This document shows positions 1-64,000 of a stretch of 64,000 nucleotides of DNA, piece after piece. Under the pieces are notes generated by a model, which was not told where the DNA came from, searched no databases, and was given only the letters and a program-made list of their open reading frames with translations. The stretch covers positions 5,826 to 69,825 of the forward strand of contig JACAEX010000020.1 in the NCBI GenBank assembly GCA_013388635.1, written 5' to 3'. The first letter of the stretch is position 1. Each line of letters opens with the position of its first letter. The translations under genes and the position numbers were made by a program. Origin of the DNA: Syntrophaceae bacterium. Its GTDB lineage: Bacteria; Desulfobacterota; BSN033; UBA1163.

Positions 1-86
1 CTGATTGCAGAAAAAGCGATCTGGCCAGAGCATATCAGGAAAGTTGAAGAGATATATAGCCGTTTCGCTAATTCCAGAGCATGAAG

Positions 87-102
87 TGGCATGAGGCTTG
101 CA
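87..102 (+). promoter_or_regulatory. Candidate sigma-54 promoter TGGCAT-N5-TTGCA upstream of the polysaccharide locus
   Basis: tGGcatgaggcttGCa with canonical GG/GC spacing; about 300 bp upstream of ORF 402. Confidence 0.4.
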
Positions 103-401
103 AGTTTAATGGAAGAGATCAATACCTTTTCTCGCAGAAGGAGGATTTGTTGCTAAAGAATACCCTTAAGATTCAAAGCCTTCAGTAAGGTATTATTTTT
201 TTCATCTGAATGTTCAGGCTCTGAACGTTTTACGAAAAATGTCCTTTAGTTTACAAAAGTTGCCCAAAATGGGAGAGGACATAAGGCACAGCGTAGTTTA
301 GAACAGGGTGTCGTTTGTTGTTGTCGAAGCAGGCATGGGAGCTCGTTTACCGAAGCTATGGGCTCGGGTTTAAAGAGCCTCAGAAATGAAACCCGAACGA
401 T

Positions 402-1031
402 ATGGAAGTCAGGCGACAAGGTCCGAGTATTTTTAAGCCATCTGAGGAGATGAGGGATCTCCGGCTACTTGAGGAATTAGAAAGAAATCCTGTTGTTTCA
501 CAACGGGAGTTGTCGCACAAGTTTGGTATTGCCTTAGGAGTCACAAATGCCTGTCTAAAAAGGATGGTGAGGAAGGGATTGATCCGAATTCGGGGTTTAA
601 ATCACCGAAGGATCGGATACTATCTAACCCCGAAAGGTTTGATGGAAAAAACAAGGCTCACGCTGCACCTGATTTCGTTCAGGGTTCAGCATTACGTGGA
701 ATTAAAAAGAGTTCTCAGCAACAGATTCTTGGAGATGCAGCACGAAGGCATGAAAAGGATAGTCTTTTACGGACTGAGTGATGAGATGGAGGTGGCCTAC
801 ATTACCCTTCAAGGAGTCAATTTGAAATTGGTTGGAATTGTTGAGGATGATGGAAAATTCAATTCCCAGATCCTTTTTGGTTATGAAGTCGAGCCTGTGA
901 GCCGTATTAAGGAACTCAAACCCGATTGCGTTTTGATCACTTCTTTAACAGGAAATGCAGAGAAAAGGGAGAGACTCGGTAGTATTTTTGGTCAGAATTC
1001 AATCTGTGTAAAAGATATCTGTTTTCCGTGA
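402..1031 (+). CDS. Winged-helix (MarR/PadR-like) transcriptional regulator with an uncharacterised C-terminal domain; first gene of the polysaccharide locus
   Basis: N-terminal wHTH-like segment (LRLLEELERNPVVSQRELSHKFGIALGVTNACLKRMVRKGLI); ATG at 402. Confidence 0.5.
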   Translation: MEVRRQGPSIFKPSEEMRDLRLLEELERNPVVSQRELSHKFGIALGVTNACLKRMVRKGLIRIRGLNHRRIGYYLTPKGLMEKTRLTLHLISFRVQHYVELKRVLSNRFLEMQHEGMKRIVFYGLSDEMEVAYITLQGVNLKLVGIVEDDGKFNSQILFGYEVEPVSRIKELKPDCVLITSLTGNAEKRERLGSIFGQNSICVKDICFP

Positions 1032-1108
1032 TGAAGAGGCCAAGAAGCCATAAATTTGGAAGAAAAGGTTTGAATTTTCTGAGTTCCTGAGTTCCTGGAT
1101 TCCTTATA

Positions 1109-2275
1109 ATGAAGATGTTGACAGCCATGTATACCATAAAAAGAGGGGGGGCTTACGATAGATTTATAATGCTGATTGAGGCTTTTCTGGAAAGGGGGTG
1201 CGAGGTCCATTGCCTGTCGTTGACTCCGATTCAGATCAGGCATCCCTTTTTTCATAACCATGTCGCATACTGGCCTTTTAGCAAAATGAACACCTGGCAA
1301 GCAAGGTTATTTGTAGTCTCGATCTTTCCCTTATGGGCCCTTTGGTCAGGCTGGAGAAATAAGATCGATCTTATCGTCGCCTTTGGGATCCTTTATGCCT
1401 TCATCCAGGGCTTTTCGAAATACTTATTAAGAAAACCGATGGTTACGTTAATAAGGGGAGATTCCAGTTTCGGGTTAAGAATGAGAAACACGTATCCCGG
1501 GCTTCTCTATCTAAATTGCCGTATCGAAAGCCTCGGGCTTCGCTTCTCCGACTCCATCATCACGAATAGCGGAGGCCTCCGGGAGGAGATTTCAAAAAAA
1601 TTAAAAACCAGAAGACATATTGATGTAAAGGTTCTCCCTAACAATATTCCGACCATACCGGTTCCTGATCCGCAGGATCTTATTCCAACCAGAGCCAGGT
1701 ATGGGATTCCCGAAGATGCAAAGGTTCTGATCACCGCGGGCGTTCTGAACAGGGGAAAGAATATCGAGACGCTGATAAGTTGCTTAGCGAAGATAGAGAT
1801 GGAAAACCTCCATCTCTTGATCACGGGAGACGGCTCGACCAAAGACGATTTTCCTTACAGGGAATTCCTGGAAGGCTTGACAAGAGACTTAAAGGTTGAA
1901 AACCGAGTTCATTTTCCAGGTTGGGTTGAAAAAGAGGAACTAAGCAGAATCTATGCGGCATCCGATCTTTTCATCTTACCTTCCATGAATGAGGGCATGC
2001 CCAATGCAATGTTAGAGGCATTAGGATCGGATTTGCCATGCCTGGGGAGCAACATTCCAGGAATTAGAGATATTCTCTATTATGAAGAATTAATGTTTGA
2101 TCCTACGGATGAGCAAGCTATCGTAAATAAAATCAACCAAGTATTTTCTGACGTTAAATTCTTCAACAGAATTAGAGAGTTGTGCCGAGAAAGAAAACAA
2201 GCGTTTACATTTGATTGGAAACAGAAAATTTTCCAAACTATAACAGAAGGGATCTCGTCTCCCGAAGCCAATTGA
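1109..2275 (+). CDS. Glycosyltransferase family 4 (GT-B)
   Basis: C-terminal GT4 signature (PSMNEGMPNAMLEALGSDLPCLGSNIPGIRDIL, E-x7-E type). Confidence 0.7.
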   Translation: MKMLTAMYTIKRGGAYDRFIMLIEAFLERGCEVHCLSLTPIQIRHPFFHNHVAYWPFSKMNTWQARLFVVSIFPLWALWSGWRNKIDLIVAFGILYAFIQGFSKYLLRKPMVTLIRGDSSFGLRMRNTYPGLLYLNCRIESLGLRFSDSIITNSGGLREEISKKLKTRRHIDVKVLPNNIPTIPVPDPQDLIPTRARYGIPEDAKVLITAGVLNRGKNIETLISCLAKIEMENLHLLITGDGSTKDDFPYREFLEGLTRDLKVENRVHFPGWVEKEELSRIYAASDLFILPSMNEGMPNAMLEALGSDLPCLGSNIPGIRDILYYEELMFDPTDEQAIVNKINQVFSDVKFFNRIRELCRERKQAFTFDWKQKIFQTITEGISSPEAN

Positions 2276-2276
2276 T

Positions 2277-3122
2277 ATGGAAGAGATGATTACTATTTAT
2301 GAGCCTGACAATTCTTTGAGGAAAGGATATCTGTCGATCTTTGGCCAGATATTTACTGAGCTTAAGCAGAACAGATGGCTAACCTATCAACTGTTTAAAA
2401 GGGATTTCCTTTCTGCTTATAAACAGTCACTTTTGGGAGTGCTCTGGGCGATTATTTTGCCCCTTGTCAGCATTGCAATTTTCATCGTGCTGAACCGATC
2501 TGGGATCCTGAACATTGGCGATATCGGTGTACCGTATTCGATCTACGCATTGCTTGGTATTGCCTTCTGGCAATTTTTTTCCAATGGTCTGGTTGCCTGT
2601 TCCAATTCACTGGTGAATGCAGGGCCTATGATTCTGAAAATTAACTTTTCAAAAAAATCACTTGTGATCGCTGCCGCAGCAAAAGCCATTGTCCCCTTTG
2701 CGATTCAAATCGCGATGGTCTGTATTTTATTTGTTGGATATGGAAGGACTCCAAGTATTATGGGTTTTCTGATTCCCATATTTCTGATTCCACTGGTATT
2801 GTTTACCCTTGGCCTCGGTTTTTTCACGTCCCTTTTGAATGGGGTCGTACGAGATATCGGAAATATCATTTCAATTCTTTTGATGTTCCTGATGTTTTTC
2901 ACACCTGTTTTATATGCGAAGCCAAAGATCGGATTTTTAGTTACAGTAACAAAATATAATCCTCTTTATTATCTGGTATCCGCTCCACGGGACCTCATAT
3001 TAAAAGGATCAATTTCCGAGTGGCAGGGTTTCCTGATCGTTTGCTTGATAGCGGTCATTTTATTTTTTGTATGCCTATTTGGATTTCATCTTACTGAAAC
3101 AAGAGTCGCTGAGCGAATCTAA
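2277..3122 (+). CDS. wzm: ABC-2 type polysaccharide/O-antigen exporter permease (Wzm-like)
   Basis: About 6 predicted TM helices; ABC-2 family pattern; immediately upstream of Wzt-like ATPase. Confidence 0.75.
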   Translation: MEEMITIYEPDNSLRKGYLSIFGQIFTELKQNRWLTYQLFKRDFLSAYKQSLLGVLWAIILPLVSIAIFIVLNRSGILNIGDIGVPYSIYALLGIAFWQFFSNGLVACSNSLVNAGPMILKINFSKKSLVIAAAAKAIVPFAIQIAMVCILFVGYGRTPSIMGFLIPIFLIPLVLFTLGLGFFTSLLNGVVRDIGNIISILLMFLMFFTPVLYAKPKIGFLVTVTKYNPLYYLVSAPRDLILKGSISEWQGFLIVCLIAVILFFVCLFGFHLTETRVAERI

Positions 3123-3123
3123 A

Positions 3124-4467
3124 ATGGGTAAAGACACCGTCATAAGCGTTGAACACGTTTCAAAGAAATATTGCAAGTCTTTGAAGAGGTCCATGCTCTA
3201 CGGCGCGATGGATATCGGAAGAAACATATTAGGGCTAAGTTCTAAGTCCGATAGATTGAGAAAGGATGAATTCTGGGCTCTAAATGATGTTTCCTTTGAA
3301 GTCAGAAAAGGGGAAACCCTTGGAATTATCGGCCCCAATGGTTCAGGCAAAACCACACTGCTGAAGCTTTTGAATGGCATTTTCTGGCCGGACAAAGGCA
3401 AAATTACAATCAGAGGTAGAGTAGGTGCACTTATTGAATTAGGAGCCGGATTCCATCCACTGCTTACGGGTAGGGAAAATATCTACATCAACGCGGCAAT
3501 ATTGGGGATGGGAAAAGAAGAAGTTGATAAACAGTTTGACGAAATTGTTAAATTCGCTGACATTGGTGATTTTATTGATACCCCAGTAAAATTCTATTCA
3601 TCAGGGATGTTTGTCAGGTTGGGATTCGCTGTGGCTATGTATTCCCGTCCTGATATTTTGCTGGTAGATGAGGTTTTGGCAGTAGGTGACGTCCAATTCC
3701 AAATGAAATGTTTCAGCAGACTGAAAGAGTTTAGGGAAAGGGGGAACACAATAATAATCGTTACTCATGATATGGGTACTATTCAAAAGCACACCGAGAA
3801 AGTAATCCTTCTAGAGCGAGGATTACTCTCCTGTATCGATATACCAAGGAATGCTCTTAACCAATATCTGTCCTTAATGAGCGGCGGCATCAGAGCAAAC
3901 CAGGTGATGAGCAAACTCAGATGGGGAACGGAGAATGATTCTGAACGAGTAAAAACAACCAAACCACCGTCAAATAATACTCAAGAGGATTTGTGCCCCA
4001 GAAGATTCAATTATAATATCTTCGAATTTCGGTACGGTAGCGGTTATGCGCGAATCATTGATTTTCAAATTGTGAACAATCGTGGAGAGGAAGTTACGTC
4101 GGTGAGGAGTAGCGAAGTCATCCTGTTTCGAGTAAAAGTAAAAGCGTATAAGTTTGTCGAAAAACCAATTCTGGGCATTAGTGTGAAGACAAAAGATGGG
4201 ATAGAGATCTACGGAAATAATACGTTATATGCCGATATAGATGTGCCTCCTTTGAAAGAAGGGAAACAATTGTTGGTGGAATATAGAATCCATTTCAATC
4301 TTCAATCTGGTGATTATTTTTTATCGGCAGGCGTTGCAGAAATGACCCCTGAGGGCATCTCACCTTTGGATCGGAGGTATGATCTTGTTCACATTACTGT
4401 GCTTCCCTCGGACAAGAGTTTTGGACTTGTAAATTTGGCTACGGATATCAAAGTTTATACAAAGTAA
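3124..4467 (+). CDS. wzt: ABC transporter ATP-binding protein (Wzt-like) with about 190-aa C-terminal extension (putative glycan-terminus binding domain)
   Basis: Walker A GPNGSGKTTLLKLL, signature YSSGMFVRLGFA, Walker B ILLVDEVLAVGD; start taken at the in-frame ATG 3124 (MGKDTVISVEHV) rather than the overlapping 3067. Confidence 0.8.
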   Translation: MGKDTVISVEHVSKKYCKSLKRSMLYGAMDIGRNILGLSSKSDRLRKDEFWALNDVSFEVRKGETLGIIGPNGSGKTTLLKLLNGIFWPDKGKITIRGRVGALIELGAGFHPLLTGRENIYINAAILGMGKEEVDKQFDEIVKFADIGDFIDTPVKFYSSGMFVRLGFAVAMYSRPDILLVDEVLAVGDVQFQMKCFSRLKEFRERGNTIIIVTHDMGTIQKHTEKVILLERGLLSCIDIPRNALNQYLSLMSGGIRANQVMSKLRWGTENDSERVKTTKPPSNNTQEDLCPRRFNYNIFEFRYGSGYARIIDFQIVNNRGEEVTSVRSSEVILFRVKVKAYKFVEKPILGISVKTKDGIEIYGNNTLYADIDVPPLKEGKQLLVEYRIHFNLQSGDYFLSAGVAEMTPEGISPLDRRYDLVHITVLPSDKSFGLVNLATDIKVYTK

Positions 4468-4518
4468 GCCATATTTTGTGGGATATTCTTAAGATTGAAG
4501 GAGGAGGCATAAACCCAT

Positions 4519-6327
4519 ATGTCACAACTCGCAAAATTATCGTCCTTTATAATGGATAAAAAAACAGGGGTTTACGTCTTAGAGAAGAAAGCCTATCAGG
4601 GTTTCGGTTATTTGGACGGGTCGGAGGATAAGCTCTTAAAAATTATTACAGGCGCAAGAGATTGTAGCTGTAATTCTAGAGAATTAGAATCCTCCATTAG
4701 CGACTGGCCAACAAAATACCATCTTTCCAACCTAAGGACCAACATTCTTAGGGCTCTTAACTTTTTGAATAAAGATTCCAAAATTCTTGAAGTGGGTGCA
4801 GGATGCGGTGCTCTAACAAGATATCTCGGCGAAAATTTTAATCACGTTGATGCTATCGAAGGTAGTCTGAAGAGGTCGTGCATCGTAAAAGAAAGATGTA
4901 AAGATCTTAACAATGTGAGAGTCTACTGCTCTCCTTTCCAAGAGGTAGTTTTTGACAGTGAATATGATGTAGTAACACTTATTGGAGCTCTCGAATATGC
5001 TCCGATATTTTACTCTGCTGCTGGCCATCGAAGTGAAGAAGCTTGCTTAGAGATGTTAAAACACGCAATAAGCGCCTTAAAAGACGGCGGATGTTTAATT
5101 ATAGCTATGGAAAATAGACTTGGTCTGAAATACTGGTGCGGATGTACTGAAGATCATACGGGTAAATTGTTCGACGGCATCCATGGTTACCCTAATATAA
5201 ATAGTGTGATTACTTTTAGTAAAAAGGAAATGATAAGATTGTTGCAGAAAGCACAATTAAACTATTTTGAATTTTATTATCCATTTCCGGATTATAAATT
5301 GACAAACACGATACTTCGCGAAGTTTCTAATCAAGCCTCGTATTACCTCCATAACTGGATAACCGTACCCTTTGAAGATTATTCTTCCAGCAGGCGGTAT
5401 CTTGTCAATGAGGCTCTAGCTATTAAATCGCTTGTTGAGGCTGAAATGATTTATGACCTCTCAAATTCCTTCTTGATAGTGGCGTACAAGGAGAAAGTTC
5501 CTAGCGGCAGAAACAAGGAACCGGATTGGATAGCCAAACGATTCTCCACAAATAGGGTTCTTCCTTTCAGGGCTGTAACCACACTCGAAACAGAAGCGAA
5601 TACAAATTCACTTGTTGTCCGCAAACGGAAATTGTTTAATGTGACAGAACCTCAAACATTTATAAGGATTAATCCCTGCGATTCAAAATGGATTCCAGGT
5701 AACTTGCTTCAATTTTCTTTATATGAATCAATCTATAAAGATAATGGGTTTAAAAGTCTTATGAATATTTTGGCAAAATACCAAAATGGACTAATGAAGA
5801 ATTGTTCAATAGGAGAAATGGACGATGAGGGATACCCTTTGGCAAAAATGGATGCAATTGATTTTGTTCCATCTAATATTATACTAAGTGACAACGAAAT
5901 GTTAAGTATGGATCATGAATGGATTTACACGCAACCCATAAGTACAGATTATATTTTTTTTAGAGCATTATTTATCTTTGTCATCGAGCAGTACCCATAC
6001 ATTTTGGATAACTTATCTGTTCCAGCTAATAATTTTGATAAATTTATAGTATCAATTATGAAAGAATTCTACCCTCAATATGACATGAAAAGACATGAGA
6101 GAAACAGAAAAAGAGAAGAGGAATTTGAGAGTGTGGTTTCTGGAAATGATATTAAGTTGCCGGAGGCTGAACATTTCAGACTTGCAAAAGATCCGATATC
6201 ACAAAAGGACGAACAGATAAATTCAATATTAAATTCATGGAGTTGGAGAATAACTTCCCCTTTGAGATGGTTGTATAGGAATTATTCCAGGGCGAAAAGC
6301 TTACTTGAACGGCTGAGATGTAATTAA
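4519..6327 (+). CDS. Large class I SAM-dependent methyltransferase (N-terminal MTase domain plus about 350-aa uncharacterised C-terminal region); candidate glycan chain-terminating modifier
   Basis: SAM motif I ILEVGAGCGALTRYL, motif post-I/II DVVTLIGALEY; size and context next to Wzm/Wzt. Confidence 0.6.
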   Translation: MSQLAKLSSFIMDKKTGVYVLEKKAYQGFGYLDGSEDKLLKIITGARDCSCNSRELESSISDWPTKYHLSNLRTNILRALNFLNKDSKILEVGAGCGALTRYLGENFNHVDAIEGSLKRSCIVKERCKDLNNVRVYCSPFQEVVFDSEYDVVTLIGALEYAPIFYSAAGHRSEEACLEMLKHAISALKDGGCLIIAMENRLGLKYWCGCTEDHTGKLFDGIHGYPNINSVITFSKKEMIRLLQKAQLNYFEFYYPFPDYKLTNTILREVSNQASYYLHNWITVPFEDYSSSRRYLVNEALAIKSLVEAEMIYDLSNSFLIVAYKEKVPSGRNKEPDWIAKRFSTNRVLPFRAVTTLETEANTNSLVVRKRKLFNVTEPQTFIRINPCDSKWIPGNLLQFSLYESIYKDNGFKSLMNILAKYQNGLMKNCSIGEMDDEGYPLAKMDAIDFVPSNIILSDNEMLSMDHEWIYTQPISTDYIFFRALFIFVIEQYPYILDNLSVPANNFDKFIVSIMKEFYPQYDMKRHERNRKREEEFESVVSGNDIKLPEAEHFRLAKDPISQKDEQINSILNSWSWRITSPLRWLYRNYSRAKSLLERLRCN

Positions 6328-6584
6328 GATAGCTTGTTCGTGTAAAGCGTATATGGTCGGCCTTGCAAAGTTTGTAAATAGGCGGCCCATCGCAAAGTGA
6401 GCTGGGCGATAGATTTACGTATAGTGGGTGAGGCTTGAGATAGAAATGGATGAAAACATGCTATGTATCGTGCTTGACGGAATTGCTGAGGACGAAGGAG
6501 GTTGTATTTTTTGCTTAAGAGAATGATATCTTATAACCGGCGTGACATTCGAATGATCTAACGTCAGCCCAACATTATTAAGAC

Positions 6585-7460
6585 ATGACATTACCTAATG
6601 CTCATAATCCGCTCATCTCTATAATAATTTTGACCAGAAATGGAGGGATGCTTTTCAAAAAATCGCTTGAAATGATATTTTTGCAGAAGATTGCCTATCC
6701 CTTTGAGGTAATTGTTGTAGATTCCTCTTCGACTGATGACACATTGGATTTCGTTAGGAAGCATCCAATTCGGCTCTTTAGAATAAGCGAGGAGGAATTT
6801 TCATTCGGTCCTACACGAGACTATGCGTTCGAAAAGGCGGAGGGGGAATATATTGTAACATTGTCACAGGACGTTGTTCCGGCAAATGAATCATGGCTGG
6901 AAAATTTAGTGAGGCCAATTATTAATGGTATGTGCGATGTAGTTCAGGGGAAGATTATCGTCCCCGAGTGCAAGGATATATTTTTCTGGGAAAAAAAGGG
7001 GTTATTCTATTTTACTTCTGAGGGTAAAGATTTTATTAAAAAACATTCTAACGTTGGTTTATCGTGTTGCAGCCTTTGTATAAAAAAAGAAGCCTGGCTT
7101 AAGACACGTTTTGGAAACGCCCCCATGTGTGAGGATAAAGCTATCCAGAAGAAATTGACTGAAGGCAACTACAGGATAATAGCTTCCGAAGCTTCGGTCG
7201 CATATCATGGGCACGAGTATAATCTAAAGTCGTTAAGAAAGAGGTGTGAAAACGAGGGGTTGGGATGGAGATATGCGGGCGTTACATACAGGTTTTCAGA
7301 TTTGATTAAAGACTTATTCCCAAAAAAAACAATGTATAAAGTTCTCATACAGGGACTCCTCAATGGGGAAATTCGGTCCGTCACAGAGGCTCTATTTTTA
7401 TTCATCCGGCCAGTTTATCTGTTTAAAGGAAACCGGCTTAATACTACTTATAAAAGATAA
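6585..7460 (+). CDS. Glycosyltransferase family 2
   Basis: N-terminal GT-A motif ISIIILTRNGG...VIVVDSSSTDDT and downstream LSQDVV (DxD-like). Confidence 0.7.
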   Translation: MTLPNAHNPLISIIILTRNGGMLFKKSLEMIFLQKIAYPFEVIVVDSSSTDDTLDFVRKHPIRLFRISEEEFSFGPTRDYAFEKAEGEYIVTLSQDVVPANESWLENLVRPIINGMCDVVQGKIIVPECKDIFFWEKKGLFYFTSEGKDFIKKHSNVGLSCCSLCIKKEAWLKTRFGNAPMCEDKAIQKKLTEGNYRIIASEASVAYHGHEYNLKSLRKRCENEGLGWRYAGVTYRFSDLIKDLFPKKTMYKVLIQGLLNGEIRSVTEALFLFIRPVYLFKGNRLNTTYKR

Positions 7461-7462
7461 CG

Positions 7463-8425
7463 ATGCAAACTAACGGAGTTGACGGTCTGACATATTCTGT
7501 TATCATCATTACGCGAAATAGGGCAAGTGTATTACGAAACGCATTGGAAAGCGTGATTAATCAAGAATATGAAAATGGTAAATATGAAATGATTGTAGTT
7601 GATAATAATTCAAATGATGACACGGCATCGATTGTAGAGACATATCAACAAAAATGTCCTAATAGAATCCGTTATGTTATTGAGCCGGAAATAGGAATGT
7701 CCAAAGCGAGAAATACAGGCTCTAAGTTAGCAAGGGGTGAAATTTTAGTATTCATAGACGATGATGCAATTGCTTCTGCTGGTTGGCTGAGGAATTATCA
7801 GCTTCTTTACCAATCGTCGCCGGATATTGTGGCGGCCGGAGGAAGAATTGAGGTAGTGTTCACCCCAAAAAGACCCAAGTGGATTTCGGATGAATTATTG
7901 GTTGTTTTCGGCAGGTTGGACTCTTCTGATACAGAAGGCACGATGCTGTATCCTAGACATCCATTTGGGGTTAATTTCTCTGTAAGAAAGGAGTATTTCC
8001 TGAAAACTAAAGGATTCTTTCAAGAGATTAAGAACTATAATGATGAGAAAGCATTTTTTTATCAACTTCACCTAAACAAGTGCAAAGTTGGATATTCACC
8101 CGAGGCAGTGGTTTATCACCATATTCCGAGTTCAAAGCTAAGAAGGCGGTATTTTATTAAGAGAGGAATTAAACAAGGGATTGGGAACATAAAATTTATA
8201 TCGATCTTCGATCGTATAGGAATGCCGCGCTTCGACAGCAAGTTGAAGCAATTGTTAGTAAGCGGGGTCTTGATTATTAGAAATATTTTATTTTGCAGAC
8301 GCAGATACTCATTTTCCCAAATATATTATTTCAGTATTTGCCTTGGAGAGCTATTAGGGATAATGATGCGGGGATTTATTTCGTATGAATATCGTTCATA
8401 TAGCAACACGAATGAAACACCATAA
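7463..8425 (+). CDS. Glycosyltransferase family 2
   Basis: YSVIIITRNRASVL...MIVVDNNSNDDT and FIDDDAIA DxD motif. Confidence 0.7.
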   Translation: MQTNGVDGLTYSVIIITRNRASVLRNALESVINQEYENGKYEMIVVDNNSNDDTASIVETYQQKCPNRIRYVIEPEIGMSKARNTGSKLARGEILVFIDDDAIASAGWLRNYQLLYQSSPDIVAAGGRIEVVFTPKRPKWISDELLVVFGRLDSSDTEGTMLYPRHPFGVNFSVRKEYFLKTKGFFQEIKNYNDEKAFFYQLHLNKCKVGYSPEAVVYHHIPSSKLRRRYFIKRGIKQGIGNIKFISIFDRIGMPRFDSKLKQLLVSGVLIIRNILFCRRRYSFSQIYYFSICLGELLGIMMRGFISYEYRSYSNTNETP

Positions 8426-9392
8426 CTCTCACTCAGGATATGACAGGTTGTCCGACTTCATGCGCTGTCAGAGGCTTGATTCGGGCTGGGTAGCTAAAGG
8501 AATGAATCTAATTCCGGACAGAGTTTGGGGACTTTTATTGAGGAAAAGTAAATTCTATTTGGTTCCTGAGCTTAAAAGAGAAATTGACATCCAGCTGAGG
8601 TCGTTATTTTGGGCAGAAACCATTTTTCACTTTTTATATGGCGAAAATGATTTCAGGAGGTTTAACCCTCCAAAGACAAGCAAACTTTTTGTGACTTATC
8701 ATTTCCCTCCTGATAAATATCGCCAATATTTTACGAAACCTCCTAACTTGGGCAGGGTGAATGCGATTATTGTCGTAGGTTCGAATCAGATAGACTATTT
8801 TGCGAAGTGGGTTTCAAAAGAAAGAATAGTATTTATACCCCATGGGATAGATACTGAATATTACAAGCCAGCAGATAACGAAGTGAGGAATGATAAGGTA
8901 CTCTTTGTCGGTAGCCATTTAAGAGACTTTGATGTTTTGAAAGGAGTAATCGAACGGATAGAGAAACTTTCAGTCAATCTGTCTTTCACGATTGTTACGT
9001 TGAAAGAAAATTGGAAAGTATTCCGGGACTTAAAAAATATGGAACTCCTTACAGATGTGACGGAACACGAACTGCTCCGCCTATATCAAAACCATGCTCT
9101 GTGTTTTCTTCCGCTCATTGATGGAACCGCGAATAATACTCTTTTAGAAGCTGCCGCAAGTGGCCTACCGATTATTACAACAGATGTCGGGGGAGTCAGA
9201 GACTATTTGGATGACAGGACTGCTATATTGCTGCGCTCCAAAAAAATTGAAGAGGTGGCTTCTATAGTAGTGGATGTAGTGAATGATGAAGGAAAGAGAA
9301 GGGAGCTCTCCGTTAATGCGAGAGAGAAGATACTTTCGTACGACTGGAAGATTGTTGCTGAAACTATGAAAAAGGCATACGAGGTGTATTAA
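8385..9392 (+). CDS. Glycosyltransferase family 4-like
   Basis: GT-B C-terminal domain pattern (VGSHLRDFDVL..., LLEAAASGLPIITTDVGGVRDYL); start uncertain (8385 or 8412). Confidence 0.6.
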   Translation: MNIVHIATRMKHHNSHSGYDRLSDFMRCQRLDSGWVAKGMNLIPDRVWGLLLRKSKFYLVPELKREIDIQLRSLFWAETIFHFLYGENDFRRFNPPKTSKLFVTYHFPPDKYRQYFTKPPNLGRVNAIIVVGSNQIDYFAKWVSKERIVFIPHGIDTEYYKPADNEVRNDKVLFVGSHLRDFDVLKGVIERIEKLSVNLSFTIVTLKENWKVFRDLKNMELLTDVTEHELLRLYQNHALCFLPLIDGTANNTLLEAAASGLPIITTDVGGVRDYLDDRTAILLRSKKIEEVASIVVDVVNDEGKRRELSVNAREKILSYDWKIVAETMKKAYEVY

Positions 9393-10508
9393 ATGGAACT
9401 AGGAATATTAATGGTTATAGGCCTTTATTATCCGATAATTGGTGGGGCAGAAAGAGAGTGTCAAAAGCATGCAGAATCGCTGAAGAGATTAGGTTGTAAA
9501 GTAACAGTGCTGACGCAATATATGAAGGGATTGCCTGAGTATGAAATAGTTAATGGCGTTTCTGTTTATCGAAAAATTAAAGCAACAACACCGTGGGCGA
9601 TAACATATTTATTGTCTGCGTTGAGGTTTATGATTAGAAGTAGAAGGGAATACGAAATTATTCAATGTTATGGAATTTTTTACCACACAACTGCATGTGT
9701 GATTATGAAGTACCTTTATAGAAAGAAAGTGTTACAACGGTTAGAATGCGCTGGCCCAAATGGGGATCTCGGGAGGATTAATAAAATAAAATGTAGTGTT
9801 CTTATCAAGCTATGCTGGAAGAAGGTGGATAAATTTATTGCAATATCAAAAGAGATTCTCAACGATTTGGTTAATTGCGGAGTTAAGAAAGAAAAAATAA
9901 CATATATTCCGAACAGTGTTGATACTGACTATTATACTCCGTACACTTTGAAAACCTGGGATTCTCCAAAAAATATTTTATTTGTTGGACGGCTAACTGA
10001 ACAAAAAGGAATAGATACACTATTTTGTGCTATGAAGGAGGTTATTGACAAAGGAATTAATCGTTTATCCTTAAGCTTAGTAGGGGACGGTCCATTAAGA
10101 GGAGAATTAGAGAGAATGGTTAATGATTTGGGAATCACGAAATATGTTAGATTTGTTGGAAGCACAAACGACGTGACTCAGTATTATCAAAATTCTCATA
10201 TTTTGGTCATTCCTTCCAATTGGGAAGGCCTTCCTTTGGTTCTTTTAGAAGGAATGGCATGCGGGTTACCTATTCTGGCTTCAGACCTCGATGGAATCAG
10301 AGATGGGATAGAAGACGGAGTTAATGGGTTTTTATTTACTCCAGGAAATGCAAGTCAGCTTTCTTCAAAGATTACCTATCTTCTGGAAAATCCTGAGAAG
10401 GCTGAGGAAATGGGACGGGTAAGCAGAGAAAAAGCCGTTGCTCTTTTTTCATTAAGAGAGAATATGCATAAATATGTTGGAGTATACAAATCCTTATTAG
10501 GACAATAA
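9393..10508 (+). CDS. Glycosyltransferase family 4
   Basis: FVGRLTEQKGIDTL, IPSNWEGLPLVLLEGMACGLPILASDLDGIRD. Confidence 0.75.
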   Translation: MELGILMVIGLYYPIIGGAERECQKHAESLKRLGCKVTVLTQYMKGLPEYEIVNGVSVYRKIKATTPWAITYLLSALRFMIRSRREYEIIQCYGIFYHTTACVIMKYLYRKKVLQRLECAGPNGDLGRINKIKCSVLIKLCWKKVDKFIAISKEILNDLVNCGVKKEKITYIPNSVDTDYYTPYTLKTWDSPKNILFVGRLTEQKGIDTLFCAMKEVIDKGINRLSLSLVGDGPLRGELERMVNDLGITKYVRFVGSTNDVTQYYQNSHILVIPSNWEGLPLVLLEGMACGLPILASDLDGIRDGIEDGVNGFLFTPGNASQLSSKITYLLENPEKAEEMGRVSREKAVALFSLRENMHKYVGVYKSLLGQ

Positions 10509-10516
10509 TCTCAGAG

Positions 10517-11353
10517 ATGGGAAAAAAGGGGGTCGATAAACGATTTGAATTTGGGAAGAACTGGCGGAGATTTCTTTCGATATTGGATGAAGAACGAATC
10601 ATGGAGGCGCAAAAGTCGCTAAAGAGGATGCTGGATGTTGATCATTTGAACGGAAAATCATTTCTGGATATCGGTTGTGGAAGTGGTTTGTTCTCGCTTG
10701 CTGCAAGGCGCTTAGGAGCAAAAGTGCATTCTTTCGATTATGATCCACTTTCTGTGGCCTGCACTGAAGAGCTGAAGAGGCGTTATTTCCCCGACGATCC
10801 AAACTGGAGTGTTGAGCGAGGTGACGTCTTGGATAAAGCGTATCTCGAATCATTGGGGCAATTTGACATCGTTTACGCCTGGGGCGTGCTTCACCATACA
10901 GGGGCGATGTGGCAGGCAATGGAAAATGTGGCGCAGTTGGTCAACCCGGGAGGCAAACTGTTTATATCGATTTACAATGATCAAGGGAATGCAAGCAGTC
11001 GTTGGACAATGCTAAAAAAATTCTATAATCAAGCCCCCAACCCTATAAAAAGTACAATCGTTTTATCTCTTGGATGTCTTTGGGTAATTCGTTCTTCTTT
11101 GATCAAAGTAATTAATTTTCAGAATCCTCTTCCTTTTAAAGAATGGAATGAGAAGAAAAAAAACAGAGGAATGTCTTTTTGGCATGACCTTGTGGATTGG
11201 GTTGGCGGCTATCCCTTTGAAGTGGCCAAGCCTGAGGGTGTGTTTAATTTCTATTACAAAAGAGGATTTGAACTCACAAAACTAAAAACCTGTGGGGGAG
11301 GGCTTGGCTGTAATGAATTTGTTTTTGTACAAAAACCTAAACCACTGAGTTAA
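10517..11353 (+). CDS. Class I SAM-dependent methyltransferase
   Basis: FLDIGCGSGLFSLAARRLGAKVHSFDYD motif I; VYAWGVLHH. Confidence 0.7.
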   Translation: MGKKGVDKRFEFGKNWRRFLSILDEERIMEAQKSLKRMLDVDHLNGKSFLDIGCGSGLFSLAARRLGAKVHSFDYDPLSVACTEELKRRYFPDDPNWSVERGDVLDKAYLESLGQFDIVYAWGVLHHTGAMWQAMENVAQLVNPGGKLFISIYNDQGNASSRWTMLKKFYNQAPNPIKSTIVLSLGCLWVIRSSLIKVINFQNPLPFKEWNEKKKNRGMSFWHDLVDWVGGYPFEVAKPEGVFNFYYKRGFELTKLKTCGGGLGCNEFVFVQKPKPLS

Positions 11354-11361
11354 GTGTAAAA

Positions 11362-12561
11362 ATGAAGGTTTTGATGGTCATTTCACAATTTTACCCGATT
11401 ATTGGCGGAGCTGAGAAGCAATCTTTACTCTTGGCACAGAAATTGGTCGAAAAGGGTATGGGTGTTCAAATAGTGACAGGTTGGTGGAAATGGGGGACTC
11501 CGCAAAGAGAAATTATTAATGGTATACCAGTAATTAGAAATTTTACATTCTGGGGTATGTTTGGCATAAAAGGCCTCCGTACCCTGGGGGCACTTATTTA
11601 TATGGGGAGTCTTGGGGTCTATCTTCTCCTAAATGGGCGAACCTACGATCTTATCCACGTGCATCAAGTTTTATTTCCTGCTTTTGTTTCTGTTTTTATA
11701 GGAAAAAAGTTCCTCAGGAAAAATGTTATAGTGAAAAATTCAGTTTCCGGCCTAATAAGCGACATAAAACAGTTAAAAAAGTTTCCTCTCGGTAGCTTAC
11801 AGTTGAAATATCTAATTAAGAAAATAGATTGTATAGTAACCGTAAGTGCTGATGCAGAGAATGAATTTAAAAGCATCGGTTATCCTGAATCGAGAATAAT
11901 GTATATTCCTAACGGTGTCTCGGTCCCGTTGAAAGGAAAAAATAATTATGACAGAGTCGTTCAAGTCCTCACTGTAGGCAGGTTGGATAACCAAAAAGGG
12001 ATTGATGTTTTGCTTAAAGCTTGGGCAAGCGTTGTGGATGTTGAGAAGGGCCTGAAGCTTCTTGTGTTGGGCAGTGGGCCTCAGAAAGCAGAGCTTAAAA
12101 AGCTTACCGCATCTTTAGGTGTTAGCCATTCAGTAGAATTTAAGGGTTTGGTTCATAATACTGAGGATTACTTTAGTAGTGCTGATATTTTCGTTCTCCC
12201 TTCAAGGGCGGAAGGTTTATCAAATGCACTTCTGGAAGCAATGAGCTATGGAACACCTTGTGTTGCTACAAAAGTTGGGGGAACTACTGAAGTTTTTGGT
12301 TTGAATCCTGAGACTAATATTAAAAGAGGAGGATATGCGGTCGCTAGGAATGGGGTGGCCGTTAATCCAGATGATGTCAAAGGTCTTTCAGAAGGAATTC
12401 TTTATCTAGTTGGGAATAAAGGCGCAAGAGAAGAGATCGGAAAAAGAGCCCGCATATTTATAAAGGAAAATTATTCAATAGATTTGATAGCTGAAAAATA
12501 TATTGAGCTCTATCAAAATATACTGAAGTCGAAACCTTTTTGGATTATGAAACGCCATTGA
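11362..12561 (+). CDS. Glycosyltransferase family 4 (tandem paralog 1)
   Basis: VGRLDNQKGIDVLL, VLPSRAEGLSNALLEAMSYGTPCVATKVGG; about 60 percent identical to next gene. Confidence 0.75.
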   Translation: MKVLMVISQFYPIIGGAEKQSLLLAQKLVEKGMGVQIVTGWWKWGTPQREIINGIPVIRNFTFWGMFGIKGLRTLGALIYMGSLGVYLLLNGRTYDLIHVHQVLFPAFVSVFIGKKFLRKNVIVKNSVSGLISDIKQLKKFPLGSLQLKYLIKKIDCIVTVSADAENEFKSIGYPESRIMYIPNGVSVPLKGKNNYDRVVQVLTVGRLDNQKGIDVLLKAWASVVDVEKGLKLLVLGSGPQKAELKKLTASLGVSHSVEFKGLVHNTEDYFSSADIFVLPSRAEGLSNALLEAMSYGTPCVATKVGGTTEVFGLNPETNIKRGGYAVARNGVAVNPDDVKGLSEGILYLVGNKGAREEIGKRARIFIKENYSIDLIAEKYIELYQNILKSKPFWIMKRH

Positions 12562-12610
12562 GGTGTAGGTTTCGCTCTATTTATATTTGTGGTTAAAGTT
12601 CTCCTTAGAA

Positions 12611-13795
12611 ATGAAAGTTCTCATGGTTATATCACAATTTTATCCAATGATTGGAGGGGTGGAGAAGCAAGCTCAACTTCTCGCAGAAAAATTCATTGAG
12701 AAAGGCCTCGAAGTCCAAATAGTGACAGGTTGGTGGAAATGGAAAACCACAAGAAAAGAAATTGTTAACGGAGTTCCTGTTTTTAGGAATTTTTCATTTT
12801 GGGGTGCGGAGGGAAAGAAGGTTCATCGAACTATTGGTTTAATCGGAGGCTTAGTTTACACGATCAGTCTCAGCGTTTACATTTTTATTCATAGACGAGA
12901 GTTTGACATCCTCCAAGTCCATCAAGCCCTGTATCCTGCTTTTATTTCGGTTCTTGTTGGAAAGAGACTTCTAAAGAAACCGGTCTTGGTTAAGACTGCA
13001 AGCTCTGGGTTAACAAGTGACATAAAACGGCTGAGAAAATACCCGGTCGGTGGTTTTCAACTTAGATACTTACTTAAGAACCAGGATGGATTGGTCGCAA
13101 ACAGTCGGGCAGGAGCAGAGGAGTTTAAAGAGATCGGATATCCGGAATCGCAGATCGCATATATCCCAAATGGGATTAAAATTCCCCACAAAGGTAAGAA
13201 TGCTTATGAAGGGATAGAAAAGGTTCTGACGATCGCACGATTCAGTTACGAAAAGGGAGTCGATGTCTTGCTCAAAGCATGGGCTCAGGTGATTCAAGAA
13301 GAGAAAAGGCTGAGGCTCTTAATCGTTGGAAGTGGTTCTCAGGAAAGTGAGCTCAAAAGCCTTTCGCACTCCTTGGGGATCGATGAATGCGTTGATTTCG
13401 TCGGTCTGGTTCCAGATGCATCACCGTATATAGAGCGGGCCGACCTCTTTGTATTACCCTCCAGGTCTGAAGGGATGTCCAATGCTTTACTGGAAGCCAT
13501 GAGTTACGGATTACCATGTGTTGCAACCCGAGTTGGCGGAAACCGTGAGTTACTTGGAGGAGAGCATGAAGAGATCTTAAGAGGTGATTATGCAACTGGT
13601 GAGAACGGCATTCTTGTCAATCCGGACGATCCGAAAGGGCTCTGCGGGGCCATTCTATATTTCGTGCGGAACCAAAGCCTCAGAGAAAGGATGGGAGTGA
13701 AGGGGAGGGAATTTGTTATGAAGAATTACTCTATTGACCAGGTGGCCGAAAGATATATTGCGCTATATCGATCTATCCTGGAGAAAAGATCGTGA
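12611..13795 (+). CDS. Glycosyltransferase family 4 (tandem paralog 2)
   Basis: Same N-terminus MKVLMVISQFYPMIGGVEKQ as previous gene; start moved to ATG 12611. Confidence 0.75.
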   Translation: MKVLMVISQFYPMIGGVEKQAQLLAEKFIEKGLEVQIVTGWWKWKTTRKEIVNGVPVFRNFSFWGAEGKKVHRTIGLIGGLVYTISLSVYIFIHRREFDILQVHQALYPAFISVLVGKRLLKKPVLVKTASSGLTSDIKRLRKYPVGGFQLRYLLKNQDGLVANSRAGAEEFKEIGYPESQIAYIPNGIKIPHKGKNAYEGIEKVLTIARFSYEKGVDVLLKAWAQVIQEEKRLRLLIVGSGSQESELKSLSHSLGIDECVDFVGLVPDASPYIERADLFVLPSRSEGMSNALLEAMSYGLPCVATRVGGNRELLGGEHEEILRGDYATGENGILVNPDDPKGLCGAILYFVRNQSLRERMGVKGREFVMKNYSIDQVAERYIALYRSILEKRS

Positions 13796-13796
13796 G

Positions 13797-15779
13797 ATGT
13801 GCGGGATTTGTGGGGCGATAGATCTTAGAAGAAAGGGAGTAAGGGCACAGGTCATAGATCGGATGTGTGAGGTACTGGCGCATCGAGGCCCGGATGATGA
13901 GGGGATGGTCTTTTTTCGGGATGGAAAGGCTTTGGAAGTGAAAGAATCCACTCTAATAGTTTTAGCCCAAGGTGGTTTTGAGGTAGGGTTGGGCCATCGA
14001 CGCCTCGCTATCATCGATCTCTCAGAGGCGGCCCATCAACCGATGGCCAATGAGGATGGCCAGATCTGGATCGTCTATAATGGGGAAATCTATAATTTTC
14101 AGGACCTTAGAACCTCATTAGAAAAAAAGGGGCACATCTTCAAATCGAGATCGGACACGGAAGTAATCCTCCATGCCTATGAGGAGTGGGGAGTAGAATG
14201 TCTCAAAGAATTGAGGGGTATGTTTGCCTTTGCCATCTGGGATTCCAACCGAAAGCGGTTGCTCATGGCTCGCGACCGATTGGGGAAGAAGCCTTTGGTC
14301 TATTTTTACCAGGATGGTCGATTTGCCTTCGCTTCGGAGATAAAGGCGCTTCTTCAGATCTCGTGGGTCGAAAGAAAGGTGAATCCACTGGCCATCCACC
14401 ATTATTTAACTTACCAGTATGTCCCATCTCCAGAAAGCATATTCGAAGGAATAAAGAAACTTCCTCCTGCCCATTATCTTCTTTACGATTCCAATGGCAA
14501 CCTTAAGATAGAGAGTTATTGGAGGCTAAATTACAATTACCAGGAAAAAAGAAAGGACGATGTTGAAACGCTCTGTGGGATTATACGGGAAAAGCTTGAG
14601 GAATCGGTGAAGCTCCGACTCATCAGTGATGTACCCCTGGGTGCTTTTCTGAGCGGAGGGATCGATTCGAGCATTGTCGTTGGACTCATGGCCGAAAATG
14701 GAGGACGGCGTGTTAAAACCTTCTCGATTGGTTTTGAGGAGCAGGAATTTAACGAACTCGAATATGCAAGAATCGTCTCTATCCATTTCGGAACTGACCA
14801 TCATGAATTTGTGGTGAAGCCAGATGCAATCGAGATCTTACCCAAGCTGGTCTGGTACTACAATGAACCCTTTGGGGATTCATCAGCCATCCCCACGTAT
14901 TATATGGCTCAGATGACTAAGGATTTCGTAAAGGTTGTTTTGACAGGGGATGCTGGCGATGAGAATTTTGCAGGCTACCCCCGGTATCTTCGGAGCAAAT
15001 ATGTTTGGTGGTTCAGCAGGCTTCCCGATAGCTTACGAAAAGGGTTTTTGCCTTCCTCTCTGAAAATTCTTGCCCAGTTGCCTTATAAACGAAAGACTTT
15101 AAACCGCCTGACTGATTTCATGGAAACGTTGTCGTCTCACCAGGGGCGAAATTATGCCGAGCAGATAAAGATTTTCAACGAAAAGGAGAGAGACGACGTT
15201 TATTCAGAAGAGTTTTCACGACAGGTTGGGAAAATCGACCCCTTTGACTATCTGATCAAGAAATATGACGAAAGGGATACTGATGACCTGTTAGAAAAAC
15301 TCCTTTATCTTGATATGACAACTTATCTTCCCGAGGACCTTCTCGTCAAGGTGGATATTGCGACCATGGCGAATTCCCTGGAGGCGAGGGTCCCCTTTCT
15401 TGACCATCAATTCATGGAGCTGGTTGCCGGAATACCTTCGCATCTGAAGCTGAAAGGGTCCGTTACCAAGTTCATCCTAAAGGAGAGTTTTTCCAACTTC
15501 CTTCCTCGTTCAATTTTGAAGAGAAAGAAGATGGGATTCGGCGTTCCAATCTCAAGATGGTTCAGAAAGGAGTTAAAAGACTACGTGTATCAAATTCTAA
15601 TGGAAAAAAAGGCGTTGAACCGGGGGTACTTTAAAAGAGAGGGCATTGCACGCCTGCTCGAAGAACACGAATCGCTCCGCTACGATCACTCGGCAAAGAT
15701 CTGGGCCCTGCTCGTATTGGAAATATGGTTCAGGGTCTTTATCGATAGGGAAGGAGATTTTGCCCTTTATGGCGGATGA
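13797..15779 (+). CDS. asnB: Asparagine synthetase family (glutamine-hydrolysing) amidotransferase, AsnB/WbpS-like
   Basis: N-terminal MCGICG nucleophile, PP-loop SGGIDSS; start placed at ATG 13797. Confidence 0.8.
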   Translation: MCGICGAIDLRRKGVRAQVIDRMCEVLAHRGPDDEGMVFFRDGKALEVKESTLIVLAQGGFEVGLGHRRLAIIDLSEAAHQPMANEDGQIWIVYNGEIYNFQDLRTSLEKKGHIFKSRSDTEVILHAYEEWGVECLKELRGMFAFAIWDSNRKRLLMARDRLGKKPLVYFYQDGRFAFASEIKALLQISWVERKVNPLAIHHYLTYQYVPSPESIFEGIKKLPPAHYLLYDSNGNLKIESYWRLNYNYQEKRKDDVETLCGIIREKLEESVKLRLISDVPLGAFLSGGIDSSIVVGLMAENGGRRVKTFSIGFEEQEFNELEYARIVSIHFGTDHHEFVVKPDAIEILPKLVWYYNEPFGDSSAIPTYYMAQMTKDFVKVVLTGDAGDENFAGYPRYLRSKYVWWFSRLPDSLRKGFLPSSLKILAQLPYKRKTLNRLTDFMETLSSHQGRNYAEQIKIFNEKERDDVYSEEFSRQVGKIDPFDYLIKKYDERDTDDLLEKLLYLDMTTYLPEDLLVKVDIATMANSLEARVPFLDHQFMELVAGIPSHLKLKGSVTKFILKESFSNFLPRSILKRKKMGFGVPISRWFRKELKDYVYQILMEKKALNRGYFKREGIARLLEEHESLRYDHSAKIWALLVLEIWFRVFIDREGDFALYGG

Positions 15780-17670
15780 AGGAAAAGGATCGGCCCGCCC
15801 CATCAATTTTGAATTCCAGATCAGGAGACGATTTCCCAGGGCCCTGACCGCCTGCCTTGTCCTCGCACTCGTTGTGAGCCTCCTCTATTTCAATTCCCTC
15901 GGAAACCAATTTACGAACTGGGATGACTCGATGATTTATGAGAATCCCCAGATCAGAAGTTTAAGCTGGGAGAACATATCGAAGATATTCAAATTCGATA
16001 AAGGGGGAACCTACCAACCCGTCCGGGTGTTGAGCTATGCAGTCGATTATCAGTTCTGGAAGCTTAACCCAACCGGTTACCACATCACGAACACCCTCCT
16101 TTATATGCTCACGTGCGTCATAATTTTTTTTACGATTTCACATCTTTCAGCCAGTCTTAGAGATCAAGCCCCACCCGAATCCCATGAAAGAGTTGGGCTC
16201 TTTGGATCCCTTCTCTTTGCAGTCCACCCGGTGCACGTGGAGGCAGTTACCTGGCTTGCTGCGCGAAAGGAGGTCTTACAGGGTTTCTTTTTCTTTCTTG
16301 CCTTTCATCTTTACTTGAAAGGGAGGAAGGAGGAAGGAGGAAAGAGATTTCTCTATCTTGGGCTGACCCTTTTTGTCTTTCTCCTTGCCACGCTTTCAAA
16401 ACCCTCTGCCATCGTATTTCCTGCAGTGATTCTTGTCTATGAGATCTCTGTCAGTAGAAAAAGATGGCTCGACTTCATAAAGAGGCACTGGGTCTTTATC
16501 GGCGTTTGCATCGGGCTTTCAATCTTTTTCAGTTTGGTCGTGTTGAAGGTGATGTTCGAAGCGGGCGGGATCAAACCCTATCGCGGAGGTACCTTTTTTA
16601 ATAACCTGGTGATCAGTTTTTATGCTTTTCTTTATAATATCAAGCTATTACTCTTTACAATAAACTATTCAGCGGCCTACACCATCCCTGTCACCAATCC
16701 CATTCTAAGCCTCCGGACCTTCGTCTTCATCGGGATTACGCTTATTATCTTTGGATTGAGCCTCTGGTCACTGAGGCGCATGAAAGTTATCTTCTTTTGC
16801 TTCTTTTTCTTTCTTATAACAATCTTCCCATACCTCAATCTCATTCCCATTAGCACGCTCCTCGCGGACCGGTACGTTTTTATTGCCTCTTTTTCGTACT
16901 GCTTTCTGTTAGGAATTGGCTTTGACAGATTTTATGGCTTGAGGAGTAAGAGATTTTCGGAGAACTTCTTCAAGCTTCTCTCCGTCGCCCTTTTTCTCTT
17001 TATGCTGGCCGGGTACTCTTTTATGACGATCCGGCAGAACAGAATCTGGGAAAATAGTTATACCCTCTGGGCAGATGCTGTGGCAAAGGCTCCGGAAAGC
17101 AACAGTGCCAATGCACTCATGGGCGTGGTCTGTATGGAATTGGGAATGGATAATGAGGCAGCCAAATACCTTGAGAAGGCTGTCCAGATCCTTCCCTATG
17201 ATTACCTGTCAAGAAATAATCTTGGAATTGTCTACGGCAGGCTGGGCGAACGTGATAAGGCAATAAAGGAGTTCATGACAGCGATCTGGCTGAAACCGGA
17301 GGATAATACGATCAAGGTTAACCTCTCAGCCTTCTACCAGAGCCAGAAGGAGTATCAGAAGGCAGAGGAGGTCTTAAAGGATCTCCTGTCCAGAGATGCT
17401 AAGAATGCCTACCTTCACTATCGATTGGGCCTGCTCTACAAAGAGATGGGCCAGTATGATTCGGCCCTTTTAGAATTGACGAAATCCATGGAGCTGGCTC
17501 CCCACATCATCAACCCTTATGAAGAGCTCGGCAATATCTACGCGAGCCGACTGAGAGATGCGGAGAAAGCGAGATCATACTACACCAAGGGAATTGAAGC
17601 AGTCCCTGAGGCCAGGTCAAGAGTGGAACAGTTGAGATGGATGGTTCAGGACCTGGAAGCATACAGATAG
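15769..17670 (+). CDS. Multi-TM PMT/TMTC/ArnT-like membrane glycosyltransferase fused to C-terminal TPR repeats
   Basis: About 11 hydrophobic segments followed by TPR-like repeats (AKYLEKAVQILPYD..., YLHYRLGLLYKEMGQYDSA); ATG 15769 overlaps asnB stop. Confidence 0.6.
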   Translation: MADEGKGSARPINFEFQIRRRFPRALTACLVLALVVSLLYFNSLGNQFTNWDDSMIYENPQIRSLSWENISKIFKFDKGGTYQPVRVLSYAVDYQFWKLNPTGYHITNTLLYMLTCVIIFFTISHLSASLRDQAPPESHERVGLFGSLLFAVHPVHVEAVTWLAARKEVLQGFFFFLAFHLYLKGRKEEGGKRFLYLGLTLFVFLLATLSKPSAIVFPAVILVYEISVSRKRWLDFIKRHWVFIGVCIGLSIFFSLVVLKVMFEAGGIKPYRGGTFFNNLVISFYAFLYNIKLLLFTINYSAAYTIPVTNPILSLRTFVFIGITLIIFGLSLWSLRRMKVIFFCFFFFLITIFPYLNLIPISTLLADRYVFIASFSYCFLLGIGFDRFYGLRSKRFSENFFKLLSVALFLFMLAGYSFMTIRQNRIWENSYTLWADAVAKAPESNSANALMGVVCMELGMDNEAAKYLEKAVQILPYDYLSRNNLGIVYGRLGERDKAIKEFMTAIWLKPEDNTIKVNLSAFYQSQKEYQKAEEVLKDLLSRDAKNAYLHYRLGLLYKEMGQYDSALLELTKSMELAPHIINPYEELGNIYASRLRDAEKARSYYTKGIEAVPEARSRVEQLRWMVQDLEAYR

Positions 17671-17994
17671 AAAGCGTCTGTCGGTTGATGATTGAGGTAA
17701 TGAGGCCCGTATCGTTAGTCAAAGGTTACGTTTATCGTCTTTTAATGCTGGATCGACATATGAGACGTTACCCTTACCGATCTGCGAAACAGGCCTCTTA
17801 ACCGTAACCCAAATTATGTTAGGAGTGCCATAAATAAAAAGTCATTGGTTTAAAGGTTAGGGTAACGATGCCGGTTTCGTGGAAGGGTTATGTGGTTGGT
17901 CTTTAAATCTTTTAGCCGTTACCCTTTGACTCTTTACCAAACTGGCTTCCTAACCCTAACCCAAAGACCATTTTCTTAAAACGAGTTATCGCCT

Positions 17995-18753
17995 ATGCTG
18001 ACTATTGCTTCGATCATTTTTGGGGCTATTGTTGGAAGTTTCTTGAATGTCTGCATCTGGAGGCTTCCTAAGGGAGAGTCCATCGTCAGCCCGGGTTCCC
18101 ATTGTCCCCACTGCAGTCATCCGATCAGATTTTACGACAATATCCCCTTGATCAGTTACCTCCTATTGGGTGGAAGATGTCGTCACTGTAAAGGATCGAT
18201 CTCTGCCCAATACCCTCTGGTCGAAGGGGTGACAGCGCTTAGCTCCCTTCTGCTCTTCTTAAAGCACGGTTTCTCGTTCAGTTATCTCTACTATTTTGCC
18301 TTCCTAACAGGCCTGATCACAGTCACGGTGATCGATCTTTACCATCAGATCATCCCTGACGTGATCAGCATTCCTGGAATCGTCATTGGATTGTTAGGCG
18401 CATTGATCATTCCCCATATCACTTTTCTCCGTTCCCTCTTGGGAGTCCTCCTGGGTGGTGGAAGCCTTTTTCTGGTTGCTACGGCCTATCAGTGGCTCTT
18501 TAAGAGAGAAGGGATGGGTGGTGGAGATGTGAAACTCCTGGCCATGATCGGCGCCTTTTTAGGATGGGATGCAGTGATCCTGACGATCCTCCTAAGCTCT
18601 CTCATCGGGTCGATCACGGGAATCTTGGTTATTATCCTGAAGGGAAAGGATTTCAAATATGCCATCCCCTTTGGCCCGTTTCTTTCACTCGGTGCGGCGA
18701 TCTCACTCTATTCCGGGGAAGACATAGTCAGATGGTATCTTGGTGTAAGATAA
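17995..18753 (+). CDS. pilD: Prepilin peptidase / N-methyltransferase (A24 family) PilD
   Basis: Zn-binding CPHC...CRHC tetracysteine, catalytic-Asp-containing TM core (GGGDVKLLAMIGAFLGW). Confidence 0.85.
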   Translation: MLTIASIIFGAIVGSFLNVCIWRLPKGESIVSPGSHCPHCSHPIRFYDNIPLISYLLLGGRCRHCKGSISAQYPLVEGVTALSSLLLFLKHGFSFSYLYYFAFLTGLITVTVIDLYHQIIPDVISIPGIVIGLLGALIIPHITFLRSLLGVLLGGGSLFLVATAYQWLFKREGMGGGDVKLLAMIGAFLGWDAVILTILLSSLIGSITGILVIILKGKDFKYAIPFGPFLSLGAAISLYSGEDIVRWYLGVR

Positions 18754-18949
18754 GAAATATTCTCAGCAAAGAGACTCAGAGGAGGAAGTGAACTGCAATA
18801 TTGGAATAGTGGAATGATGGAACAATGGGAAAACAAATCTCCGGGGGAAGATGAAGTAGATTGATTGATCGCTGTGAAGTTGTAGTTTTAGATGATGTGT
18901 TTTTAATCCTATATTCCATTATTCCAACATTCCGGTCATAAGGTGTCAG

Positions 18950-20680
18950 ATGAAGAACAGTTGGTTATTTAAAAAACTGCATTTAAGCCTCAGGGTGGAA
19001 GTTATTATCAATATTTCTCTGCTCATGCTGGCTGCGATCCTCCTGATCGGCTTTGTGATTTCCAAGATCAACGAGAACAATATGATCGAGGAGAGGACAA
19101 GAAATGGAGAAGGGGTGGTTCAGGACTTTCAAGCGATCATCGACTACATGGTCAGGGATAAGAAGGAGATTTCATTGAACCACCCGTCTGTGAAGAAAGA
19201 GGTCCAGGATTTTGCCCGAATTTATACAAAGGCAAGAAGGTTTCACGATCTCATAATCACGGATCGAGAGATGAGGGTGGTTGCAAGCAAAAAGGGGGAT
19301 GGGGTTGATCAACAATACTTCGATGATCTTCTTAAAAAATCGATTCAGTCAGGGGAGTTGAATACCAAAATCGAAAAAACAGGAGGGCTCTTATCCACCC
19401 ATTATAAGAAATTGATCCTCTCTGCTCCGTTATGGGTTCACGAAAAGATCGAAGGCGGCATTTTAGTTAAGATCTCTTTGACAGATGTAGCCATGCATCT
19501 GCTCACCTGGCAGAAAACGATTCTGATTTCATTGATTTTGGATGCGATTGTCCTGATCGCCTTCGGAAGCTTCCTCCTCTCTCGCATCCTGGTCAAGCCC
19601 ATGAAAGATCTCGTCCGATTGACACAGAAGATCAGTGAGGGCGATTTCAGTCAGACCATAGAGGTTACGTCGAAGAATGAGATCGGACAGCTGATCTCCT
19701 CCTTCAACCGCATGATCGAGAGATTGAGAGAGAAGCAGGAGAGCATCGAAAGTTATTTGAAATCCCTCGAGCTGGCCAACAAGAAGCTGAAGGAAGCCCA
19801 GGAAGAGCTGATCCGCACTGAAAAGCTGGCTTCCATCGGAAGGTTTGCAGCAGGGGTGGCTCACGAAGTCGGAAATCCGCTCGGAGCGATTCTCGGATAC
19901 ACCAGCATCTTAGAAAAGGAAGGCGTCAAACCTGAAGAGGCGAAAGACTACTTAAGACGAATCGAAAAGGAGATCGAGCGGATCAACCGGATTGTTCGAG
20001 AGCTTCTGGATTTCTCAAGACCCTCGAAGTCTGAGATCCAGGAGATCGAAGTCAATAAGGTGATCGAAAATACACTTTCATTACTCTCATACCAGAAAAA
20101 TTTCAAAAATATCAAGACTGATTTAGACCTTCAGACCGATCTACCCCGGATCAAAGGGGATGAATCTCAACTCTCCCAGGTCTTCATCAACATCATTTTG
20201 AATGCTGTGGATGCAATGCCGGAGGGTGGGGCGCTAAGAATCAGGACCGAGGACATCGTCGTCGAAGATCTGCTCGAAGAGGAGCTCCAGCAGTTTTACC
20301 CCAGAAGGCGTAAAGACGATCCACTCGACTCCGACTATTCCCGGCTGAGAAAGCCCGACCCTCTTTCCGCTATCCTTTCAAAATTTTCAAAGGGTGAACG
20401 ACTGGTCAAGATAAGAATTTCTGACACGGGGACAGGGATCCCCCAGGAAAATCTGGAGAGGATTTTTGATCCCTTCTTTACCACCAAAGATCCTGACAAG
20501 GGCACGGGCCTTGGCCTGTCGATCTGCCTGAGGATTGTCGAATCGATGGGCGGAAGAATAAGGGTTGAAAGCGAGGTCGGAAAAGGCTCGACGTTCGAGA
20601 TTTATCTGCCCACATTTGATGCGGGAAGTAGCCTAACAGTTAAGGTGACGACGCCCGTTTCGTCAGGCGTCAACCGGTAA
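18950..20680 (+). CDS. Membrane sensor histidine kinase (2TM, HAMP, HisKA, HATPase), PilS-like
   Basis: HAMP after TM2, H-box [13 protein letters not shown]-boxes DTGTGI/GTGLGLS. Confidence 0.75.
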
Positions 20681-20765
20681 CGTAAAAAGAGTCAAAAAAG
20701 ACAGACGTAGCCTTTTATTAACGATACGGGCCTCGTAACCGTAACCTAAGACCGAGGAGGGTAAA

Positions 20766-22145
20766 ATGATTCCCGGACGAGTTCTCATTATCGACGATGA
20801 AGAAAGCTTCAGGCATATGCTGTCTGTCATCTTACAGAAGGAAAATTATGAAGTCGAAATCGCATCGAATGGAGAGGAAGGGTTAAGAAAGCTGACCTCT
20901 TCCCATTTCGACCAGGTCCTTTGTGATATCCGGATGCCCCAGATGGACGGGATGGAATTTTTGGAGGAGGCGAAGAAGGTTGCAGCCGGAGTGACGATCA
21001 TCATGATGTCCGCTTATGGAACGATCGATACCGCGATCGAGGCGATGAAACTTGGCGCGTACGATTATGTTTCAAAACCCTTTAAGCCCGATGAGATCAT
21101 CCTGACCCTGAAAAAGGCAGAGGAGAGGGAGCGGCTGAGGAAGGAAAATGAGCTTTTGAGAAAGGAGATCCAAAAAGAGTATAGTTTTAACAACATCGTG
21201 AGCAAGAATCAGAAGATGTTAGACATCTTTGAGGTGATCAAAAAGGTCGCTCCCTACAAGTCGACCATCCTGATCACCGGAGAGAGTGGAACCGGAAAAG
21301 AGTTGATTGCGAGGGCATTGCATTATCACAGTGATCGGTCGGGCCGTCCATTCATCCCTGTCAACTGTGGCGCCATTCCCGAGAATTTGCTGGAAAGTGA
21401 GCTCTTCGGTCATGCAAAAGGAGCGTTTACAGATGCGGTCCGGATGAAGAAGGGGCTCTTTGAAGAGGCGGATGGCGGAACCCTCTTTTTAGATGAGATC
21501 GGGGAACTCCCTGCTCCGCTTCAGGTGAAACTCCTCAGGGTGCTTCAGGATGGTGAGATCCGGAGGGTAGGGGAGTCGAAGTCGATCCAGATTGACGTGA
21601 GGATCATTGCTGCCACGGTGAAGGATCTTGCGAGAGAGGTGAGGGAAAACCGCTTCAGAGAGGACCTATTCTATCGTTTGAACGTCCTGCCGATCCATCT
21701 TCCACCCCTTCGGGAGAGGAGAGAGGATATCCCCTTACTCGTCAATCATTTTGTTAATAAATATAGCCAGGCGATGAATAAACCCGTAAGGGGGATTAGT
21801 CCAAAGGCGCTTGAGGTACTGGTCAACTACAAATGGTCGGGCAATGTGAGGGAGCTCGAAAATACGATCGAAAGAGCGATCGTCCTCACAGATAAGGAGA
21901 ATATTGAGCTGGAGAACTTACCCATCGAACTCCAGAACTTCCGGGAGGAGACTCCAGCGGCGCCTTTGGCCGAAGAGGAATATTCGATCAAGAAGGCGTC
22001 AAAGGTTTTAGAGATCGGTTTGATTAAGAAGGCACTGAAAAAGACCAAGGGCAACCATACCCATGCTGCAAGATTACTCGAGATAAGTCATCGGGCGCTC
22101 CTTTACAAGATCAGGGAATACGGGATTGTAGAAAACGAGAGATGA
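20766..22145 (+). CDS. Sigma-54-dependent response regulator (REC-AAA+-Fis HTH), PilR/NtrC-like
   Basis: D-containing REC, Walker A GESGTGKEL, GAFTDA loop, C-terminal HTH ...HAARLLEISHRALLYKIREYGI. Confidence 0.85.
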   Translation: MIPGRVLIIDDEESFRHMLSVILQKENYEVEIASNGEEGLRKLTSSHFDQVLCDIRMPQMDGMEFLEEAKKVAAGVTIIMMSAYGTIDTAIEAMKLGAYDYVSKPFKPDEIILTLKKAEERERLRKENELLRKEIQKEYSFNNIVSKNQKMLDIFEVIKKVAPYKSTILITGESGTGKELIARALHYHSDRSGRPFIPVNCGAIPENLLESELFGHAKGAFTDAVRMKKGLFEEADGGTLFLDEIGELPAPLQVKLLRVLQDGEIRRVGESKSIQIDVRIIAATVKDLAREVRENRFREDLFYRLNVLPIHLPPLRERREDIPLLVNHFVNKYSQAMNKPVRGISPKALEVLVNYKWSGNVRELENTIERAIVLTDKENIELENLPIELQNFREETPAAPLAEEEYSIKKASKVLEIGLIKKALKKTKGNHTHAARLLEISHRALLYKIREYGIVENER

Positions 22146-22386
22146 AAATTGGAATACTGGAAGAAAACGAATGATGGGACGCCGTCTTTGATCCACGCAA
22201 TTTTTTACCTTGTTTATAAAATTTTTTCATATTTTTTGGATGGCGCACCCACAGGGTTTCACCTTATGGCCAATAAGAGTCGGTTCGGTTCAGCGATCCT
22301 ATTCTGGCTTCTAACCTGCCAAAACGATTAGACTTTTAATTACTTCGCCCCTTCCCACTCCCCATAGCTCAGATGCAAAAGGTTAT

Positions 22387-22402
22387 TGGTATGCGATTTG
22401 CA
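22387..22402 (+). promoter_or_regulatory. Sigma-54 promoter (TGGTAT-N5-TTGCA) driving the PilV-PilW-PilX-PilY1 cassette
   Basis: Correct -24 GG / -12 GC spacing, 38 nt upstream of pilin TTG start. Confidence 0.55.
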
Positions 22403-22439
22403 GAACCATCTGCAAAACCCTTATTCATGGAGGTCAGGC

Positions 22440-22805
22440 TTGAAACTCCTGCCTAAAAAAGATGGTTTCACATTGGTCGAGATCTTAATTGCCTTGGTCA
22501 TCTTATCGATTTCTTTATTGGCCCTGGCTGCATTAATGGCAACCACGACACAGAATACCTCTTTTGGCGGCCATCTGACCGAGGCTGCCACTTTTGCCCA
22601 GGATAGGCTCGAAGAGCTGAGGGTAACCCCATGGGCCAGTATTGCGGCAGGATCTGATGTAAGGACAAGCACGGGGACAGGGATGTCTTATAACCGTACC
22701 TGGACAGTGGCCGAGACTGGAAGCTTAAAGACGGTGACAATCACAGTCACCTGGAATGACCCGTTACCGCATTTGTTCAGCCTGACATCATCGTTTGCTC
22801 AATAA
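22440..22805 (+). CDS. pilV: Type IV minor pilin, PilV-like (cassette 1)
   Basis: Prepilin leader MKLLPKKDG / FTLVEILIALVILSISLLALAAL with TTG start 22440 and GGAGG 10 nt upstream; sigma-54 promoter just upstream. Confidence 0.65.
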   Translation: MKLLPKKDGFTLVEILIALVILSISLLALAALMATTTQNTSFGGHLTEAATFAQDRLEELRVTPWASIAAGSDVRTSTGTGMSYNRTWTVAETGSLKTVTITVTWNDPLPHLFSLTSSFAQ

Positions 22806-22816
22806 AAGGAGAGAGG

Positions 22817-23479
22817 ATGAAGAGACCATCGACATTTGGAGAAAAAGGCATCACCCTGATCGAATTGCTTGTGGCACTGATTATCTTCGGATTTGCGATT
22901 GGAGCGATCTACCGCCTTTTCATCGTCCAGACGAGGGCTTATACGGTTCACGAGGAGGTTGTTGACGTTCAACAGAATGTGAGAAGTGCCATGGAAGTGA
23001 TGCTGAGAGACCTTCGAATGACAGGTTATGATGATGATGCCACCACCTCAGTGGTAACGATTCCAACTCCCATTGCTACTCCTGTCCAGGCAAGCGATAT
23101 TACGGTGAGCTACGAATATCAGAATCAGAGGTACACGGTTCGTTACTGGAGAGATGCCCCAACCTTAGAACTACGCCGGCAACTCACAAGGGATGCTACA
23201 GTTGATCCAGCAGAAACCCTTCTGAATAATGTTGATACCCTAACCTTTACTTACGGCCTCGACGCCAATGGAGATGGAAACATGGACGACCAGAACGGGG
23301 ATGGCGTCATTGACAATAACGACTGGGTGACCGCAGCCGGGGTGGGGACATCAAAGGTGATTGCGGTACGGGTCACCCTGGCTGCCAGACCTGCAACGGA
23401 CAACCCAGATGTTCAAACAAGGGTCTCTCCAAGAAGTTTAACCTCTGCTGTGACTTTAAGAAATCTTGTCATGAAATGA
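22817..23479 (+). CDS. pilW: Type IV minor pilin, PilW-like (cassette 1)
   Basis: Class III leader ...GEKG / ITLIELLVALIIFGFAIGAIYRLF. Confidence 0.6.
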   Translation: MKRPSTFGEKGITLIELLVALIIFGFAIGAIYRLFIVQTRAYTVHEEVVDVQQNVRSAMEVMLRDLRMTGYDDDATTSVVTIPTPIATPVQASDITVSYEYQNQRYTVRYWRDAPTLELRRQLTRDATVDPAETLLNNVDTLTFTYGLDANGDGNMDDQNGDGVIDNNDWVTAAGVGTSKVIAVRVTLAARPATDNPDVQTRVSPRSLTSAVTLRNLVMK

Positions 23480-23495
23480 GTAAGGAGAATTCTTT

Positions 23496-23978
23496 ATGAT
23501 TAAGGGAAGAAACTCAGCTCTCAGAAATCAATCCGGCGCAGCCCTGGTGATCGCCATGACGATGATGATTGTCCTGACGCTTATTGCGATTGGCTCGATC
23601 TTCACATCGACATTTGAGATCAGGATCTCAGGGAACAAGAGATGCTCAACCGACTCCTTCTATGCAGCAGACAGCGGGGTTCAGGTAGTCCTGGCGAGGA
23701 CTCAAAATTTCGATATGAATCTATATACTGCGACCGGTCAGTACGATCCTTCTACCGACGCAAACAATCCCATTCCTGCCAATACCACGGTCCTGATTAC
23801 GAACGACACCACCCAAGAGGGTGCACCCAGGGGCTATGGGTTCAGTGCGATGAGTTTTGAATTCGAACACTTTCTGGTCACATCTACCGGAGAGAGCTGT
23901 CCGAACCCCAATCCTGCCAGAACCATAGTCCAGGAAAAAGTGGTGAGACTGATTCCCACCATGCAAGGAGGTTATTAA
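23496..23978 (+). CDS. pilX: PilX-like minor pilin (PilX N-terminal domain)
   Basis: GAALVIAMTMMIVLTLIAIGSIFTS pattern of PilX_N. Confidence 0.65.
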   Translation: MIKGRNSALRNQSGAALVIAMTMMIVLTLIAIGSIFTSTFEIRISGNKRCSTDSFYAADSGVQVVLARTQNFDMNLYTATGQYDPSTDANNPIPANTTVLITNDTTQEGAPRGYGFSAMSFEFEHFLVTSTGESCPNPNPARTIVQEKVVRLIPTMQGGY

Positions 23979-23981
23979 GAG

Positions 23982-26900
23982 ATGAAAGTCTTAAGATATT
24001 TGAGCGTTATAGTGGGTTTGATACTTTTCATCTGTGGGAATTTATCCGCCTATGACACAGATCTCTACATGGCAAGCGGAGCAGGGGTTGAACCCAATAT
24101 CCTGATCATCTTTGACAACTCAGGAAGTATGGGTGAACAGATCCCCGTAGTTTATTATAACTACGAGACCGAGTATCCTCCGGCTGTAGTGCCTCTTGCT
24201 GATAAAGGCAAGGTCTACTATCAAAGCTGGTGGGGAAATTGGTCGGTCTTTAAGAATTCGATCGAAGAGGTTCCATGCCCGGATGCACAGACCGCGCTGA
24301 CCTACAATGGCCATTACGAAGGTTATACAAACTCGACTTGTAATAAGAATAGTTACAATCTACGAACGGGAAATTACAGGAACTTTCTTGCCACCGAAGG
24401 AAGCGAAACCGATACCAAATTAAACATTGCAAAGAATGTGATAAAGGATTTCTTGGATACGATCAATGGCGTAAAGGTCGGGGTGATGATCTTTAACGGG
24501 AGCGAAGGAGGACGTCTCCAGGACGAGACAAAGACCCAGATTCGAAGCCTGACTTCTACTGTGCGAAGCGAATTGAAGACCGCTATCGAAAATATTCAAG
24601 CGGACACCTACACCCCTCTCGCTGAGACGCTTTATGAGGCAGGGATCTACTTCAGGGGTGGAAGAAGCTACTTCAACTCCGGTGTCAACTATATCAGCCC
24701 GATCGAGTTTCATTGCCAGAGAAATTATGTGATCCTTATGACAGATGGGGAACCGACAAAGGACCGTAATTCAGTCCTAAAAAACGGAGCCACAGTGGAT
24801 GGCGTTACCTATCCGGCGATTGGAGATCAGGATGGTGACAAGAGAGAGCCCGGCCTGGCCAATGAGGTTTACTACGAATACGATGGCTCCGACTATTTGG
24901 ACGATGTTGCCAAGTACTTATACAATACTGATCTTCGTTCTGACCTAACAGGTCAGCAGAATATCATTACCTATACGATCGGCTTTGCGGTCAGCTCCCC
25001 CCTGCTTGAGAGGACAGCGACCCATGGCCACGGAAAGTACTATTATGCGGCGAGTGCTTCGCAGTTGGCAAATGCCTTTCAGAATGTTATAGGCGAGATA
25101 CTTGCGAAGTCTACTTCCTTTGTGGCGCCAATCGTTCCGGTCAGCCGTCTGGAGAGGACGACTGCAGGAGACAAGATATACTTAGCCTTTTTTAAGCCGA
25201 AAGCAAATCAGATGTGGAGTGGAAATATAAAGAAGTATGGTGTTGCTCAGGCTGATAACCCTTCTTTAAATATTTCCAAAGGCGATATCCTCGACGTGAG
25301 TGGCCAAAAGGCTATCGATGATACAGAAGGTTCTCCCACGAAGGGTCAATTCTACGCTACGGCAACATCGTTCTGGACAACCACCAGTCCTATGGACGGA
25401 GGTGAGGTTGAACAGGGAGGAGTGGGGGAGGTTCTGATGAATCGGACCGCCCAAAGAAATCTTTATACATATTTCTATACGAATGTGAATTTGAGTGATG
25501 ATTCGAATAAGTTCATAACGACTAATGCATCGATCACACCATCGAAATTGGGTCTCCTGGAGGACGACACTGATGGAAGGAATAAGCTGATTAACTTTGT
25601 CCATGGCTACGATGCCTATGATGATAATGGCAATGGGAATACCTCAGAGAAGCGGGACTGGATCCTGGGCTCTTTCCTCCATTCAAGACCTATGATTATC
25701 CATTACCCGAACCCGAGCAACCCGAGTTTGACCCGCTCCGTAATCTTTGCGGGTTCAAATGGTGGCATGCTCCATGCCTTTGACGACTCAGATGGAAGGG
25801 AGCTCTGGGGTTTCATCCCTCCGATCCTGTTAGACAAACTTAAGGCATTACATGCTGATGTTATGGCAACATATGTGGATGGCTCACCAAGGGCTTATAT
25901 CACCTACAATACTGATGGTTCTGTTAATCAGGCGATTCTGATATTCGGTCTGAGAAGAGGCGGCAACCGATACTATGCCCTCGACGTGACCTATCCTGAG
26001 AGTCCTAAATTTCTCTGGGAGATCGGGCCCACGGAAACATGGTATCAGACTACAAAGACGATAACATCGGCTTATAATAGGATGGGGCAGACATGGGCAT
26101 CTCCGATCATCGGCAAGATCCCGTGTGAAGAGGGGAGCACCAATTGTGTGAATGTTTCCGCTTCGACCGGTGTCGGAGAGCGATGGGTGGCCTTTATTGG
26201 GGGCGGATATGATACAAACCAGGATACTGATCCGGTCGTAGCCTCTGATACGGTGGGCATGGCGGTCTATGTGGTTGATGTGTTGACAGGTTCTCTGGTG
26301 AAGCGGTTCTCGATTGATGATTCAGGATATTCAGATATGACCTATGCGATTCCCAGCGATATTGCAAAGGTCGACACCGATGGAAATGGAAAGGTCGATC
26401 GTCTATATGTGGGGGATATGGGCGGAAGGATCTGGCGGTTCGATATTTGCGATCCGGATTACCCGGATCATTCGAGTCCAAGTTGGTGCGCTGCGAACCC
26501 AGATGCCTGGACAGGGAAGATCATATTTGAATCGAACCCGGATCCGCGCGGGCCCAACGACCGGAGAAAGATGTTCTATCCTCCTGATGTTACGTTCGAA
26601 AGGGATTCTACCGGACCATATGAGATGCTCTTCTTCGGCACTGGAGACCGTGAGGCTCCAAAGGAGGACGATGTCGCCAACCGTCTCTATGCTATTAAAG
26701 ACAGACACCCTGCATCACCCCTGAAAGAGAGTGATTTGGTTAATGTGACTGACGGTTTGACCCCAGGAACGCCGGTTCCAAACGGATGGTTTATCATTCT
26801 CGAAAATTCGGGAGAAAAATGTCTCGCTGCACCTGTTGTCTTCTATAAAGTAGCCTATTATACAACCTTCACTCCTTCGGGCGAGGCAGTGGAGGGAGAC

Positions 26901-27170
26901 CCCTGCTATGTTGGTGAGGGAAAAGGGAGGCTCTATGCGCTGAAGTACAGTACTGGTGATGCTGTTTTTAACTTTGATGGTTCGCTTGATAATGTCATCT
27001 CAAAGAGTGACAGGTCTATCGAGATGGGTTCGGGCATCCCATCCGGGGTGATCGTAACCTTTGTCGGTGGCACGGCGGTTGCGTATGCAGGTGTGGGCGG
27101 AGGTGTCTGTTCTCCTGAGCTGGCAAGTTCAAAATCCCTGGTTCCAATGACCTGGCGAATCATTTTTTAA
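23982..27170 (+). CDS. pilY1: PilY1-like tip adhesin: signal peptide, vWA domain, C-terminal PilY1 beta-propeller with Ca-binding loop (paralog 1, 1062 aa)
   Basis: MIDAS IIFDNSGSMG; C-terminal DTDGNGKVDRLYVGDMGGRIWRFD. Confidence 0.8.
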   Translation: MKVLRYLSVIVGLILFICGNLSAYDTDLYMASGAGVEPNILIIFDNSGSMGEQIPVVYYNYETEYPPAVVPLADKGKVYYQSWWGNWSVFKNSIEEVPCPDAQTALTYNGHYEGYTNSTCNKNSYNLRTGNYRNFLATEGSETDTKLNIAKNVIKDFLDTINGVKVGVMIFNGSEGGRLQDETKTQIRSLTSTVRSELKTAIENIQADTYTPLAETLYEAGIYFRGGRSYFNSGVNYISPIEFHCQRNYVILMTDGEPTKDRNSVLKNGATVDGVTYPAIGDQDGDKREPGLANEVYYEYDGSDYLDDVAKYLYNTDLRSDLTGQQNIITYTIGFAVSSPLLERTATHGHGKYYYAASASQLANAFQNVIGEILAKSTSFVAPIVPVSRLERTTAGDKIYLAFFKPKANQMWSGNIKKYGVAQADNPSLNISKGDILDVSGQKAIDDTEGSPTKGQFYATATSFWTTTSPMDGGEVEQGGVGEVLMNRTAQRNLYTYFYTNVNLSDDSNKFITTNASITPSKLGLLEDDTDGRNKLINFVHGYDAYDDNGNGNTSEKRDWILGSFLHSRPMIIHYPNPSNPSLTRSVIFAGSNGGMLHAFDDSDGRELWGFIPPILLDKLKALHADVMATYVDGSPRAYITYNTDGSVNQAILIFGLRRGGNRYYALDVTYPESPKFLWEIGPTETWYQTTKTITSAYNRMGQTWASPIIGKIPCEEGSTNCVNVSASTGVGERWVAFIGGGYDTNQDTDPVVASDTVGMAVYVVDVLTGSLVKRFSIDDSGYSDMTYAIPSDIAKVDTDGNGKVDRLYVGDMGGRIWRFDICDPDYPDHSSPSWCAANPDAWTGKIIFESNPDPRGPNDRRKMFYPPDVTFERDSTGPYEMLFFGTGDREAPKEDDVANRLYAIKDRHPASPLKESDLVNVTDGLTPGTPVPNGWFIILENSGEKCLAAPVVFYKVAYYTTFTPSGEAVEGDPCYVGEGKGRLYALKYSTGDAVFNFDGSLDNVISKSDRSIEMGSGIPSGVIVTFVGGTAVAYAGVGGGVCSPELASSKSLVPMTWRIIF

Positions 27171-27230
27171 GTCGTAATGTCAAAAAAGTTATGAAAAACT
27201 CTGTTAAAAGACAAAGAAAAACAAGCATGT

Positions 27231-27359
27231 CCCTCCCCCTTGAGGGGGGAGGAGAGGGTGGGGGTGAAAGAATGAGGGAGCATGACAAAGCAATTAATAA
27301 AAGTCAGCTGATATCGCAGGTTACCCCTCACCCTAGCCCTCTCCCACAAGGGGAGAGGG
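27231..27359 (+). terminator. Two GC-rich stem-loops (27231-27251; 27337-27359) between pilY1-1 and the downstream small gene; candidate terminator/attenuator or GC-rich palindromic repeat
   Basis: cctccccc/ttgag/gggggagg and ccctctccc/acaag/gggagaggg perfect stems; second followed by aataaatttt. Confidence 0.4.
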
Positions 27360-27404
27360 GGAATAAATTTTGACAATACGTTTTAAGTAAGAAGGAGGGA
27401 AGTC

Positions 27405-27773
27405 ATGAGAAAATTTCTCTTTTTGAATATGGTGTTTCCCACGGTTCTTTTGCTGACGGTCTTCTGTCCTTTGGTTTTGGCTGAAGAGGTGAGTGTAGTC
27501 AGGCTCCAGGGTGCTATAATGGAACTCGATTTGAAGAAAAACATCCTCATAGTCAATGAGAGGGTTTTTGTATGCGATCAGAAGACGACATTTCACAACG
27601 AGAAAGGTGTCCCTGTCGGCATTGAAAAACTGAGAGTCAAATCCTGGGTATATATTGAAGGTGAACGCGATGAAGCTCGGAAGAGATTGGTGGCAAAGAA
27701 GATCTATTTGCTCCCCAGGTATATCGGTCGAAAGGAGAGGCGTCTCTATCCATTCATCCCACGAGAAGATTAG
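27405..27773 (+). CDS. Small secreted protein (signal peptide), paralog of 31191-31508; PilY1-associated
   Basis: N-terminal signal MRKFLFLNMVFPTVLLLTVFCPLVLA; alignable to the ORF upstream of pilY1 paralog 2. Confidence 0.4.
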   Translation: MRKFLFLNMVFPTVLLLTVFCPLVLAEEVSVVRLQGAIMELDLKKNILIVNERVFVCDQKTTFHNEKGVPVGIEKLRVKSWVYIEGERDEARKRLVAKKIYLLPRYIGRKERRLYPFIPRED

Positions 27774-27804
27774 ATGGTGCGGTATAAGCCGGGCTCTCAA
27801 AGGG

Positions 27805-28722
27805 GTGATCTTCTGCACTATTCTTGCATCCTCTTTTTTAACTCTCTCCTGTGAGAATCAGAGGGAGGTACCTCAAGTCAAAGAGAAGACCCGAAGCAAT
27901 GTCCCTCCGGTCATCACGTCTGTCGACATTATGCCAAAAAACCCCAGCCGAGAGAGTAACTTGGATCTCATCGTACGAAGTGAGGATCCTGATGGCGACA
28001 TGGTGACCTATCGTTACCAGTGGATTAGAAATGGTGAAGAGATTTCTGGTGAGAATAAGAATCTTTTAAAGAGCGGAAATTTCAATAAAGGAGATGTCAT
28101 CCAGGTGAGGGTGGTCCCTTCAGATGATAAGGCAGAGGGAAGGGCCTTTCTATCCCCTCCGGTAAAGATTCTCAATTCTCCACCGGTTGTCCAGGAGGTC
28201 CGGATTGAGCCGAGGATTGCCTACGCACAGGATCGTCTAAGGGCCGTTGTGAAAGGTCATGATGTGGATGAAGACCCCATTCACTACACCTATCAATGGG
28301 AAAAGAATGGAGTGGTTCTGGCTGAAGAGAGGACAGAGGCGCTTGAGAAGGGCCGATTTAAGAGGGGAGACTCCATTGTCGTCACAGTGACACCCGAGGA
28401 TGGAGAAGGTAGAGGTAATCCGAAAAAGTCAGAAGCCATCACCATATTGAACAGTCCACCGGTCATCCTTTCATCCCCTCCGACCTCGGTCGAGGGGAAC
28501 GAGTATCTCTACCAGGTGAAGGCAGAGGACCCGGATGGAGATCCCACCTCTTTCAGTCTGAGGTCTGGTCCGAAAGGGATGGAGATCGACAAGGAGAAGG
28601 GGCTGGTTCGATGGACGATTCAGTGGAGAGACCGGGGCACTCATCCAGTAGAGATTGAGGTCTCTGATAAGGACGGGGCGAAGTGCTTCCAGCGATATGT
28701 CCTGAATGTTGAAATCCGATGA
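27805..28722 (+). CDS. Lipoprotein with tandem about 90-aa Ig/cadherin-like repeats; start uncertain (frame open from 27655)
   Basis: Lipobox FLTLSC; two clear internal repeats (SPPV...YxYQWxxNG...GDxIxVxVxPxD) plus a divergent third domain. Confidence 0.45.
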   Translation: MIFCTILASSFLTLSCENQREVPQVKEKTRSNVPPVITSVDIMPKNPSRESNLDLIVRSEDPDGDMVTYRYQWIRNGEEISGENKNLLKSGNFNKGDVIQVRVVPSDDKAEGRAFLSPPVKILNSPPVVQEVRIEPRIAYAQDRLRAVVKGHDVDEDPIHYTYQWEKNGVVLAEERTEALEKGRFKRGDSIVVTVTPEDGEGRGNPKKSEAITILNSPPVILSSPPTSVEGNEYLYQVKAEDPDGDPTSFSLRSGPKGMEIDKEKGLVRWTIQWRDRGTHPVEIEVSDKDGAKCFQRYVLNVEIR

Positions 28723-28775
28723 ATAAGGTTTAGTGTCTGTCATCTTAAGTCCGGTGTCGGAATTGAATTTCCATA

Positions 28776-28803
28776 TTGACAAAGATTTTTTAGCCGATAA
28801 AAT
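28776..28803 (+). promoter_or_regulatory. Sigma-70-like promoter TTGACA-N16-TAAAAT upstream of minor pilin cassette 2
   Basis: Consensus -35 and near-consensus -10, about 60 nt upstream of GTG 28867. Confidence 0.45.
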
Positions 28804-28866
28804 AGATTTAACCTCTTTAAGGTCGGTGCGGCCAGTATCCGTTTTTAGCGGACGGAGGTGAGATTC

Positions 28867-29313
28867 GTGAACAAAAAGGGAGTAACATTAATCGAGATGA
28901 TTGTGGTCATGGTGATCATTGGTCTGGGTGCGCTCCTGTTCGTTCCGAATATTTCCGGGTTCTTGCCCAGTTACCGCCTGAGAGGTGCGGCCCGGGACAT
29001 TGTCTCCACCATGAAAAATGCCCAGGTCAGAGCGGTTTCGACAGGTATGACTTACCGGGTCAGGTTTACACAAACCCCTCCAAGCTTCGTCCTTGAATAT
29101 TTTGACACGGGAAGTGGAAACTGGGTGGCTGAGGGGACAAGCCAGAGTCTTCCAACAGGGATTTCAATCGTTTCGATCAATTTTACAGGGGATAATGCAC
29201 AGTTTAACTCCAATATGACTGCTTCTGCTGGAAGTATTAGGTTGCAGAATAATCGTGGGACGCAGAAAGTAGTGAGTGTTGCTTCCTCGACCGGCAGGAT
29301 TCAGCTCCAGTAG
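28867..29313 (+). CDS. fimT: Type IV minor pilin, FimT/GspH-like (cassette 2)
   Basis: Leader MNKKG / VTLIEMIVVMVIIGLGALL from GTG 28867 with GGAGG 8 nt upstream. Confidence 0.6.
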   Translation: MNKKGVTLIEMIVVMVIIGLGALLFVPNISGFLPSYRLRGAARDIVSTMKNAQVRAVSTGMTYRVRFTQTPPSFVLEYFDTGSGNWVAEGTSQSLPTGISIVSINFTGDNAQFNSNMTASAGSIRLQNNRGTQKVVSVASSTGRIQLQ

Positions 29314-29682
29314 ATGATTCAGAGAAAGACAGGCTTTTCTTTGGTTGAGGTCCTGATTGGACTGATCTTCCTTGCCATCGGTCTTCTTGCCCTCGCTGGT
29401 TTGCAGATCACCTCCATCCGCGGTAATTCCTTCAGCCATCATTTGATGCAGGCCACCTACCAGGTTCAGGATCGCGTCGAAAGATTAAAAAATCTACCGC
29501 TTACCTCTCCTGAACTCCAGCCTGGAAGTCACAACCTCGAGCCCTTCACCCTTTCGGGTCTTGTCTTCAAACAGTCCTATACCGTCATTGAAGAAGCTGA
29601 TCTTAAGACGATCCATTACACGGTCGAATGGGACGACGGTGTTGGCCACAGGATCACCTTTTCGACGATCCGGTCGCAGTGA
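29314..29682 (+). CDS. pilV: Type IV minor pilin, PilV-like (cassette 2)
   Basis: MIQRKTG / FSLVEVLIGLIFLAIGLLALAGLQ. Confidence 0.65.
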   Translation: MIQRKTGFSLVEVLIGLIFLAIGLLALAGLQITSIRGNSFSHHLMQATYQVQDRVERLKNLPLTSPELQPGSHNLEPFTLSGLVFKQSYTVIEEADLKTIHYTVEWDDGVGHRITFSTIRSQ

Positions 29683-29687
29683 AAAGT

Positions 29688-30506
29688 ATGCAGATTATTA
29701 AGAAGAAAAACAGAGGGGTCACCCTGATTGAACTGATGATTGCCCTGGTGATGAGCAGCGTCCTCATCGCCGCTCTCTATGAAGTATTCATTCGTCACCA
29801 AAAGACCTATGTCCTTCAGGAACAGATCGTCGACACACAGCAGAGTGTGCGGATCGCCTTGAATCGCATGGTCAGTGAGATCAGAATGGCAGGGTTTGGG
29901 GGAGTGGAAAACGTCCTGAGTTTGGCCGGAGGGGTAAATGGCTTCACCCAGGTGATCACCCCGGGCCCGAAGAGAATCACAATCGTCGGAGGATTCAAGC
30001 AGATCCGGCGAGATAATGGAGAGCCGATTCTGGTCTCTTCGGTTTCAGGAAATCAGATTACGCTCAATTATGCCACAAACGAGTTTGATAGATTGGCACA
30101 CCGATTTATTTCGATCGGTGGCCTTGAAAGCAGTACAGTGCTGAAAAGGGATAGAAGGATTCTTACACTCAGCAACCCTCTCAAGTGGAATCACCCTGCT
30201 GGGACACCAGTATTTAAGATCCAGGCCATCACCTACACCACGGGCCTCAGCGGTCTTAGGATCATCCTTCAAAGGGATGAGAATACGGGAGGTGGCCCTC
30301 AGCCTGTGGCCGAGAATATAGAAGAGATTCAATTCGAATATTTCGATGCCAATGGAAACACGACCGCAGATCCTCCGAAGATTCGGATGGTTCGGGTGAC
30401 AGCTACTGCAAGAACCGATCGGCCTGATCCTTATCTCAAGATCGGGGATGGCTATCGGAGAAGGCAGATCGCGTCTCATATCTACATCAGAAATATGGGA
30501 TTATAG
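29688..30506 (+). CDS. pilW: Type IV minor pilin, PilW-like (cassette 2)
   Basis: MQIIKKKNRG / VTLIELMIALVMSSVLIAALYEVF; ATG 29688. Confidence 0.65.
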   Translation: MQIIKKKNRGVTLIELMIALVMSSVLIAALYEVFIRHQKTYVLQEQIVDTQQSVRIALNRMVSEIRMAGFGGVENVLSLAGGVNGFTQVITPGPKRITIVGGFKQIRRDNGEPILVSSVSGNQITLNYATNEFDRLAHRFISIGGLESSTVLKRDRRILTLSNPLKWNHPAGTPVFKIQAITYTTGLSGLRIILQRDENTGGGPQPVAENIEEIQFEYFDANGNTTADPPKIRMVRVTATARTDRPDPYLKIGDGYRRRQIASHIYIRNMGL

Positions 30507-30712
30507 GTCATGGTTACGAGACCCGTTTCATAACTTCTGATGTGGAGCATCGGAGATGAGGTGATGAGGAGAGGAATCTATTTCTCCCTATCCCCTCACC
30601 CCCTTATCTCCTTATTGATTATTGATTTTTTGCCGATACGGGCATCGTTACCCTGACCGGACGACGAGACCCTTATTTTCTGAGCAATTGAAAGATGGCA
30701 GGTTTCTGTTAT

Positions 30713-31159
30713 ATGGAAAGAAATATTTTAAAGAACAGAAAGGGGGTAGCGTTGATCATTGCCCTTCTGTTGCTACTTGCCCTGACGTTGATCGGAATCA
30801 GCTCGATCAATACGACGACGATTGAAACGGGTATCTCTGGAAACGATCGGGAGAAGGTCGATGCCTTTTATACGGCTGAGGCCGGGGTCCAGGTGGGAAT
30901 TCATCAAATTCCGGTTACATCCCCGATCCCAACGACCAAACTGAAGGAAAATTCCTACTATTGGAGCGGAACGGCAGATGACAGAGAAAACCCCAAGGCC
31001 TTTAAGTCCTTCGGAATTCACCAGATGCCCGGATTTGATTCCTCGTGGGCGTTTCGACGATATCAGATTAATGTGACAGGAGAATCCTTTAGATCGACAA
31101 GAGAGATAGAGGTTCAGGTGAGTTACGGCCCCTTTCGGGCGGATACGGATTACAACTGA
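30713..31159 (+). CDS. pilX: PilX-like minor pilin (cassette 2)
   Basis: MERNILKNRKGVALIIALLLLLALTLIGISSINTT PilX_N pattern; ATG 30713. Confidence 0.6.
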   Translation: MERNILKNRKGVALIIALLLLLALTLIGISSINTTTIETGISGNDREKVDAFYTAEAGVQVGIHQIPVTSPIPTTKLKENSYYWSGTADDRENPKAFKSFGIHQMPGFDSSWAFRRYQINVTGESFRSTREIEVQVSYGPFRADTDYN

Positions 31160-31190
31160 TTGGGCTTCTGGGTTTTAGAGGGAAGGGGAG

Positions 31191-31508
31191 ATGAGATATA
31201 GAGGAGGTTTATACATTGTTGTCTTTGCCATAGCTTTTCTTTTTCAAAACCAAACTTTTTCCCAGGTGAAGGTCGGGGAGACGGTTTCATTTACTGGGAT
31301 GATCGAGAGGGTCCAGGACGATCTCAAATTCATCGTCATCCATGAGATGAGGATTTTTATCACTACGGATACAAGGATAGTAGATGAGAACGGAGAGATG
31401 TTGAAGGTAGATGATCTGAGGCCGAAACTGAAAGTAGCCATTGAAGGGATTCGGAATCCAAATGGCTTCCTCGCAAAGAGGATTCTTCTTAAAAGCCCGA
31501 AGAAGTAA
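31191..31508 (+). CDS. Small secreted protein, paralog of 27405-27773; immediately upstream of pilY1 paralog 2
   Basis: Signal peptide; shared architecture (G.I.E.D.K.I.V.E...F......LAKKI.LL). Confidence 0.45.
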   Translation: MRYRGGLYIVVFAIAFLFQNQTFSQVKVGETVSFTGMIERVQDDLKFIVIHEMRIFITTDTRIVDENGEMLKVDDLRPKLKVAIEGIRNPNGFLAKRILLKSPKK

Positions 31509-34298
31509 GTGAAGATCAAGAAGCTTAACCCGGCGATACTCCTTATTTTTTTTCTCTCGATACCCCTCCATCATCTTCAGGCCGATGATACCGATCTCTT
31601 TATGACCAATGTGGAACCGGATGCGCTGATCCTTCTGGACAAATCCGGAAGCATGAATTTAGGCCCTGCAGGCTATCCTGTCAGTGACCCTAACAGAAAG
31701 ATCGATATTGCAAGAAAAGTCATTTTTGATCTTCTCGATCATAACGGGGATGGTCGGATCGACAATGCGGATGAAAAGAGTTTAAACGTGCGTCTGGGAT
31801 ATATGAGGTTCTGGAACTCAAACAGTAACGATGATGGTGAACCAAAAACAGGGGAGATCCAGATCTTATCAGCTTTGGGAAACTCGTACAGCAATATCTG
31901 GTCCAGCGTAAACCAGGAGCAGGAGCGTGATGGTCTGGGTGGTACGCCTTTAGCTGCCTCTCTATCAGAGGCCAGAACATACTTTACGCGGGACGTCAAT
32001 CCTTCGGATCCGGCCATCGATTGCAGGCAGAAGTTTCTGATCCTGATTACGGATGGGGAAGACACCTATGCCTGTGGCGGTGATGGGTCAGAGGGACAAG
32101 CGGATATGTTCAAAAGAAGAATCTTGACCATCCAAAGGGCCAAGGAGCTTTATGAGGCCGGAATCAAAGTCTTCGTTGTGGGATTGGGCCAAACCCTGTC
32201 AGAGCCTCTGAAAAGGACTTTAAACTGGACTGCAAGGTATGGAGGGACAGATAACCCTCTGGAGATGAACTCGGGAGACCCAGGTGCCTATGATGTGGCA
32301 AGATACAGCCCTGCCTGTTCAACCACGGATGCGAGTTCAGATCCAGCCAATTATCCCCTTTCTGGGTACGCCTTCTTAGCGTCGGATGCTTCCTATCTGA
32401 AAAAAGCAATAGAGGCTATTGCGAAGGAGGTTCGAGAAGGATCTTATTCTTTCACCGCTCCTTCGAGACCTACCGCTCAAATAGCTGACAGGGATGTCCT
32501 CTACCTCTCTTCCTTTACCCCCAACCGCACCCCCTTCTGGAAGGGAAATATCCGGGCATATCGCCTGGATGAAGATGGATTGTTTCCTGTGGATAAGGAT
32601 GGAAATCCTCTCAGATCGAGCCTGATCTGGGATGCATCTGAGAACCTCAAAGCGCTCTCGCCCGGTTCTCGAAAAATTTATACATATGTGAGTGGAAACC
32701 AGATACCTTTTGATTATGGACATTTAACCAATACCGATCTCGGTGTTTTCACAAATTGGGAAAGGCAAAGGCTGATTGACCATATCCGGGGCATCGATGC
32801 CTACGATGTGGACGGTGATGGGGATAGAAATGAAGCGAGAGAGTGGAGTCTCGGCGATATCTTTCATTCAAACCCCGTGATTGTGGGTGAACCCTCTCCC
32901 TTTTTTGAGGATCAGGGTTTTAGCGGGAAAGGGGGTTTTTATCAGTTGAGAAAGGATCGGACCAAGGTGGTCATTGCCGGCGCTAACGATGGGATGCTCC
33001 ATGCATTTGATGCAGCCACAGGAGATGAACAATGGGCTTTTATTCCAACCAGTCTGTTGAAGAATTTGAAACTGATGGCGTCTTCCCATACCTATTATGT
33101 CGATTCGACACCCAAAGTAGCTGATGTCTGGTTCTATAGCAGTCCTACAGATATGACGAAGAGTCCAGATGAATGGAGAACGGTTCTGATCTCAGGCCTG
33201 AGGAAGGGGGGAAAGGCCTACTTCGCTCTGGATATCACAGACACCTTAGACCCTAAGTATCTCTGGGAATTTCCGGCACCTTCGGACACAACGACTCTCG
33301 CAAAGGTCGGCCAGAGCTGGTCCGAGCCTGCCATCGGAAGGGTAAAGGTCGAGGTGGGAGACGGACTTTATGAGAGATGGGCAGCCTTCATCGGCGGAGG
33401 GTTTGACTACACGAACAGTACAGGAAGAGCTTTCTTTGTGATCGATATCAAATCGGGTGAGACTATTAAGGAGTTCTCTGGGCTGGAAGGCATGAATTAC
33501 GCATTTGCAGCTCCTCCAAAAGCGGTTGATACCAATTCGGACGGATATGTAGACAGGGTCTACGTGGGCGATCTGGGTGGCCAGATGTGGGTGTTCGATC
33601 TCTCATTTGATGAGGCGAAAAGAGAGAGCAACAGTCAGTGGACAGGAAAGAGACTTTTCGTAGCCCCGATTTCAGAGACTGAGGTCCATCGGATCTACTG
33701 TGAGCCTGCTGTTGCATTTGATCGATCTGGAACTCCCTGGGTCTATTTCGGGACTGGGGATAGAGAACGGCCCAACGATCTCTCAAATCCTAACGAGAGG
33801 TTCTATGCGGTGAAAGACAGTGGCATAGGAAGCTACCCGCGAAAGGAGACCGATCTCTCAGAGGTTACGTCTTCAAATACCTTCAAACCGGCGTCGAAAG
33901 AGGGCTGGTATCTCCGCTTGGAGCGATCAGCTCAAAATTCAGAGAAGGTGCTAACAAAACCGGTCGTCTTCAATAAACTTCTCTACTTTACTACGTATTT
34001 ATATACTGCAACCGAAAATCCCTGCCTTTTTTTAGGGGAGGGAAAACTCTACGTGCTTGAATCCCTCTCTGGAGGGGGAGCCCTAAGCTTTGATGATGCG
34101 ACTGTCTTAGAAGACACTCCATCCGAGCGGTCAAAAAAGATCGGCAGGGGAATCCCTTCTGCCCCTGCGGTCAGAGTGGATTTAAAAGGTAAGGCATGGG
34201 TGACCGTCGGAACGACCGAGGGTCAGGTTTTCTCAACCCCAATATTCTCTCCAGCCAGATCGAAGCAGATCCTTTATTGGCGAGAAGTCATTCCGTAA
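31509..34298 (+). CDS. pilY1: PilY1-like tip adhesin (paralog 2, 929 aa): signal peptide, vWA, PilY1 propeller
   Basis: GTG start; MIDAS ILLDKSGSMN; DTNSDGYVDRVYVGDLGGQMWVFDL Ca-loop. Confidence 0.8.
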   Translation: MKIKKLNPAILLIFFLSIPLHHLQADDTDLFMTNVEPDALILLDKSGSMNLGPAGYPVSDPNRKIDIARKVIFDLLDHNGDGRIDNADEKSLNVRLGYMRFWNSNSNDDGEPKTGEIQILSALGNSYSNIWSSVNQEQERDGLGGTPLAASLSEARTYFTRDVNPSDPAIDCRQKFLILITDGEDTYACGGDGSEGQADMFKRRILTIQRAKELYEAGIKVFVVGLGQTLSEPLKRTLNWTARYGGTDNPLEMNSGDPGAYDVARYSPACSTTDASSDPANYPLSGYAFLASDASYLKKAIEAIAKEVREGSYSFTAPSRPTAQIADRDVLYLSSFTPNRTPFWKGNIRAYRLDEDGLFPVDKDGNPLRSSLIWDASENLKALSPGSRKIYTYVSGNQIPFDYGHLTNTDLGVFTNWERQRLIDHIRGIDAYDVDGDGDRNEAREWSLGDIFHSNPVIVGEPSPFFEDQGFSGKGGFYQLRKDRTKVVIAGANDGMLHAFDAATGDEQWAFIPTSLLKNLKLMASSHTYYVDSTPKVADVWFYSSPTDMTKSPDEWRTVLISGLRKGGKAYFALDITDTLDPKYLWEFPAPSDTTTLAKVGQSWSEPAIGRVKVEVGDGLYERWAAFIGGGFDYTNSTGRAFFVIDIKSGETIKEFSGLEGMNYAFAAPPKAVDTNSDGYVDRVYVGDLGGQMWVFDLSFDEAKRESNSQWTGKRLFVAPISETEVHRIYCEPAVAFDRSGTPWVYFGTGDRERPNDLSNPNERFYAVKDSGIGSYPRKETDLSEVTSSNTFKPASKEGWYLRLERSAQNSEKVLTKPVVFNKLLYFTTYLYTATENPCLFLGEGKLYVLESLSGGGALSFDDATVLEDTPSERSKKIGRGIPSAPAVRVDLKGKAWVTVGTTEGQVFSTPIFSPARSKQILYWREVIP

Positions 34299-34397
34299 CG
34301 AACCATCCATTCTTTTTGTTCATCGTCCATTGTCTATGGTGCGGAGCAGGCCTCGTAACCGAAAAACTATTTTCTTCCTTCCGGGATGGCCAATCAA

Positions 34398-35369
34398 TTA
34401 GGAGTGATCTGTCTTCGTCTGGAGTCTCTTAATCCTCTCCTGGGCCTTGGAGAAAGAATGATCTAACTTCAAGACGGTGGTAAAGGTGCTCAAGGCCTCG
34501 GAGACCATTCCCTTGGCTTCATAAGCTAACCCTAAAGAGAAGTGGACGCGGGCCAATTTCTGATTTGACAATCCTGGCACCTTGGAGGCCAGCGTGTAGT
34601 ATTTGATCGATTGATCGTAATCGCCCTTCTCCATGAAGCAGTTCCCGAGCATGATATAGCAATCAAACCTTATCGGGCCACATGAAGCGGCCTGTTCAAA
34701 CTCAGAGATGGCATAATCGTAGAGCTCCATCTCTTTGTAGGCAATCCCCAAATGGTAATGCATTTGAGAATCCTTATCGGCATCTGCTGCAGACGACTCG
34801 CTCTCATAGGTCACCTCGCGTGGGATCTGTGGGGCAGGGGGAGGAGTGGGTTTCTGCTGGACCACCTTCTTTTCTAACGGAGGGAGGGATTCAGGGACAC
34901 GGGGCTGTGGTGGTGGAACAACCACCTTAGGAGGTTCTTTTGTTTCCTTCTGGCGGGCCTCGATATCCTCGAGTGCATGTCGGGCTTCCGTGTCGCCAGG
35001 TTTAATCTCCAGAACATTCTGATAATAGCTCTTTGCGCTTCCGATAAGCCCTTCTTTTAAATATAGTTTTGCTATCTTGTGAAAGGCTTCGACAAATTTT
35101 GGGTCGATCGAAAGGACTCTCTTATAGACAGAGATCGCCCGGAAATTCAAATCCTCTTCGGCATAGAGCTCGGCAAGCTTCAGATATTCTCCGATCGCCT
35201 TCTCCTTTTCTCCTTCTTTCAGGTAGAGATCCCCTAACTTCAGGTATAATCGCTTATCCTTAGGGGTAACCTCAATGAGTTTAAGGTACTCCTGGATTGC
35301 CTTCTTGGGCTGACCTTTGAGGACATACTTTTGGGCGAGGTCCAGTATCTTTTCTTTGTCGATAGCCAA
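34398..35369 (-). CDS. TPR-repeat protein with central Pro-rich linker (divergent from MglA operon)
   Basis: Multiple TPR-like helices (AIQEYLKLIEVTPKDKRLYLKLGDLYLKEG...), PPPQPRVPESLPPLEKK linker. Confidence 0.65.
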   Translation of the reverse strand: MAIDKEKILDLAQKYVLKGQPKKAIQEYLKLIEVTPKDKRLYLKLGDLYLKEGEKEKAIGEYLKLAELYAEEDLNFRAISVYKRVLSIDPKFVEAFHKIAKLYLKEGLIGSAKSYYQNVLEIKPGDTEARHALEDIEARQKETKEPPKVVVPPPQPRVPESLPPLEKKVVQQKPTPPPAPQIPREVTYESESSAADADKDSQMHYHLGIAYKEMELYDYAISEFEQAASCGPIRFDCYIMLGNCFMEKGDYDQSIKYYTLASKVPGLSNQKLARVHFSLGLAYEAKGMVSEALSTFTTVLKLDHSFSKAQERIKRLQTKTDHS

Positions 35370-35846
35370 AAGATTACCCTCAGAAAGGGAAATCTTAATC
35401 CGATCTGAGCGATTCCGTATCCTCGGAGGGGAAATCGCTCAGTTCAAGCTTAAAGAAACCCTAAATTGAAAAGAAGGAGAAAGAGAAGCCATCCAAAAAG
35501 ATGTTTTCGTTCACGTATGAACATTGGCCAGAAAGAGGAATAGGGTGAATAGCAACCCGGTTCTTGACCGGAAGATCTCTCAGCTTATTACAATTTACCC
35601 AATGGTCAAGAAAAAGTCAAGATTGACATTCTGCGCAAAGCAGGGCGGATCAAAAGAAGCCAGATCTAACCCTTTTTCTCGGGCAAATCGTTTTCATCTC
35701 TTAGGTTCAAAATGACGGAAATTTTTTGCCAATGGTCAAATATTGGCCGCCACCACCATGTCTCTCAGGATTCTTAAAGATTGGCCTTGGAACAGAACTA
35801 TGCGAACCTCTTGATGAAAATGGTGAGAGGAATTTTTTGCAAAAAT

Positions 35847-35861
35847 TGGCACTTATTTTGC
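35847..35861 (+). promoter_or_regulatory. Sigma-54 promoter TGGCAC-N5-TTGC upstream of REC-DUF4388/mglB/mglA operon
   Basis: Perfect consensus TGGCACttattTTGCt, 62 nt upstream of ATG 35924. Confidence 0.65.
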
Positions 35862-35923
35862 TTTTCCTTAGAGAAATCAAGTAGTAACAGGCAATCACAA
35901 CCCGACATCCTCGAGATCTCCCT

Positions 35924-36613
35924 ATGCCGAAGAATTTAAAGAAGGTTCTGATAGTTGACGATGAAGAGACCTTGACATGGAGCATGGCCAAAAGCCTCTC
36001 AAAAGATAAAGATAAATATGAGGTGATCATTGCCAACAATGGCCAAGAGGCCTTGACTCTCTTGGAACAGAACAGGGTTGATTTAGTGATCACTGACATA
36101 CGGATGCCAGACATTAATGGTCTGGATCTGCTTGTTAGAATAAGGAAGGAATACCCCCAAACCAAGGTCATCATCATGACGGCTTACGGCTCTTCCGACA
36201 TCCAGAAAGAGGCTACCCAGAGGGGATCTCTCTACTACGTGGAAAAGCCCTTTGAGATTTCAGACATAAGGAAGATCATCATCGATCTCATCGGACATAA
36301 AAAGGGATTCCGTGGAAAGGTATTTGGCCTCCAGCTGACCGATGTGATTCAGATGAACTGTCTGGGCAGACTCACCACAGCACTCATCATCACGCGGGAC
36401 GGCGAGAAGGGGATCATCTATTTGAACGAAGGGGAGATCGTCCATGCGGAATGCGGAGAACAGAAGGGAGCAGAGGCCTTCTATAACATCCTGAGCTGGC
36501 AGGAAGGGGAGTTCGTCTCAAATATTGGCTTCGCCGCCCCTGTGCAAACAATCTACCAGAGCTGGGAACATCTCCTGATCGAAGCGATGCGGAGGAATGA
36601 CGAAAAGGCATGA
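35924..36613 (+). CDS. Response regulator: REC domain plus C-terminal DUF4388 (PATAN-type) domain
   Basis: REC (VLIVDDEE...DLVITDIRMPDINGLDL...KVIIMTAYG); C-terminal KVFGLQLTDVIQMNCLGRLTTALIITRDGEKGIIYLNEGEIV. Confidence 0.7.
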   Translation: MPKNLKKVLIVDDEETLTWSMAKSLSKDKDKYEVIIANNGQEALTLLEQNRVDLVITDIRMPDINGLDLLVRIRKEYPQTKVIIMTAYGSSDIQKEATQRGSLYYVEKPFEISDIRKIIIDLIGHKKGFRGKVFGLQLTDVIQMNCLGRLTTALIITRDGEKGIIYLNEGEIVHAECGEQKGAEAFYNILSWQEGEFVSNIGFAAPVQTIYQSWEHLLIEAMRRNDEKA

Positions 36614-36654
36614 GCGGTTTGCATCTCGGCTCTGCGGTCAGGAAATCATAGAAG

Positions 36655-37074
36655 ATGGATATCATCATTACCAGAAAGGATCTCGAAAAGATAAACCTCT
36701 GCCTGGATAAGGTGGTCTCCTCCTCGCATGCGCACTCCGTGTTGCTCATCGACCGGTCGGGACAACTCATTGCGCACCATGGAAACACACCGGGGATCGA
36801 TATCCTATCCCTTTCTGCCCTGACCGCCGCCAATTTCGGAGCAACGGCAGAGATCGCCAGGATCCTGGGTGAGGAAGAGTTTACGCTCTTATTTCATAAG
36901 GGGAAGAACGAGAACGTCTATTTTTCAGCAATCGGAGAGCACGTTATCTTGGTGACCCTATTTGATGACAATACCTCATTAGGGTTGATCCGGCTGCAGA
37001 TCAATAAGATCATTGATGAGCTCTCGAGCATCCTCTCATCCATCTTTGAAGAGAAAGCGGTTCCGGCGAATTGA
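36655..37074 (+). CDS. mglB: MglB (Roadblock/LC7 GTPase-activating protein for MglA)
   Basis: Strong resemblance to recalled M. xanthus MglB incl. LFDDNTSLGLIRLQINKIIDEL. Confidence 0.8.
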   Translation: MDIIITRKDLEKINLCLDKVVSSSHAHSVLLIDRSGQLIAHHGNTPGIDILSLSALTAANFGATAEIARILGEEEFTLLFHKGKNENVYFSAIGEHVILVTLFDDNTSLGLIRLQINKIIDELSSILSSIFEEKAVPAN

Positions 37075-37104
37075 TCGACTTCGATTTCCTGGCGTGGAAA
37101 GTGT

Positions 37105-37731
37105 ATGCCTTTTATAAACTTCAGCAAAGACGAGATTCAATGCAAGATCGTCTACTATGGACCAGGATTTTGCGGAAAGACCACGAATCTTCAGTATATT
37201 TTTAGTCAGACGAGCGAAGAGATCAAAGGAAAGATGGTCTCCATCGATACAAAGGGGGATCGGACACTCTTTTTTGACTTTCTCTCCCTTAGCCTCGGAA
37301 AGATCCGGGGGTTCGATATCCGAGTTCAGCTCTACACCGTTCCAGGACAGGTCCACTATGATGCTACCAGAAAGCTGGTATTGAAGGGCGTCGATGGGGT
37401 TGTTTTCGTGGGAGATTCGTTGAAGGTTCAAAGGAAGAAGAATATTGAAAGTCTGATCAATCTGGCAAAGAATCTTGCCGAGAAGGGAATTAGCATCCGA
37501 TCCATTCCCCTTGTGATCCAATACAACAAACGCGATTTGGACGGGACCGATTCGGAGATCCTCCCTATTGAGGTGATGGAGAAGGATCTCAATTCGATGC
37601 TCAAAGTCCCCTCTTTTTCTGCCAGCGCCCTCAAGGGGGATGGCGTTTTCGAGACCCTCCGGGAGATCAGCAAGTTAGTGGTCAAAGATGTGAGCCGAAA
37701 GATCATGGTTCTCGACAAGCAGGTCCGGTGA
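37105..37731 (+). CDS. mglA: MglA (Ras-like polarity GTPase)
   Basis: MPFINFSKDEIQCKIVYYGPGFCGKTTNLQYIF ... LYTVPGQVHYDATRKL ... IQYNKRDL, near-collinear with recalled M. xanthus MglA. Confidence 0.85.
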   Translation: MPFINFSKDEIQCKIVYYGPGFCGKTTNLQYIFSQTSEEIKGKMVSIDTKGDRTLFFDFLSLSLGKIRGFDIRVQLYTVPGQVHYDATRKLVLKGVDGVVFVGDSLKVQRKKNIESLINLAKNLAEKGISIRSIPLVIQYNKRDLDGTDSEILPIEVMEKDLNSMLKVPSFSASALKGDGVFETLREISKLVVKDVSRKIMVLDKQVR

Positions 37732-37749
37732 TGACCAAGGACATCGAGC

Positions 37750-38892
37750 ATGGAAAAGATAATCGGCGAGGATGAGATCAGGGGACTCGAAGAAGAGATC
37801 GACTCTGCTGTGGAACGGCTTTTCGTCGATAGAAAGGCTGACCGAACCGAGAGCCCATCGGTGAAGCCTCACCCCGCTCCTCCTCCGCAAAGGGCGAAGA
37901 AGGCCGATAGTGAGATCCCTGTGCATCCCCCGTCAGGACCCGCTTCGCCCTTGCAATCTTTTGACAAGATGGAGACGAGACTTCTTTCATTGGAGTGGGA
38001 GATAACAGGAGAGGACCTCGAAAAAACAAAAGAGGAAATCCAGGGCTTGCGAGAGGCCTTTAGAGAGAGACCGGATATCATCTCAGTTCTAAATTTGATG
38101 GCGAAGGTCATCATTCATATGACGCAAAATGAAGAAGGAATTCAACCTTCCCAGATCAAATTCCTGATGGATTCAAAAGAGACGATAAAGCTGCTGATGA
38201 AGGAAGACGCAGGGGCTGAATTCTCCGTTTACAAGCAGCTGGCCCTCAGCGGAATTGAGGCCAGGTATTTAGCTCTCGAAGGGATCAAACAGGCCCAAAC
38301 CAAACCACCGGCCTCAGGTCCAGGTGAGTTGACTCAGAGAGAAGCCTCGAAACCCCGGGACAAACAGTTTGAGCGGATGTTTAATAAAATGGATCTCCTT
38401 TTTGAGAAGATGTCAGATCTCCTGAAGAGATTTGAAGGCCATCTATCCACGTCTGAGGAGAAGAGCAGAGCACTGTCCAAACCCGAGGTTCGAAGGGGCC
38501 CTGTGCCAGTGGACATCACGCTCTTCAAAGCAGGAGAGAGACTGTTTGGAATTGAGAGCCAAAAGGTCTTCAAATTATTCAAGGTCCCGGATAGTTTTGA
38601 CGAGAGATATTCGGGTCAGCATAAGATACGGATGAAGGACTTTGAGATCAGGATGGTTGATTTGAAAGGCATCCTGTCGATCCAGAGCCGAGGTCGAAAA
38701 GGGGAGAGGCAATTGCTCACTGTAAAAGAAGACGGTGAGTACAAAGGACTGGTCGTCGATCAGATGGTGAAGAGGCTGACAACCGAAGTCGATACCGAAG
38801 GGGATTACGGTGAATATTTCTCAGGGGTGGTCCATTGGACCTACCAGGAAGTACCGCTGGAAATTCCTGTCTTAAATTTAAAAAGGATATAA
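37750..38892 (+). CDS. Pro-rich/coiled-coil protein with C-terminal CheW-like domain
   Basis: C-terminal about 130 aa (DITLFKAGERLFGIESQKVFKLFKVP...GLVVDQMVKRLTTEVDTEGDYGEYFSGV...VLNLKRI) matches CheW-fold pattern. Confidence 0.55.
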   Translation: MEKIIGEDEIRGLEEEIDSAVERLFVDRKADRTESPSVKPHPAPPPQRAKKADSEIPVHPPSGPASPLQSFDKMETRLLSLEWEITGEDLEKTKEEIQGLREAFRERPDIISVLNLMAKVIIHMTQNEEGIQPSQIKFLMDSKETIKLLMKEDAGAEFSVYKQLALSGIEARYLALEGIKQAQTKPPASGPGELTQREASKPRDKQFERMFNKMDLLFEKMSDLLKRFEGHLSTSEEKSRALSKPEVRRGPVPVDITLFKAGERLFGIESQKVFKLFKVPDSFDERYSGQHKIRMKDFEIRMVDLKGILSIQSRGRKGERQLLTVKEDGEYKGLVVDQMVKRLTTEVDTEGDYGEYFSGVVHWTYQEVPLEIPVLNLKRI

Positions 38893-38907
38893 GGACCGGA
38901 TCAGGCC

Positions 38908-40068
38908 ATGGAGCAGGGAATTTCAATTCGAGCCATCGGTGGCGGTAGGGTAAAAAAAGAGGAGACGATCCAGGCGCTGGCTCAGGAGTTAGAGGATGTC
39001 AAAAATTTCATGGATAGCGTCATCCAGAGCATCGGAAGCGGAATCATCATCACAGGGATGAACGATACCATTACCTACATCAACCGGGCAGGGGAGAGGC
39101 TTTCAGGGTATTCAAGGGAGGACGTGATCAACAAACCCTTCAGCATCTTTGCCCTGAGGGAAAAGCAGAGCGATATCCACGCCTTCTTCGATAATCCTGA
39201 TGATCATACGACGAGAAGGGAAGGGTGGATGAGGAGGAAGGACCATACCGAATTTCCCGTCGGATTTAGCATGAACGATCATGTCAATGTCAAGGGAGAG
39301 AGGATAGGCAAGATCGTGATCTTCCGCGATCTGACCAATGTGTATAAAATCCAGGAGGAAATATTGAGGATGGACCGCCTGGTGTCTCTGGGAAAACTGG
39401 CTTCGGGCATTGCGCATGAGCTTCGAAATCCCCTTGCCGGGATTAAGACGACCGCTCAGGCGCTTAGCGAGGAGATGCCGAAGGACGATCCCAAAAGAGA
39501 ATATCTAAATCGAATTACCAGGGAGATCGACCGGTTAAACGATCTCTTGAAGACCTTCTTCTCCTTTGCCAAGCCACAGGAATTGAATCTGGTTTACTGC
39601 CACATCCGAGAGGTGATCAATGAGATCATCCCATTTCTTTTCAAGGAGATTGCTGATCAGGGGATCCGGTTTAATGAAAGCTATGACCCAGAGCTCCCTA
39701 AGATCAAAGTTGATAAGGCCCAGATGCACCAGGCCTTTCTAAATCTCTTTTTGAATGCCATCCAGGCGATGCCCCGCGGAGGGGAGCTCAAGATTGAGGT
39801 GACGCCAACCACTCTGCAATCCTCTGATGGACTCAAACAGAACTTCGTTAAGATCATCATCTCCGATACAGGAAAAGGTATTCCTCCACATATCATTCAG
39901 AAAATTTTCGATCCGTTTTTTACAACGAAACCGAAAGGGATTGGGCTGGGCCTTTCGATCACCTATCAGATCATTAAGAAACACGGGGGGACGATTAAGG
40001 TCGAAAGTGAATGGGGCAAGGGAACTTCCTTCATCATCAATTTGCCGGAGGCGTTGGAGAACCCATGA
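38908..40068 (+). CDS. Cytoplasmic PAS-domain sensor histidine kinase
   Basis: PAS (ITGMNDTITYINRAGERLSGYSRED), H-box ASGIAHELRNPLAGI, G-boxes DTGKGI/GIGLGLS. Confidence 0.8.
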   Translation: MEQGISIRAIGGGRVKKEETIQALAQELEDVKNFMDSVIQSIGSGIIITGMNDTITYINRAGERLSGYSREDVINKPFSIFALREKQSDIHAFFDNPDDHTTRREGWMRRKDHTEFPVGFSMNDHVNVKGERIGKIVIFRDLTNVYKIQEEILRMDRLVSLGKLASGIAHELRNPLAGIKTTAQALSEEMPKDDPKREYLNRITREIDRLNDLLKTFFSFAKPQELNLVYCHIREVINEIIPFLFKEIADQGIRFNESYDPELPKIKVDKAQMHQAFLNLFLNAIQAMPRGGELKIEVTPTTLQSSDGLKQNFVKIIISDTGKGIPPHIIQKIFDPFFTTKPKGIGLGLSITYQIIKKHGGTIKVESEWGKGTSFIINLPEALENP

Positions 40069-41441
40069 GACCTTCGATTCTTATTGTAGATGATGATGAG
40101 GTCCTGCGAGAGACCCTTTTTGATGTCTTTCGGAAGAAGGGTTACGAGGTTTTTTCTGCGGGAACGGGAGACGAAACCCTCACAGTCATAAGAAGGTATC
40201 TTGTCGATCTAATTCTTCTGGATATGCGACTCCCGGATGTGGACGGATTGGATATCTTGAAGAAGATTAAGGAGTTGGATACCGAGATTTTGGTCATTAT
40301 GATGACCGCCTACTCCGATGTCCAGAGCGCGGTGAAGGCGATGAAGTCAGGAGCTTACGACTACATCAACAAGCCCTTCGAATTAGAGGAATTGCAGCTG
40401 CTGGTTGAAAAGGGTCTGGAGACGAAGAGCCTGATCAACGAGGTGCGGAGACTCCATCGGCAACATCGGGTGGAGCACAGGGACAGCCATATTTACGGGG
40501 TGAGCCCGCAGATTCAATACGTGAGAGAAATGATCGAAATGATCAGCAAAACCAATAAGACCTCTGTCCTGATTCAGGGAGAGAGCGGAACGGGCAAAGA
40601 GCTGGCGGCCAATGCCATCCATTTCAGCAGCAAACGGAGCGCCAAACCTCTGATGAAGATTAATTGCAGCGCCATTCCCGATTCGTTATTGGAGTCGGAA
40701 CTCTTTGGATATGAGAAAGGTGCTTTTACCGACGCAAAGACCACGAAGAAGGGGCTTTTTGAACTGGCAGATGGAGGGACGGTCTTCCTGGACGAGATTG
40801 GAGAGATGAAGCCCTTTTTGCAGTCAAAGATACTAAGAGTTCTTGAAAATCAGACATTTATGAGAGTGGGCGGGGAAAGGGAGATCAAGGTCGATGTCCG
40901 AGCGATTGCAGCGACCAATCGGGACCTGGAGCAGATGGTCAGGGATGGGCTCTTTCGAAAGGATTTATACTACAGGTTAAAGGTGATGGTGGTTGAGATG
41001 CCACCTCTCCGTGAAAGAGTGGAGGATATTCTCCTTCTTGCGAAGTTGTTCGTCGAGGAGAACAATAAGGAATACAATAAGGATGTCAAAGGATTTTCCG
41101 AGGAGGCAAAGAAATTGCTGGTTCAGTACTCATGGCCAGGGAATGTAAGAGAATTGAAAAATGTGATTGAAAGAGCGATGATTTTGACTGATGGGGAGTA
41201 CATCACACCCAAACAGCTCCCGTTTGAATTAAAGCAAACCGAACCTAACTGTGCGGTGAAGGTGATTTCTGATCTCTCTGATCCAGTGCTTGGGATTTCC
41301 CTGGAGGATATGGAGAGAAGTCATATCTCAAATGTTCTCAAGAGGCTGGAATGGAATAAGTCGAAGGCATCGAAGGCCTTGGGGATTTCTCGAGCGACTT
41401 TGAGGGCAAAGATCAAAAGATACAGCCTTGATGCAATTTAG
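40065..41441 (+). CDS. Sigma-54-dependent response regulator (NtrC family)
   Basis: ATG 40065 overlaps kinase stop (ATGA); REC, GESGTGKEL, GAFTDA, C-terminal HTH. Confidence 0.85.
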   Translation: MRPSILIVDDDEVLRETLFDVFRKKGYEVFSAGTGDETLTVIRRYLVDLILLDMRLPDVDGLDILKKIKELDTEILVIMMTAYSDVQSAVKAMKSGAYDYINKPFELEELQLLVEKGLETKSLINEVRRLHRQHRVEHRDSHIYGVSPQIQYVREMIEMISKTNKTSVLIQGESGTGKELAANAIHFSSKRSAKPLMKINCSAIPDSLLESELFGYEKGAFTDAKTTKKGLFELADGGTVFLDEIGEMKPFLQSKILRVLENQTFMRVGGEREIKVDVRAIAATNRDLEQMVRDGLFRKDLYYRLKVMVVEMPPLRERVEDILLLAKLFVEENNKEYNKDVKGFSEEAKKLLVQYSWPGNVRELKNVIERAMILTDGEYITPKQLPFELKQTEPNCAVKVISDLSDPVLGISLEDMERSHISNVLKRLEWNKSKASKALGISRATLRAKIKRYSLDAI

Positions 41442-41579
41442 TTTGAACTATTAAGTAGTTACAGCCAAAAAATAAAATGATTTATACATTTTAGATTAAT
41501 CTGTTTTGAAATTTTTGTAGATTTTTTAGTTGACTTTTATAAAATTTAAGGATGATTCTTTGGAAAGAGGAGATAAAAG

Positions 41580-42638
41580 ATGCTCTGGGGTAGAAAAAAG
41601 GACGTGATTGGTCTGGATATTGGGTCAAGTTCAATCAAACTTGTCGAACTGGCCCAGGGCAAGAGCGGGTATAGGTTACAAAATCTGGGAATCTCCCCCC
41701 TGCCGCCGGAGGCCATTGTTGACGGGGCTTTGATGGACTCGGTCACCATCATCGACACCATTCGGGAGCTGGTCAACACGACGAAAGTGAAGACCAAGGA
41801 TGTGGTGACATCTGTATCAGGCCACTCCGTCATCGTCAAAAAGATTACATTGCCCTTCATGACAGAGGCTGAATTGGAGGAATCGATCAAGTGGGAAGCA
41901 GAAAGGTACATTCCGTTTGATATCAACGACGTCAACATCGATTTCCAGATATTCGGTTCCAATGCAGAAAATCCCGAGATGATGGACGTCGTTCTAGTGG
42001 CTGCGAAAAAGGATATCATCAACGATTATGTCTCGGTGATTATGGAGGCCGGGCTCAACCCGGTGATCATCGATGTCGATGTTTTTGCGCTGGAGAATAT
42101 GTTGGCGATCAATTACGAGATCGCCAAAGACGAAGTGGTCGCCATTGCGAATGTCGGTGCGAGCACCACGAACATCAATATCCTCAAAAACAATGTCTCA
42201 GGTTTTACAAGGGACATCTTCAAAGGAGGGAATCAAATCACAGAAGATATCCAGAGGCAACTCCATGTGGACCACCAAGAGGCAGAAGAGATCAAGGTGG
42301 GCAGCAAGATGGATGTCGCCTCCCGAACGATCGTTCAGAATCTATTGAAGAAGGGCTCCGAATCATTGGCTGTCGAAATCCGAAACTCACTCGACTTCTA
42401 TCAATCGTCGACCACCTATGAAAAGATCAGCAAGTTACACCTGAGCGGGGGCGGATCGAGGATTAAGGATTTCGATCTCATCCTTCAGGAGGAAATCGGG
42501 ATTCCCGTTGAGGTCGTGGATCCTTTTAGAAAGATAGAGTGCAACGAGAAGAAGTTCGATCTCGAGTATTTAAAGGAGATCGGACCGGTCATGGCCGTGG
42601 GAGTCGGCCTCGCTTCAAGAAAGGTTGGAGATCGATGA
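41580..42638 (+). CDS. pilM: Type IV pilus assembly ATPase-fold protein PilM
   Basis: IGLDIGSSSIKLVEL actin-like fold N-terminus. Confidence 0.85.
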   Translation: MLWGRKKDVIGLDIGSSSIKLVELAQGKSGYRLQNLGISPLPPEAIVDGALMDSVTIIDTIRELVNTTKVKTKDVVTSVSGHSVIVKKITLPFMTEAELEESIKWEAERYIPFDINDVNIDFQIFGSNAENPEMMDVVLVAAKKDIINDYVSVIMEAGLNPVIIDVDVFALENMLAINYEIAKDEVVAIANVGASTTNINILKNNVSGFTRDIFKGGNQITEDIQRQLHVDHQEAEEIKVGSKMDVASRTIVQNLLKKGSESLAVEIRNSLDFYQSSTTYEKISKLHLSGGGSRIKDFDLILQEEIGIPVEVVDPFRKIECNEKKFDLEYLKEIGPVMAVGVGLASRKVGDR

Positions 42639-43171
42639 TAAAGATCAATCTGCTTGCGATACGCAAGGAAAAGAAGAAGATCAAGATAAGAAAGGAGTTC
42701 CTCGTTCTCATTCCGGCTCTCGTCCTTGAGTTTGCCTTTATCGGCTTTATGGAATGGAAAATGGACAAAGAAAAGGCTGAGCTTTTGGAGAGTATATCGA
42801 AAGCTAAAAAAGAGAACGACTATTATAAGTCTTTGATGACGGAGGTCAAAAAGGCCAAGGAGTCGCAGAAGATCCTTCAGGACAAGCTAAACGTCATCAA
42901 TTCGTTGAGAAAGCAAAAGGCCGTGCCTGCCAGGGTATTGGACGAGATCAGCATGAACAAGCCGGATAAAATCCAACTGGATTCTCTGAAGAAGGAGGGA
43001 GCCAAATTGGGGATTGAAGGACTCGCTTTGGATGACGAAACCGTGGCCAATTTTATGACCAACCTTCGGAGATCAAAGGTCTTTAAATCGGTTGATCTGA
43101 TCGTCACCGAGCAGGTCGAGCAGAGCAAATTCAAGTTGAAGAAGTTCATCCTTTCATGCGAAATTTCATAG
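42635..43171 (+). CDS. pilN: PilN
   Basis: MIKINLLAIRKEKKK N-terminus plus single TM; ATG 42635 overlaps pilM stop. Confidence 0.75.
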   Translation: MIKINLLAIRKEKKKIKIRKEFLVLIPALVLEFAFIGFMEWKMDKEKAELLESISKAKKENDYYKSLMTEVKKAKESQKILQDKLNVINSLRKQKAVPARVLDEISMNKPDKIQLDSLKKEGAKLGIEGLALDDETVANFMTNLRRSKVFKSVDLIVTEQVEQSKFKLKKFILSCEIS

Positions 43172-43193
43172 ATCTCACTCAGGAGGAGACCCA

Positions 43194-43835
43194 ATGGCAC
43201 TTAAGGCAGATGCCATCTTTAAGCTTTCAACACCGAAGAAGGTCCTCCTGCTGGTCGCCCTCTTAGGGATGATCGCAGGTCTCTACCTCCATTTCTCCTT
43301 CAGTGGTCGGCGGGAGGAGATCAAGCTCTTGAAGGCGGACCTCGATAAGTTGATCAAGGAGCTGAACGGGAACAAAACGATCACCCGGGATCTTCAAAAA
43401 TTCAAGGAACAGCTTGCGAAGATGGACGAGGAACTGGCAAGGGCGGTCACCCAGCTCCCCAATGAAAAAGAGATTCCGGAGATACTGAAAAACATTGCCA
43501 GCCTCGGGAAGGAGTCGAATCTTGAATTTACCCTCTTCAGGCCCAAGGCCGAAGTCCCCCAACAGTTCTATGCGAAGGTTCCGATCGAGCTCACGGCATT
43601 AGGAAGTTATCATAATACTGGCATCTTCTTCGACAGGGTGAGCAAGCTTCCAAGAATTATTAATGTGATCGACTTCAATATGACCAGAGTAAAAGATGCG
43701 AAGGCAAAGGCGGGCGGTGAGATCTTAGTAAGGACCTCGTGTCTGGTCAACACCTACCGTTTCATAGAGAAGAAGAGCGTGGAGAAAGAAAAGAAAATTG
43801 AGCAGAAGAAAGGCGAGGAGAAGAAGCATGAGTAA
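43194..43835 (+). CDS. pilO: PilO
   Basis: Single TM plus coiled coil plus conserved PilO core (LPRIINVIDFNM). Confidence 0.7.
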   Translation: MALKADAIFKLSTPKKVLLLVALLGMIAGLYLHFSFSGRREEIKLLKADLDKLIKELNGNKTITRDLQKFKEQLAKMDEELARAVTQLPNEKEIPEILKNIASLGKESNLEFTLFRPKAEVPQQFYAKVPIELTALGSYHNTGIFFDRVSKLPRIINVIDFNMTRVKDAKAKAGGEILVRTSCLVNTYRFIEKKSVEKEKKIEQKKGEEKKHE

Positions 43836-44409
43836 AAATAGGTTCCTCTCAGGAAAGGAAAAGGGTTCTCAAGAGAATAGGACTCTCTACTCTCTGCTGT
43901 CTCTATGGGCCGTCTTTCTTTTCATGGTGGCCAGCTGCGGAGGAAGTTCTCCTCCTCCTGTTCAAAAGGCAAAACCTCTCGCGGTGGAGAAGAAGATGGC
44001 GGAAAGTGCAAAGGCACCTGAGAAGAAGGATCAGGAGGAGAAGAAGGAGCCCGAGTACGTTTACAACCCGGCAGGAAAACCGGATCCCTTTAAGCCATTT
44101 ATCCAATTGGAATCTGTAAAAGAGGTTGCCAAGACCGCTCCGCTTACCCCCTTGCAAAAATACGATGTCAGTCAATTGAAGTTGGTGGCTATTATTACGT
44201 CAGCGGAAGGGGGAATCGCTATGGTCGAAGATGCCACTGGCAAAGGATACTCTTTGCGAAAGGGGACGGGGATCGGGAAACATGACGGGAAGGTGAAGAA
44301 GATCCTTAAGGACAGGGTGATCATTGAAGAAGTGTATGAGGATACGCTTGGCCAGAAAAAAGTTCATGAGATTTCATTGTTTCTTCATAAAGAGGGAGGA
44401 GAGTCATGA
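43828..44409 (+). CDS. pilP: PilP lipoprotein
   Basis: Lipobox MVASC; C-terminal beta domain KGYSLRKGTGIGKHDGKVKKI; start 43828 or 43798. Confidence 0.65.
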   Translation: MSKNRFLSGKEKGSQENRTLYSLLSLWAVFLFMVASCGGSSPPPVQKAKPLAVEKKMAESAKAPEKKDQEEKKEPEYVYNPAGKPDPFKPFIQLESVKEVAKTAPLTPLQKYDVSQLKLVAIITSAEGGIAMVEDATGKGYSLRKGTGIGKHDGKVKKILKDRVIIEEVYEDTLGQKKVHEISLFLHKEGGES

Positions 44410-47243
44410 GATCATATCGCCTGATTAAAACCATCTCTTTTCTCACCGGGTTGCTCTTGTTGAGTGGTTGCGCTGTAAGCAGACCTTCCATAGAGGCCCC
44501 AAGCCCAGGCACTCCAGATATCGCAACAAAGGCAGGAAGAGTTTCTGCCATCGAGGGGATAACTTTTACAGAGGAGGAGAATTTTACAAGGATTAAGATC
44601 TCGGGTTCTGAAACCCTCGAGGCCCCTTTCTATAAACTCTTGACCGACCCCCTCAGACTTATCATCGATCTTCCAAATGTCGACTTGAAACAGCTGAGGG
44701 ACCCGATCAAGATTGAAAATGGGACGGTCGGTGAGGTCACAGCCACTCAATTGGATGACAAGGGAAGGATCGAGATCGGTCTCCTTCAGATGACGAACTA
44801 CAATATCTCAAAGGAAGAGAAGGATCTGATCATCGATATCGAAAAAATCAAGGCGATTGCTGAGGCGAAGGAAGGAGAAAAGCCAGAGGAACCGGTGAAA
44901 GAGAAGGAAGCTGAGATCCCTCCTCCGGAGATGAAGAAAGAGGAGGCCGTGCAGGTTCAACCTGTTGAGACACCTCCAGTCCAAGAGGTGAGCAAGAAGG
45001 CGAAGAATATCCTCACCGTCTCACTGGATCAGAAGAAGGACTCCATTACGTTCCAGATCATCGCTGACGGAAGCATTGGCAACTACAATGCGTTCAAACT
45101 GGATTCCCCTTCGAGGTTGGTCCTTGACATCTGGGAGGTGGGCAGCCGCTATCCGAAAGATTTGATCAAAATTCAAAATCGGTTGATCAAACAGGTCCGA
45201 ATTGGACGCCACCCGGATAAGATGAGGTTCGTCTTCGATTCTCTCAAACCCCAACTCCCCCCTTACCAGATCAATCGGATGGATGATAAGCTGATGGTCT
45301 CATTCGGGAAGGTTCCGCAGCCATCAGAGCCCCAAATTTTAGTGCCCGAAAAGCCCAGCGTAGGGGTCCCGGCACCGAAGGCTCGGGTGAATGCCCCGAT
45401 CGAATTTAAACAGATGGATAATAAGTCAAGGATCGTCGTATCGCTGACAGAGGAGCCAAAATTTGAATCTCAGTTGATTTCAAAAGATGTGATCGCGGTC
45501 GATATCAAGAATGCATTCGTTCCCAGGCGCCTCCAGAGGGAATTGGATACGAGCGCATTCGACAGCGCTGTCAAGTCGGTCGAGCTCAAAAACATCAGGT
45601 CAGGAGAGGCAAGCGATGTCAGAATCTTGATCAGATTAAAAGAAGAGGTGCCGTTTGAAACCGCTCAGGAAGGGAAGTCGCTGCTTATTGACATCGAGAG
45701 GCCTAAGAAGGCCGAGGCCAAGATAGGGGCTCCCTCAGAGATCAAAAGGGAGGAAGTGTCGCAGGAGTCGAGGAAAGAGGAGCCCAAAGAAGAAGCGGTG
45801 AAGAAAGAAGGAGAGGTCAAGAAGGAGGTTAAGGAAGAGGTTAAGAAAGAGGAGGCCAAGCCTTCTCCTGAGGGAAAAAAGACCGAGAAGGGCACCCCCA
45901 GGGCTGAGGAGAAGCCTCTTTCAGTAATTCCGCCGGTGAAAAAAGCGGAAGAGGAGAAGAAGGTGATCGAAGAAGCCCCTTCGGAAAAGGTCTATACCGG
46001 CAGGAGGGTATCCCTCGATTTCAAAGATGCCGATATTAAGAATATCCTCCGGCTGATCGCAGAGGTGAGCAACTTCAATATCATCACAGGGGATGATGTT
46101 TCAGGAAAGATCACGATGCGATTGGTCGATGTCCCCTGGGATCAGGCTCTGGATGTGATCTTGCAGGCGAGATCTCTCGGAATGAAAAAGGTCGGAAATG
46201 TGATCCGGATCGCGCCCCTCGATACCCTGAAGAAGGAGATTCAGACAGAGCTCGAGGCAAGAAGGGCGAAGGAGAAGCTGGAGGATCTGATGACCGAGCT
46301 CATCCCGGTCAACTATGCCACGGCCAAGGAGATCCTGCCCCAGGTCAAGAGCATCCTGAGTGAGCGAGGGGACATCAAGGTCGATGATCGGACGAATATC
46401 TTAATCGTCAAGGATATTGCTCGAAATATCGCTGCCGCAAAGAGCCTGATCAAATCGCTGGATACGAAGACGCCCCAGGTTCTGATCGAGGCCAGGATCG
46501 TGGAGGCCACGCTGACGTTTCAGAGGGACCTTGGTATTTCGTGGGGATTTTTGGCAGAGAAGGGAACGGACAAGAGGAGGACCTACTCGGTCGGGGGAGG
46601 GACAGCAGGGGAGAGCACCCTGAGAGCGCCCTCGGGAACTGCTTCGGTTGACACTCGAAAATTCGTCGATCTACCTACGAGCACGGCAGCAGGTCTCCTT
46701 GAATTTCTTTTCACCTCCGATTATGGGCTAAAGAATCTCGATGTTGCCATATCGGCTTATGAGAGCAAGGGAGATGTTAAGGTGATCTCGAGCCCAAAGA
46801 TCGCTACACTCGATAACAAAGAGGCATCGGTCGAGCAGGGGCTGAGGATTCCATATACCAAACTGACCACAGAGGGGACTGTAACAGAGGAGTTTATCGA
46901 GGCCAATCTGAAATTGATAGTAACCCCTCATGTGACCAACGACGGCCACATCAAAATGAGTATCAAAGTCAAAAAGGATGAACCGAGCAAGGCATTTGTA
47001 AGCAAGAGTGATACCCCGAGCATCGATAAGAAAGAGGCGATCACCGAGGTGCTGGTCAAAGATAACGGAGTGGTGGCGATCGCTGGTATCTATACGATCA
47101 AAAACGATCGGGGAACCACGGGCGTCCCATTTCTAAGTAAGATTCCCGTGCTGGGCTGGCTCTTTAAGAAGGAATCGAAGACGAATGACACGAAGGATTT
47201 ATTGATTTTCATCTCACCCAAGATCTTTAAGGATCAGGTTTAA
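44406..47243 (+). CDS. pilQ: PilQ secretin lipoprotein with three N-terminal AMIN domains, a Lys/Glu-rich low-complexity linker, N0/N1 and secretin domains
   Basis: Lipobox LLSGC; C-terminal secretin signature TTGVPFLSKIPVLGWLFK. Confidence 0.85.
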   Translation: MRSYRLIKTISFLTGLLLLSGCAVSRPSIEAPSPGTPDIATKAGRVSAIEGITFTEEENFTRIKISGSETLEAPFYKLLTDPLRLIIDLPNVDLKQLRDPIKIENGTVGEVTATQLDDKGRIEIGLLQMTNYNISKEEKDLIIDIEKIKAIAEAKEGEKPEEPVKEKEAEIPPPEMKKEEAVQVQPVETPPVQEVSKKAKNILTVSLDQKKDSITFQIIADGSIGNYNAFKLDSPSRLVLDIWEVGSRYPKDLIKIQNRLIKQVRIGRHPDKMRFVFDSLKPQLPPYQINRMDDKLMVSFGKVPQPSEPQILVPEKPSVGVPAPKARVNAPIEFKQMDNKSRIVVSLTEEPKFESQLISKDVIAVDIKNAFVPRRLQRELDTSAFDSAVKSVELKNIRSGEASDVRILIRLKEEVPFETAQEGKSLLIDIERPKKAEAKIGAPSEIKREEVSQESRKEEPKEEAVKKEGEVKKEVKEEVKKEEAKPSPEGKKTEKGTPRAEEKPLSVIPPVKKAEEEKKVIEEAPSEKVYTGRRVSLDFKDADIKNILRLIAEVSNFNIITGDDVSGKITMRLVDVPWDQALDVILQARSLGMKKVGNVIRIAPLDTLKKEIQTELEARRAKEKLEDLMTELIPVNYATAKEILPQVKSILSERGDIKVDDRTNILIVKDIARNIAAAKSLIKSLDTKTPQVLIEARIVEATLTFQRDLGISWGFLAEKGTDKRRTYSVGGGTAGESTLRAPSGTASVDTRKFVDLPTSTAAGLLEFLFTSDYGLKNLDVAISAYESKGDVKVISSPKIATLDNKEASVEQGLRIPYTKLTTEGTVTEEFIEANLKLIVTPHVTNDGHIKMSIKVKKDEPSKAFVSKSDTPSIDKKEAITEVLVKDNGVVAIAGIYTIKNDRGTTGVPFLSKIPVLGWLFKKESKTNDTKDLLIFISPKIFKDQV

Positions 47244-47253
47244 GGAGATTCTG

Positions 47254-48180
47254 TCAAACGTTAAATAGGCCGGTCAACTTTTGAACACTGTCGATCTTAT
47301 TCTGGATAAGATATCGCCTTATCCCAGTGATCACGTCTGCGGCCGTTCTCGGATTGATTAAATTGGCCGTCCCGACCTGGACGGCCGCTGCTCCGGCAAG
47401 AATGAATTCGATTGCGTCCTCAGCCCTCATAATCCCTCCCATCCCGATCACAGGAATTTTCACTCTCTGACACACCTCCCAAACCATTCTGAGTGCAATC
47501 GGTTTAATCGCAGGGCCTGAGAGGCCTCCGATCATGTTTCCCAGTTCCGGCCTTCTTGACCGAATATTGATCGCCATCGCTCTGAGCGTATTAATCAGAG
47601 AGACCGCATCAGCTCCTCCTTCTTCGACACCTTGGGCGATGCAGGCGATGTCTGTGACATTGGGTGTCAGTTTCACGATCAGGGTCAATCTCGTCACCTT
47701 TCTGACTGCACGGACAAGCCGGTAGGCAATTTTTGGATCAGAGCCGAAGAGGATCCCACCCTGTTTGACATTGGGGCAGGAGATGTTCATCTCAAGACCT
47801 GAGATGCCCGGGACATCATCAAAACGCCTTGCCAGCTCAACATATTCCTGCTGGGTATTTCCAAAAAAGTTGATGATGAGATGCGTTTTAAGCTTCTGGT
47901 AATAGGGTAACTTATCCTTAATAAAATCACGAAAACCCGGGTTTTGAAGGCCGATCGAGTTCAGAATCCCTCCTTCTGTTTCAAAAATCCTCGGGGGAGG
48001 GTTCCCTTTCATGGGCTTCAGGGAGATCCCTTTGGGAATGATCGCTCCCAGCTGATTGAGGTCCAAGAATTCTTCATACTCTTCACCGAAACCGAATGTC
48101 CCGGAGGCTACGATCACTGGATTTTTTAGCCGGATCTTCCCGATCCTTACGGACAGGTCAGGGTTAGGAACGCTGCTCAT
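47254..48180 (-). CDS. pyrD: Dihydroorotate dehydrogenase catalytic subunit (class 1B)
   Basis: NPVIVASGTFGFG..., IIPKGISLKP, LSCPNVKQGG motifs. Confidence 0.85.
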   Translation of the reverse strand: MSSVPNPDLSVRIGKIRLKNPVIVASGTFGFGEEYEEFLDLNQLGAIIPKGISLKPMKGNPPPRIFETEGGILNSIGLQNPGFRDFIKDKLPYYQKLKTHLIINFFGNTQQEYVELARRFDDVPGISGLEMNISCPNVKQGGILFGSDPKIAYRLVRAVRKVTRLTLIVKLTPNVTDIACIAQGVEEGGADAVSLINTLRAMAINIRSRRPELGNMIGGLSGPAIKPIALRMVWEVCQRVKIPVIGMGGIMRAEDAIEFILAGAAAVQVGTANLINPRTAADVITGIRRYLIQNKIDSVQKLTGLFNV

Positions 48181-48182
48181 CC

Positions 48183-49001
48183 TTACTCCCAGACGATATC
48201 TCTTAAATTGAAGACCGGGCCTTCCTTACAGACTCTCTGGTAAGGTTTCTTGGGATCATTCGTTTTGACCACACACCCCCAGCAGGCCCCAAAACCGCAT
48301 CCCATTCGAGCCTCAAGGGAGATTTGGCAGAGGGCCTTTTGAGATTCTATCGCATTGGCCAGCGCCTTCAACATTTCAACCGGACCGCACGAATAGATGT
48401 ACTCGGGCTCAATCTTATTGTGGCCTTTCTGCCACGATAGAAAAAGGTCAATCACCGTCCCCTGATGCCCCTGGCTTCCGTCCTCTGTAGCGATAAGGAT
48501 CTTTGAGGCGCCTGCGTTCCTGAAATCCTCCTCGCACAGGATATCCTTCGCCGTTCTTCCTCCTATAAAAACAAACAACTTATGGCCTCGTGCAGCCTCT
48601 GCCAGGGAATAGAGTGTGACAATGCCAACGCCCCCACCCACCAAGATGATGTTCTTCGAAGAGGGGAAAGGAGGCAAGGAAAACCGATTTCCCAGAGGGC
48701 CGATCAGGTCGACCTTCTGCCCACTTCTGAACTCTGTCATCTTCTGGGTTCCCCTGCCCACCTTCTTATAAACGATGAGCAGAGACCCTCTCTTCCTTCT
48801 CTCCGGATGGTCTAAGCGGTAGCTCCTGTAAATACTGAAGGGTCGTCTTAGAAGAGGAGAGCGGTCCTTAGAGACCTTGAGCATGACGAATTGACCAGGT
48901 CTTACCTCTTCGGCAATGGGGGGGCAGTGGATCGTCAGAGCGAAGTAGAGGGACTTTATCCTCTGATTCCTCACGACAATCCCATCGGTCTGGAAGGTCA
49001 T
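48183..49001 (-). CDS. pyrK: Dihydroorotate dehydrogenase electron-transfer subunit PyrK (FAD/NAD-binding, C-terminal 2Fe-2S)
   Basis: RPFSIY FAD motif, GGGVGI, C-terminal CGFGACWGC cluster. Confidence 0.8.
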   Translation of the reverse strand: MTFQTDGIVVRNQRIKSLYFALTIHCPPIAEEVRPGQFVMLKVSKDRSPLLRRPFSIYRSYRLDHPERRKRGSLLIVYKKVGRGTQKMTEFRSGQKVDLIGPLGNRFSLPPFPSSKNIILVGGGVGIVTLYSLAEAARGHKLFVFIGGRTAKDILCEEDFRNAGASKILIATEDGSQGHQGTVIDLFLSWQKGHNKIEPEYIYSCGPVEMLKALANAIESQKALCQISLEARMGCGFGACWGCVVKTNDPKKPYQRVCKEGPVFNLRDIVWE

Positions 49002-49008
49002 AAGGTTT

Positions 49009-49467
49009 TCATGCCTTTCTCACCATCAGAAGGGCGTCGGATCTTCCGTGATAAAATTTCTTTCTTATGGCCAGTGGTTCATAGGAAAAAGACTGATAGA
49101 GATGGACCGCGGCCCGATTTGAGGCATCGACCTCGAGATAAAAGGCCTTGATCTTCTTACTTTTACAGAATTCAGTATAAAAACGCATCAACCTTTTTCC
49201 GATTCCCTTTTGCCTGTATTGAGGGTGGACACAGATCTTTAGAAGCTCTGACTCCTCTCCCACGTTCCGAAAACATATAAAACCGATCACCCGCCCCCCA
49301 GGTCCTTCTTTCATATTTATAACGAAGCAGTGGGCCAGCGGGTTTTGCATTTCTTCGATAAACATCTTTTTTGACCACGGCACAGAGGAGGAGCTTTCCA
49401 TTTTCAGGACCTCATCCAGATCGTGCACATCCATCTTCTTGATGCTCAATCCTTCAAATCGCATCAC
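49009..49467 (-). CDS. GNAT family N-acetyltransferase (RimI-like)
   Basis: QYRQKGIGKRLM acetyl-CoA binding motif. Confidence 0.7.
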   Translation of the reverse strand: MMRFEGLSIKKMDVHDLDEVLKMESSSSVPWSKKMFIEEMQNPLAHCFVINMKEGPGGRVIGFICFRNVGEESELLKICVHPQYRQKGIGKRLMRFYTEFCKSKKIKAFYLEVDASNRAAVHLYQSFSYEPLAIRKKFYHGRSDALLMVRKA

Positions 49468-49500
49468 TGAATTGGATCAACGCTGATGACACGAAGAAAT

Positions 49501-51405
49501 TCAATTCGGCCTCGTATGACTTAATAGCTCCTTCACCGCTTCTCTGATCTCATCGTCTTCTGTCTGATCGAGGACGATCTTATATGACTTTTTGGCCTCC
49601 TCATACCTTCCCCTCTTTTTCTGGAGATTACCGATCTCCATATAGGTCAAGGAGAACCATATCGATGTCTCCTTTAAATACCTGGCAGCATTTTCAAAGC
49701 TCACAAGTGCCTTCTCGTATTTACCCTGCTGGTAGAAAATTTCGCCCAGGGCGAAAGCGGCTTGACCAAGCAACTCCAGCCCATTGCCTTTCAGGACCAT
49801 GGAGTAGAAGGAGATCGCCTCCACCAAATTTCTTCTCCTGAAATGGGCATTCCCCAATTGAAATGCGGCGTAATAGAAGAGTGGGTGGCCGGGGAAATCA
49901 CGGATGACCCTCTGCAAGGCAGTCTCAGCCCTCTCATGCTCATCGCGGAAATGATAAATTTGACTGGCTTGCATGAGTGCAAAGAGCTGCCAGTGGCTAG
50001 TCCGGCTCCGTTTGGCGATGAGATCGTAGCTCTCCAGGGCCTGTTCCAGATTTCCAAGTCTGAGGAGGCACTCCGCTTTCATGAATAGGGACTCGTCACT
50101 GAATGAGGAGTTAGGAAATTCAAGCAAAAGTATATCCAAGTTGGTCATCGCCTCTCTGAATTTGTTTTCAAGAAAATATCCTTTCCCGATCTGGAAGAGG
50201 GCCTTTTCTCTGAATTTGGTATCGAGAACCGTGAAATAATAGGGGAGCGAATCCGTTATTCTACCCTCTGAGAAAATCACCTGCGCGTTTAACCATTGGA
50301 TGAATATCTTTTCTTCTTCATAAGAGCCCAGTTTCTGAAGCCTCTGAAAGACCCGATTGGCCCCTTCTCTATCGCCCAAATGAATATAGTCCCAAAAAAG
50401 CGCGAGGGCCGTGATTCCGGCGAGGCGATTTGCTTTCGGCCCATCGAGAATGGGATTTAATTCTTTCACAGAAGAAGAATAATCGCCACGGATCAACTCT
50501 ATTTCTCCCAATAAATAATGGGCATGGGACATCAATGGAGAATCCTTAAACTCTTTTCGAAATGACTGAAAGATCTCGATCGATTCCTTAATATTTCCTA
50601 AACGATAGTTGCAGAAACCCAGCCTCCAGGAGACGGCCGAGACCAGCGGATCATCTTTAAATCGTTCATAAAATGTCCTGTAATGTTGTCGGGCCTCCTC
50701 AAACCTGCCCAGTTTCAGGTATGACTCTCCAAGCCAGAATAAAGCCTGCTTTGCGTATTCCTTCGGGATAGTTTCAGCCCCCCCCCATACCCCTCTAAAA
50801 CAGCTGAGGGCGGCCTCGTACTCTTTCTTCTTCAATGAGAGAACCCCGAGCCAGAAGACGGAGCGGCGGATGAATTGGTCATTTTTCGAGAGGAGCGAAA
50901 CCTTTCTAAAAGAAGATTCAGCCTCAGCAAATCTACTCGATCCGAGCTCAAGAAGCCCCAGTAAGTAGTAGGAGTAGTCGATCCAATCAAACCTTGGGAA
51001 TTCCTTGATCGCGAGATGAAGGAGTCTTCTCGCCTGCTCTCCATTGCCCAAACTCATCTCGATCGTCGCCAGCCAGAAAAGGGCATAGTCCATCTGCTCA
51101 AAGTTCTTACCTTCATGGACAATTCTTGAAAAGACCAGTCTGGCCTCTCTCAGCTTCCGCTTATTCATCAGTGTTTTACCCAAAAGGTAAGAGACGTCCC
51201 ATACCTTTTTATGATTCGGATAATCTCTGATAAATTGTGAGAACTGCTTCTCCGAAATATCGTAGAAGCCATCGTGATAGGCTCCGATTCCAACCCTTAA
51301 CAGTTTCTCTTCCTCAGTGATGCCTTTTGAATACATTTTTGGAGGAGCCAAGATCCCGAAAACCAAAAGCCCAACAATCCCATATAGAATGGTCTTCTTT
51401 TTCAT
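49501..51405 (-). CDS. Secreted TPR-repeat protein (634 aa)
   Basis: Signal peptide plus more than 10 TPR-like repeats. Confidence 0.65.
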   Translation of the reverse strand: MKKKTILYGIVGLLVFGILAPPKMYSKGITEEEKLLRVGIGAYHDGFYDISEKQFSQFIRDYPNHKKVWDVSYLLGKTLMNKRKLREARLVFSRIVHEGKNFEQMDYALFWLATIEMSLGNGEQARRLLHLAIKEFPRFDWIDYSYYLLGLLELGSSRFAEAESSFRKVSLLSKNDQFIRRSVFWLGVLSLKKKEYEAALSCFRGVWGGAETIPKEYAKQALFWLGESYLKLGRFEEARQHYRTFYERFKDDPLVSAVSWRLGFCNYRLGNIKESIEIFQSFRKEFKDSPLMSHAHYLLGEIELIRGDYSSSVKELNPILDGPKANRLAGITALALFWDYIHLGDREGANRVFQRLQKLGSYEEEKIFIQWLNAQVIFSEGRITDSLPYYFTVLDTKFREKALFQIGKGYFLENKFREAMTNLDILLLEFPNSSFSDESLFMKAECLLRLGNLEQALESYDLIAKRSRTSHWQLFALMQASQIYHFRDEHERAETALQRVIRDFPGHPLFYYAAFQLGNAHFRRRNLVEAISFYSMVLKGNGLELLGQAAFALGEIFYQQGKYEKALVSFENAARYLKETSIWFSLTYMEIGNLQKKRGRYEEAKKSYKIVLDQTEDDEIREAVKELLSHTRPN

Positions 51406-51406
51406 C

Positions 51407-52003
51407 TCAATGAGGTTCGGTTCTTTTCTTCAGTCGGTCAAGCTCTTCGGGTGTATTCACATTGATAAAAGACTCTTTCCTTGGATCTAAAGAGAGAAAC
51501 TGCTGTTCTTCAATCACCCTGACCTTTACCATCGGATAGAGGTCAATGATCTTGGACCTTCCTTGCTCGATGATCTTTTTCATCGGCTCTAAGCAGTTCT
51601 TAGAGTAGATCGCGTGCAGGGGCTCAAGGCCATCACTGGTTCGAGGGACGACAACATCGTGGCCATCGATATTGTCAATGAGATAAGTGATCACAGATTC
51701 CTTGAGGAAAGGCATGTCGCAGGCAACGCAGAATGAGAAAAAAAACGATGAAAAAAAAAGTCCGGTGTAGAGCCCAGCCAGAGCGCCGCGATTCGGGATG
51801 AGGTCAGCATAAACCTTGGCATTCAAATTCGAATATGGCTCGCCTTCATCTGCAACGATTATGACTTCTCGGAAGAGCCTTTCAAATAGGGCATGAATTC
51901 TTTGGATGATCGGTACTCCATCGATCGGGATAAGGGCCTTGTTTTGTCCCATTCGGGTGTTTTTGCCGCCCGAAAGGATGATCCCCGTGATATTCCTCGT
52001 CAT
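51407..52003 (-). CDS. mobA: Molybdenum cofactor guanylyltransferase MobA
   Basis: N-terminal ITGIILSGGKNTRMG motif. Confidence 0.75.
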   Translation of the reverse strand: MTRNITGIILSGGKNTRMGQNKALIPIDGVPIIQRIHALFERLFREVIIVADEGEPYSNLNAKVYADLIPNRGALAGLYTGLFFSSFFFSFCVACDMPFLKESVITYLIDNIDGHDVVVPRTSDGLEPLHAIYSKNCLEPMKKIIEQGRSKIIDLYPMVKVRVIEEQQFLSLDPRKESFINVNTPEELDRLKKRTEPH

Positions 52004-52041
52004 AGGTATTGTCTGATAAGATATATTATGTTAACTTCAGT

Positions 52042-53148
52042 CTATTTCTCCGCCCGGAAGAACCTTTTCCACCCCTCACCCTCCTTCTCCTTCTTCATAC
52101 TTATCTCTTCGAACTCCCGGAGGATCTCCTCTTGCCTTTTTGTCAAATTCTTAGGCGTTTTCACAATAACCTGGACCACCTGATCTCCTCGACCCGATCC
52201 TTTAAGCCTTGGAAAGCCTTCTCCCTTGATCTTAAACACATCGCCAGTTTCAGTACCTCTCGGGATGGTTAGAGTTCGTTTTCCATTCAAGGTTGGTACC
52301 TCTATTTCGGCTCCGAGCGCGGCTTGGGTAAAAGCAATCGGAACCTGACAGACAATATCGTCTCCATCCCTTGAGAAGAAGTCGTGAGGTTCAACATAAA
52401 GAAAGACGAAGAGGTCACCCGGCGGTCCGCCTCGCTCGCCCTCCTCTCCCTCTCCCCGAATTCTCAATTTTGAGCCTGTGTCAACTCCCGGGGGTATCTT
52501 TAATTGGATCTTCCGTTTTGTCTTCACCTTGCCCACGCCGCGACACTCTTTGCAGGGATGCGAGATCACCCTTCCTTCACCGCGGCAGTGGCCGCACGTG
52601 GTGCTGATCGTAAAAAAGCCCTGTGATCGGGTGACCTGACCTGTCCCCCTGCAGGCTGGACAGGTTGTCGGTTGTGTTCCTGGTTTAGCGCCTGTTCCAT
52701 TGCAGACCTCACAGGACACTGTCTTGGGAATCTCAATCTCAGTGTCTTTCCCGAACGCAGCGTCATAAAAAGAGATTGTTAGATCATATCTCAGGTCAGC
52801 ACCAGGACGTGCCCTTGTCCTTCGTCTGGAGTAAGTGGTCCCGAATCCAAAAAAGTCCTCGAATATATCTCCAAAGGCTGAAAAGATGTCATCAAATCCT
52901 CTAAAACCCGTAAAGCCGGTGCCCTTCAGACCTTCAATCCCGTAATGGTCGTAGATCCGCCTTTTTTCCGGGTCCCTGAGCACTTCGTACGCCTCTGAAG
53001 CCAGCTTAAATTTTTCCTCGGCATCCTTGTCCCCCGGATTCCTATCCGGGTGGTATTGCATTGCAATCCTCCGATAGCTCCTCTTAATCTCTTCTTCAGA
53101 GGCATCCCTTGAGACACCGAGAATCCTGTAGTAGTCTTTATCTTCCAT
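52042..53148 (-). CDS. dnaJ: Chaperone DnaJ
   Basis: J domain DYYRILGV...HPD, four CxxCxGxG zinc-finger repeats; start at ATG 53148. Confidence 0.85.
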
Positions 53149-53299
53149 AGACGCCGCTAAAACCTGACAAAAAAGATAAGGGGCTCGGGAGATAGGGATA
53201 AACAAATCTTTTTTCCTCTTCACCCCATCTCCGATGCTCCTCATGCGAACTCGCAAGAGGGGCTTCGTAAGCTAAACTCAATTGCGAAACCATTTGAAC

Positions 53300-53638
53300 C
53301 TACTTGTTGTATTCCTCAAGGATCTTTCCTGTCCTGCCTTTCTCCACGATCTCATCTAACTTGGGGCCCAGGTCTATACCCATCTCCCTCATCCTCTTTT
53401 TGGCCCAGAGCCCCACATTTCTTGAGTCTCTGTAGAAATCTTCTCCCCTTGGCTTTGACGTATCGAAGTTGGCCAAACGGGATTCTTCTGTCTGATGAAC
53501 ACGGAAAGAAGATAATAATTTCGTAAGGTTAGAGCTATTACAGAATTTACATTTGACTTCTTTAACCTGCCTGATACTGAGAAACAACTCGCTGAATTCC
53601 CGGCCGCATTGATTGCATCGATACTCATAAATCGGCAT
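53300..53638 (-). CDS. FmdB-family zinc-ribbon regulatory protein
   Basis: MPIYEYRCNQCG...CKFCNS. Confidence 0.7.
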   Translation of the reverse strand: MPIYEYRCNQCGREFSELFLSIRQVKEVKCKFCNSSNLTKLLSSFRVHQTEESRLANFDTSKPRGEDFYRDSRNVGLWAKKRMREMGIDLGPKLDEIVEKGRTGKILEEYNK

Positions 53639-53781
53639 ACTTATTTCTCCCCTGGAATTCAGACACCGGACTTCAGACTTTAGACGCCAGACTTTTCAAT
53701 ATAGGAAATTAACCCTTGCAGTGTTCTCGAACCTTCTTGAGCTTTTGCCCATAATTCTTCATATATATGGATGTCTAAGTA

Positions 53782-54045
53782 TCAGAATTCCTTTGTAAAT
53801 CTGATGTAGTAATTCAATTCTGCTAACGATGACATAGCAATATATAAAAATTGTAAGTATTCATTCCTATTCTTCCTGGCTGAGCCCTCCACGATATTTG
53901 CTGGCACTGATACAGCAGCTCTTCTCATCTGAGATGTCAAACCCCAAATTTCACTCTTTGGAAATTCTTTCGTAGCCTTGTATACCAAGAGTGCCAATTC
54001 ATCAGCTAATTTCCATGCCTTTATTTTTGTGTAATCTCTGGCCAT
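53782..54045 (-). CDS. Four-helix-bundle protein (23S rRNA IVS-protein-like family)
   Basis: MARDYTKIKAWKLADELALLVYKATKEFPKSE...ANIVEG family pattern. Confidence 0.6.
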   Translation of the reverse strand: MARDYTKIKAWKLADELALLVYKATKEFPKSEIWGLTSQMRRAAVSVPANIVEGSARKNRNEYLQFLYIAMSSLAELNYYIRFTKEF

Positions 54046-54103
54046 TTCTTCCCCTTTAGTCCAATGTCTGAAGTCTATGGTCTAATGTCTGAATCACAGA
54101 TAG

Positions 54104-54385
54104 TTATTTCCCTTTCCCCTTTGACCTCTTCTTCGCCCCCTTCTTTTTTCCCTCTGATTGTTCTTCTTTTTTTGATTCCCCCTCCTCGACGTTAACCATT
54201 AACTCTTCACCCGGATTGTACAGCTTATCACTTACATCCGGCAACTTGGAAAGATAGGTCTCGTAATCCTTTTGAGTGATGATTCCCATTTTGATATTTC
54301 TCTCAATATTTCTCTTATCAAATTTCTTTCCTTCGTCGGTATGCATAGCAATCTCCTTGGCGCATATCATAAAAAGAGATAGCAT
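54104..54385 (-). CDS. Small hypothetical protein with Lys-rich C-terminus
   Basis: ORF only; C-terminal KKKGAKKRSKGKGK. Confidence 0.3.
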   Translation of the reverse strand: MLSLFMICAKEIAMHTDEGKKFDKRNIERNIKMGIITQKDYETYLSKLPDVSDKLYNPGEELMVNVEEGESKKEEQSEGKKKGAKKRSKGKGK

Positions 54386-54470
54386 AAAACAGAGAGTCCT
54401 TCAAGATGTTTTGTAACCTACTAAAATAAAAAGAAAATTCATTTTAGTAGAATTTCTTTGTACAAAATTG

Positions 54471-54498
54471 TTGACACAATTTAAAAATATTTATAATA
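54471..54498 (+). promoter_or_regulatory. Sigma-70-like promoter TTGACA-N16-TATAAT preceded by conserved TGTACAAAATTGT box
   Basis: Consensus hexamers; same module repeated at 55128-55166. Confidence 0.5.
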
Positions 54499-54623
54499 AT
54501 GGCATTACTTATTTCTGTAACCCCTTCTGTTCCCCCCTTTATAACTCCCCCTTCTCCCTCTTAATTTAAGAGGGGGAGAGTGGAGGGGGCGTTAGATTGG
54601 GGGATGAAAGGGCTTAATATTGC

Positions 54624-55056
54624 TTGATCGGAGACCTTGCGGTGAATGCTTATGTTGAATCTGTCGTGAGTCTGGATTTAGATATTGTAGCTGCTGTGGA
54701 GAGAATTGGGGCGATTTGCAAGGCGGCCAGAGAAAAGGGGTTGAGGGTTGAAGAGTTCGAGCGTAGCGTGAACATTACCAGCGAGAGTTCTGACCTTCGG
54801 ATCCAACTTCAGATCGACCTGCGCTACCAGACGTTTATTTCAATGGCTGAAGACAGGGAAGTACCGGGATATAAGATGAAAGTGGCCCCCCCTTAAAGAC
54901 GTATTGGAGGACAATATATGGGCCTATATGGATAAGACGAGGCGAAGAAGCAAGCGGCAGAAAGACTTGGCTGATATTTTACGGATCATAGAGGCGTATC
55001 CAGAACTTAAGGGATCACTCCCACAAAGCCTTCAGGAGGAACTGGATAGAAAATAG
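54624..55056 (+). pseudogene. Hypothetical gene interrupted by a +1 frameshift within a C7 homopolymer (54886-54892); removal of one C fuses 54624-54896 to the frame ending at 55056
   Basis: Two consecutive open frames that fuse if the C7 run is read as C6; TTG start. Confidence 0.35.
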
Positions 55057-55127
55057 GACTTGAGCGAGAACTCAAGGGTGGGAAAACCTGCTTGGTTTAA
55101 GGGCAGGACATTGTACCTGACATTGCG

Positions 55128-55166
55128 TGTACAAAATTGTTGACATATTTTTTAATTCTCTATAAT
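55128..55166 (+). promoter_or_regulatory. Second copy of TGTACAAAATTGTTGACA...TATAAT promoter module upstream of KAS gene
   Basis: 18-mer identical to 54459-54476 followed by TATAAT. Confidence 0.5.
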
Positions 55167-55254
55167 AATTAACGTCAACCATTGCCCAGGTTTCGATGAT
55201 AATGGGTAAAAAGGCTGTATTCATTTGGACTTAGTGAAAAGAGTGTGTAGGCCA

Positions 55255-56493
55255 ATGGAAACAAGAAGAGTGGTTATAACGGGGATGGGGGTTGTTGCCC
55301 CCAATGGTATTGGAATAGAAAATTTTTGGGATTCTTTAGTCAACGGACGATCTGGAATTCGAAGAATTACCCGTTTTGATCCCTCCTCCTATTCTTCACA
55401 AATTGCAGGAGAAGTGCAAGATTTTGACCCAACTAATTATATGGAACCAAAAACCGCAAAGAGATTGAGCAGGTTCGCTCAATTTGCATTAGCCGCTGCT
55501 CGAATGGCGGTGGGGGATTCTGATATTATTCTTGATCAAGAAGATCCTTATAACGTTGGAGTTTTTGTTGGAACTGCAATTGGCGGGTTGGATATTTTTG
55601 AGACTCAGCATTCTATTTTCATGGAAAAGGGCGTAAAGAGAATTAACCCGTTTTCAATGGTTTCGTGTTCAACCCATTCCGCAAGTGCAGTTATTGCTTG
55701 TGAGCTTAGTCTAAGAGGAATCAATACGACCATTTCTTCAGGGTGTAATACGGGATTGGATACAGTCTATTCAGCTTTTAACTCAATCCGTGTTGGAGAT
55801 GCAGATATAATCGTTGTTAGTGCGGGGGAGGCCCCTCTTACCCCTCTTATCCATGGGATATTTTGTGCCACCGGGTATATATCACGCCGAAACGGAGAAC
55901 CCCAAAAGGCTTTAAGACCATACGATTCAGATGCTGATGGAATAGTCTTAGGTGAAGGTGGTGCCTGTGTTATCATAGAGGAACTTAATCACGCAATAAA
56001 AAGAAATGCAAAAATTTATGCTGAGATAATAAGCTATTCTGCCTTGAACGAAGCATTCGATCTTTTGGAGGTCGATAATAATGAAGAAACAATGGCTTTG
56101 AATTTGAGAAGGCTTTTGGAAAAGGGGCGCATTGATACTGCCGAGATTGATTATATCAGTGCCCACGGAAACGGCATAGTTTCTTATGATATTATAGAGA
56201 CCAATGCCATTAAGCGAGTGTTCGGAAATTTAGCATACAACATTCCGGTCACATCGATAAAACCTGTTACTAGCCACTCAATTTCAGCTACAGGCATATG
56301 GCAGATTATTACCTCTCTTTTGGCAATGAAAACTAGCACTATTCCCCCTACTATTAATATTTTGAATCCCAATCCCAAGTGTGATCTTAACTATTTGCCG
56401 AATGGTTTTCTAAGAAAAGAGGTTCGAACTGCAATTATCAATACACATGGATTTGGCGGCAGGTTAACAGCAATTGCCCTAAAAAAATTTTAG
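55255..56493 (+). CDS. Beta-ketoacyl-ACP synthase (KAS I/II, FabF-like)
   Basis: METRRVVITGMGVVAPNGIG, active-site region SSGCNTGLD, C-terminal NTHGFGG. Confidence 0.8.
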   Translation: METRRVVITGMGVVAPNGIGIENFWDSLVNGRSGIRRITRFDPSSYSSQIAGEVQDFDPTNYMEPKTAKRLSRFAQFALAAARMAVGDSDIILDQEDPYNVGVFVGTAIGGLDIFETQHSIFMEKGVKRINPFSMVSCSTHSASAVIACELSLRGINTTISSGCNTGLDTVYSAFNSIRVGDADIIVVSAGEAPLTPLIHGIFCATGYISRRNGEPQKALRPYDSDADGIVLGEGGACVIIEELNHAIKRNAKIYAEIISYSALNEAFDLLEVDNNEETMALNLRRLLEKGRIDTAEIDYISAHGNGIVSYDIIETNAIKRVFGNLAYNIPVTSIKPVTSHSISATGIWQIITSLLAMKTSTIPPTINILNPNPKCDLNYLPNGFLRKEVRTAIINTHGFGGRLTAIALKKF

Positions 56494-56517
56494 CTGACGT
56501 ATCCCAGTCCCCTGATA

Positions 56518-58695
56518 ATGATCAACCTGAGTATCACAAACATTGTTTTATGGGTAGCGTTTTTATTAAATTTGGCCTTGGGCTTCTTGGTCTATCTAAA
56601 AGAACCCAAGAGAAGTGTTAATATTTCCTTTTCCATATGCACTTGGGCATTATCGGGCTGGATATTAGGTGTGTCAATGTTTTTTCTATTTAAAGACCCC
56701 ACGCCCAGGTTATTTTGGGCTAGGATGACTTTTTTCTCAGCAAGTATTATTCCTTCTGCCTTTTTCTATTTTTCGTTAATTTTCCCACAAGAAAAACGTA
56801 CCATTACCCCGTCAAAGATATTACTTATTTTTTCCCCAGCCTTAATGTTCGCTATCGCCTCTTTGACAAAATTGATGGTTCATTCTGCTCGTTGGGATAC
56901 TTTGACTATGAATTATGGTGTGGCTCATAAGTTTTTTTCAGTTTATTTGCTTGCAGGGATGTTCGGAGGAATTTTCTTTCTTATAAAGTCGTATAGAAAT
57001 TCAGTAGGGTTGAAACGTATTCAGATTAAGTATTGTTTGTCAGGGTTGCTTATAATGACTATTTTTGGCATTAGTTTTAATCTTATCATTCCCATGATTA
57101 GCTCATCGCGGTTCAGTTATTTAGGGCCTGTTTCGTCAATCATCATGGTGAGCTTTATTAGCTATGCAATTGTTAGACACCGGTTGATGGACATTAATAT
57201 CGTCTTTAAAAAAGGGACGACTTATGTTCTTTTGATATTGCTCTTTTTAGTGCCCTCTGCCATATTGATCGTGATCTTTCAAAAGCTCTTTTTTAAAGAG
57301 ATTAACTATCTTTTTTCTGTCATCATTTTATCGCTCCTCTTTGTGGTTGCTCGCTTGTTTCACGAAATCAAACCAGGTGCAGAAAAGGCAGTGGAGTATG
57401 TTCTCTTTAGAAATAAATACGACTATCGGGAGACCCTGGGAAAATTCGGCAGGGCCATGGTCTCCATCCTCGATTTGCAATCTCTGTCCCGGAGGATTAT
57501 TGATACGATCGCCCAGACGATGGGGGTTGAGAAGGCATCGCTATTCCTGTTGAATGAAGAAAAGGGAGGGTTCGTTCTAAAGGAATCGAGAAACGTGGAG
57601 ATGGAGCTACCCACTCCAATGCTTCAAAAGGGAGACCCCCTGCCCCATTATTTACAGAGGATCGAGGAAATCATAGTCAGGGAAGAGCTGATGAAGGGAG
57701 CACATATCCCCGAATTAAAGAAGGTGGTTGACCAGATGTCTCTTTTAGAAGCAGAGGTCAGCATCCCCCTGCTTTCAAAAGGCCGTTTGATCGGGTTCAT
57801 TAACCTGAGTCATAAATTCAATAAGGACATCTATTCGCACGAAGATATTGAGTTGCTGACCACACTGGCCTTTCAGACCTCAATCGCAATCGAGAACGCA
57901 AGGCTCTATGAGGATTTGAAAAAATCGAAATCGTATATGCGCAGGGCGGACCGTCTGGCTTCTTTGGGAACCCTTGCGACCGGCCTGGCCCATGAGATCC
58001 GTAACCCGCTGGTCGCCATTAAGACCTTCACCCAATTGCTTCCGGACCGCCTCGATGACGAAGAGTTTAGAAACCATTTTCTTAACGTCGCCTCCTCAGA
58101 GGTCGATCGAATCTCATCGCTGATCACCGAACTTCTCGACTTCGCAAAACCATCCGAGCCAAAGCTCGAACTTGAAGATATCAACAGTATCTTAGATGGG
58201 ATGCTCCTTTTGATTTCGACTGAGACGAAGAAGAAGGAAATCAGTGTCGTTAAAAACTATACCCCAAACTTACCACTGGTCAAGGTTGACCGGGAACAGA
58301 TCAAACAGGTCTTCTTGAATATCTTGCTCAATGCCATCGACGCAACGCCCATAAAAGGTCGGATCAGCGTGACCACACGCTCGTTTATAAAGCCTCATGG
58401 GGAGCCCTATCTCCAGATCGAATTTACGGACACGGGATGTGGCATCCCACCAGAACATCTGGAGGAGATCTTCACCCCATTCTTTTCGACCAAGGATAAA
58501 GGAAGTGGATTGGGGTTAGCGATCTGCCATCAGATCATCCAGGACCATAATGGATATATTGATGTGGAGAGCGAGTTGAACAGAGGGACGTCTTTCTATA
58601 TCAATTTACCACTACAAGAGGCGTACACGAAAGAGAAAAAAGAAGACTTTATTAGAGAACACCGTGAAGGGTTCGATTCTGTTGAATCAGCATGA
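56518..58695 (+). CDS. Multi-TM (about 8 TM) - GAF - HisKA - HATPase sensor histidine kinase, PrsK-like architecture
   Basis: N-terminal 300 aa hydrophobic, GAF, H-box ATGLAHEIRNPLVAI, G-boxes DTGCGI/GSGLGLA. Confidence 0.75.
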   Translation: MINLSITNIVLWVAFLLNLALGFLVYLKEPKRSVNISFSICTWALSGWILGVSMFFLFKDPTPRLFWARMTFFSASIIPSAFFYFSLIFPQEKRTITPSKILLIFSPALMFAIASLTKLMVHSARWDTLTMNYGVAHKFFSVYLLAGMFGGIFFLIKSYRNSVGLKRIQIKYCLSGLLIMTIFGISFNLIIPMISSSRFSYLGPVSSIIMVSFISYAIVRHRLMDINIVFKKGTTYVLLILLFLVPSAILIVIFQKLFFKEINYLFSVIILSLLFVVARLFHEIKPGAEKAVEYVLFRNKYDYRETLGKFGRAMVSILDLQSLSRRIIDTIAQTMGVEKASLFLLNEEKGGFVLKESRNVEMELPTPMLQKGDPLPHYLQRIEEIIVREELMKGAHIPELKKVVDQMSLLEAEVSIPLLSKGRLIGFINLSHKFNKDIYSHEDIELLTTLAFQTSIAIENARLYEDLKKSKSYMRRADRLASLGTLATGLAHEIRNPLVAIKTFTQLLPDRLDDEEFRNHFLNVASSEVDRISSLITELLDFAKPSEPKLELEDINSILDGMLLLISTETKKKEISVVKNYTPNLPLVKVDREQIKQVFLNILLNAIDATPIKGRISVTTRSFIKPHGEPYLQIEFTDTGCGIPPEHLEEIFTPFFSTKDKGSGLGLAICHQIIQDHNGYIDVESELNRGTSFYINLPLQEAYTKEKKEDFIREHREGFDSVESA

Positions 58696-60239
58696 ATTAT
58701 CAAGAATTGCTTCAATCTCCGATCATCCCACCCCAAATTGTAGCACTGACCCAGAAGGCCAGCTCCAATATGGTCCCTGTCCTCATCCAGGGCGAACAGG
58801 GAACAGGAAAGGAGTTGATCGCAAAGCTCATCCATTACACCGGAGACTGGAAATCTTACCGTTTCCTCAAAATGGATTGTCGAATCATGACGAAAGATAC
58901 ATTTCAGGCCTCCCTCTCCGAGCTTCTTAAAGAGACCGAAGGGGGTGAGACCCCGGCAACCGTTTATCTCAAGGAAGTCGGGTACTTAGGAAAGGAGAGC
59001 CAGTTAAAGCTATTGGAATTGATCGAAGACGGGGTCCTTCAGACTAACGGAGAGAAGAAAGTGATCAAGAATATCCGGTTTATCTCCTCTTCGTCTGAGG
59101 ATTTGAAAGAGAAGGCCGCCCAGGGAAAATTCTTAGAGGATTTATACTATCAATTGAGCACCCTCTCCATTTTCGTACCGCCCTTGCGAGATAGGACAGA
59201 CGAGATTCCGAAGATCGCCCAGTACATCCTGGAAGAATATTCTAAAAGGATGAGGCTTAAGAAGGTGGCCATTTCCAATGATGTCCTCTCGCTTCTGGAA
59301 AGCTACTGGTGGCCAGGGAACCTGCGAGAGCTCGAGCATGTGGTGATCCGGGGAGCGGTTTATTCCGACGGCGAAACGCTGAAAGAGAAGGATCTCTTCT
59401 TTAGACAGGAGGAGGAAAGGACATCTTTCTCCTCTTTTCTGAAGAAGTCTGATGTGAAGCCCCCCCTGCCGAAGGAGAGGGGCTTTTCAGGAGAGGAGGA
59501 TACTCCCTCTTTGTCCGCCTTTCTGATTGAGTTGGTCCACCGGATCAAGAATCCCCTTGTCTCGATCAAGGCATTTACGCAACTCTTGAGGGAAAAATTT
59601 AATGATCCTGAATTCAGAAATCAATATTATCGAGTGGTGACCGAAGATATCGATAGGATCGATTCCCTGCTGAACGGTTTCTTGAACTACATCAAGATCA
59701 ACACCCCGATCGAGAAAAGGAACACGGTTCACGGGGTTCTGGACGATGTTTTAAAGAGGCACGATCCCCAGCTTAAAGACAAACAGATAAAGGTATTTAA
59801 GAGGTATGAAGAAGGCCTTCCCGAAACCATTGTCCACGAGGAGCAGCTTCGCTATATTTTCGATTCGATCCTGCAATATGCGATCTCCTCTGTGCCTCCA
59901 AACGGGAGCATCGGATTTTTGACAAAATCCTCGAACACTCACAAAAAGACTCCCGTCGAAAGAGCACTGTCAAATGGGGAAAAAGGACAGATTGAGATTG
60001 TGGTCGTCTTCACTGGCTATAAGAGGGAAGGCGAACCGTTGAGGAATGTGTTAGGAATTCCCGTCCCCCCGCAGGAGGAGAAGATCGAATTGGAACTGCG
60101 GCTGCTCAAAGAGATTATTCAAAAGAACCGGGGGATGATGAAATTCGAGGTCGACGAGAAGAAACCGCGAACCCTGATCTCTCTGAGCTTCCCCATCGAA
60201 AGAAGAAAGGTGATCTATTACCCGTCAGCAGAATCGTAG
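58692..60239 (+). CDS. Degenerate sigma-54-activator-like AAA+ domain (no GAFTGA, altered Walker B) fused to a HisKA-like domain and degenerate ATPase-like C-terminus
   Basis: LIQGEQGTGKELIA Walker A; LEDLYYQLSTLSIFVPPLRDRTDEIP; H-box-like LVHRIKNPLVSIKAFTQLL; no G1/G2 boxes. Confidence 0.55.
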   Translation: MNYQELLQSPIIPPQIVALTQKASSNMVPVLIQGEQGTGKELIAKLIHYTGDWKSYRFLKMDCRIMTKDTFQASLSELLKETEGGETPATVYLKEVGYLGKESQLKLLELIEDGVLQTNGEKKVIKNIRFISSSSEDLKEKAAQGKFLEDLYYQLSTLSIFVPPLRDRTDEIPKIAQYILEEYSKRMRLKKVAISNDVLSLLESYWWPGNLRELEHVVIRGAVYSDGETLKEKDLFFRQEEERTSFSSFLKKSDVKPPLPKERGFSGEEDTPSLSAFLIELVHRIKNPLVSIKAFTQLLREKFNDPEFRNQYYRVVTEDIDRIDSLLNGFLNYIKINTPIEKRNTVHGVLDDVLKRHDPQLKDKQIKVFKRYEEGLPETIVHEEQLRYIFDSILQYAISSVPPNGSIGFLTKSSNTHKKTPVERALSNGEKGQIEIVVVFTGYKREGEPLRNVLGIPVPPQEEKIELELRLLKEIIQKNRGMMKFEVDEKKPRTLISLSFPIERRKVIYYPSAES

Positions 60240-60267
60240 AAGAGATTATAAACTCGAAAGTGGAGGG

Positions 60268-61635
60268 GTGAATGTGAGAAGCGTCTTAATTGTTGACGAT
60301 GAGGCAGGTACCAGGGAATCGATCAAGATGATTCTGAAGAACGATTACGAGGTCTTCTTGGCCAGAGACGCCGAGGAGGCATTTGCTCAGATCAAGGCAC
60401 ATTCGCCGGATGTGATTCTCCTTGACATCATCCTGCCTGATATCGATGGTTTAAAAGTTCTTGAAAAGATTAAGGAAAATGACCCAGATCTGATCGTGAT
60501 CATGATCACCGCAACCAAGACGGTCAAGACAGCCGTTGAGGCGATGAAATTAGGGGCCTACGACTACGTGACCAAGCCCTTCGATGTCGATGAACTCCGG
60601 TTGATCATTAACCGGGCCCTGTCGACTCAGGCCCTGGAGAAGGAGGTCAGATATCTTCGGAAGGAGATCGATAAGGGGTTCAGCTTTGGGAACATCATCG
60701 GTAAAAGTAAGGTAATGGAAGACATTTTTAAGGTGGTCAGGCAAATCGCAGATTCAAAATCGACTGTTCTCATCATGGGAGAGAGCGGAACCGGAAAGGA
60801 GCTAATCTCTCGGGCAATCCATTATAATAGCAATCGAAGGAATTTCCCCTTCGTCACGATCAACTGTGCCGCCATCCCGGAGACCTTGATCGAGAGTGAA
60901 CTGTTCGGCCATGAAAGGGGGGCGTTCACCAATGCGATCGAGAGAAAGTTGGGCCGTTTTGAGATTGCCCATCGGGGGACGATCTTTCTCGATGAGATCG
61001 GTGAATTGAGCCTGAACACACAGGCAAAGATCCTCAGATTCTTAGAGGAGAAGGAGTTCAATCGGGTTGGAGGGTCGAAGACGATCAAAGTCGATGTCAG
61101 GCTGATCACGGCGACCAACAGAGACCTGAATCAGCTCTTAAAAAAAGGGGAGTTCCGGGAGGATCTCTATTATCGGATCAATGTGGTCCCCATCGTCATG
61201 CCACCTCTCCGGGAGAGGAAGGAGGATATCCCTCTCCTGTTAGAGCACTTTATAAAGAAATTCAATGAGGAGAATAATAAAAAGGTCAAAGGGGTTAGCA
61301 AGGAGGCATTGGAACGTATCATGAGTTATGACTGGCCGGGCAACGTTCGGGAATTGGAGAATTTGATCGAGCGCGTGGTCGCTTTGACCTCCAATGAGCT
61401 TATCCAAGCCAACGAGTTACCGTTCTCATTGACCAACGTGCCTAAGCTCAATGGGTTAAAAGAGTCTGTTTTGGAGGGCAAGGTCTCTTTTTCAAAGGCA
61501 GAGGAGGAATTTGAAAGGGATATTATCCTCGACGCCTTGAGAAAGGCCAACTATGTTCAGTCCCGTGCAGCTGAAATACTGGGCATCAGCCGCCGAATAC
61601 TGAAGTACAAGATGGATAAATTAGGAATCGCTTGA
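60268..61635 (+). CDS. Sigma-54-dependent response regulator (NtrC family)
   Basis: REC, GESGTGKEL, GAFTNA, ...GISRRILKYKMDKLGI HTH. Confidence 0.85.
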   Translation: MNVRSVLIVDDEAGTRESIKMILKNDYEVFLARDAEEAFAQIKAHSPDVILLDIILPDIDGLKVLEKIKENDPDLIVIMITATKTVKTAVEAMKLGAYDYVTKPFDVDELRLIINRALSTQALEKEVRYLRKEIDKGFSFGNIIGKSKVMEDIFKVVRQIADSKSTVLIMGESGTGKELISRAIHYNSNRRNFPFVTINCAAIPETLIESELFGHERGAFTNAIERKLGRFEIAHRGTIFLDEIGELSLNTQAKILRFLEEKEFNRVGGSKTIKVDVRLITATNRDLNQLLKKGEFREDLYYRINVVPIVMPPLRERKEDIPLLLEHFIKKFNEENNKKVKGVSKEALERIMSYDWPGNVRELENLIERVVALTSNELIQANELPFSLTNVPKLNGLKESVLEGKVSFSKAEEEFERDIILDALRKANYVQSRAAEILGISRRILKYKMDKLGIA

Positions 61636-61887
61636 AACAAAGCTAAAAGGAGGCAAAAAGGTACAAAATTGTATATCGGTGTTCGATTTTGAGCAAGATT
61701 AATCTTTTCCACTTATTACAATAGGTTACAATTCATGTTGAACGAAATGGCTTAATACTTCGCAAAAAACGGCATATCTTTACCTATCCTTTTAGGCAGG
61801 GATTCTGCCTCTCTTCCCCACCTAAAAATTTCCTTTAGATATCAAATAATTGTTAAATATCCCTAACCGCATTTTTTTATGCATTTA

Positions 61888-61902
61888 TGGCAAAGTTCTT
61901 GC
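61888..61902 (+). promoter_or_regulatory. Candidate sigma-54 promoter TGGCAA-N5-TTGCT upstream of HD-GYP response regulator
   Basis: tGGcaaagttcttGCt, about 75 nt upstream of ATG 61978; NtrC-type activator gene immediately upstream. Confidence 0.5.
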
Positions 61903-61977
61903 TTCAATTCTAACTAACCCCTGGAGAAGCCTCGCCGTTTAGGGAGAAGAGGGGGAGATCACGAAGGGGAGGAGATT

Positions 61978-63099
61978 ATGGAGGCTAAACCCAACGTGCC
62001 TAATGTCCTCATTGTTGACGACGAGATCGGGCCGAGAGAATCCTTAAGAATGATCTTAAAGGCAAACTATAATGTCTTTGCAGTTGAGAATGGGAATGCT
62101 GCGATTCAAATGGTCCAGCAAATCCCGATGGATGTCGTTACATTAGATCTGAAGATGCCTGGCCTCTCCGGAATCGATACCCTTAAGGAACTTCGGCTGA
62201 TCGACCCCGATCTCATGATAATCATCATCACTGGATATGGGACCTTAAAGAGCGCAATCGAAGCGATTCGATATGGAGTCTTTGACTATATTCCCAAGCC
62301 CTTCAACGTACCGGAGATCATCTCCATCATCGATCGATCGGTACAGCGGAGGAAACTCAATTTGAAGATCAAGGAAGTGATCGGTAACTTCTTTGAGGTT
62401 TCGCTCGGTGCATCGCCACTAAAGGACGGCATGCCCATTCAGGATGGAACCGCTCATCCTAAGTGGGGCCGCGAAATACCGTCCGGTGAACAAAACTTTT
62501 TAAAATTCGCCAAGGTCCTCGCCCATACCCTTGAGGAGAAAGACCCTTATACCTCCGGCCACTCCGAGAGGGTCTGTTACTATTCTGATTTTATTGCCAA
62601 GCGGCTTCCCCTCTCTCCGAAAGAACGGGCTGAAATCCAGATCGCTGCCTATCTCCATGATGTCGGGAAGGTCGGGATCAGCAATCGATTCATGAATAAA
62701 AAGGGGACGTTGACGCCTATCGATTGGGCGATCATTAAACAGCATACGAAGAAGTCGATCGAGCTTTTGCTTCCGTTAAACCTCTCTCCGAGCATCCTTG
62801 CGTGCATTCAATATCATCACGAGCGCTTTGACGGAACGGGCTACCCGGATGGACTCGCGGGCGACCAGATCCCAGTAGGGGCGAGGATCATCGCAATCTG
62901 CGACGCCTATGACAGCATGACCTCAGATCAACCCTACCGGAAGCCGCTCTCCCATGAGGAGGCGAAGAGTGAATTATTGAAATTCTCAGGCAAACAATTC
63001 GATCCCAATCTCGTCTCCATCTTTTTAGATGTTCTGAAGGAAATGGAGGAGGTCTTTCTGGTAAGAGACCATCTAAAAGCCCCCTCGATCTCATACTAA
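61978..63099 (+). CDS. Response regulator with HD-GYP c-di-GMP phosphodiesterase domain
   Basis: REC; HD (AAYLHDVGK) and HHERFDGTGYPDGL. Confidence 0.8.
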   Translation: MEAKPNVPNVLIVDDEIGPRESLRMILKANYNVFAVENGNAAIQMVQQIPMDVVTLDLKMPGLSGIDTLKELRLIDPDLMIIIITGYGTLKSAIEAIRYGVFDYIPKPFNVPEIISIIDRSVQRRKLNLKIKEVIGNFFEVSLGASPLKDGMPIQDGTAHPKWGREIPSGEQNFLKFAKVLAHTLEEKDPYTSGHSERVCYYSDFIAKRLPLSPKERAEIQIAAYLHDVGKVGISNRFMNKKGTLTPIDWAIIKQHTKKSIELLLPLNLSPSILACIQYHHERFDGTGYPDGLAGDQIPVGARIIAICDAYDSMTSDQPYRKPLSHEEAKSELLKFSGKQFDPNLVSIFLDVLKEMEEVFLVRDHLKAPSISY

Positions 63100-63100
63100 G

Positions 63101-63886
63101 ATGAAAGAAGGAAAGGAGCCACAAATGAACCAACTCATCCGCTGCGTCAATTGCGACGCAATCTTTCTCAAGACCCCATTCGATCAGTACCCGGAATATG
63201 ACCCGGACTCAACCCATTCACCTGAATCATTTCGAACCATTGAAAAGGATGACCTCCAGGATTTTCTAAAGAATCACCGCGGCCACCGAATGGAAGAATT
63301 GAAGGTCCTGGAAGACTCGTTCGTCAGTGAAAGAGACTACATCGAACCGGTCAAGACCTCCTATTTCAAGGCGACCAATGGAACCGAGAAGTTCGTCATT
63401 AAGAAATTCAGGGAGAAGATCGAAGAGCCGCTCCGATATCAGTTGATTCATGGAGACTATTGTTTAAAGTGTATTGGAATCGAAATCCGGTCTGAAGAGA
63501 TCGCCAAACAGCTCCAGGCAGAATTCAAGGCGACCCCCCTTCCCCCTGACAAGCTGGAGGCCTTTCTCAAGCTATTTCACTATATTGCTAAAAACACGGA
63601 TGTCAACAAATTGGAGAGAATTCCTGAAGAGTCCTCGAATCCGTTGGAGATCTATTACAGGATCGACGATATCAGTCTGGTTTATCTGCTGAGGAACTGC
63701 CGCAATATCTTTCAAGGCCAGGAATACACGGCCATCGAAGATTTCATCCGTCGGCATAAGGACGACGGCGTGCTCTTGCTGAAGGCCACGTATCGGATCC
63801 AGATCAACGAGGTAGCTAAAAAGAGAAAAAGGCTTATGGCAGCCCAGATTCGCCCAGAAAGGGCAAGGGTCGTAGCCAAAGGATAA
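63101..63886 (+). CDS. Hypothetical protein (N-terminal CxxC), translationally coupled to HD-GYP regulator
   Basis: ATG 2 nt after upstream stop; IRCVNCDAIF N-terminus; no recognised domain. Confidence 0.4.
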   Translation: MKEGKEPQMNQLIRCVNCDAIFLKTPFDQYPEYDPDSTHSPESFRTIEKDDLQDFLKNHRGHRMEELKVLEDSFVSERDYIEPVKTSYFKATNGTEKFVIKKFREKIEEPLRYQLIHGDYCLKCIGIEIRSEEIAKQLQAEFKATPLPPDKLEAFLKLFHYIAKNTDVNKLERIPEESSNPLEIYYRIDDISLVYLLRNCRNIFQGQEYTAIEDFIRRHKDDGVLLLKATYRIQINEVAKKRKRLMAAQIRPERARVVAKG

Positions 63887-64000
63887 TCTCGGGTCCCTTT
63901 TAACCCTTCCACGATCTCTAAGCCAGAATTGACATACCGATCTGCGTCTGTTATCGTTTACCATCAAGATAAACAGACCAACGGGTATCGTCTTGTCGTC

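Follow-up and report, generated by a model that had tools for sequence, protein, structure and literature searches.

Intergenic palindromes of a Syntrophaceae type IV pilus locus belong to a cross-phylum element family whose long form carries a PF05635 gene

Type IV pilus locus and palindromic elements of the window

The window, a 64-kb stretch of DNA from a Syntrophaceae bacterium (64,000 nucleotides), contains a type IV pilus (T4P) locus, which also includes pilin genes, and imperfect palindromes are located in several of its spacers. The genes and elements relevant to the analysis are the following:

13734–15779, asparagine synthase gene
15646–17670, TPR protein gene
17684–17813, unstranded, element A, ORF-less palindrome (nhmmer E-value 1e-17, profile positions 6–117)
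17847–17970, unstranded, element B, ORF-less palindrome (nhmmer E-value 3e-24)
17995–18753, prepilin peptidase gene pilD
18950–20680, HAMP/HisKA kinase gene, pilS-like
20634–20753, unstranded, element D, ORF-less palindrome (nhmmer E-value 1.4e-20)
20766–22145, sigma-54 activator gene, pilR-like
30500–30666, unstranded, element C, palindrome (nhmmer E-value 5.5e-10)
30695–31159, PilX_N protein gene
34342–34369, strand +, candidate solo arm CGGAGCAGGCCTCGTAACCGAAAAACTA between convergent genes (75% match within one repeat family)
53159–53270, strand −, partial copy of element C (inverted repeat in local alignment, ~75% identical over 115 nt)
53782–54045, strand −, truncated PF05635 gene (four-helix-bundle, IVP) of a different subfamily

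The initial annotation listed short modules shared exactly between spacers of this DNA. All the quoted strings are present, several of them shifted by one base: the 16-mer was placed at 20719–20734, with its reverse complement at 17702–17717, GGCCTCGTAACCG was found at 20729 and 34349, and CGATACGGGC at 20722 and 30634, with its reverse complement at 17705. Single short modules, taken alone, are not significant and prove nothing, since chance alone gives about one exact 16-mer pair, ~60 13-mer pairs and ~240 12-mer pairs in a 64-kb window (our own arithmetic). The module repeats as a set are real and far above chance: alignment of the copies indicated that one ~25-nt motif, CGAWACNGGCMTCNTWACCNTAACC, contains four of the five module sets as pieces, and this motif, with up to three mismatches, has eight matches in the window vs. 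none in 100 dinucleotide shuffles. The 12-mer TACCGATCTGCG, present at 17775 and 63935 and also taken for a module, is a chance match; neither an arm nor a profile match was found at 63935.

The eight copies of the motif are arms that make four inverted pairs, 17690–17714/17785–17809 (element A), 17855–17879/17937–17961 (element B), 20638–20662/20722–20746 (element D) and 30506–30530/30634–30658 (element C), every copy being one half of a palindrome. The partner arms 20638–20662 and 30506–30530 had been overlooked, and the palindromic nature of the repeats had therefore gone unseen. The 324-bp region 17671–17994, previously singled out for its several modules, does carry them and corresponds to elements A and B in tandem. 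The repeats had been described as exclusively intergenic, which does not hold strictly, as arm 20638–20662 lies within the last ~15 codons of the kinase ORF 18950–20680. The earlier observation is thus sound as regards the strings and the existence of a family, and wrong in some coordinates, in one module and in the restriction to intergenic DNA. The arm contains repeated GTWACC hexamers that resemble protein-binding sites; a single arm, with an internal stem of 4 bp at best (by eye), makes no strong hairpin by itself.

A profile HMM was built from 67 elements, all from other genomes and with the window left out; the nhmmer scan with this profile found exactly four full-length elements in the window (~110–165 bp, E-values 5.5e-10 to 3e-24, profile positions ~3–121). 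Both the arm pairs and the full-length profile match make these four elements members of a family of palindromic elements with arms of the GGTTACG type. Element A, with an inner part of 70 nt, starts 14 nt past the stop codon of the TPR gene (17670), and 24 nt separate the end of element B from the pilD ATG (17995). The pilS-like kinase gene and the pilR-like gene of the sigma-54 activator have element D between them; its end is 12 nt from the pilR ATG and immediately precedes a GAGGAGG Shine–Dalgarno sequence. Subfamily alignments group element B with copies of Syntrophaceae and deltaproteobacterial MAGs, and element D with copies of Thermodesulfobacteriota. Element C lies between a pilin-like gene (end 30506) and the PilX_N gene (start 30695), and its 103-nt inner part includes a second hairpin, purine-rich and 7-nt-periodic, which looks like a nested insertion. 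The partial copy at 53159–53270, which occupies the spacer upstream of dnaJ (true ATG 53148), consists of a left-arm fragment of element C and the inner purine-rich hairpin, with no right arm. The inner parts of the window copies (57–103 nt) have no ORF, so these copies represent a short form of the element, and the long form described below is absent from the 64-kb window for the GGTTACG arm type. The candidate solo arm at 34342–34369 has a non-significant profile match (34348–34370, E-value 0.9), no partner arm was found for it, and it is possibly a remnant or a chance match.

Structure and pairing of the short form

A set of 105 complete short elements was extracted from genome-collection loci and the window. 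The short form consists of a left arm close to GGTTACGGTTACGAAGCCCGTATCG, an inner part of 45–60 nt (mostly 48–55 nt) and a right arm close to CGAAACGGGCATCGTAACCGTAACC; the arms are better conserved than the inner part, and both similarity and complementarity run on for ~10–25 nt outside the arms. The outer-stem positions 7–9, 11–14, 16–21 and 23–25 are paired in 74–100% of the elements, while positions 6, 10, 15 and 22 are usually mismatched, mostly as A.A or T.T. The window copies carry 3–5 diverged positions per arm, and internal loops near positions 6, 10, 15 and 22 are seen in their folds. In long elements oriented by their ORF, position 22 is A.A in 22 cases, T.T in 8 and paired in 4; since a switch from A.A to T.T is explicable by recombination or inversion between the arms, the mismatches are not evidence for a selected fold. 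The fixed mismatches can be inherited differences between left and right arms, flipped by arm inversion, and selection is not needed to explain them.

Elements A, B and D each fold as one long hairpin on either strand, with z-scores of −2.2 to −5.3 (−2.2 and −3.2 for the two strands of element A; −49 kcal/mol and z −5.3 for element B). The 25 outer pairs are paired in 78.9% of cases and slid partners in no more than 42%, which indicates that the pairing register is right. The covariation score of the outer stem, 0.051, is nevertheless that of the shuffled control (0.048), with 127 of 500 shuffles reaching the observed score, and the pairing therefore stems from two conserved sequences; selection on a folded RNA or on single-stranded DNA is unproven. 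RNAalifold, applied to the MAFFT alignment, recovered only invariant pairs, and the inner part is barely more self-complementary than its shuffles (median z −0.94). The Rfam 15 search gave no match in the window at the gathering score and none at E ≤ 10 in 17600–18050; for the canonical element of a genome-collection locus (L006), only chance-level matches were obtained.

The ends of the elements are fuzzy owing to the outward complementarity, and subfamily alignments with flanks revealed no evident direct repeat that could be a target-site duplication. A U-rich tail follows the stem in element B (...AGACCAUUUUCUU) and element C (...CCCUUAUUUUCUGA), and some subfamilies are T-rich at this place; T-tracts occur beside the arms in 38% and 34% of cases vs. 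a background of 20%, a weak enrichment, as the background includes coding DNA. A simple terminator scan found none at the window elements. As candidate promoters, the elements were rejected: inspection revealed neither the −24/−12 spacing of the sigma-54 consensus nor an ECF-type −35/−10 fit, and a sigma-70 scan was empty.

The long form and its four-helix-bundle gene

In the long form of ~470–500 bp, the same arms bracket an ORF of ~133 aa that belongs to PF05635/TIGR02436, located where the short form has its loop. Such an ORF was found between the arms in five genome loci; the five ORFs are 65–68% identical across phyla, score 64–70 bits with PF05635 (cut-off 33.8) and also match TIGR02436 ("four helix bundle protein"). 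Alignment of the long-form ORFs was used to fetch 80 metagenomic loci, 76 of which have enough flank. The left arm is present upstream in 50 of these 76, the right arm downstream in 53 and both arms in 41, while only ~0.02 loci with both arms would be expected by chance (our own estimate). The inner length is mostly 420–450 nt in the 34 cleanly delimited long elements, and the PF05635 gene is the only ORF between the arms in all long elements, 5/5 from genomes and 34/34 from metagenomes.

About 30 nt just inside each arm follow a consensus common to the short and long forms, and AAAGACGAAnnACGTAACC, which short copies have ahead of their right arm, matches the final codons of the ORF (KFKDERRN..). 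The retention of the inner sequence and of the last ORF codons in short copies points to internal-deletion derivatives of the long form; the short copies probably arose by internal deletion of the ORF, as MITEs do from their parents. PF05635/TIGR02436 is the protein family found in the intervening sequences of 23S rRNA, and Avd of diversity-generating retroelements is a relative of it. The subfamily associated with the GGTTACG arms comprises 4421 clusters at 90% identity (E ≤ 1e-30), all of them named only "four helix bundle protein", and the protein has been described as functionally uncharacterised (PMC11270868).

Distribution and genomic context

The arm pattern carries ~41 bits, so that by our estimate the 596-Gb genome collection should contain ~0.5 matches by chance. 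The pattern was found in at least 119 stretches of genomes with labels of more than ten phyla, one of these being a single-cell genome. The matched labels include Thermodesulfobacteriota, Desulfobacteraceae, Syntrophaceae, Omnitrophota, Planctomycetota, Nitrospirota, WOR-3, Cyanobacteria (Leptolyngbya), CPR, Saccharibacteria, Woesebacteria, Margulisiibacteriota, Bacteroidota, Ignavibacteria, Gammaproteobacteria and Bdellovibrionales, among others; these are the labels of the MAG records, some of which may be binning errors. No match was found among 2.9 million viral contigs, and sequenced plasmids contain only distant homologues of the protein subfamily (≤33% identical).

The short elements lie mostly between co-directional genes, only 1 of 105 being inside an ORF, and their neighbours are unrelated ordinary housekeeping genes. 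Their orientation relative to the flanking genes shows no bias (28 sense vs. 31 antisense). No transposase, integrase or reverse transcriptase is recurrent within 1.5 kb of the 119 listed loci, and none of ~200 loci is located in an rRNA gene, as judged by a scan for conserved rRNA motifs of E. coli; the Rfam search found no rRNA in the window. A search among close relatives for a pair of filled and empty sites found none. The searches of Rfam 15 and of full-text literature, a coverage that leaves out most subscription journals, found no description of the family; the arm strings returned only unrelated eukaryotic primers, and the literature found on S23p/PF05635 was limited to papers on Coxiella and CPR.

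Cassettes of other PF05635 subfamilies

Three syntenic loci of relatives, with PilD 77–80% identical to that of the window, are devoid of the GGTTACG arm type, and a search allowing up to four mismatches found no arm motif in the T4P loci of syntenic relatives. Some of their spacers are occupied differently. In loci L003–L005, the spacer between the TPR gene and pilD contains a PF05635 gene of another subfamily; in L001, the same spacer contains a fragment of a gene of the L003–L005 type, and a third type lies between pilS and pilR. The spacers of L002 are short and empty, and the pilS–pilR spacer of L003 contains a weakly related hairpin (profile E-value 0.26). This distribution suggests that two T4P spacers have been repeatedly occupied by such cassettes in this lineage.

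The other PF05635 subfamilies have inverted flanks of their own, built of 6–7-nt repeats:

AGAGCWW, flank repeat of L003 and of a Nitrospirota homologue
GGAATRA, flank repeat of L001
ACAGGGA, flank repeat of L121
CAGACWT, flank repeat around the truncated PF05635 gene of the window

The truncated gene, 53782–54045, scores 97.5 bits with the Pfam profile over positions 2–81 of 106 and 90.5 bits with TIGR02436, and is flanked by 7-nt-periodic inverted repeats of the CAGACWT type at 53656–53695 and about 54050–54095. This cassette shares its architecture with the GGTTACG elements, only the arms being different, and arm types appear to be specific to protein subfamilies.

Nature of the elements

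Two forms of the family exist, one with a gene and one without, and its members are located in operon spacers of many phyla. The reading that best accounts for the window, with a probability of roughly 0.7, takes the repeats as arms of a palindromic selfish element present in four ORF-less copies and in one or two fragments; the long form of this element carries a PF05635 gene. The distribution of the copies suggests that the family colonises intergenic spacers of ordinary operons and decays there, being gained and replaced at permissive spacers, and that the elements probably have no function specific to type IV pili. The initial annotation had suggested a REP/MITE-like family, a conserved structured RNA or a family of regulator sites. 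Its MITE-like part is borne out, since the elements are short, ORF-less, placed between genes and bounded by inverted repeats, and a longer ORF-bearing relative shares the arms and the adjoining inner sequence. The other parts are not supported by the data, as discussed below.

The arms may be conserved through recognition; the most likely partner would be the four-helix-bundle protein, supplied in trans, with a host factor as the alternative, and such recognition would serve copying or maintenance. A co-transcribed copy would fold into an imperfect hairpin of ~100 nt that, to judge from rRNA intervening sequences, RNase III could plausibly cut, and cleavage could change the processing or stability of the flanking cistrons. 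A broader model can be put forward tentatively, and we consider it more doubtful than probable: the arms and the ~133-aa gene might make up a minimal self-propagating element, devoid of a transposase, recombinase or reverse transcriptase of its own, in which a pentameric IVP/Avd-like protein would recognise cognate 6–7-nt-periodic arms and drive copying or retention. According to this model, rRNA intervening sequences would be those elements that had inserted into rRNA helices, and the hairpins of the window would be MITE-like derivatives.

A classical MITE would be moved by a conventional transposase encoded elsewhere in the genome, with the arms as terminal inverted repeats of that transposase and the four-helix-bundle gene as a passenger. 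The terminal inverted repeats, small size and lack of an ORF are those of a MITE; the arms are more conserved than the inner part and are kept in sequence without compensatory change, as is the case for protein-bound terminal repeats; subfamilies follow host lineages, and the short and long forms stand at about 105 to 5 among the genome loci. This origin is nevertheless unlikely, since the parent with the same ends encodes only the PF05635 protein (5 genome and 34 metagenome long elements), no transposase family is recurrent within 1.5 kb of the 119 listed loci, the subfamily alignments show no evident target-site duplication, and arms shared across phyla would need an equally widespread cognate transposase, none of which was seen.

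It is improbable to a similar degree that the hairpins are functional RNAs of the host, selected as processing sites, stabilisers or terminators tuning pilD, pilR and pilX. The lack of covariation beyond shuffles, the even split of orientations relative to transcription (28 vs. 31), the lack of Rfam matches at E ≤ 10 and the state of the orthologous T4P loci of relatives, which have no elements or contain unrelated cassettes, all speak against this function and against the conserved structured RNA proposed earlier. The stable hairpins formed by both strands would suit it, as would the position of elements B, C and D, which end 12–36 nt ahead of the next start codon. The T-rich tails after the stem in some subfamilies (B and C) and the T-tracts beside the arms (38% and 34% vs. 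20%) also point in this direction, but the terminator scan was empty at the elements, and the coding DNA included in the T-tract background leaves the enrichment weak.

REP or REPIN sequences are species-specific extragenic palindromes moved by a RAYT (TnpA-REP) transposase. Inverted arm doublets of ~100 nt resemble REPINs, and the location of the copies is intergenic as well. The identification of the present elements with them is, however, highly improbable: one 25-nt arm is found in many phyla rather than in one lineage, with the family occurring in at least 119 stretches; no RAYT-like (Y1/HUH) or other transposase is recurrent near the 119 listed loci; the gene that does go with these arms is that of a four-helix-bundle protein; and a single arm is not a strong hairpin (internal stem of ≤4 bp, by eye). 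Nor did the family match a known REP family.

Equally little probability remains for binding sites of a T4P regulator (PilR-like), or for an unusual promoter before pilD, pilR and pilX. Three T4P genes do have a copy directly upstream that points toward them, and the GTWACC hexamers of the arm look like sites bound by a protein; in other phyla, however, the identical sequence is found beside unrelated genes, relatives have no such arms in their syntenic T4P loci, and one arm is inside a coding region. The least probable reading of all is a cluster of integron attC sites without an integrase, with the four-helix-bundle gene as a cassette: imperfect palindromes of 60–140 nt whose ends are conserved and whose centre varies, with mismatches at fixed positions, situated between ORFs in many phyla, recall attC sites, but inspection of the 105 elements revealed neither RYYYAAC nor GTTRRRY core sites at their ends, the ORF is bordered by an arm on each side and not only followed by one, no integrase is recurrent nearby, and the flanking genes are conserved syntenic operon genes and not cassettes.

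Comparison with known systems

For the palindromic element with a PF05635 gene, the closest known system is the rRNA intervening sequence with an S23p/IVP gene, of which the present family is a variant located outside rRNA, with one arm sequence shared across phyla and abundant gene-less derivatives. The intervening sequences of 23S and 16S rRNA (Leptospira, Coxiella, CPR bacteria) encode the same protein family, PF05635/TIGR02436, and likewise have the ORF in the loop of a long stem of terminal inverted repeats built of 6–7-nt repeats. The present copies differ in lying between protein-coding genes (0 of ~200 in rRNA) and in having arms of one specific sequence kept across phyla; the tie to true intervening sequences is one of architecture and protein family only. 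The Coxiella intervening sequence combines an S23p ORF, inverted repeats, tandem GACAGAT heptamers and excision by RNase III (PMC4990558). ORF-less hairpin versions of rRNA intervening sequences also exist, and, as in the present family, intervening sequences are patchily distributed, which suggests horizontal spread (PMC4990558, PMC11270868).

The gene-less form is similar to ERIC/IRU, Correia (NEMIS) and REPIN sequences, which are also ORF-less imperfect palindromes of 100–150 bp, intergenic, co-transcribed, found in either orientation and more numerous than any longer parent. Those families are limited to a genus or family, and where a mobiliser is known, it is a DDE or Y1 transposase. The present family, in contrast, spans phyla, its long form encodes only the four-helix-bundle protein, and no target-site duplication was found in the subfamily alignments.

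Avd of diversity-generating retroelements belongs to a distantly related family with a four-helix-bundle fold. The truncated gene of the window, however, has bAvd/NF033474 scores of 27.9 and 23.3, against cut-offs of 40 and 80, and neither a reverse transcriptase nor a template/variable repeat pair is recurrent near the elements. Integron attC sites are also imperfect palindromes of comparable length, in which the ends are conserved and certain positions are always unpaired; unlike them, the elements have no core sites and no integrase, and their arms stand on both sides of the ORF.

Implications for annotation and host genes

Proteins of PF05635/TIGR02436 are very common, and to date their annotation names no function; where rRNA intervening sequences come from has been a standing question since about 1990 (PMC4990558). 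The family described here, linking gene-bearing and gene-less forms, arms shared across phyla and an apparent arm type for each protein subfamily, offers a testable handle on both. It also explains a class of unannotated intergenic palindromes of ~100 bp in uncultured bacteria, which may be taken for regulatory sites or small RNAs.

Such palindromes can also rewrite gene ends, as exemplified by the kinase tail derived from element D. The kinase gene owes its final ~15 codons, together with its stop codon, to the left part of this element, and the tail is missing in three orthologues, which end 3–12 residues after FEIYFP; element D replaces the C-terminus of the kinase, an example of what insertion can cost.

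Probable nested hairpin in element C

The inner part of element C (30531-30633), the copy of the GGTTACG-type palindromic element located between the pilin-like gene and the PilX_N gene, contains a second hairpin, which is purine-rich and 7-nt-periodic (GGAGATGAGGTGATGAGGAGAGG ... CCCTATCCCCTCACCCCCTTATCTCC). A copy of this inner hairpin, approximately 75% identical and accompanied by a left-arm fragment, was found at 53159-53270, upstream of dnaJ; the arrangement looks like one hairpin element nested inside another. The ORF at 52042-53256 (-) encodes a DnaJ-like product. The mechanical ORF call had placed the dnaJ start at the TTG at 53256, which is wrong; the start is most likely the ATG at 53148, and 53149-53299 would therefore be intergenic.

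Arm types and four-helix-bundle protein subfamilies

In the Nitrospirota MAG locus L079 (4825-4865 and 5760-6260), a GGTTACG-type element adjoins AGAGCWW-type heptamer repeats and, 1 kb away, a four-helix-bundle gene, 63% identical to the type found in L003, a syntenic T4P locus of a relative, is also AGAGCWW-flanked. The arm type seems to track the protein subfamily across phyla.

The window also contains a truncated PF05635 cassette:

53782-54045 (-): truncated PF05635 gene whose 87-aa product aligns to positions 2-81 of the 106-position profile
53656-53695 and about 54050-54095: its flanks, inverted arrays of CAGACWT-type heptamers

This cassette is decaying and belongs to a subfamily other than that of the GGTTACG-arm elements. 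A solo CAGACWT-type arm, 75% complementary to 53656-53695, is located at 28725-28764, in the spacer directly after the ORF 27655-28722, within the T4P cluster.

In L001 (9451-10001 and 12479-12916), another syntenic T4P locus, the TPR gene is shortened. Between it and pilD lie 47 codons of a four-helix-bundle gene of the L003 type, arms included, and the pilS-pilR spacer holds a different four-helix-bundle gene with GGAATRA-type flanks. The pilS-pilR spacer of L003 carries a diverged hairpin at 12499-12589, GATGCTCGTATCG ... CGATACGAGCTTCG.

Other repeats and paralogues

A direct repeat of 61 nt (54440-54500 and 55109-55169; 74% identity, spacing 669 bp) holds in both copies GTACAAAATTGTTGACA...TATAATAAT, a near-consensus sigma-70 -35/-10 pair, and the copies may be duplicated promoters sharing an upstream site. 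Repeat families D1 and D3 correspond to sigma-54 activator-type AAA+ paralogues, of which the 64-kb window carries at least four:

21265-21506, 40564-40805, 58777-58816 and 60764-61005: AAA+ repeats of families D1 and D3
20766-22145: pilR-like sigma-54 activator, the one of these paralogues that the analysis covered

The first 13 kb (1-13 kb) comprise a polysaccharide-type cluster of low G+C content (~38-40%), containing a direct repeat of 200 nt (11357-11556 and 12606-12805, 74% identity) across adjacent ~400-aa ORFs (11362-12561 and 12587-13795), likely a tandem gene duplication. Low-complexity Lys/Glu-rich repeats (GAGAAGAAG...) extend over 43767-45970, across the ORFs 43798-44409 and 44406-47243 (945 aa).

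Follow-up and report, generated by a model that had tools for sequence, protein, structure and literature searches.

Why should one locus carry two sets of minor pilins, each with its own PilY1 protein, and is each set under its own control? The window (the whole 64-kb stretch of DNA analysed, from an uncultured Syntrophaceae-like sediment bacterium) contains two such cassettes, both on the + strand, at 22387-34298. Cassette 1 has the order PilV1-PilW1-PilX1-PilY1_1 (1062 aa), then DUF5666a, with a sigma-54 site in front; cassette 2 has the order FimT2 (FimT/GspH-like)-PilV2-PilW2-PilX2-DUF5666b-PilY1_2 (929 aa), with TTGACA-16-TAAAAT in front. Genes within a cassette are 0-31 nt apart (with one exception, of 206 nt), as against spacers of 135-234 nt between units. 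An earlier note on this DNA had named the genes of both cassettes, and all of them exist on the + strand; both cassettes are real, but its list omitted two genes lying between them, DUF5666a and an Ig-domain lipoprotein.

Table 1. Positions of the features of the two-cassette locus in the window; a slash in a leader marks the prepilin cleavage site.
Feature	Position	Strand	Evidence
PilD, prepilin peptidase	17995..18753	+	Pfam A24_N_bact 2.5e-36, Peptidase_A24 2.8e-23
HK1, sensor histidine kinase	18950..20680	+	Pfam HAMP 209-261, HisKA, HATPase_c
EBP1, sigma-54-dependent response regulator (REC, AAA+, Fis-type HTH)	20766..22145	+	Pfam Sigma54_activat 1.4e-73, Response_reg, HTH_8
A/T box ATAAAATTTTTTCAT, ~170 nt upstream of sigma-54 site	22216..22230	.	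conserved
Block TAACCTGCCAAAACGATTAGAC between candidate UAS and promoter	22312..22333	.	conserved alignment columns
Sigma-54 promoter TGGTATGCGATTTGCA, -24 TGGTAT / -12 TTGCA	22387..22402	+	conserved; 38 nt before PilV1 start
PilV1, GspI-like minor pilin	22440..22805	+	N_methyl 1.9e-8; leader MKLLPKKDG/FTLVE, motif scan
PilW1, GspJ-like minor pilin	22817..23479	+	Pfam PilW 4.1e-8, N_methyl
PilX1, GspK-like minor pilin without Glu5	23496..23978	+	PilX_N 2.2e-11
PilY1_1, 1062 aa: signal peptide, vWA with MIDAS, beta-propeller with Ca loop	23982..27170	+	T4P_PilY1 3.6e-18
Long imperfect palindrome, GC-rich, REP/MITE-like, in 234-nt spacer after pilY1_1	27229..27362	.	fold -86.7 kcal/mol, z -6.7
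DUF5666a, small secreted PilY2-like OB-fold protein, last gene of cassette 1	27405..27773	+	
Lipoprotein, three tandem Ig/PKD/cadherin-like domains	27805..28722	+	He_PIG 8.4e-9, Big_9; lipobox LTLSC
Sigma-70-type promoter TTGACA-16-TAAAAT	28776..28803	+	11/12 positions matched
FimT2, GspH/FimU/FimT-like minor pilin	28858/28867..29313	+	N_methyl 1e-6
PilV2, GspI-like minor pilin	29314..29682	+	Pfam, prepilin motif scan, NCBIfam
PilW2, GspJ-like minor pilin	29688..30506	+	N_methyl 2.2e-8; leader MQIIKKKNRG/VTLIE
PilX2, GspK-like minor pilin without Glu5	30713..31159	+	PilX_N 1e-16
DUF5666b, cassette-2 counterpart of DUF5666a: small, secreted, PilY2-like OB fold	31191..31508	+	DUF5666 28.2 bits, cut-off 27
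PilY1_2, 929 aa: signal peptide, vWA with MIDAS and extra EF-like loop, beta-propeller with Ca loop	31509..34298	+	T4P_PilY1 4.2e-27
PilM-PilN-PilO-PilP-PilQ	41580..47243	+	Pfam PilM_2 1.2e-80, PilN, PilO, PilP, Secretin

Gene content of the two cassettes

The five canonical prepilin motifs in the window, G/[FVI][TS]L[IV]E, all lie within the two cassettes. The cleavage motifs of the cassette-2 pilins had been singled out earlier as a point to check, and the motif scan found leaders in all of them. PilX1 and PilX2 have a PilX_N domain and no Glu5, like PilX/GspK proteins. PilV1 starts at a TTG after GGAGG, 54 nt inside a mechanical ORF that starts at 22386, and its top NCBIfam matches (PilV and GspI) were both under cut-off, as were those of FimT2 (GspH and XpsH). 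The FimT2 start is likely the GTG at 28867 (leader MNKKG/VTLIE), judging by a ribosome-binding site read from the sequence. PilW1 carries two EF-hand-like DxDxDG loops (repeat D2) and is 26% identical to PilW2 (E 3e-18); the 206-nt gap ahead of PilX2 is unusual and structured (fold z -3.3). No GspH/FimU/FimT-like pilin was found in cassette 1, either in the window or at all 13 related EBP1-PilV1 junctions checked, and cassette 1 therefore probably borrows FimT2 as its GspH-like pilin.

Both PilY1 proteins contain a DxSxS MIDAS (at aa 45 in PilY1_1 and aa 44 in PilY1_2) and a propeller Ca loop (DTDGNGKVD in PilY1_1, aa 798; DTNSDGYVD in PilY1_2, aa 674); the earlier description of the pair as sharing these motifs while differing in length agrees with the motif scan and the alignment, which gave 33% identity over 744 aligned columns (1062 versus 929 aa). 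The PilY1_1 and PilY1_2 clades (bootstrap 100 each) are sister groups (bootstrap 94) at ~33-38% identity, from which the two proteins and their cassettes are judged to be old paralogues. The paralogy that had been proposed is thus real by both pairwise comparison and tree. Proteins of the two cassettes are 26-38% identical, and no DNA-level repeat linking the cassettes was found, which argues against recent duplication or conversion.

DUF5666a lies directly after PilY1_1 in 33 related loci and matches the cassette-2 family by hhalign (98.8%, E 8e-17); the small protein listed earlier for cassette 2 is present, but, having this paralogue in cassette 1, it is not unique. The best PDB fold match of the DUF5666a AF2 model (pLDDT 84.6) was P. 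aeruginosa PilY2 (3tdq, E 8e-4), and the PilY2 sequence family gave a single weak match to DUF5666 proteins (E 0.062), the likeness being otherwise at the level of fold. The DUF5666b stop abuts the pilY1_2 start, and orthologues are similarly placed in at least 10 loci. The Ig lipoprotein, the start codon of which is uncertain, showed PKD and cadherin domains by PDB profile search, and in every locus covering the region its gene stands ahead of the FimT gene. The palindrome after pilY1_1 may attenuate transcription or stabilise RNA; as a canonical terminator it was rejected because the T tract is missing. Between the cassettes no canonical intrinsic terminator turned up, and transcription starting at the sigma-54 promoter may therefore continue into cassette 2.

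PilD is the first gene of a PilD-HK1-EBP1 block that is kept in L005, L006, L015, L021, L037, L065, L072, L076, and L077. The PilMNOPQ genes are context and lie outside the finding proper; they encode the machine whose priming would fall to the tip complexes, and a second pair, a PAS-kinase and a sigma-54 regulator, is situated before pilM. As the earlier note had stated for pilA and pilB/T/C, Pfam and motif searches of the 64-kb window found no pilA-like prepilin and no pilB/T/C; no rpoN was found there either.

A sigma-54 promoter next to a candidate activator

The regulators upstream of cassette 1 had been described as a PilS/PilR-like pair. The sigma-54 activator is indeed directly upstream, as EBP1, but HK1 was rejected as a PilS-type kinase: its layout is TM1, a periplasmic domain of ~145 aa (with no Pfam match), TM2, HAMP, HisKA, and HATPase. 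HK1 orthologues in related loci are 61-79% identical. EBP1 reached no NCBIfam equivalog at or above cut-off, and its L1 loop reads GAFTDA, not the canonical GAFTGA, a form common to 14 orthologues and a departure that counts against the mechanism proposed below.

The promoter TGGTATGCGATTTGCA is one of only two exact TGGYAYRNNNNTTGCW matches in 64 kb. The form TTGGTAYRnnTTTTGCW is kept in 13/13 EBP1-PilV1 junctions, two further PilV1 upstream regions, and seven orphan copies, although locus counts, here and below, overstate the number of independent lineages because many of the metagenomic contigs are close relatives. In 20 distinct sequences 3' of EBP1 orthologues, what has been kept is the promoter together with the TTTTCAT box and one more block; the remaining spacer has diverged. 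TTTTCAT is nearly invariant across the 20 aligned promoter regions, and in L005, L006, L007, L012, and L015 the palindrome CTATGAAAAAAnTTCATAG is built from this half-site; the ATAAAATTTTTTCAT box is a candidate EBP1 binding site (UAS), and TAACCTGCCAAAACGATTAGAC is positioned as might be expected for a DNA-bending (IHF-like) site. Every related locus covering the junction has a gene for a sigma-54 activator immediately ahead of the promoter, and the orphan copies follow EBP1 in seven loci without cassette 1, which ties the promoter to that cassette. We infer that EBP1 binds the promoter region. In more distant Geobacteraceae/Geotalea loci, the EBP1 orthologue is followed by a ATGAAAAA..TCAT palindrome and then by minor-pilin or PilY1-like genes; visual inspection of the Geotalea L015 sequence gave a GGCACG-N4-TTGC site, and pattern scans of L012 gave no sigma-54 site.

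A second promoter before FimT2

TTGACA-16-TAAAAT was the best match within the 16 kb scanned, where the total of sigma-70 consensus matches was at chance level, so the significance of this site rests on conservation and not on the scan. The pattern TTGACAAA...AATAAAAT precedes the FimT gene in 53/66 loci by strict pattern and in 59/66 with a relaxed -10, at a distance from the gene that varies from 47 to 238 nt. On the evidence of these alignments both promoters are phylogenetic footprints, and the claim of different promoter types holds, each being independently conserved among related loci. A distal sigma-54 site also precedes cassette 2 in L008, L053, L056, L076, L084, and L093, and in L005-L007 cassette 2 is preceded by a sigma-54 promoter only; the promoter split is thus typical but not universal.

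Proposed mechanism and alternatives

We think it likely that one type IVa pilus machine, of which PilD and PilMNOPQ are encoded in the same window, is provided here with two alternative priming/tip modules; a single machine with one major pilin is assumed for this genome. Module 2 (FimT2-PilV2-PilW2-PilX2-DUF5666b-PilY1_2), a complete GspH/I/J/K-like set plus PilY1, would be transcribed from the conserved sigma-70 promoter and would probably be the default set. Module 1 (PilV1-PilW1-PilX1-PilY1_1-DUF5666a) would be transcribed from the sigma-54 promoter, which would need the adjacent EBP1, itself controlled by the periplasm-sensing kinase HK1, and would therefore be produced only on signal, making expression of the two cassettes condition-dependent. 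PilD would cut the prepilin leaders, FimT2 would probably be the adaptor of module 1 to the shared major pilin, and a V-W-X trimer with PilY1 would seed filament assembly and end at the tip, where the vWA/MIDAS would bind substrate and the propeller Ca loop would tune function. We infer this tip location, as well as roles for the DUF5666 proteins and the Ig lipoprotein.

It could also be that everything from pilV1 to pilY1_2 is effectively transcribed as one unit, or that the units are always co-expressed, giving mixed or parallel tip complexes and no switching. The genes all point the same way, the search for a canonical terminator between the units gave none, and some related loci have sigma-54 sites ahead of both cassettes. 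However, the near-invariant -35/-10 before the FimT gene (53-59 loci) would be lost if unused, a strongly structured element follows pilY1_1, and, where cassette 1 has been lost, the sigma-54 promoter stays as an orphan and cassette 2 retains its own promoter; we consider such a single unit unlikely. The want of a GspH-like pilin in cassette 1, and its identity of only 26-38% to cassette 2, would also fit service not to PilMNOPQ but to another filament system, whether a second T4P, a T2SS-like system, or a competence pseudopilus, with its genes in another part of the genome. This is very unlikely, as the cassette 1 PilY1 has a T4aP-type propeller with Ca loop, cassette 1 in related loci is always inside the T4aP supercluster between PilD-HK1-EBP1 and the second cassette, and all three M. 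xanthus clusters supply one machine (PMC7541494).

Cassette content does vary, in that related loci have one to three cassettes each, some without PilY1, and cassette 1 is missing from 11 related contigs; one cassette might then be redundant and in the course of being lost, its different promoter a by-product without functional specialisation. Yet every gene of both cassettes in the window is intact, and across dozens of loci cassette 1 orthologues at 43-67% identity have kept their frames open and their motifs and promoter in place, so that redundancy is very unlikely.

Comparison with known systems

Read as two alternative modules on one machine, the two-cassette locus adds a new case, well supported though rather ordinary, that resembles Myxococcus. 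Neisseria likewise has a pair of PilY1-family paralogues, PilC1 and PilC2, which are alternative tip-associated adhesins, but there it is individual genes that phase variation turns on and off, in place of complete cassettes with a promoter type each. N. gonorrhoeae has two PilY1 proteins (PMC7541494). In P. aeruginosa, a fimU-pilV-pilW-pilX-pilY1-pilY2-pilE operon is under FimS(AlgZ)/AlgR (PMC5979040, PMC4064291). Its pilV-W-X-Y1-Y2 order is that of cassette 1, V-W-X-Y1 and then a small OB-fold protein; its PilY1 likewise has a vWA and a Ca loop, and a two-component system controls the operon. Unlike the present locus, it is a single set with a LytTR-type regulator that is not sigma-54-dependent, PilE has no homologue here, and the DUF5666 proteins match PilY2 at fold level only. 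RpoN2-PilRX control of T4P genes in Xanthomonas oryzae is similar in that a sigma-54 factor and a PilR-type activator drive T4P units with GG-N10-GC promoters, but it is centred on pilA, pilC, and pilR, and alternative PilY1 cassettes are not described (PMC7170775).

The Geobacter pilus cluster with pilY1 (GSU2038 / Gmet_0967 region; PMC2700814), L012, and L015 share with the window the order EBP1-like sigma-54 activator, minor pilins/PilY1, pilM; L012 and L015 also have the palindrome after the EBP1 orthologue, and upstream of these genes L015 has both pilD and a kinase resembling HK1. Between Geobacter species, the PilY1 gene in this cluster position is replaced (PMC2700814). In contrast to the window, the Geobacter-type loci compared had no detected second cassette homologous to that of the window, and neither the gene for the Ig lipoprotein nor DUF5666 genes were seen in them.

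The closest known system is that of M. xanthus, with three minor-pilin/PilY1 clusters under HsfBA control: cluster_1, _2, and _3 work with a single machine and a single major pilin (PMC7541494, PMC9109919, PMC13190605). HsfA, which is NtrC-like, binds at the promoters of pilY1.1 and pilY1.3, and without it the expression of these two genes shifts in opposite directions (PMC7541494, PMC9109919). Both systems have several paralogous sets (a shared machine and major pilin being assumed here), PilY1 proteins with a conserved C-terminal propeller and divergent N-termini (PilY1.3 also has a vWA), PilX without Glu5, and an NtrC-like sigma-54-type regulator with differential control of the sets, which for the present locus is suggested by sequence. 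However, the M. xanthus sets have four pilins versus three in cassette 1, and a vWA is present in both PilY1s here; the M. xanthus clusters are dispersed and their regulator is pleiotropic, whereas here the sets stand in tandem in one locus beside a dedicated kinase/activator pair.

Locus layout and gene content

The window carries a type IVa pilus supercluster that includes the gene for the PilD peptidase and is oriented on the forward strand, apart from one TPR protein. The gene content that the earlier note had named for both cassettes was confirmed: cassette 1 encodes PilV1, PilW1, PilX1 and PilY1_1, and cassette 2 encodes a FimT/GspH-like pilin (FimT2), PilV2, PilW2, PilX2, a small protein (DUF5666b) and PilY1_2. 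DUF5666b is 100% identical to the NCBI MAG hypothetical protein HXY46_03540 [Syntrophaceae bacterium], and the DNA of the window is also present in the Logan assemblies of SRR10095340, SRR10095342 and SRR10095362. On a Logan contig of the same organism (L097), automatic gene calls skip pilV1 entirely and shorten both the gene for the Ig-domain lipoprotein and fimT2 (28858-29313), the latter losing its prepilin leader. When the window was scanned against Rfam and for tRNAs, no known RNA turned up, riboswitches (e.g., for c-di-GMP) included.

Features of the type IVa pilus supercluster, in order along the window
Feature	Position	Strand	Remarks
PilD peptidase	17995-18753	+	first gene of the conserved PilD-HK1-EBP1 block
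HK1	18950-20680	+	HAMP histidine kinase, by domain content
EBP1	20766-22145	+	sigma-54-dependent response regulator, by domain content
PilV1	22440-22805	+	TTG start; first gene of cassette 1
DUF5666a	27405-27773	+	small DUF5666 protein, after cassette 1
Ig-domain lipoprotein	27805-28722	+	before cassette 2
FimT2	likely start GTG 28867	+	GspH/FimT-like pilin; first gene of cassette 2
PilW2	likely start 29688	+	cassette 2
DUF5666b		+	105 aa; cassette 2, between PilX2 and PilY1_2
TPR protein		-	after cassette 2
PATAN-response regulator/MglB/MglA-like module	35924-38892	+	after TPR protein
Second PAS-kinase/sigma-54 regulator pair		+	before PilMNOPQ
PilMNOPQ	41580-47243	+	

The module between the cassettes and pilM encodes a PATAN-domain response regulator, a Roadblock/MglB-like protein, a Ras-like, MglA-like GTPase, and a 380-aa protein whose C-terminus is weakly CheW-like. 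It is conserved across the related loci at 79-95% identity, and probably acts as a switch for polarity or motility. GC content falls to 38-40% over window positions 4000-12000, as against 46-50% elsewhere; this stretch, a co-directional gene run that precedes an asparagine-synthase-like gene, is possibly an island for surface polysaccharide.

Minor pilins and PilY1 proteins

A six-frame scan of the 64 kb yielded exactly five canonical prepilin leaders, all of them within cassette genes; G|[FVI][TS]L[IV]E is matched by PilV1, PilW1, FimT2, PilV2 and PilW2. Pfam N_methyl is found in all of these except PilV2, which scores 18.0 bits (cut-off 21.2). These five minor pilins have the short basic leader, glycine, hydrophobic helix and Glu5 of a class III signal peptide, whereas PilX1 and PilX2 combine a PilX_N domain, leader and helix with a missing Glu5, the pattern expected of PilX/GspK; Glu5 is likewise absent from PilX of Pseudomonas, Neisseria and Myxococcus. 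The cassette-2 proteins thus do carry prepilin cleavage motifs, canonical in FimT2, PilV2 and PilW2, and the same leader scan bears out the statement that no major pilin gene, pilA, lies in the window.

When minor-pilin classes are assigned by best NCBIfam match (all under the NCBIfam cut-offs), cassette 2 encodes all four core classes (GspH/I/J/K-like: FimU, PilV, PilW and PilX), whereas cassette 1 does not encode the full T4aP core set. A GspH/FimU-like pilin gene is absent from cassette 1 both in the window and in 13 of 13 related junctions between EBP1 and PilV1. In the known priming complex, the GspH/FimU-like pilin joins the tip trimer to the major pilin, and in cluster_3 of M. xanthus the loss of FimU3 was the mildest of the deletions. 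Given that adaptor role, the mild phenotype, and the lack of a GspH-like pilin of its own, it is reasonable to suppose that cassette 1 borrows FimT2 from the sigma-70 cassette.

The PilY1 proteins were said to share a vWA MIDAS and a calcium-binding propeller loop while differing in length; the propeller loop and the lengths agree with this, and the vWA domain is a putative one. Both have a signal peptide and the C-terminal PF05567 beta-propeller (PilY1_1, 66.1 bits; PilY1_2, 95.6 bits; cut-off 28.1). A MIDAS-type DxSxS lies at aa 45 of PilY1_1 and aa 44 of PilY1_2, with TPLA and TDGE motifs readable further downstream; against Pfam VWA the proteins score 20.8 and 17.4 bits, respectively, both under the 23.8 cut-off. 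In the propeller, an EF-hand-like loop, Dx[DN]x[DN]xxxD, is predicted to bind calcium in each protein (DTDGNGKVD at aa 798 of PilY1_1; DTNSDGYVD at aa 674 of PilY1_2). In pairwise alignment the two proteins, of 1062 and 929 aa, are 33% identical over 744 columns. Further EF-hand-like DxDxDG loops occur elsewhere, two in tandem in PilW1 (23260-23317) and one at aa 77-85 of PilY1_2 (31736-31766), in the putative vWA region, which suggests additional calcium sites in the tip complex.

The sigma-54 promoter of cassette 1 and its putative regulators

The sigma-54 promoter claimed for cassette 1 is matched by the site TGGTATGCGATTTGCA at 22387-22402, 38 nt upstream of pilV1. The window has only one other exact match to the consensus. 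The site has the -24 GG and -12 GC elements at canonical spacing (TGGCAC-N5-TTGCW), and it is kept at orthologous positions: TTGGTAYRnnTTTTGCW follows the EBP1 orthologue in 13 of 13 EBP1-PilV1 junctions and is found in two further PilV1 upstream regions. Wherever a related locus spans the junction, the EBP1 gene is directly upstream of the promoter. When 20 distinct sequences were aligned, three conserved blocks emerged from a diverged spacer: the promoter itself, a TAACCTATTAAAA block and, about 140-170 nt upstream of the promoter, a TTTTCAT box. The TTTTCAT box is a candidate upstream activating sequence (UAS). By eye, the conserved TAACCT...ATTA block gave no clean match to the IHF consensus, and it is a possible IHF site at most. 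In L005, L006, L007 and the Geobacteraceae/Geotalea loci, the TTTTCAT half-site becomes a palindrome, CTATGAAAAAAnTTCATAG; a sigma-54 site lies downstream of it in L005-L007, one was read by eye in the Geotalea locus L015, and a pattern scan of L012 found none.

The earlier note suggested that an upstream PilS/PilR-like pair can serve the promoter; of the pair, only the regulator has the architecture expected. EBP1 has the domain architecture of PilR (REC, sigma-54 AAA+ and Fis-HTH), but it reached no NCBIfam equivalog and is thus a generic NtrC-family regulator. Its L1 loop, the sigma-54 contact, reads GAFTDA rather than the canonical GAFTGA, as it does in all 14 of the EBP1 orthologues checked. 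PilS is a polytopic six-TM sensor that monitors PilA, and the PilS/PilR pair controls the major pilin gene. HK1, in contrast, has two hydrophobic segments flanking a periplasmic domain of ~145 aa (in which no Pfam match was found), followed by HAMP, and is therefore not PilS-like; the window has no pilA, and the adjacent promoter is that of minor pilins and PilY1.

The window encodes three or four sigma-54 activators but contains no rpoN gene. The contact loop is also GAFTDA in EBP2 (40011-41441) and is GAFTNA in a third regulator (60268-61635), and the product of 58692-60239 is unusual in its architecture: it lacks a receiver domain and joins a sigma-54-interaction AAA+ domain to a HisKA phospho-acceptor domain. 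Further sigma-54-type sites, all intergenic and upstream of forward-strand genes, occur at 87-102, 35847-35862 and 61888-61903, one of them ahead of the PATAN-response regulator/MglB/MglA-like operon and another ahead of an HD-domain response regulator.

The sigma-70 promoter of cassette 2 and the probable independence of the cassettes

The best sigma-70 match in the region is TTGACA-16-TAAAAT at 28776-28803, but consensus matches of this type are not above chance there, and so the site needs support from outside. This is provided by the related loci (16 from a genome scan with PilY1_2 and 80 from metagenomes scanned with the Ig lipoprotein as anchor, all mapped by tblastn; because contigs from related samples are not independent, the number of lineages is no higher than these counts). 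Of the 66 informative loci, 53 have TTGACAAA...AATAAAAT ahead of the FimT gene (59 with a relaxed -10), at distances of 47-238 nt, and the sigma-70-type promoter of the earlier note is thereby borne out. A box, TGTCAATTnnTGTAAA, is conserved ~40-50 nt upstream of the -35 in many loci (L008, L029, L053, L056, L084 and others); it is not evident in the window and may be a regulator site.

The first 16 loci had suggested a strict promoter swap, in which cassette 2 would have a sigma-54 promoter when it stands alone and a sigma-70 promoter only when cassette 1 is there too; this rule fails in the 80 loci from metagenomes. A cassette 2 with sigma-54 and no sigma-70 promoter is confined to the L005-L007 sublineage, the promoter and palindrome preceding a single cassette, and in six loci a distal sigma-54 site is present in addition before cassette 2. 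Cassette 1 is found in 67 contigs and is missing from 11. Seven loci without it carry the sigma-70 promoter and still retain the whole sigma-54 promoter region, now an orphan, after EBP1, so cassette 1 was secondarily lost there. These comparisons support the view that both promoters are functional elements, and the layout of the window is that typical of its clade.

Whether the cassettes might form one operon is a separate matter. Genes abut within each cassette, except for a 206-nt structured gap (30507-30712) before pilX2. The 234-nt spacer after pilY1_1 contains a GC-rich, long imperfect palindrome (27229-27362), REP/MITE-like, with an RNA fold of -86.7 kcal/mol (z -6.7) and no T tract. 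No convincing intrinsic terminator was found between the units, the 28715-28860 spacer folding at the level of shuffled sequence (z -0.17), and read-through from cassette 1 into cassette 2 is possible; the conserved sigma-70 promoter speaks for a separate start, at least for cassette 2. The pilW2-pilX2 gap holds a structured insert containing CCCCTCACCC (z -3.3) that is related to the 27229-27362 palindrome, and similar GC-rich hairpins are seen in intergenic spacers of related loci (e.g., L005 after EBP1, and L064/L080).

DUF5666 proteins and the Ig lipoprotein

DUF5666a and its orthologues are encoded directly 3' of PilY1_1 in 33 loci, and the family is homologous to that of cassette 2 (hhalign 98.8%, E 8e-17), the gene of which lies directly 5' of pilY1_2. 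Nine of 11 DUF5666-type proteins match DUF5666, but they do not belong to PilY2 PF14481 by sequence, as only one of the 11 gives a weak match (E 0.062). A profile search of PDB sequences did not link DUF5666 to a solved structure, nor did it find P. aeruginosa PilY2, 3tdq. An AlphaFold (AF2) model (pLDDT 84.6) predicts an OB-like barrel, however, for which the best PDB fold match is 3tdq (E 8e-4, target-normalised TM 0.68-0.73), with CusF close behind. The predicted product, encoded beside pilY1, is thus small, secreted and of OB fold, and its likeness to PilY2 is one of position and modelled fold only. The Ig lipoprotein has three Ig/PKD/cadherin-like domains, and its gene is always ahead of the FimT gene in the related loci.

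Origin and turnover of the cassettes

In a neighbour-joining tree of 553 aligned C-terminal columns, with a small outgroup sample (Acidobacteriota, Geobacteraceae, Geotalea, Nitrospirota and Oxalobacteraceae), the PilY1_1 and PilY1_2 clades (support 100 each) are sisters (94), and PilV, PilW and PilX of each cassette match their counterparts in the other. Recent duplication or gene conversion between the cassettes was considered and rejected, because similarity at the DNA level is limited to a short segment coding for the prepilin leader. Together, these observations point to an en-bloc duplication that is old and was not followed by recent conversion. A third FimT-V-W-X(-Y1) cassette is present in about ten related loci, cassette 1 is in tandem in L092, and in L037 and L064 no PilY1 accompanies the minor pilins (loci departing from the two-cassette plan in one of these ways include L044, L050, L065, L085 and L088). 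Judged from these sequences, the site is a hot spot of tip-module turnover.

Proposed switch and comparison with known systems

Comparative sequence evidence indicates that the two-cassette arrangement is real and well supported by conservation; the regulatory mechanism proposed is plausible. A broader reading, which we consider tentative and rather doubtful, is that the locus is a modular pilus-tip switch with a shared FimT2, a signal-driven alternative tip, and DUF5666 and Ig-lipoprotein accessory factors. Between one and three exchangeable V-W-X-PilY1-OB-protein modules would form a conserved array and share one GspH-like adaptor pilin, FimT2, supplied by the sigma-70 module. Upon an outside or envelope signal, the alternative tip would be brought in by a periplasm-sensing kinase and a sigma-54 activator dedicated to it, and the cassette-specific DUF5666/PilY2-like proteins and the Ig lipoprotein would be hitherto unrecognised PilY1 accessory factors, as TfcP is for PilY1.1 of M. 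xanthus.

The locus offers a testable regulatory layout, from kinase to sigma-54 activator to conserved UAS and promoter to alternative tip set. A further suggestion is that gain, loss and re-wiring of tip modules are frequent. Two unannotated gene families, those of the DUF5666/PilY2-like proteins and of the Ig lipoprotein, are placed in a likely context. Syntrophaceae- and Geobacter-like bacteria of anoxic sediments are mostly uncultured, and their type IV pili matter there for attachment, aggregation and possibly interspecies contacts.

The closest known system is that of M. xanthus, where three minor-pilin/PilY1 clusters serve one machine, and the promoter regions of pilY1.1 and pilY1.3 are bound by the NtrC-like HsfA, without which expression of the two genes changes in opposite directions (PMC7541494, PMC9109919). 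TfcP is reported to be an accessory periplasmic protein that supports PilY1.1 (PMC8833165). Replacement of pilY1 at the same site in Geobacter (PMC2700814) and the operon order in P. aeruginosa are further precedents. Cassette 1 with DUF5666a, having V-W-X-Y1 followed by an OB-fold protein whose best fold match is PilY2, repeats the P. aeruginosa order pilV-W-X-Y1-Y2, although PilY2 itself is poorly characterised. The general picture drawn from Myxococcus and Pseudomonas is unchanged by the locus.

Follow-up and report, generated by a model that had tools for sequence, protein, structure and literature searches.

The locus described here raises the question of what a protein ending in a CheW-like domain does between the gene for the polarity GTPase MglA and the gene for a histidine kinase. 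MglA/MglB is a model system for bacterial front-rear polarity. Myxococcus is, to our knowledge, almost the sole source of its known partners (RomR/RomX, RomY, MglC, SgmX, and others); in this genus, chemosensing is linked to MglA indirectly, via Frz response regulators. Near some mglA genes, only PATAN-domain proteins have been reported by Wuichet and Sogaard-Andersen (PMC4316618), and in the literature that we searched for a CheW-domain or HPt-like protein tied to MglA, the family of the present protein, termed X, is undescribed. The genes surrounding it in the window (the whole 64 kb stretch of DNA that was analyzed) are as follows.

34398..35369, minus strand: TPR protein with a Pro-rich middle, divergently transcribed (TPR Pfam hits)
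35924..36613, plus strand: REC-PATAN response regulator, with PATAN (DUF4388) at the C-terminus (PF00072, 8e-29; PF14332, 4.5e-20)
36655..37074, plus strand: mglB, Roadblock/LC7, 139 aa (PF03259, E = 2.6e-14)
37105..37731, plus strand: mglA, 208 aa, directly 5' of gene X (Arf/Ras Pfam hits, MglA motifs)
37750..38892, stop codon included, plus strand: gene X, encoding a 380-aa multi-domain protein (ATG ORF, 100% identical database entry)
38908..40068, plus strand: soluble PAS-HisKA-HATPase histidine kinase, directly 3' of gene X (Pfam)
40011..41441, plus strand: sigma-54-dependent response regulator, PilR-like (Pfam, locus comparison)
41580..47243, plus strand: pilM, pilN, pilO, pilP, and pilQ (synteny with locus L002, tblastn across loci); the names come from Pfam calls (PilM_2, PilN, PilO, PilP, Secretin) made in L002 and carried over by synteny

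The ORF at 37750-38892 is a real gene encoding a conserved protein. A database search returned an identical product (P0001, Syntrophaceae bacterium HXY46_03570), an AAGGA Shine-Dalgarno sequence lies 9 nt 5' of the ATG, and the start codon could be fixed because homologues show conservation from Met1 on. The placement directly downstream of mglA given by the initial annotation was borne out: the mglA stop and the start of gene X are separated by 18 nt, and the upstream gene encodes a canonical MglA (motifs KIVYYGPGFCGKT, DRTLFFDF, and TVPGQ). This gene is itself preceded by a Roadblock/MglB gene, whose product scores 73.7 bits against the NCBIfam MglB model, under the model cut-off. On the other side, 15 nt separate the end of gene X from the start of the PAS kinase gene. 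When 34-42 kb was scanned for promoters and terminators, nothing exceeded background, and the short intervals on either side of X (to mglA and to the kinase gene) had no terminator-like site.

The order TPR (reverse strand), REC-PATAN, mglB, mglA, X, PAS kinase, sigma-54 regulator, pilMNOPQ is kept in all 19 of the loci with upstream sequence. The REC-PATAN gene is present in every locus with enough flank, the TPR gene was found in 16 of the loci extending that far, and all loci of the X type are pilus clusters with pilMNOPQ downstream. Even the roughly 25% identical members P0188 and P0189 have mglA 5' and the PAS kinase 3' of X. Such conserved adjacency could also stem from co-expression alone. 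Homologues of X amount to 644 database hits, from Syntrophaceae/Thermodesulfobacteriota MAGs. Across the syntenic loci, X is 39-57% identical, compared with 89-95% for MglA. By these identities, X has a much higher rate of change than the genes around it, and a close partner of so conserved a GTPase would not normally diverge at this pace.

X had been described as an orphan within the window, and this description is accurate. Pfam scans of all window ORFs of at least 150 aa, and of smaller non-overlapping ORFs, detected no CheA, MCP, CheB, CheR, other CheW, or single-domain CheY, and 20 related loci examined with ~8 kb of flank were likewise free of Che genes. An NCBIfam scan of X matched no family, and Pfam yields CheW alone, with neither HATPase_c (P4) nor H-kinase_dim (P3). 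By combining alignments of homologues, AlphaFold2 (AF2) models, and fold comparisons, we divided the protein into five parts.

37765..37833, plus strand: residues 6-28 (GEDEIRGLEEEIDSAVERLFVDR), N-terminal motif, an amphipathic acidic helix (homologue conservation, AF2)
37834..37953, plus strand: residues 29-68, variable Pro/Ser/Glu-rich disordered linker (alignment, AF2)
37954..38295, plus strand: residues 69-182, 'LEWEIT' domain, a five-helix bundle (alignment A2, AF2, Foldseek, hhalign)
38356..38457, plus strand: residues 203-236, long single helix (AF2, low confidence)
38497..38889, plus strand: residues 250-380, CheW-like (CheA-P5-like) domain (Pfam, family profile, Foldseek)

The assignment of the C-terminus to CheW holds for the family but not for X taken by itself. 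PF01584 matches X at residues 257-353 with 18.2 bits (E = 0.002). Searching residues 248-380 alone raises the score to 21.7 bits, and both scores fall under the gathering score of 23.5 bits. The same model matches 29 of 30 aligned homologues (best E = 1.5e-8), and a precomputed PF01584 hit is present in about half of the homologues among the matches listed. Positions 249-343 of the X-family profile also match a CheW of known structure (2qdl; E = 2.1e-5); the CheW-type blocks ..LFGIES.., ..MVDLKKIF.., and ..YKGLMVDQV.. are found in X; and R62 of E. coli CheW is aligned with the nearly invariant K296. Structure prediction, proposed earlier as a check, left the CheW fold unconfirmed: the pLDDT of this region is 56-74 in the full AF2 model, and a second AF2 model of residues 196-380, built with 31 diverse sequences, reached a pLDDT of 42 and was left out of the fold search. 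The best Foldseek matches of the region are still CheA P5/CheW structures, i.e. 2ch4 (CheA P4-P5/CheW), 2qdl, and 4jpb, with E = 0.008-0.07 and an rmsd of 11-12 Å. Judged by these profile matches, the CheW-like domain is divergent in X but firm at the family level.

The long helix preceding this domain recurs as helix 9-42 of the second AF2 model, and the region is detected by HMM in most members of the X family, with no database match for the helix itself. As modelled, it is a possible coiled-coil or dimerization element and, speculatively, a remnant of the CheA P3 domain.

The N-terminal 250 aa, by contrast, were wrongly characterized as a Pro-rich/coiled-coil region. The quoted Pro-rich stretches do exist, at residues about 39-68 (HPAPPPQRAKK...) and 185-192 (PPASGPG), but they flank a folded, helical domain with strong conservation (residues 69-182), and this part of X also has a nearly invariant helix (residues 6-28). 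The core of the latter, E-I-D-S-A-V-D-R-L-F, is almost unchanged in 111 of 120 homologues, and AF2 models residues 7-25 as a helix. The motif also occurs, in some cases twice, in distant X members and in a third architecture described below. Its pattern EID..A.D.LF is similar to the N-terminus of FliM, a CheY-binding peptide, and we propose it as a candidate docking peptide. The linker that follows is poorly conserved and has a pLDDT of about 30; some homologues, P0057 and P0116 among them, have up to about 100 aa of inserted or repeated sequence here.

The LEWEIT domain has a mean column identity of 78% (alignment A2); its core and the N-terminal motif are well conserved despite the fast evolution of the whole protein. 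AF2 places its helices at residues 67-79, 90-103, 108-126, 133-150, and 156-175, with pLDDT values of 60-89. No Pfam or NCBIfam model matches it; LEWEIT is a previously unmodelled domain and the most informative part of X. A profile search found it in 260 representative proteins, and a word-indexed homologue search with the LEWEIT alignment returned 21 short fragments and nothing more.

Several comparisons relate LEWEIT to the P1 domain of CheA. Foldseek matches it to the CheA P1 structures 1i5n, 3kyi, and 2lp4 with a probability of 0.99-1.0, E of about 1.5e-2, and a TM score (target) of 0.5; with the X model, it returned nothing at E ≤ 1e-3. The hhalign comparison of LEWEIT with a CheA-P1 alignment gave a score of 26.6 (P = 3.2e-4) at a probability of only 39%, and shuffled controls scored 15.1 ± 2.2 and never exceeded 21.3. 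When full-length E. coli CheA was used, weak collinear matches appeared at residues 20-110 (P1) and 554-602 (P5). A search of PDB sequences with the LEWEIT profile found none at E ≤ 1, and of the 30 members scanned, none has a Pfam Hpt hit. The 30 aligned X-family sequences have no histidine that is invariant or at least 90% conserved, and CheA His48 aligns either with a Pro beside an 8-residue deletion or with a variable Gln/Leu position. LEWEIT thus appears, with moderate confidence, to resemble CheA P1/HPt minus the conserved histidine; with the same moderate confidence, a P1-like domain is followed in X by a P5-like one. X looks like a remnant of CheA, P1-like plus P5-like with no kinase, a feature that the initial annotation had missed.

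Relatives of LEWEIT indicate which part of X goes with mglA. In cable bacteria, a second family (family b) consists of hyper-acidic proteins made of two tandem LEWEIT copies and an acidic tail, with no Pfam hit, CheW domain included. In these proteins LEWEIT is joined to a FimV-like acidic region, and some members are annotated 'FimV'. Their genes lie directly 3' of mglB-mglA in 5 of 5 loci, where the encoded GTPase shares 53-57% identity with MglA of the window. The same loci are devoid of pilus genes, with dnaB, leuS, lptE, lpxC, and lpxK as neighbours; the common denominator is therefore mglBA and not the pilus. In a third architecture (family c), the gene is directly 3' of an MglB-like gene in both loci, with no mglA directly adjoining. 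A CheW-like end read from the family c sequences was considered and dropped (hhalign P = 0.12 against the X family and 0.99 against E. coli CheW). Since LEWEIT recurs without CheW after mglB-mglA in cable bacteria, the mglA association follows, as far as gene order and sequence can tell, the LEWEIT domain and not the CheW domain. The occurrence of three architectures next to mglB/mglA likely marks LEWEIT as a partner of the polarity switch.

We propose that X is a non-enzymatic, CheA-derived adaptor or scaffold that serves MglA/MglB within the type IV pilus cluster and has lost the kinase core, and we give this reading a probability of about one half. Its layout runs from the N-terminal helix, with a putative docking role, through the disordered linker to the His-less P1/HPt-like bundle, the long helix, and the P5/CheW-like domain. 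By analogy with RomX, LEWEIT would contact MglA, probably in its GTP form, or MglB. The CheW-like domain would anchor the complex either to the adjacent soluble PAS kinase or to a chemoreceptor array encoded elsewhere, and the EID..A.D.LF helix would dock a further conserved partner, the REC-PATAN regulator being one candidate in view of the likeness between this helix and the N-peptide by which FliM binds CheY. In this manner, the nucleotide state of MglA could be coupled to two-component or chemosensory control of pilus polarity or expression, through scaffolding by X and not through phosphotransfer. A scaffold role linked to MglA had been suggested before and is reasonable given the strict synteny, but the suggestion assigned the link to the CheW adaptor, whereas it is LEWEIT that tracks mglA. 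As for a link of X to the PAS kinase, conserved adjacency is what would speak for it.

The best placed of the alternatives, which we nonetheless consider unlikely, is that X is an ordinary, decorated CheW coupling protein of an array encoded elsewhere (e.g. of the Tfp-class Che), and that its adjacency to mglA reflects membership of the pilus regulon. The family-level evidence for the CheW-like domain agrees with it, as do the conserved Lys at the R62-equivalent position, a published statement that the domain is confined to chemosensory systems (PMC10542144), and the presence of CheB-like genes in some family c neighbourhoods. It is harder to reconcile with the lack of Che genes, both across the 64 kb window and around the related loci (~8 kb flanks), and with a domain so divergent that X falls under the Pfam cut-off. 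Moreover, it leaves the conserved N-terminal two thirds of X unaccounted for, and LEWEIT occurs beside mglBA without any CheW domain.

X might instead act on the GTPase cycle itself, as a GEF, co-GAP, or GDI-like regulator of MglA/MglB and a counterpart of RomR/RomX or RomY, a role that we regard as distinctly improbable. The adjoining of LEWEIT genes to mglB-mglA in three architectures would suit such a regulator, and small helical bundles such as RomX can bind MglA-GTP. Family b also pairs LEWEIT with a hyper-acidic tail, which we take to resemble the Glu-rich C-terminal region of RomR. Nevertheless, no sequence or structure match of X to RomX was seen, the RomX structure 8ZNA being absent from the best 50 Foldseek hits, and the GEF role of RomRX has itself been disputed (PMC13408092).

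More doubtful still is the view that X serves the pilus machine itself, binding for instance PilM, PilB, or the TPR protein and being unconnected with MglA in any direct way, so that its place next to mglA would be an operon accident inherited in a single lineage. The pilus cluster at every X-type locus fits it, and cyanobacterial PATAN regulators were reported to contact the PilB motor (bioRxiv 10.1101/2021.06.11.447907), but the family b LEWEIT genes follow mglB-mglA at loci without pilus genes. Finally, X could supply the phosphotransfer function to a kinase divided between two proteins (as in CheA3/CheA4 of Rhodobacter), with phosphate passing from the PAS kinase via the P1-like domain to the REC-PATAN or sigma-54 regulator, as might be expected from the P1-like plus P5-like layout, from a kinase gene 15 nt 3' of X that is kept in every locus, and from known split CheA architectures without HATPase_c, but the neighbour, of the classical HisKA type, brings a phospho-acceptor domain of its own and has no P3-P4-P5 core, Pfam Hpt matches no member, and we rejected a phosphotransfer role because no histidine is conserved in the X family (the CheA His48 region aligning with a deletion or a non-His residue), so this last possibility is very remote.

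LEWEIT is a concrete candidate for a new partner of MglA/MglB outside the myxobacteria, in Syntrophia-like and cable bacteria, and X would be a case of the re-use of CheA P1 and P5 without a kinase, outside a visible chemosensory operon. Should the CheW-like domain dock a receptor array or the neighbouring kinase, X would form a direct structural bridge from signalling to a small GTPase. As a more tentative extension, which we hold to be possible, LEWEIT may be an unrecognized MglA/MglB-binding module derived from CheA P1. Its junction in X with P5/CheW would then physically wire a Ras-like polarity GTPase, without phosphotransfer, into a chemosensory-type or two-component scaffold, and its fusion in cable bacteria to a FimV/RomR-like acidic region would make a polar MglA hub.

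Among known systems, the adaptors with a PF01584 domain (CheW, CheV, and divergent forms such as FrzB of Myxococcus) share with X the C-terminal domain of ~130 aa, as a family-level match, together with the lack of any enzymatic domain and a presumed role in protein-protein coupling. Unlike them, X has 380 aa with three extra conserved N-terminal modules and a domain under the Pfam cut-off, and it is encoded between mglA and a HisKA kinase gene with no MCP or CheA gene near.

A closer parallel in layout is provided by CheA3 of Cereibacter (Rhodobacter) sphaeroides and by CheA.XI/XII of Vass et al., which combine P1/HPt-like and P5/CheW-like domains in one chain and, as in X, have no working ATP-binding domain; the P1 structure of CheA3 (3kyi) is among the best fold matches of X. 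However, P1 of CheA3 keeps a phosphorylatable His, which is phosphorylated by CheA4, whereas X is without a conserved His. CheA3 also retains degenerate P2, P3, and P4 domains where X has a single long helix, and it acts in a chemoreceptor cluster, while the kinase next to X is of the HisKA type and not CheA4-like.

Pseudomonas aeruginosa uses PilG/PilH and FimV, not MglA/MglB. Its protein FimL, related to the ChpA N-terminus, is described as a scaffold for pilus signalling with an HPt domain devoid of the histidine (PMC3019171): the HPt-like domain has a Gln in place of the phospho-accepting His, and the protein, which has no catalytic activity, takes part in signalling for polar type IV pili. 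The likeness of X to FimL is by description, FimL being not among the best 50 Foldseek PDB hits of the X model, and FimL differs in being without a CheW domain and without a link to MglA.

RomX of Myxococcus xanthus, acting with RomR, is a small all-helical module tied to MglA, and LEWEIT may be compared with it in function only. The sequence and fold comparisons did not relate the two by homology: RomX is an atlastin-stalk-like three-helix bundle of about 90 aa, in contrast to the five-helix HPt-like bundle of LEWEIT, and neither the Foldseek search (8ZNA, best 50 hits) nor the search of PDB sequences (E ≤ 1) connected them. In terms of function, RomX bridges MglA-GTP and the receiver domain of RomR (bioRxiv 10.1101/2024.02.20.581209), and the X locus likewise encodes a receiver protein, REC-PATAN.

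Pfam scans of every ORF of at least 150 aa, together with the smaller non-overlapping ORFs, revealed a type IV pilus super-cluster in the window. It opens with pilD, a HAMP kinase with a sigma54 regulator, and two sets of pilW, pilX and pilY1 with minor pilins, and continues as follows, X being the gene studied here:

34398-35369, minus strand, divergently transcribed TPR protein
35924-36613, REC-PATAN response regulator
36655-37074, mglB
37105-37731, mglA
37750-38892, plus strand, X (ORF of 380 aa)
38908-40068, soluble PAS-HisKA-HATPase kinase
40011-41441, sigma54 response regulator
41580-47243, pilMNOPQ, last in the order

The window stems from a Syntrophaceae MAG, and in a database homologue search the product of X is matched at 100% identity by 'hypothetical protein HXY46_03570 [Syntrophaceae bacterium]'. 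The packing is operon-like: X starts 18 nt after the mglA stop, with an AAGGA ribosome-binding site 9 nt 5' of its start, and 15 nt separate its end from the start codon that follows; a promoter and terminator scan found nothing above background between mglA, X and the downstream kinase gene. In an alignment of 30 homologues, conservation starts at the first methionine. X is a genuine gene that looks expressed, and it most probably shares a transcript with mglB, mglA and the kinase gene downstream. The same Pfam scans detected no CheA, MCP, CheB, CheR, CheW or single-domain CheY in the 64-kb window, which bears out the initial annotation of X as an orphan within the window.

Other features of the window deserve mention. 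Two separate kinase/sigma54-regulator pairs occur in the super-cluster, one (18950-22145) with the HAMP kinase adjoining pilD and pilW, the other (38908-41441) with the soluble PAS kinase adjoining mglA and pilM; either could be the PilS/PilR equivalent. The module for the pilus tip and minor pilins is duplicated (22386-34298): PilY1-like proteins are encoded at 23982-27170 and 31509-34298, there are also two PilX_N proteins, and several ORFs are N_methyl prepilin-like. The TPR protein, divergent from the REC-PATAN/mglBA operon, has a Pro-rich central linker and is kept in syntenic loci at 52-73% identity; the TPR proteins SgmX and Bd2492 are MglA partners in Myxococcus and Bdellovibrio, respectively. 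In a 515-aa protein of odd architecture (58692-60239), a HisKA phospho-acceptor domain accompanies a sigma54-interaction AAA+ domain and lid, and a domain scan detected no receiver, HTH or HATPase_c; the gene is flanked on one side by that of a 7TM-GAF histidine kinase (56518-58695) and on the other by that of a sigma54 response regulator (60268-61635). A block of glycosyltransferase, ABC-transporter and methyltransferase genes (1-12000) has a G+C content of 0.38-0.41 vs 0.46-0.50 in the rest of the window and may be a horizontally acquired polysaccharide cluster. Lastly, a 2 kb gap with few other genes contains a small ORF (53782-54045, minus strand) that matches PF05635, the '23S rRNA-intervening sequence protein' family, with E=6e-28.

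From the 30-homologue alignment and HMM mapping over 147 cluster representatives, X resolves into five parts, none of them a catalytic domain:

residues 6-28, N-motif, consensus GE[DN]DIKGLEEEIDSAVDRLFVEK (GEDEIRGLEEEIDSAVERLFVDR in X)
between the N-motif and the next domain, Pro/Ser/Glu-rich linker of very variable length
residues 69-182, strongly conserved LEWEIT domain, five AF2 helices (pLDDT 60-89)
second short Pro-rich linker, then a long helix (residues 203-236)
C-terminal, CheW-like domain

The core of the N-motif is almost invariant (111 of 120 homologues), even though overall protein identity between loci is only 39-57%. The LEWEIT domain carries the signature LLSLEWEIT ... LNLMxKVL ... 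I.P..IKFLLDSKETIKLLM ... YKQLA..GIEAR. The first linker shows repeat expansions in some homologues; in P0057, P0116 and P0047 this disordered segment is enlarged by tandem peptide repeats, e.g. units of ~21 aa of the type 'TEMLSTEPLPHESPVDKKSTL'. Protein lengths therefore range from 372 to 593 aa, the flanking modules being fixed. The N-terminal 250 residues had been described as Pro-rich/coiled-coil, a view that the conserved five-helix domain and a near-invariant helix, seen in the alignment and the AF2 model, overturn: the supposed 'linker' is the most informative part of X.

The CheW-like domain proved easier to recognize in the family than in X itself. PF01584 matches X at residues 257-353 (E=0.002) with 18.2 bits, rising to 21.7 bits when the domain is scored by itself; neither value reaches the gathering score of 23.5 bits, and no NCBIfam model matches the protein. 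In contrast, PF01584 recognises 29 of the 30 homologues in the alignment, with E=1.5e-8 for the best of them, a precomputed match exists for about half of the 120 homologues listed, and the family profile (positions 249-343) matches the solved Thermoanaerobacter CheW 2qdl with E=2.1e-5. The usual CheW sequence blocks are recognisable in the family, and Arg62 of E. coli CheW aligns with the nearly invariant Lys296 of X. Structure prediction did not confirm the fold: the CheW-like region reached pLDDT 56-74 in the full-length model and 42 when modelled alone, and the best Foldseek matches of the X model, CheA-P5/CheW entries, had E values of only 0.008-0.07. Judged by sequence, the assignment is firm at the family level, and because of this evidence we accept that X carries a putative, divergent CheW-like domain.

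No Pfam or NCBIfam model matches the LEWEIT domain, and its profile found no match among PDB sequences. Besides the CheA-P5/CheW entries, the best Foldseek matches of the X model were CheA P1 (HPt) domains from Salmonella (1i5n), R. sphaeroides CheA3 (3kyi/3kyj) and E. coli (2lp4, 8c5v), with probabilities of 0.96-1.0 and target-normalised TM values of ~0.5, at E values of only ~1.5e-2 to 7e-2. In profile-profile comparisons, the LEWEIT alignment matched the single E. coli CheA P1 sequence with 27% identity over 77 columns (E=0.011), and 176 LEWEIT copies scored 26.6 against 101 CheA-P1 sequences (P=3.2e-4, 81 columns), compared with 14.7 for reversed alignments and 15.1 ± 2.2 (maximum 21.3) for 30 block-shuffled HPt alignments. 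The full-length family profile is collinear with E. coli CheA residues 20-110 (P1) and 554-602 (P5), each match being weak. With moderate confidence, the LEWEIT domain can be regarded as a probable distant P1/HPt-like bundle. No invariant or near-invariant histidine occurs in the 30-homologue alignment, and the position of CheA His48 lies opposite a deletion or a variable residue; phosphotransfer through X therefore appears very unlikely.

An exhaustive LEWEIT profile search yielded 260 cluster representatives (E<=1e-3) with three architectures. Family a, to which X belongs, has the N-motif, one LEWEIT copy, a helix and the CheW-like domain. Family b has two tandem N-terminal LEWEIT copies followed by a hyper-acidic tail of 500-1200 aa (21-36% Asp+Glu); the proteins of this family are from cable bacteria (Candidatus Electronema and Electrothrix), a few of them bearing the annotation 'FimV'. 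Family c (P0211, P0238, P0194) has one or two N-motif-like segments, two or three LEWEIT copies and a C-terminal region of unknown fold; a CheW-like assignment of that region was unsupported (hhalign P=0.12). Pfam gave no match in ten sampled proteins with E below ~1e-12, mostly of family b plus P0238.

Family a lies between mglA and the PAS kinase in all 19 loci having an upstream flank. The same placement is seen for two distant members, ~25% identical to X, whose MglA is 74-82% identical to that of the window. Family b lies directly 3' of mglB-mglA in 5/5 loci, from Electronema, Electrothrix and relatives:

L023, 8001-11828
L024, 955-3531
L025, 1590-4405
L032, 5001-9005
L033, 5001-7145

The GTPases of these loci have canonical motifs and 53-57% identity to the window MglA; no pilus genes occur there, the neighbours being dnaB, leuS, lptE, lpxC and lpxK. 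Family c lies directly 3' of an MglB-like Roadblock gene (2/2 loci), one locus also containing a second mglB-mglA pair, two PilB-like ATPases, PilZ and a CheB-like gene. The common denominator of the three designs is the MglB/MglA module, and neither pilus genes nor the CheW domain.

Family b proteins are 700-1400 aa long, with up to 36% Asp+Glu and repeated 'LDSFFNFDDE'-type motifs, and may serve MglA as polar hubs in cable bacteria that glide. Near LEWEIT-domain genes we also observed PATAN (PatA_N)-Roadblock/LC7 and PATAN-REC-CheB methylesterase fusions (L033 1-622; L028 1-82; L029 22630-23120), suggesting a wider PATAN/Roadblock/chemosensory network around MglA.

Comparative genomics and weak-to-moderate fold evidence lead us to propose, with a probability of about 0.5, that X is a non-enzymatic scaffold physically coupled to MglA/MglB. 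It is unlikely that X is an ordinary CheW serving a distant Che array, which would leave unexplained both its conserved N-terminal two thirds and the CheW-less LEWEIT relatives. A catalytic regulator of the GTPase cycle would be compatible with the neighbourhood data, and we consider this role quite doubtful. The family b loci contradict a role as a pilus-machine accessory with no relation to MglA, and we regard this role as improbable. A CheA3-like phosphotransfer partner of the PAS kinase is scarcely credible, given the missing histidine and the HisKA type of the neighbouring kinase.

In the scaffold reading, the LEWEIT domain would contact MglA or MglB, and the CheW-like domain would make a second contact, with the always-adjacent soluble PAS kinase or with a chemoreceptor/CheA array elsewhere in the genome as candidates. 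The initial annotation had proposed a scaffold linking MglA to a kinase, possibly this one; its observations largely stand and its interpretation does in part, conserved adjacency being the one argument for the kinase. To judge from its conservation, the invariant N-terminal helix must have a binding partner that is just as conserved. With its EID-x-A-[VL] core and its hydrophobic residues spaced i, i+3, i+4, it resembles the FliM N-peptide that binds CheY-P (MGDSILSQAEIDALLN), an analogy that may hint at a similar partner. Families a and c, which have PATAN/REC proteins encoded in their loci, both carry the N-motif; family b has a different, acidic DLFEF motif in its place, and at least 2 of the 5 loci have no PATAN/REC regulator within 5-8 kb, while L033 has, within ~6 kb, a single REC gene and a PATAN-Roadblock fusion. 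This co-occurrence is a lead.

Literature searches returned no description of the X family or the LEWEIT domain, and in a survey of prokaryotic small GTPases the only proteins mentioned in the vicinity of some mglA genes are PATAN proteins (PMC4316618). For the LEWEIT domain a precedent by analogy is RomX, a small helical bundle that connects MglA-GTP to a receiver domain (bioRxiv 10.1101/2024.02.20.581209), with no evidence of homology. X resembles a CheA in which P1 and P5 survive and P2, P3 and P4 have been lost. Each of its building blocks is of a known kind: the CheW-like domain, the HPt without histidine, and the CheA layout lacking a kinase. This last is also seen in CheA3 and in the CheA.XI and CheA.XII classes (PMC10542144; bioRxiv 10.1101/2022.05.07.491035); His-less HPt domains are known in FimL (PMC3019171) and among some ChpA domains (PMC10542144). 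What is new is the unmodelled domain and its consistent mglB/mglA association in Syntrophia-like and cable bacteria.
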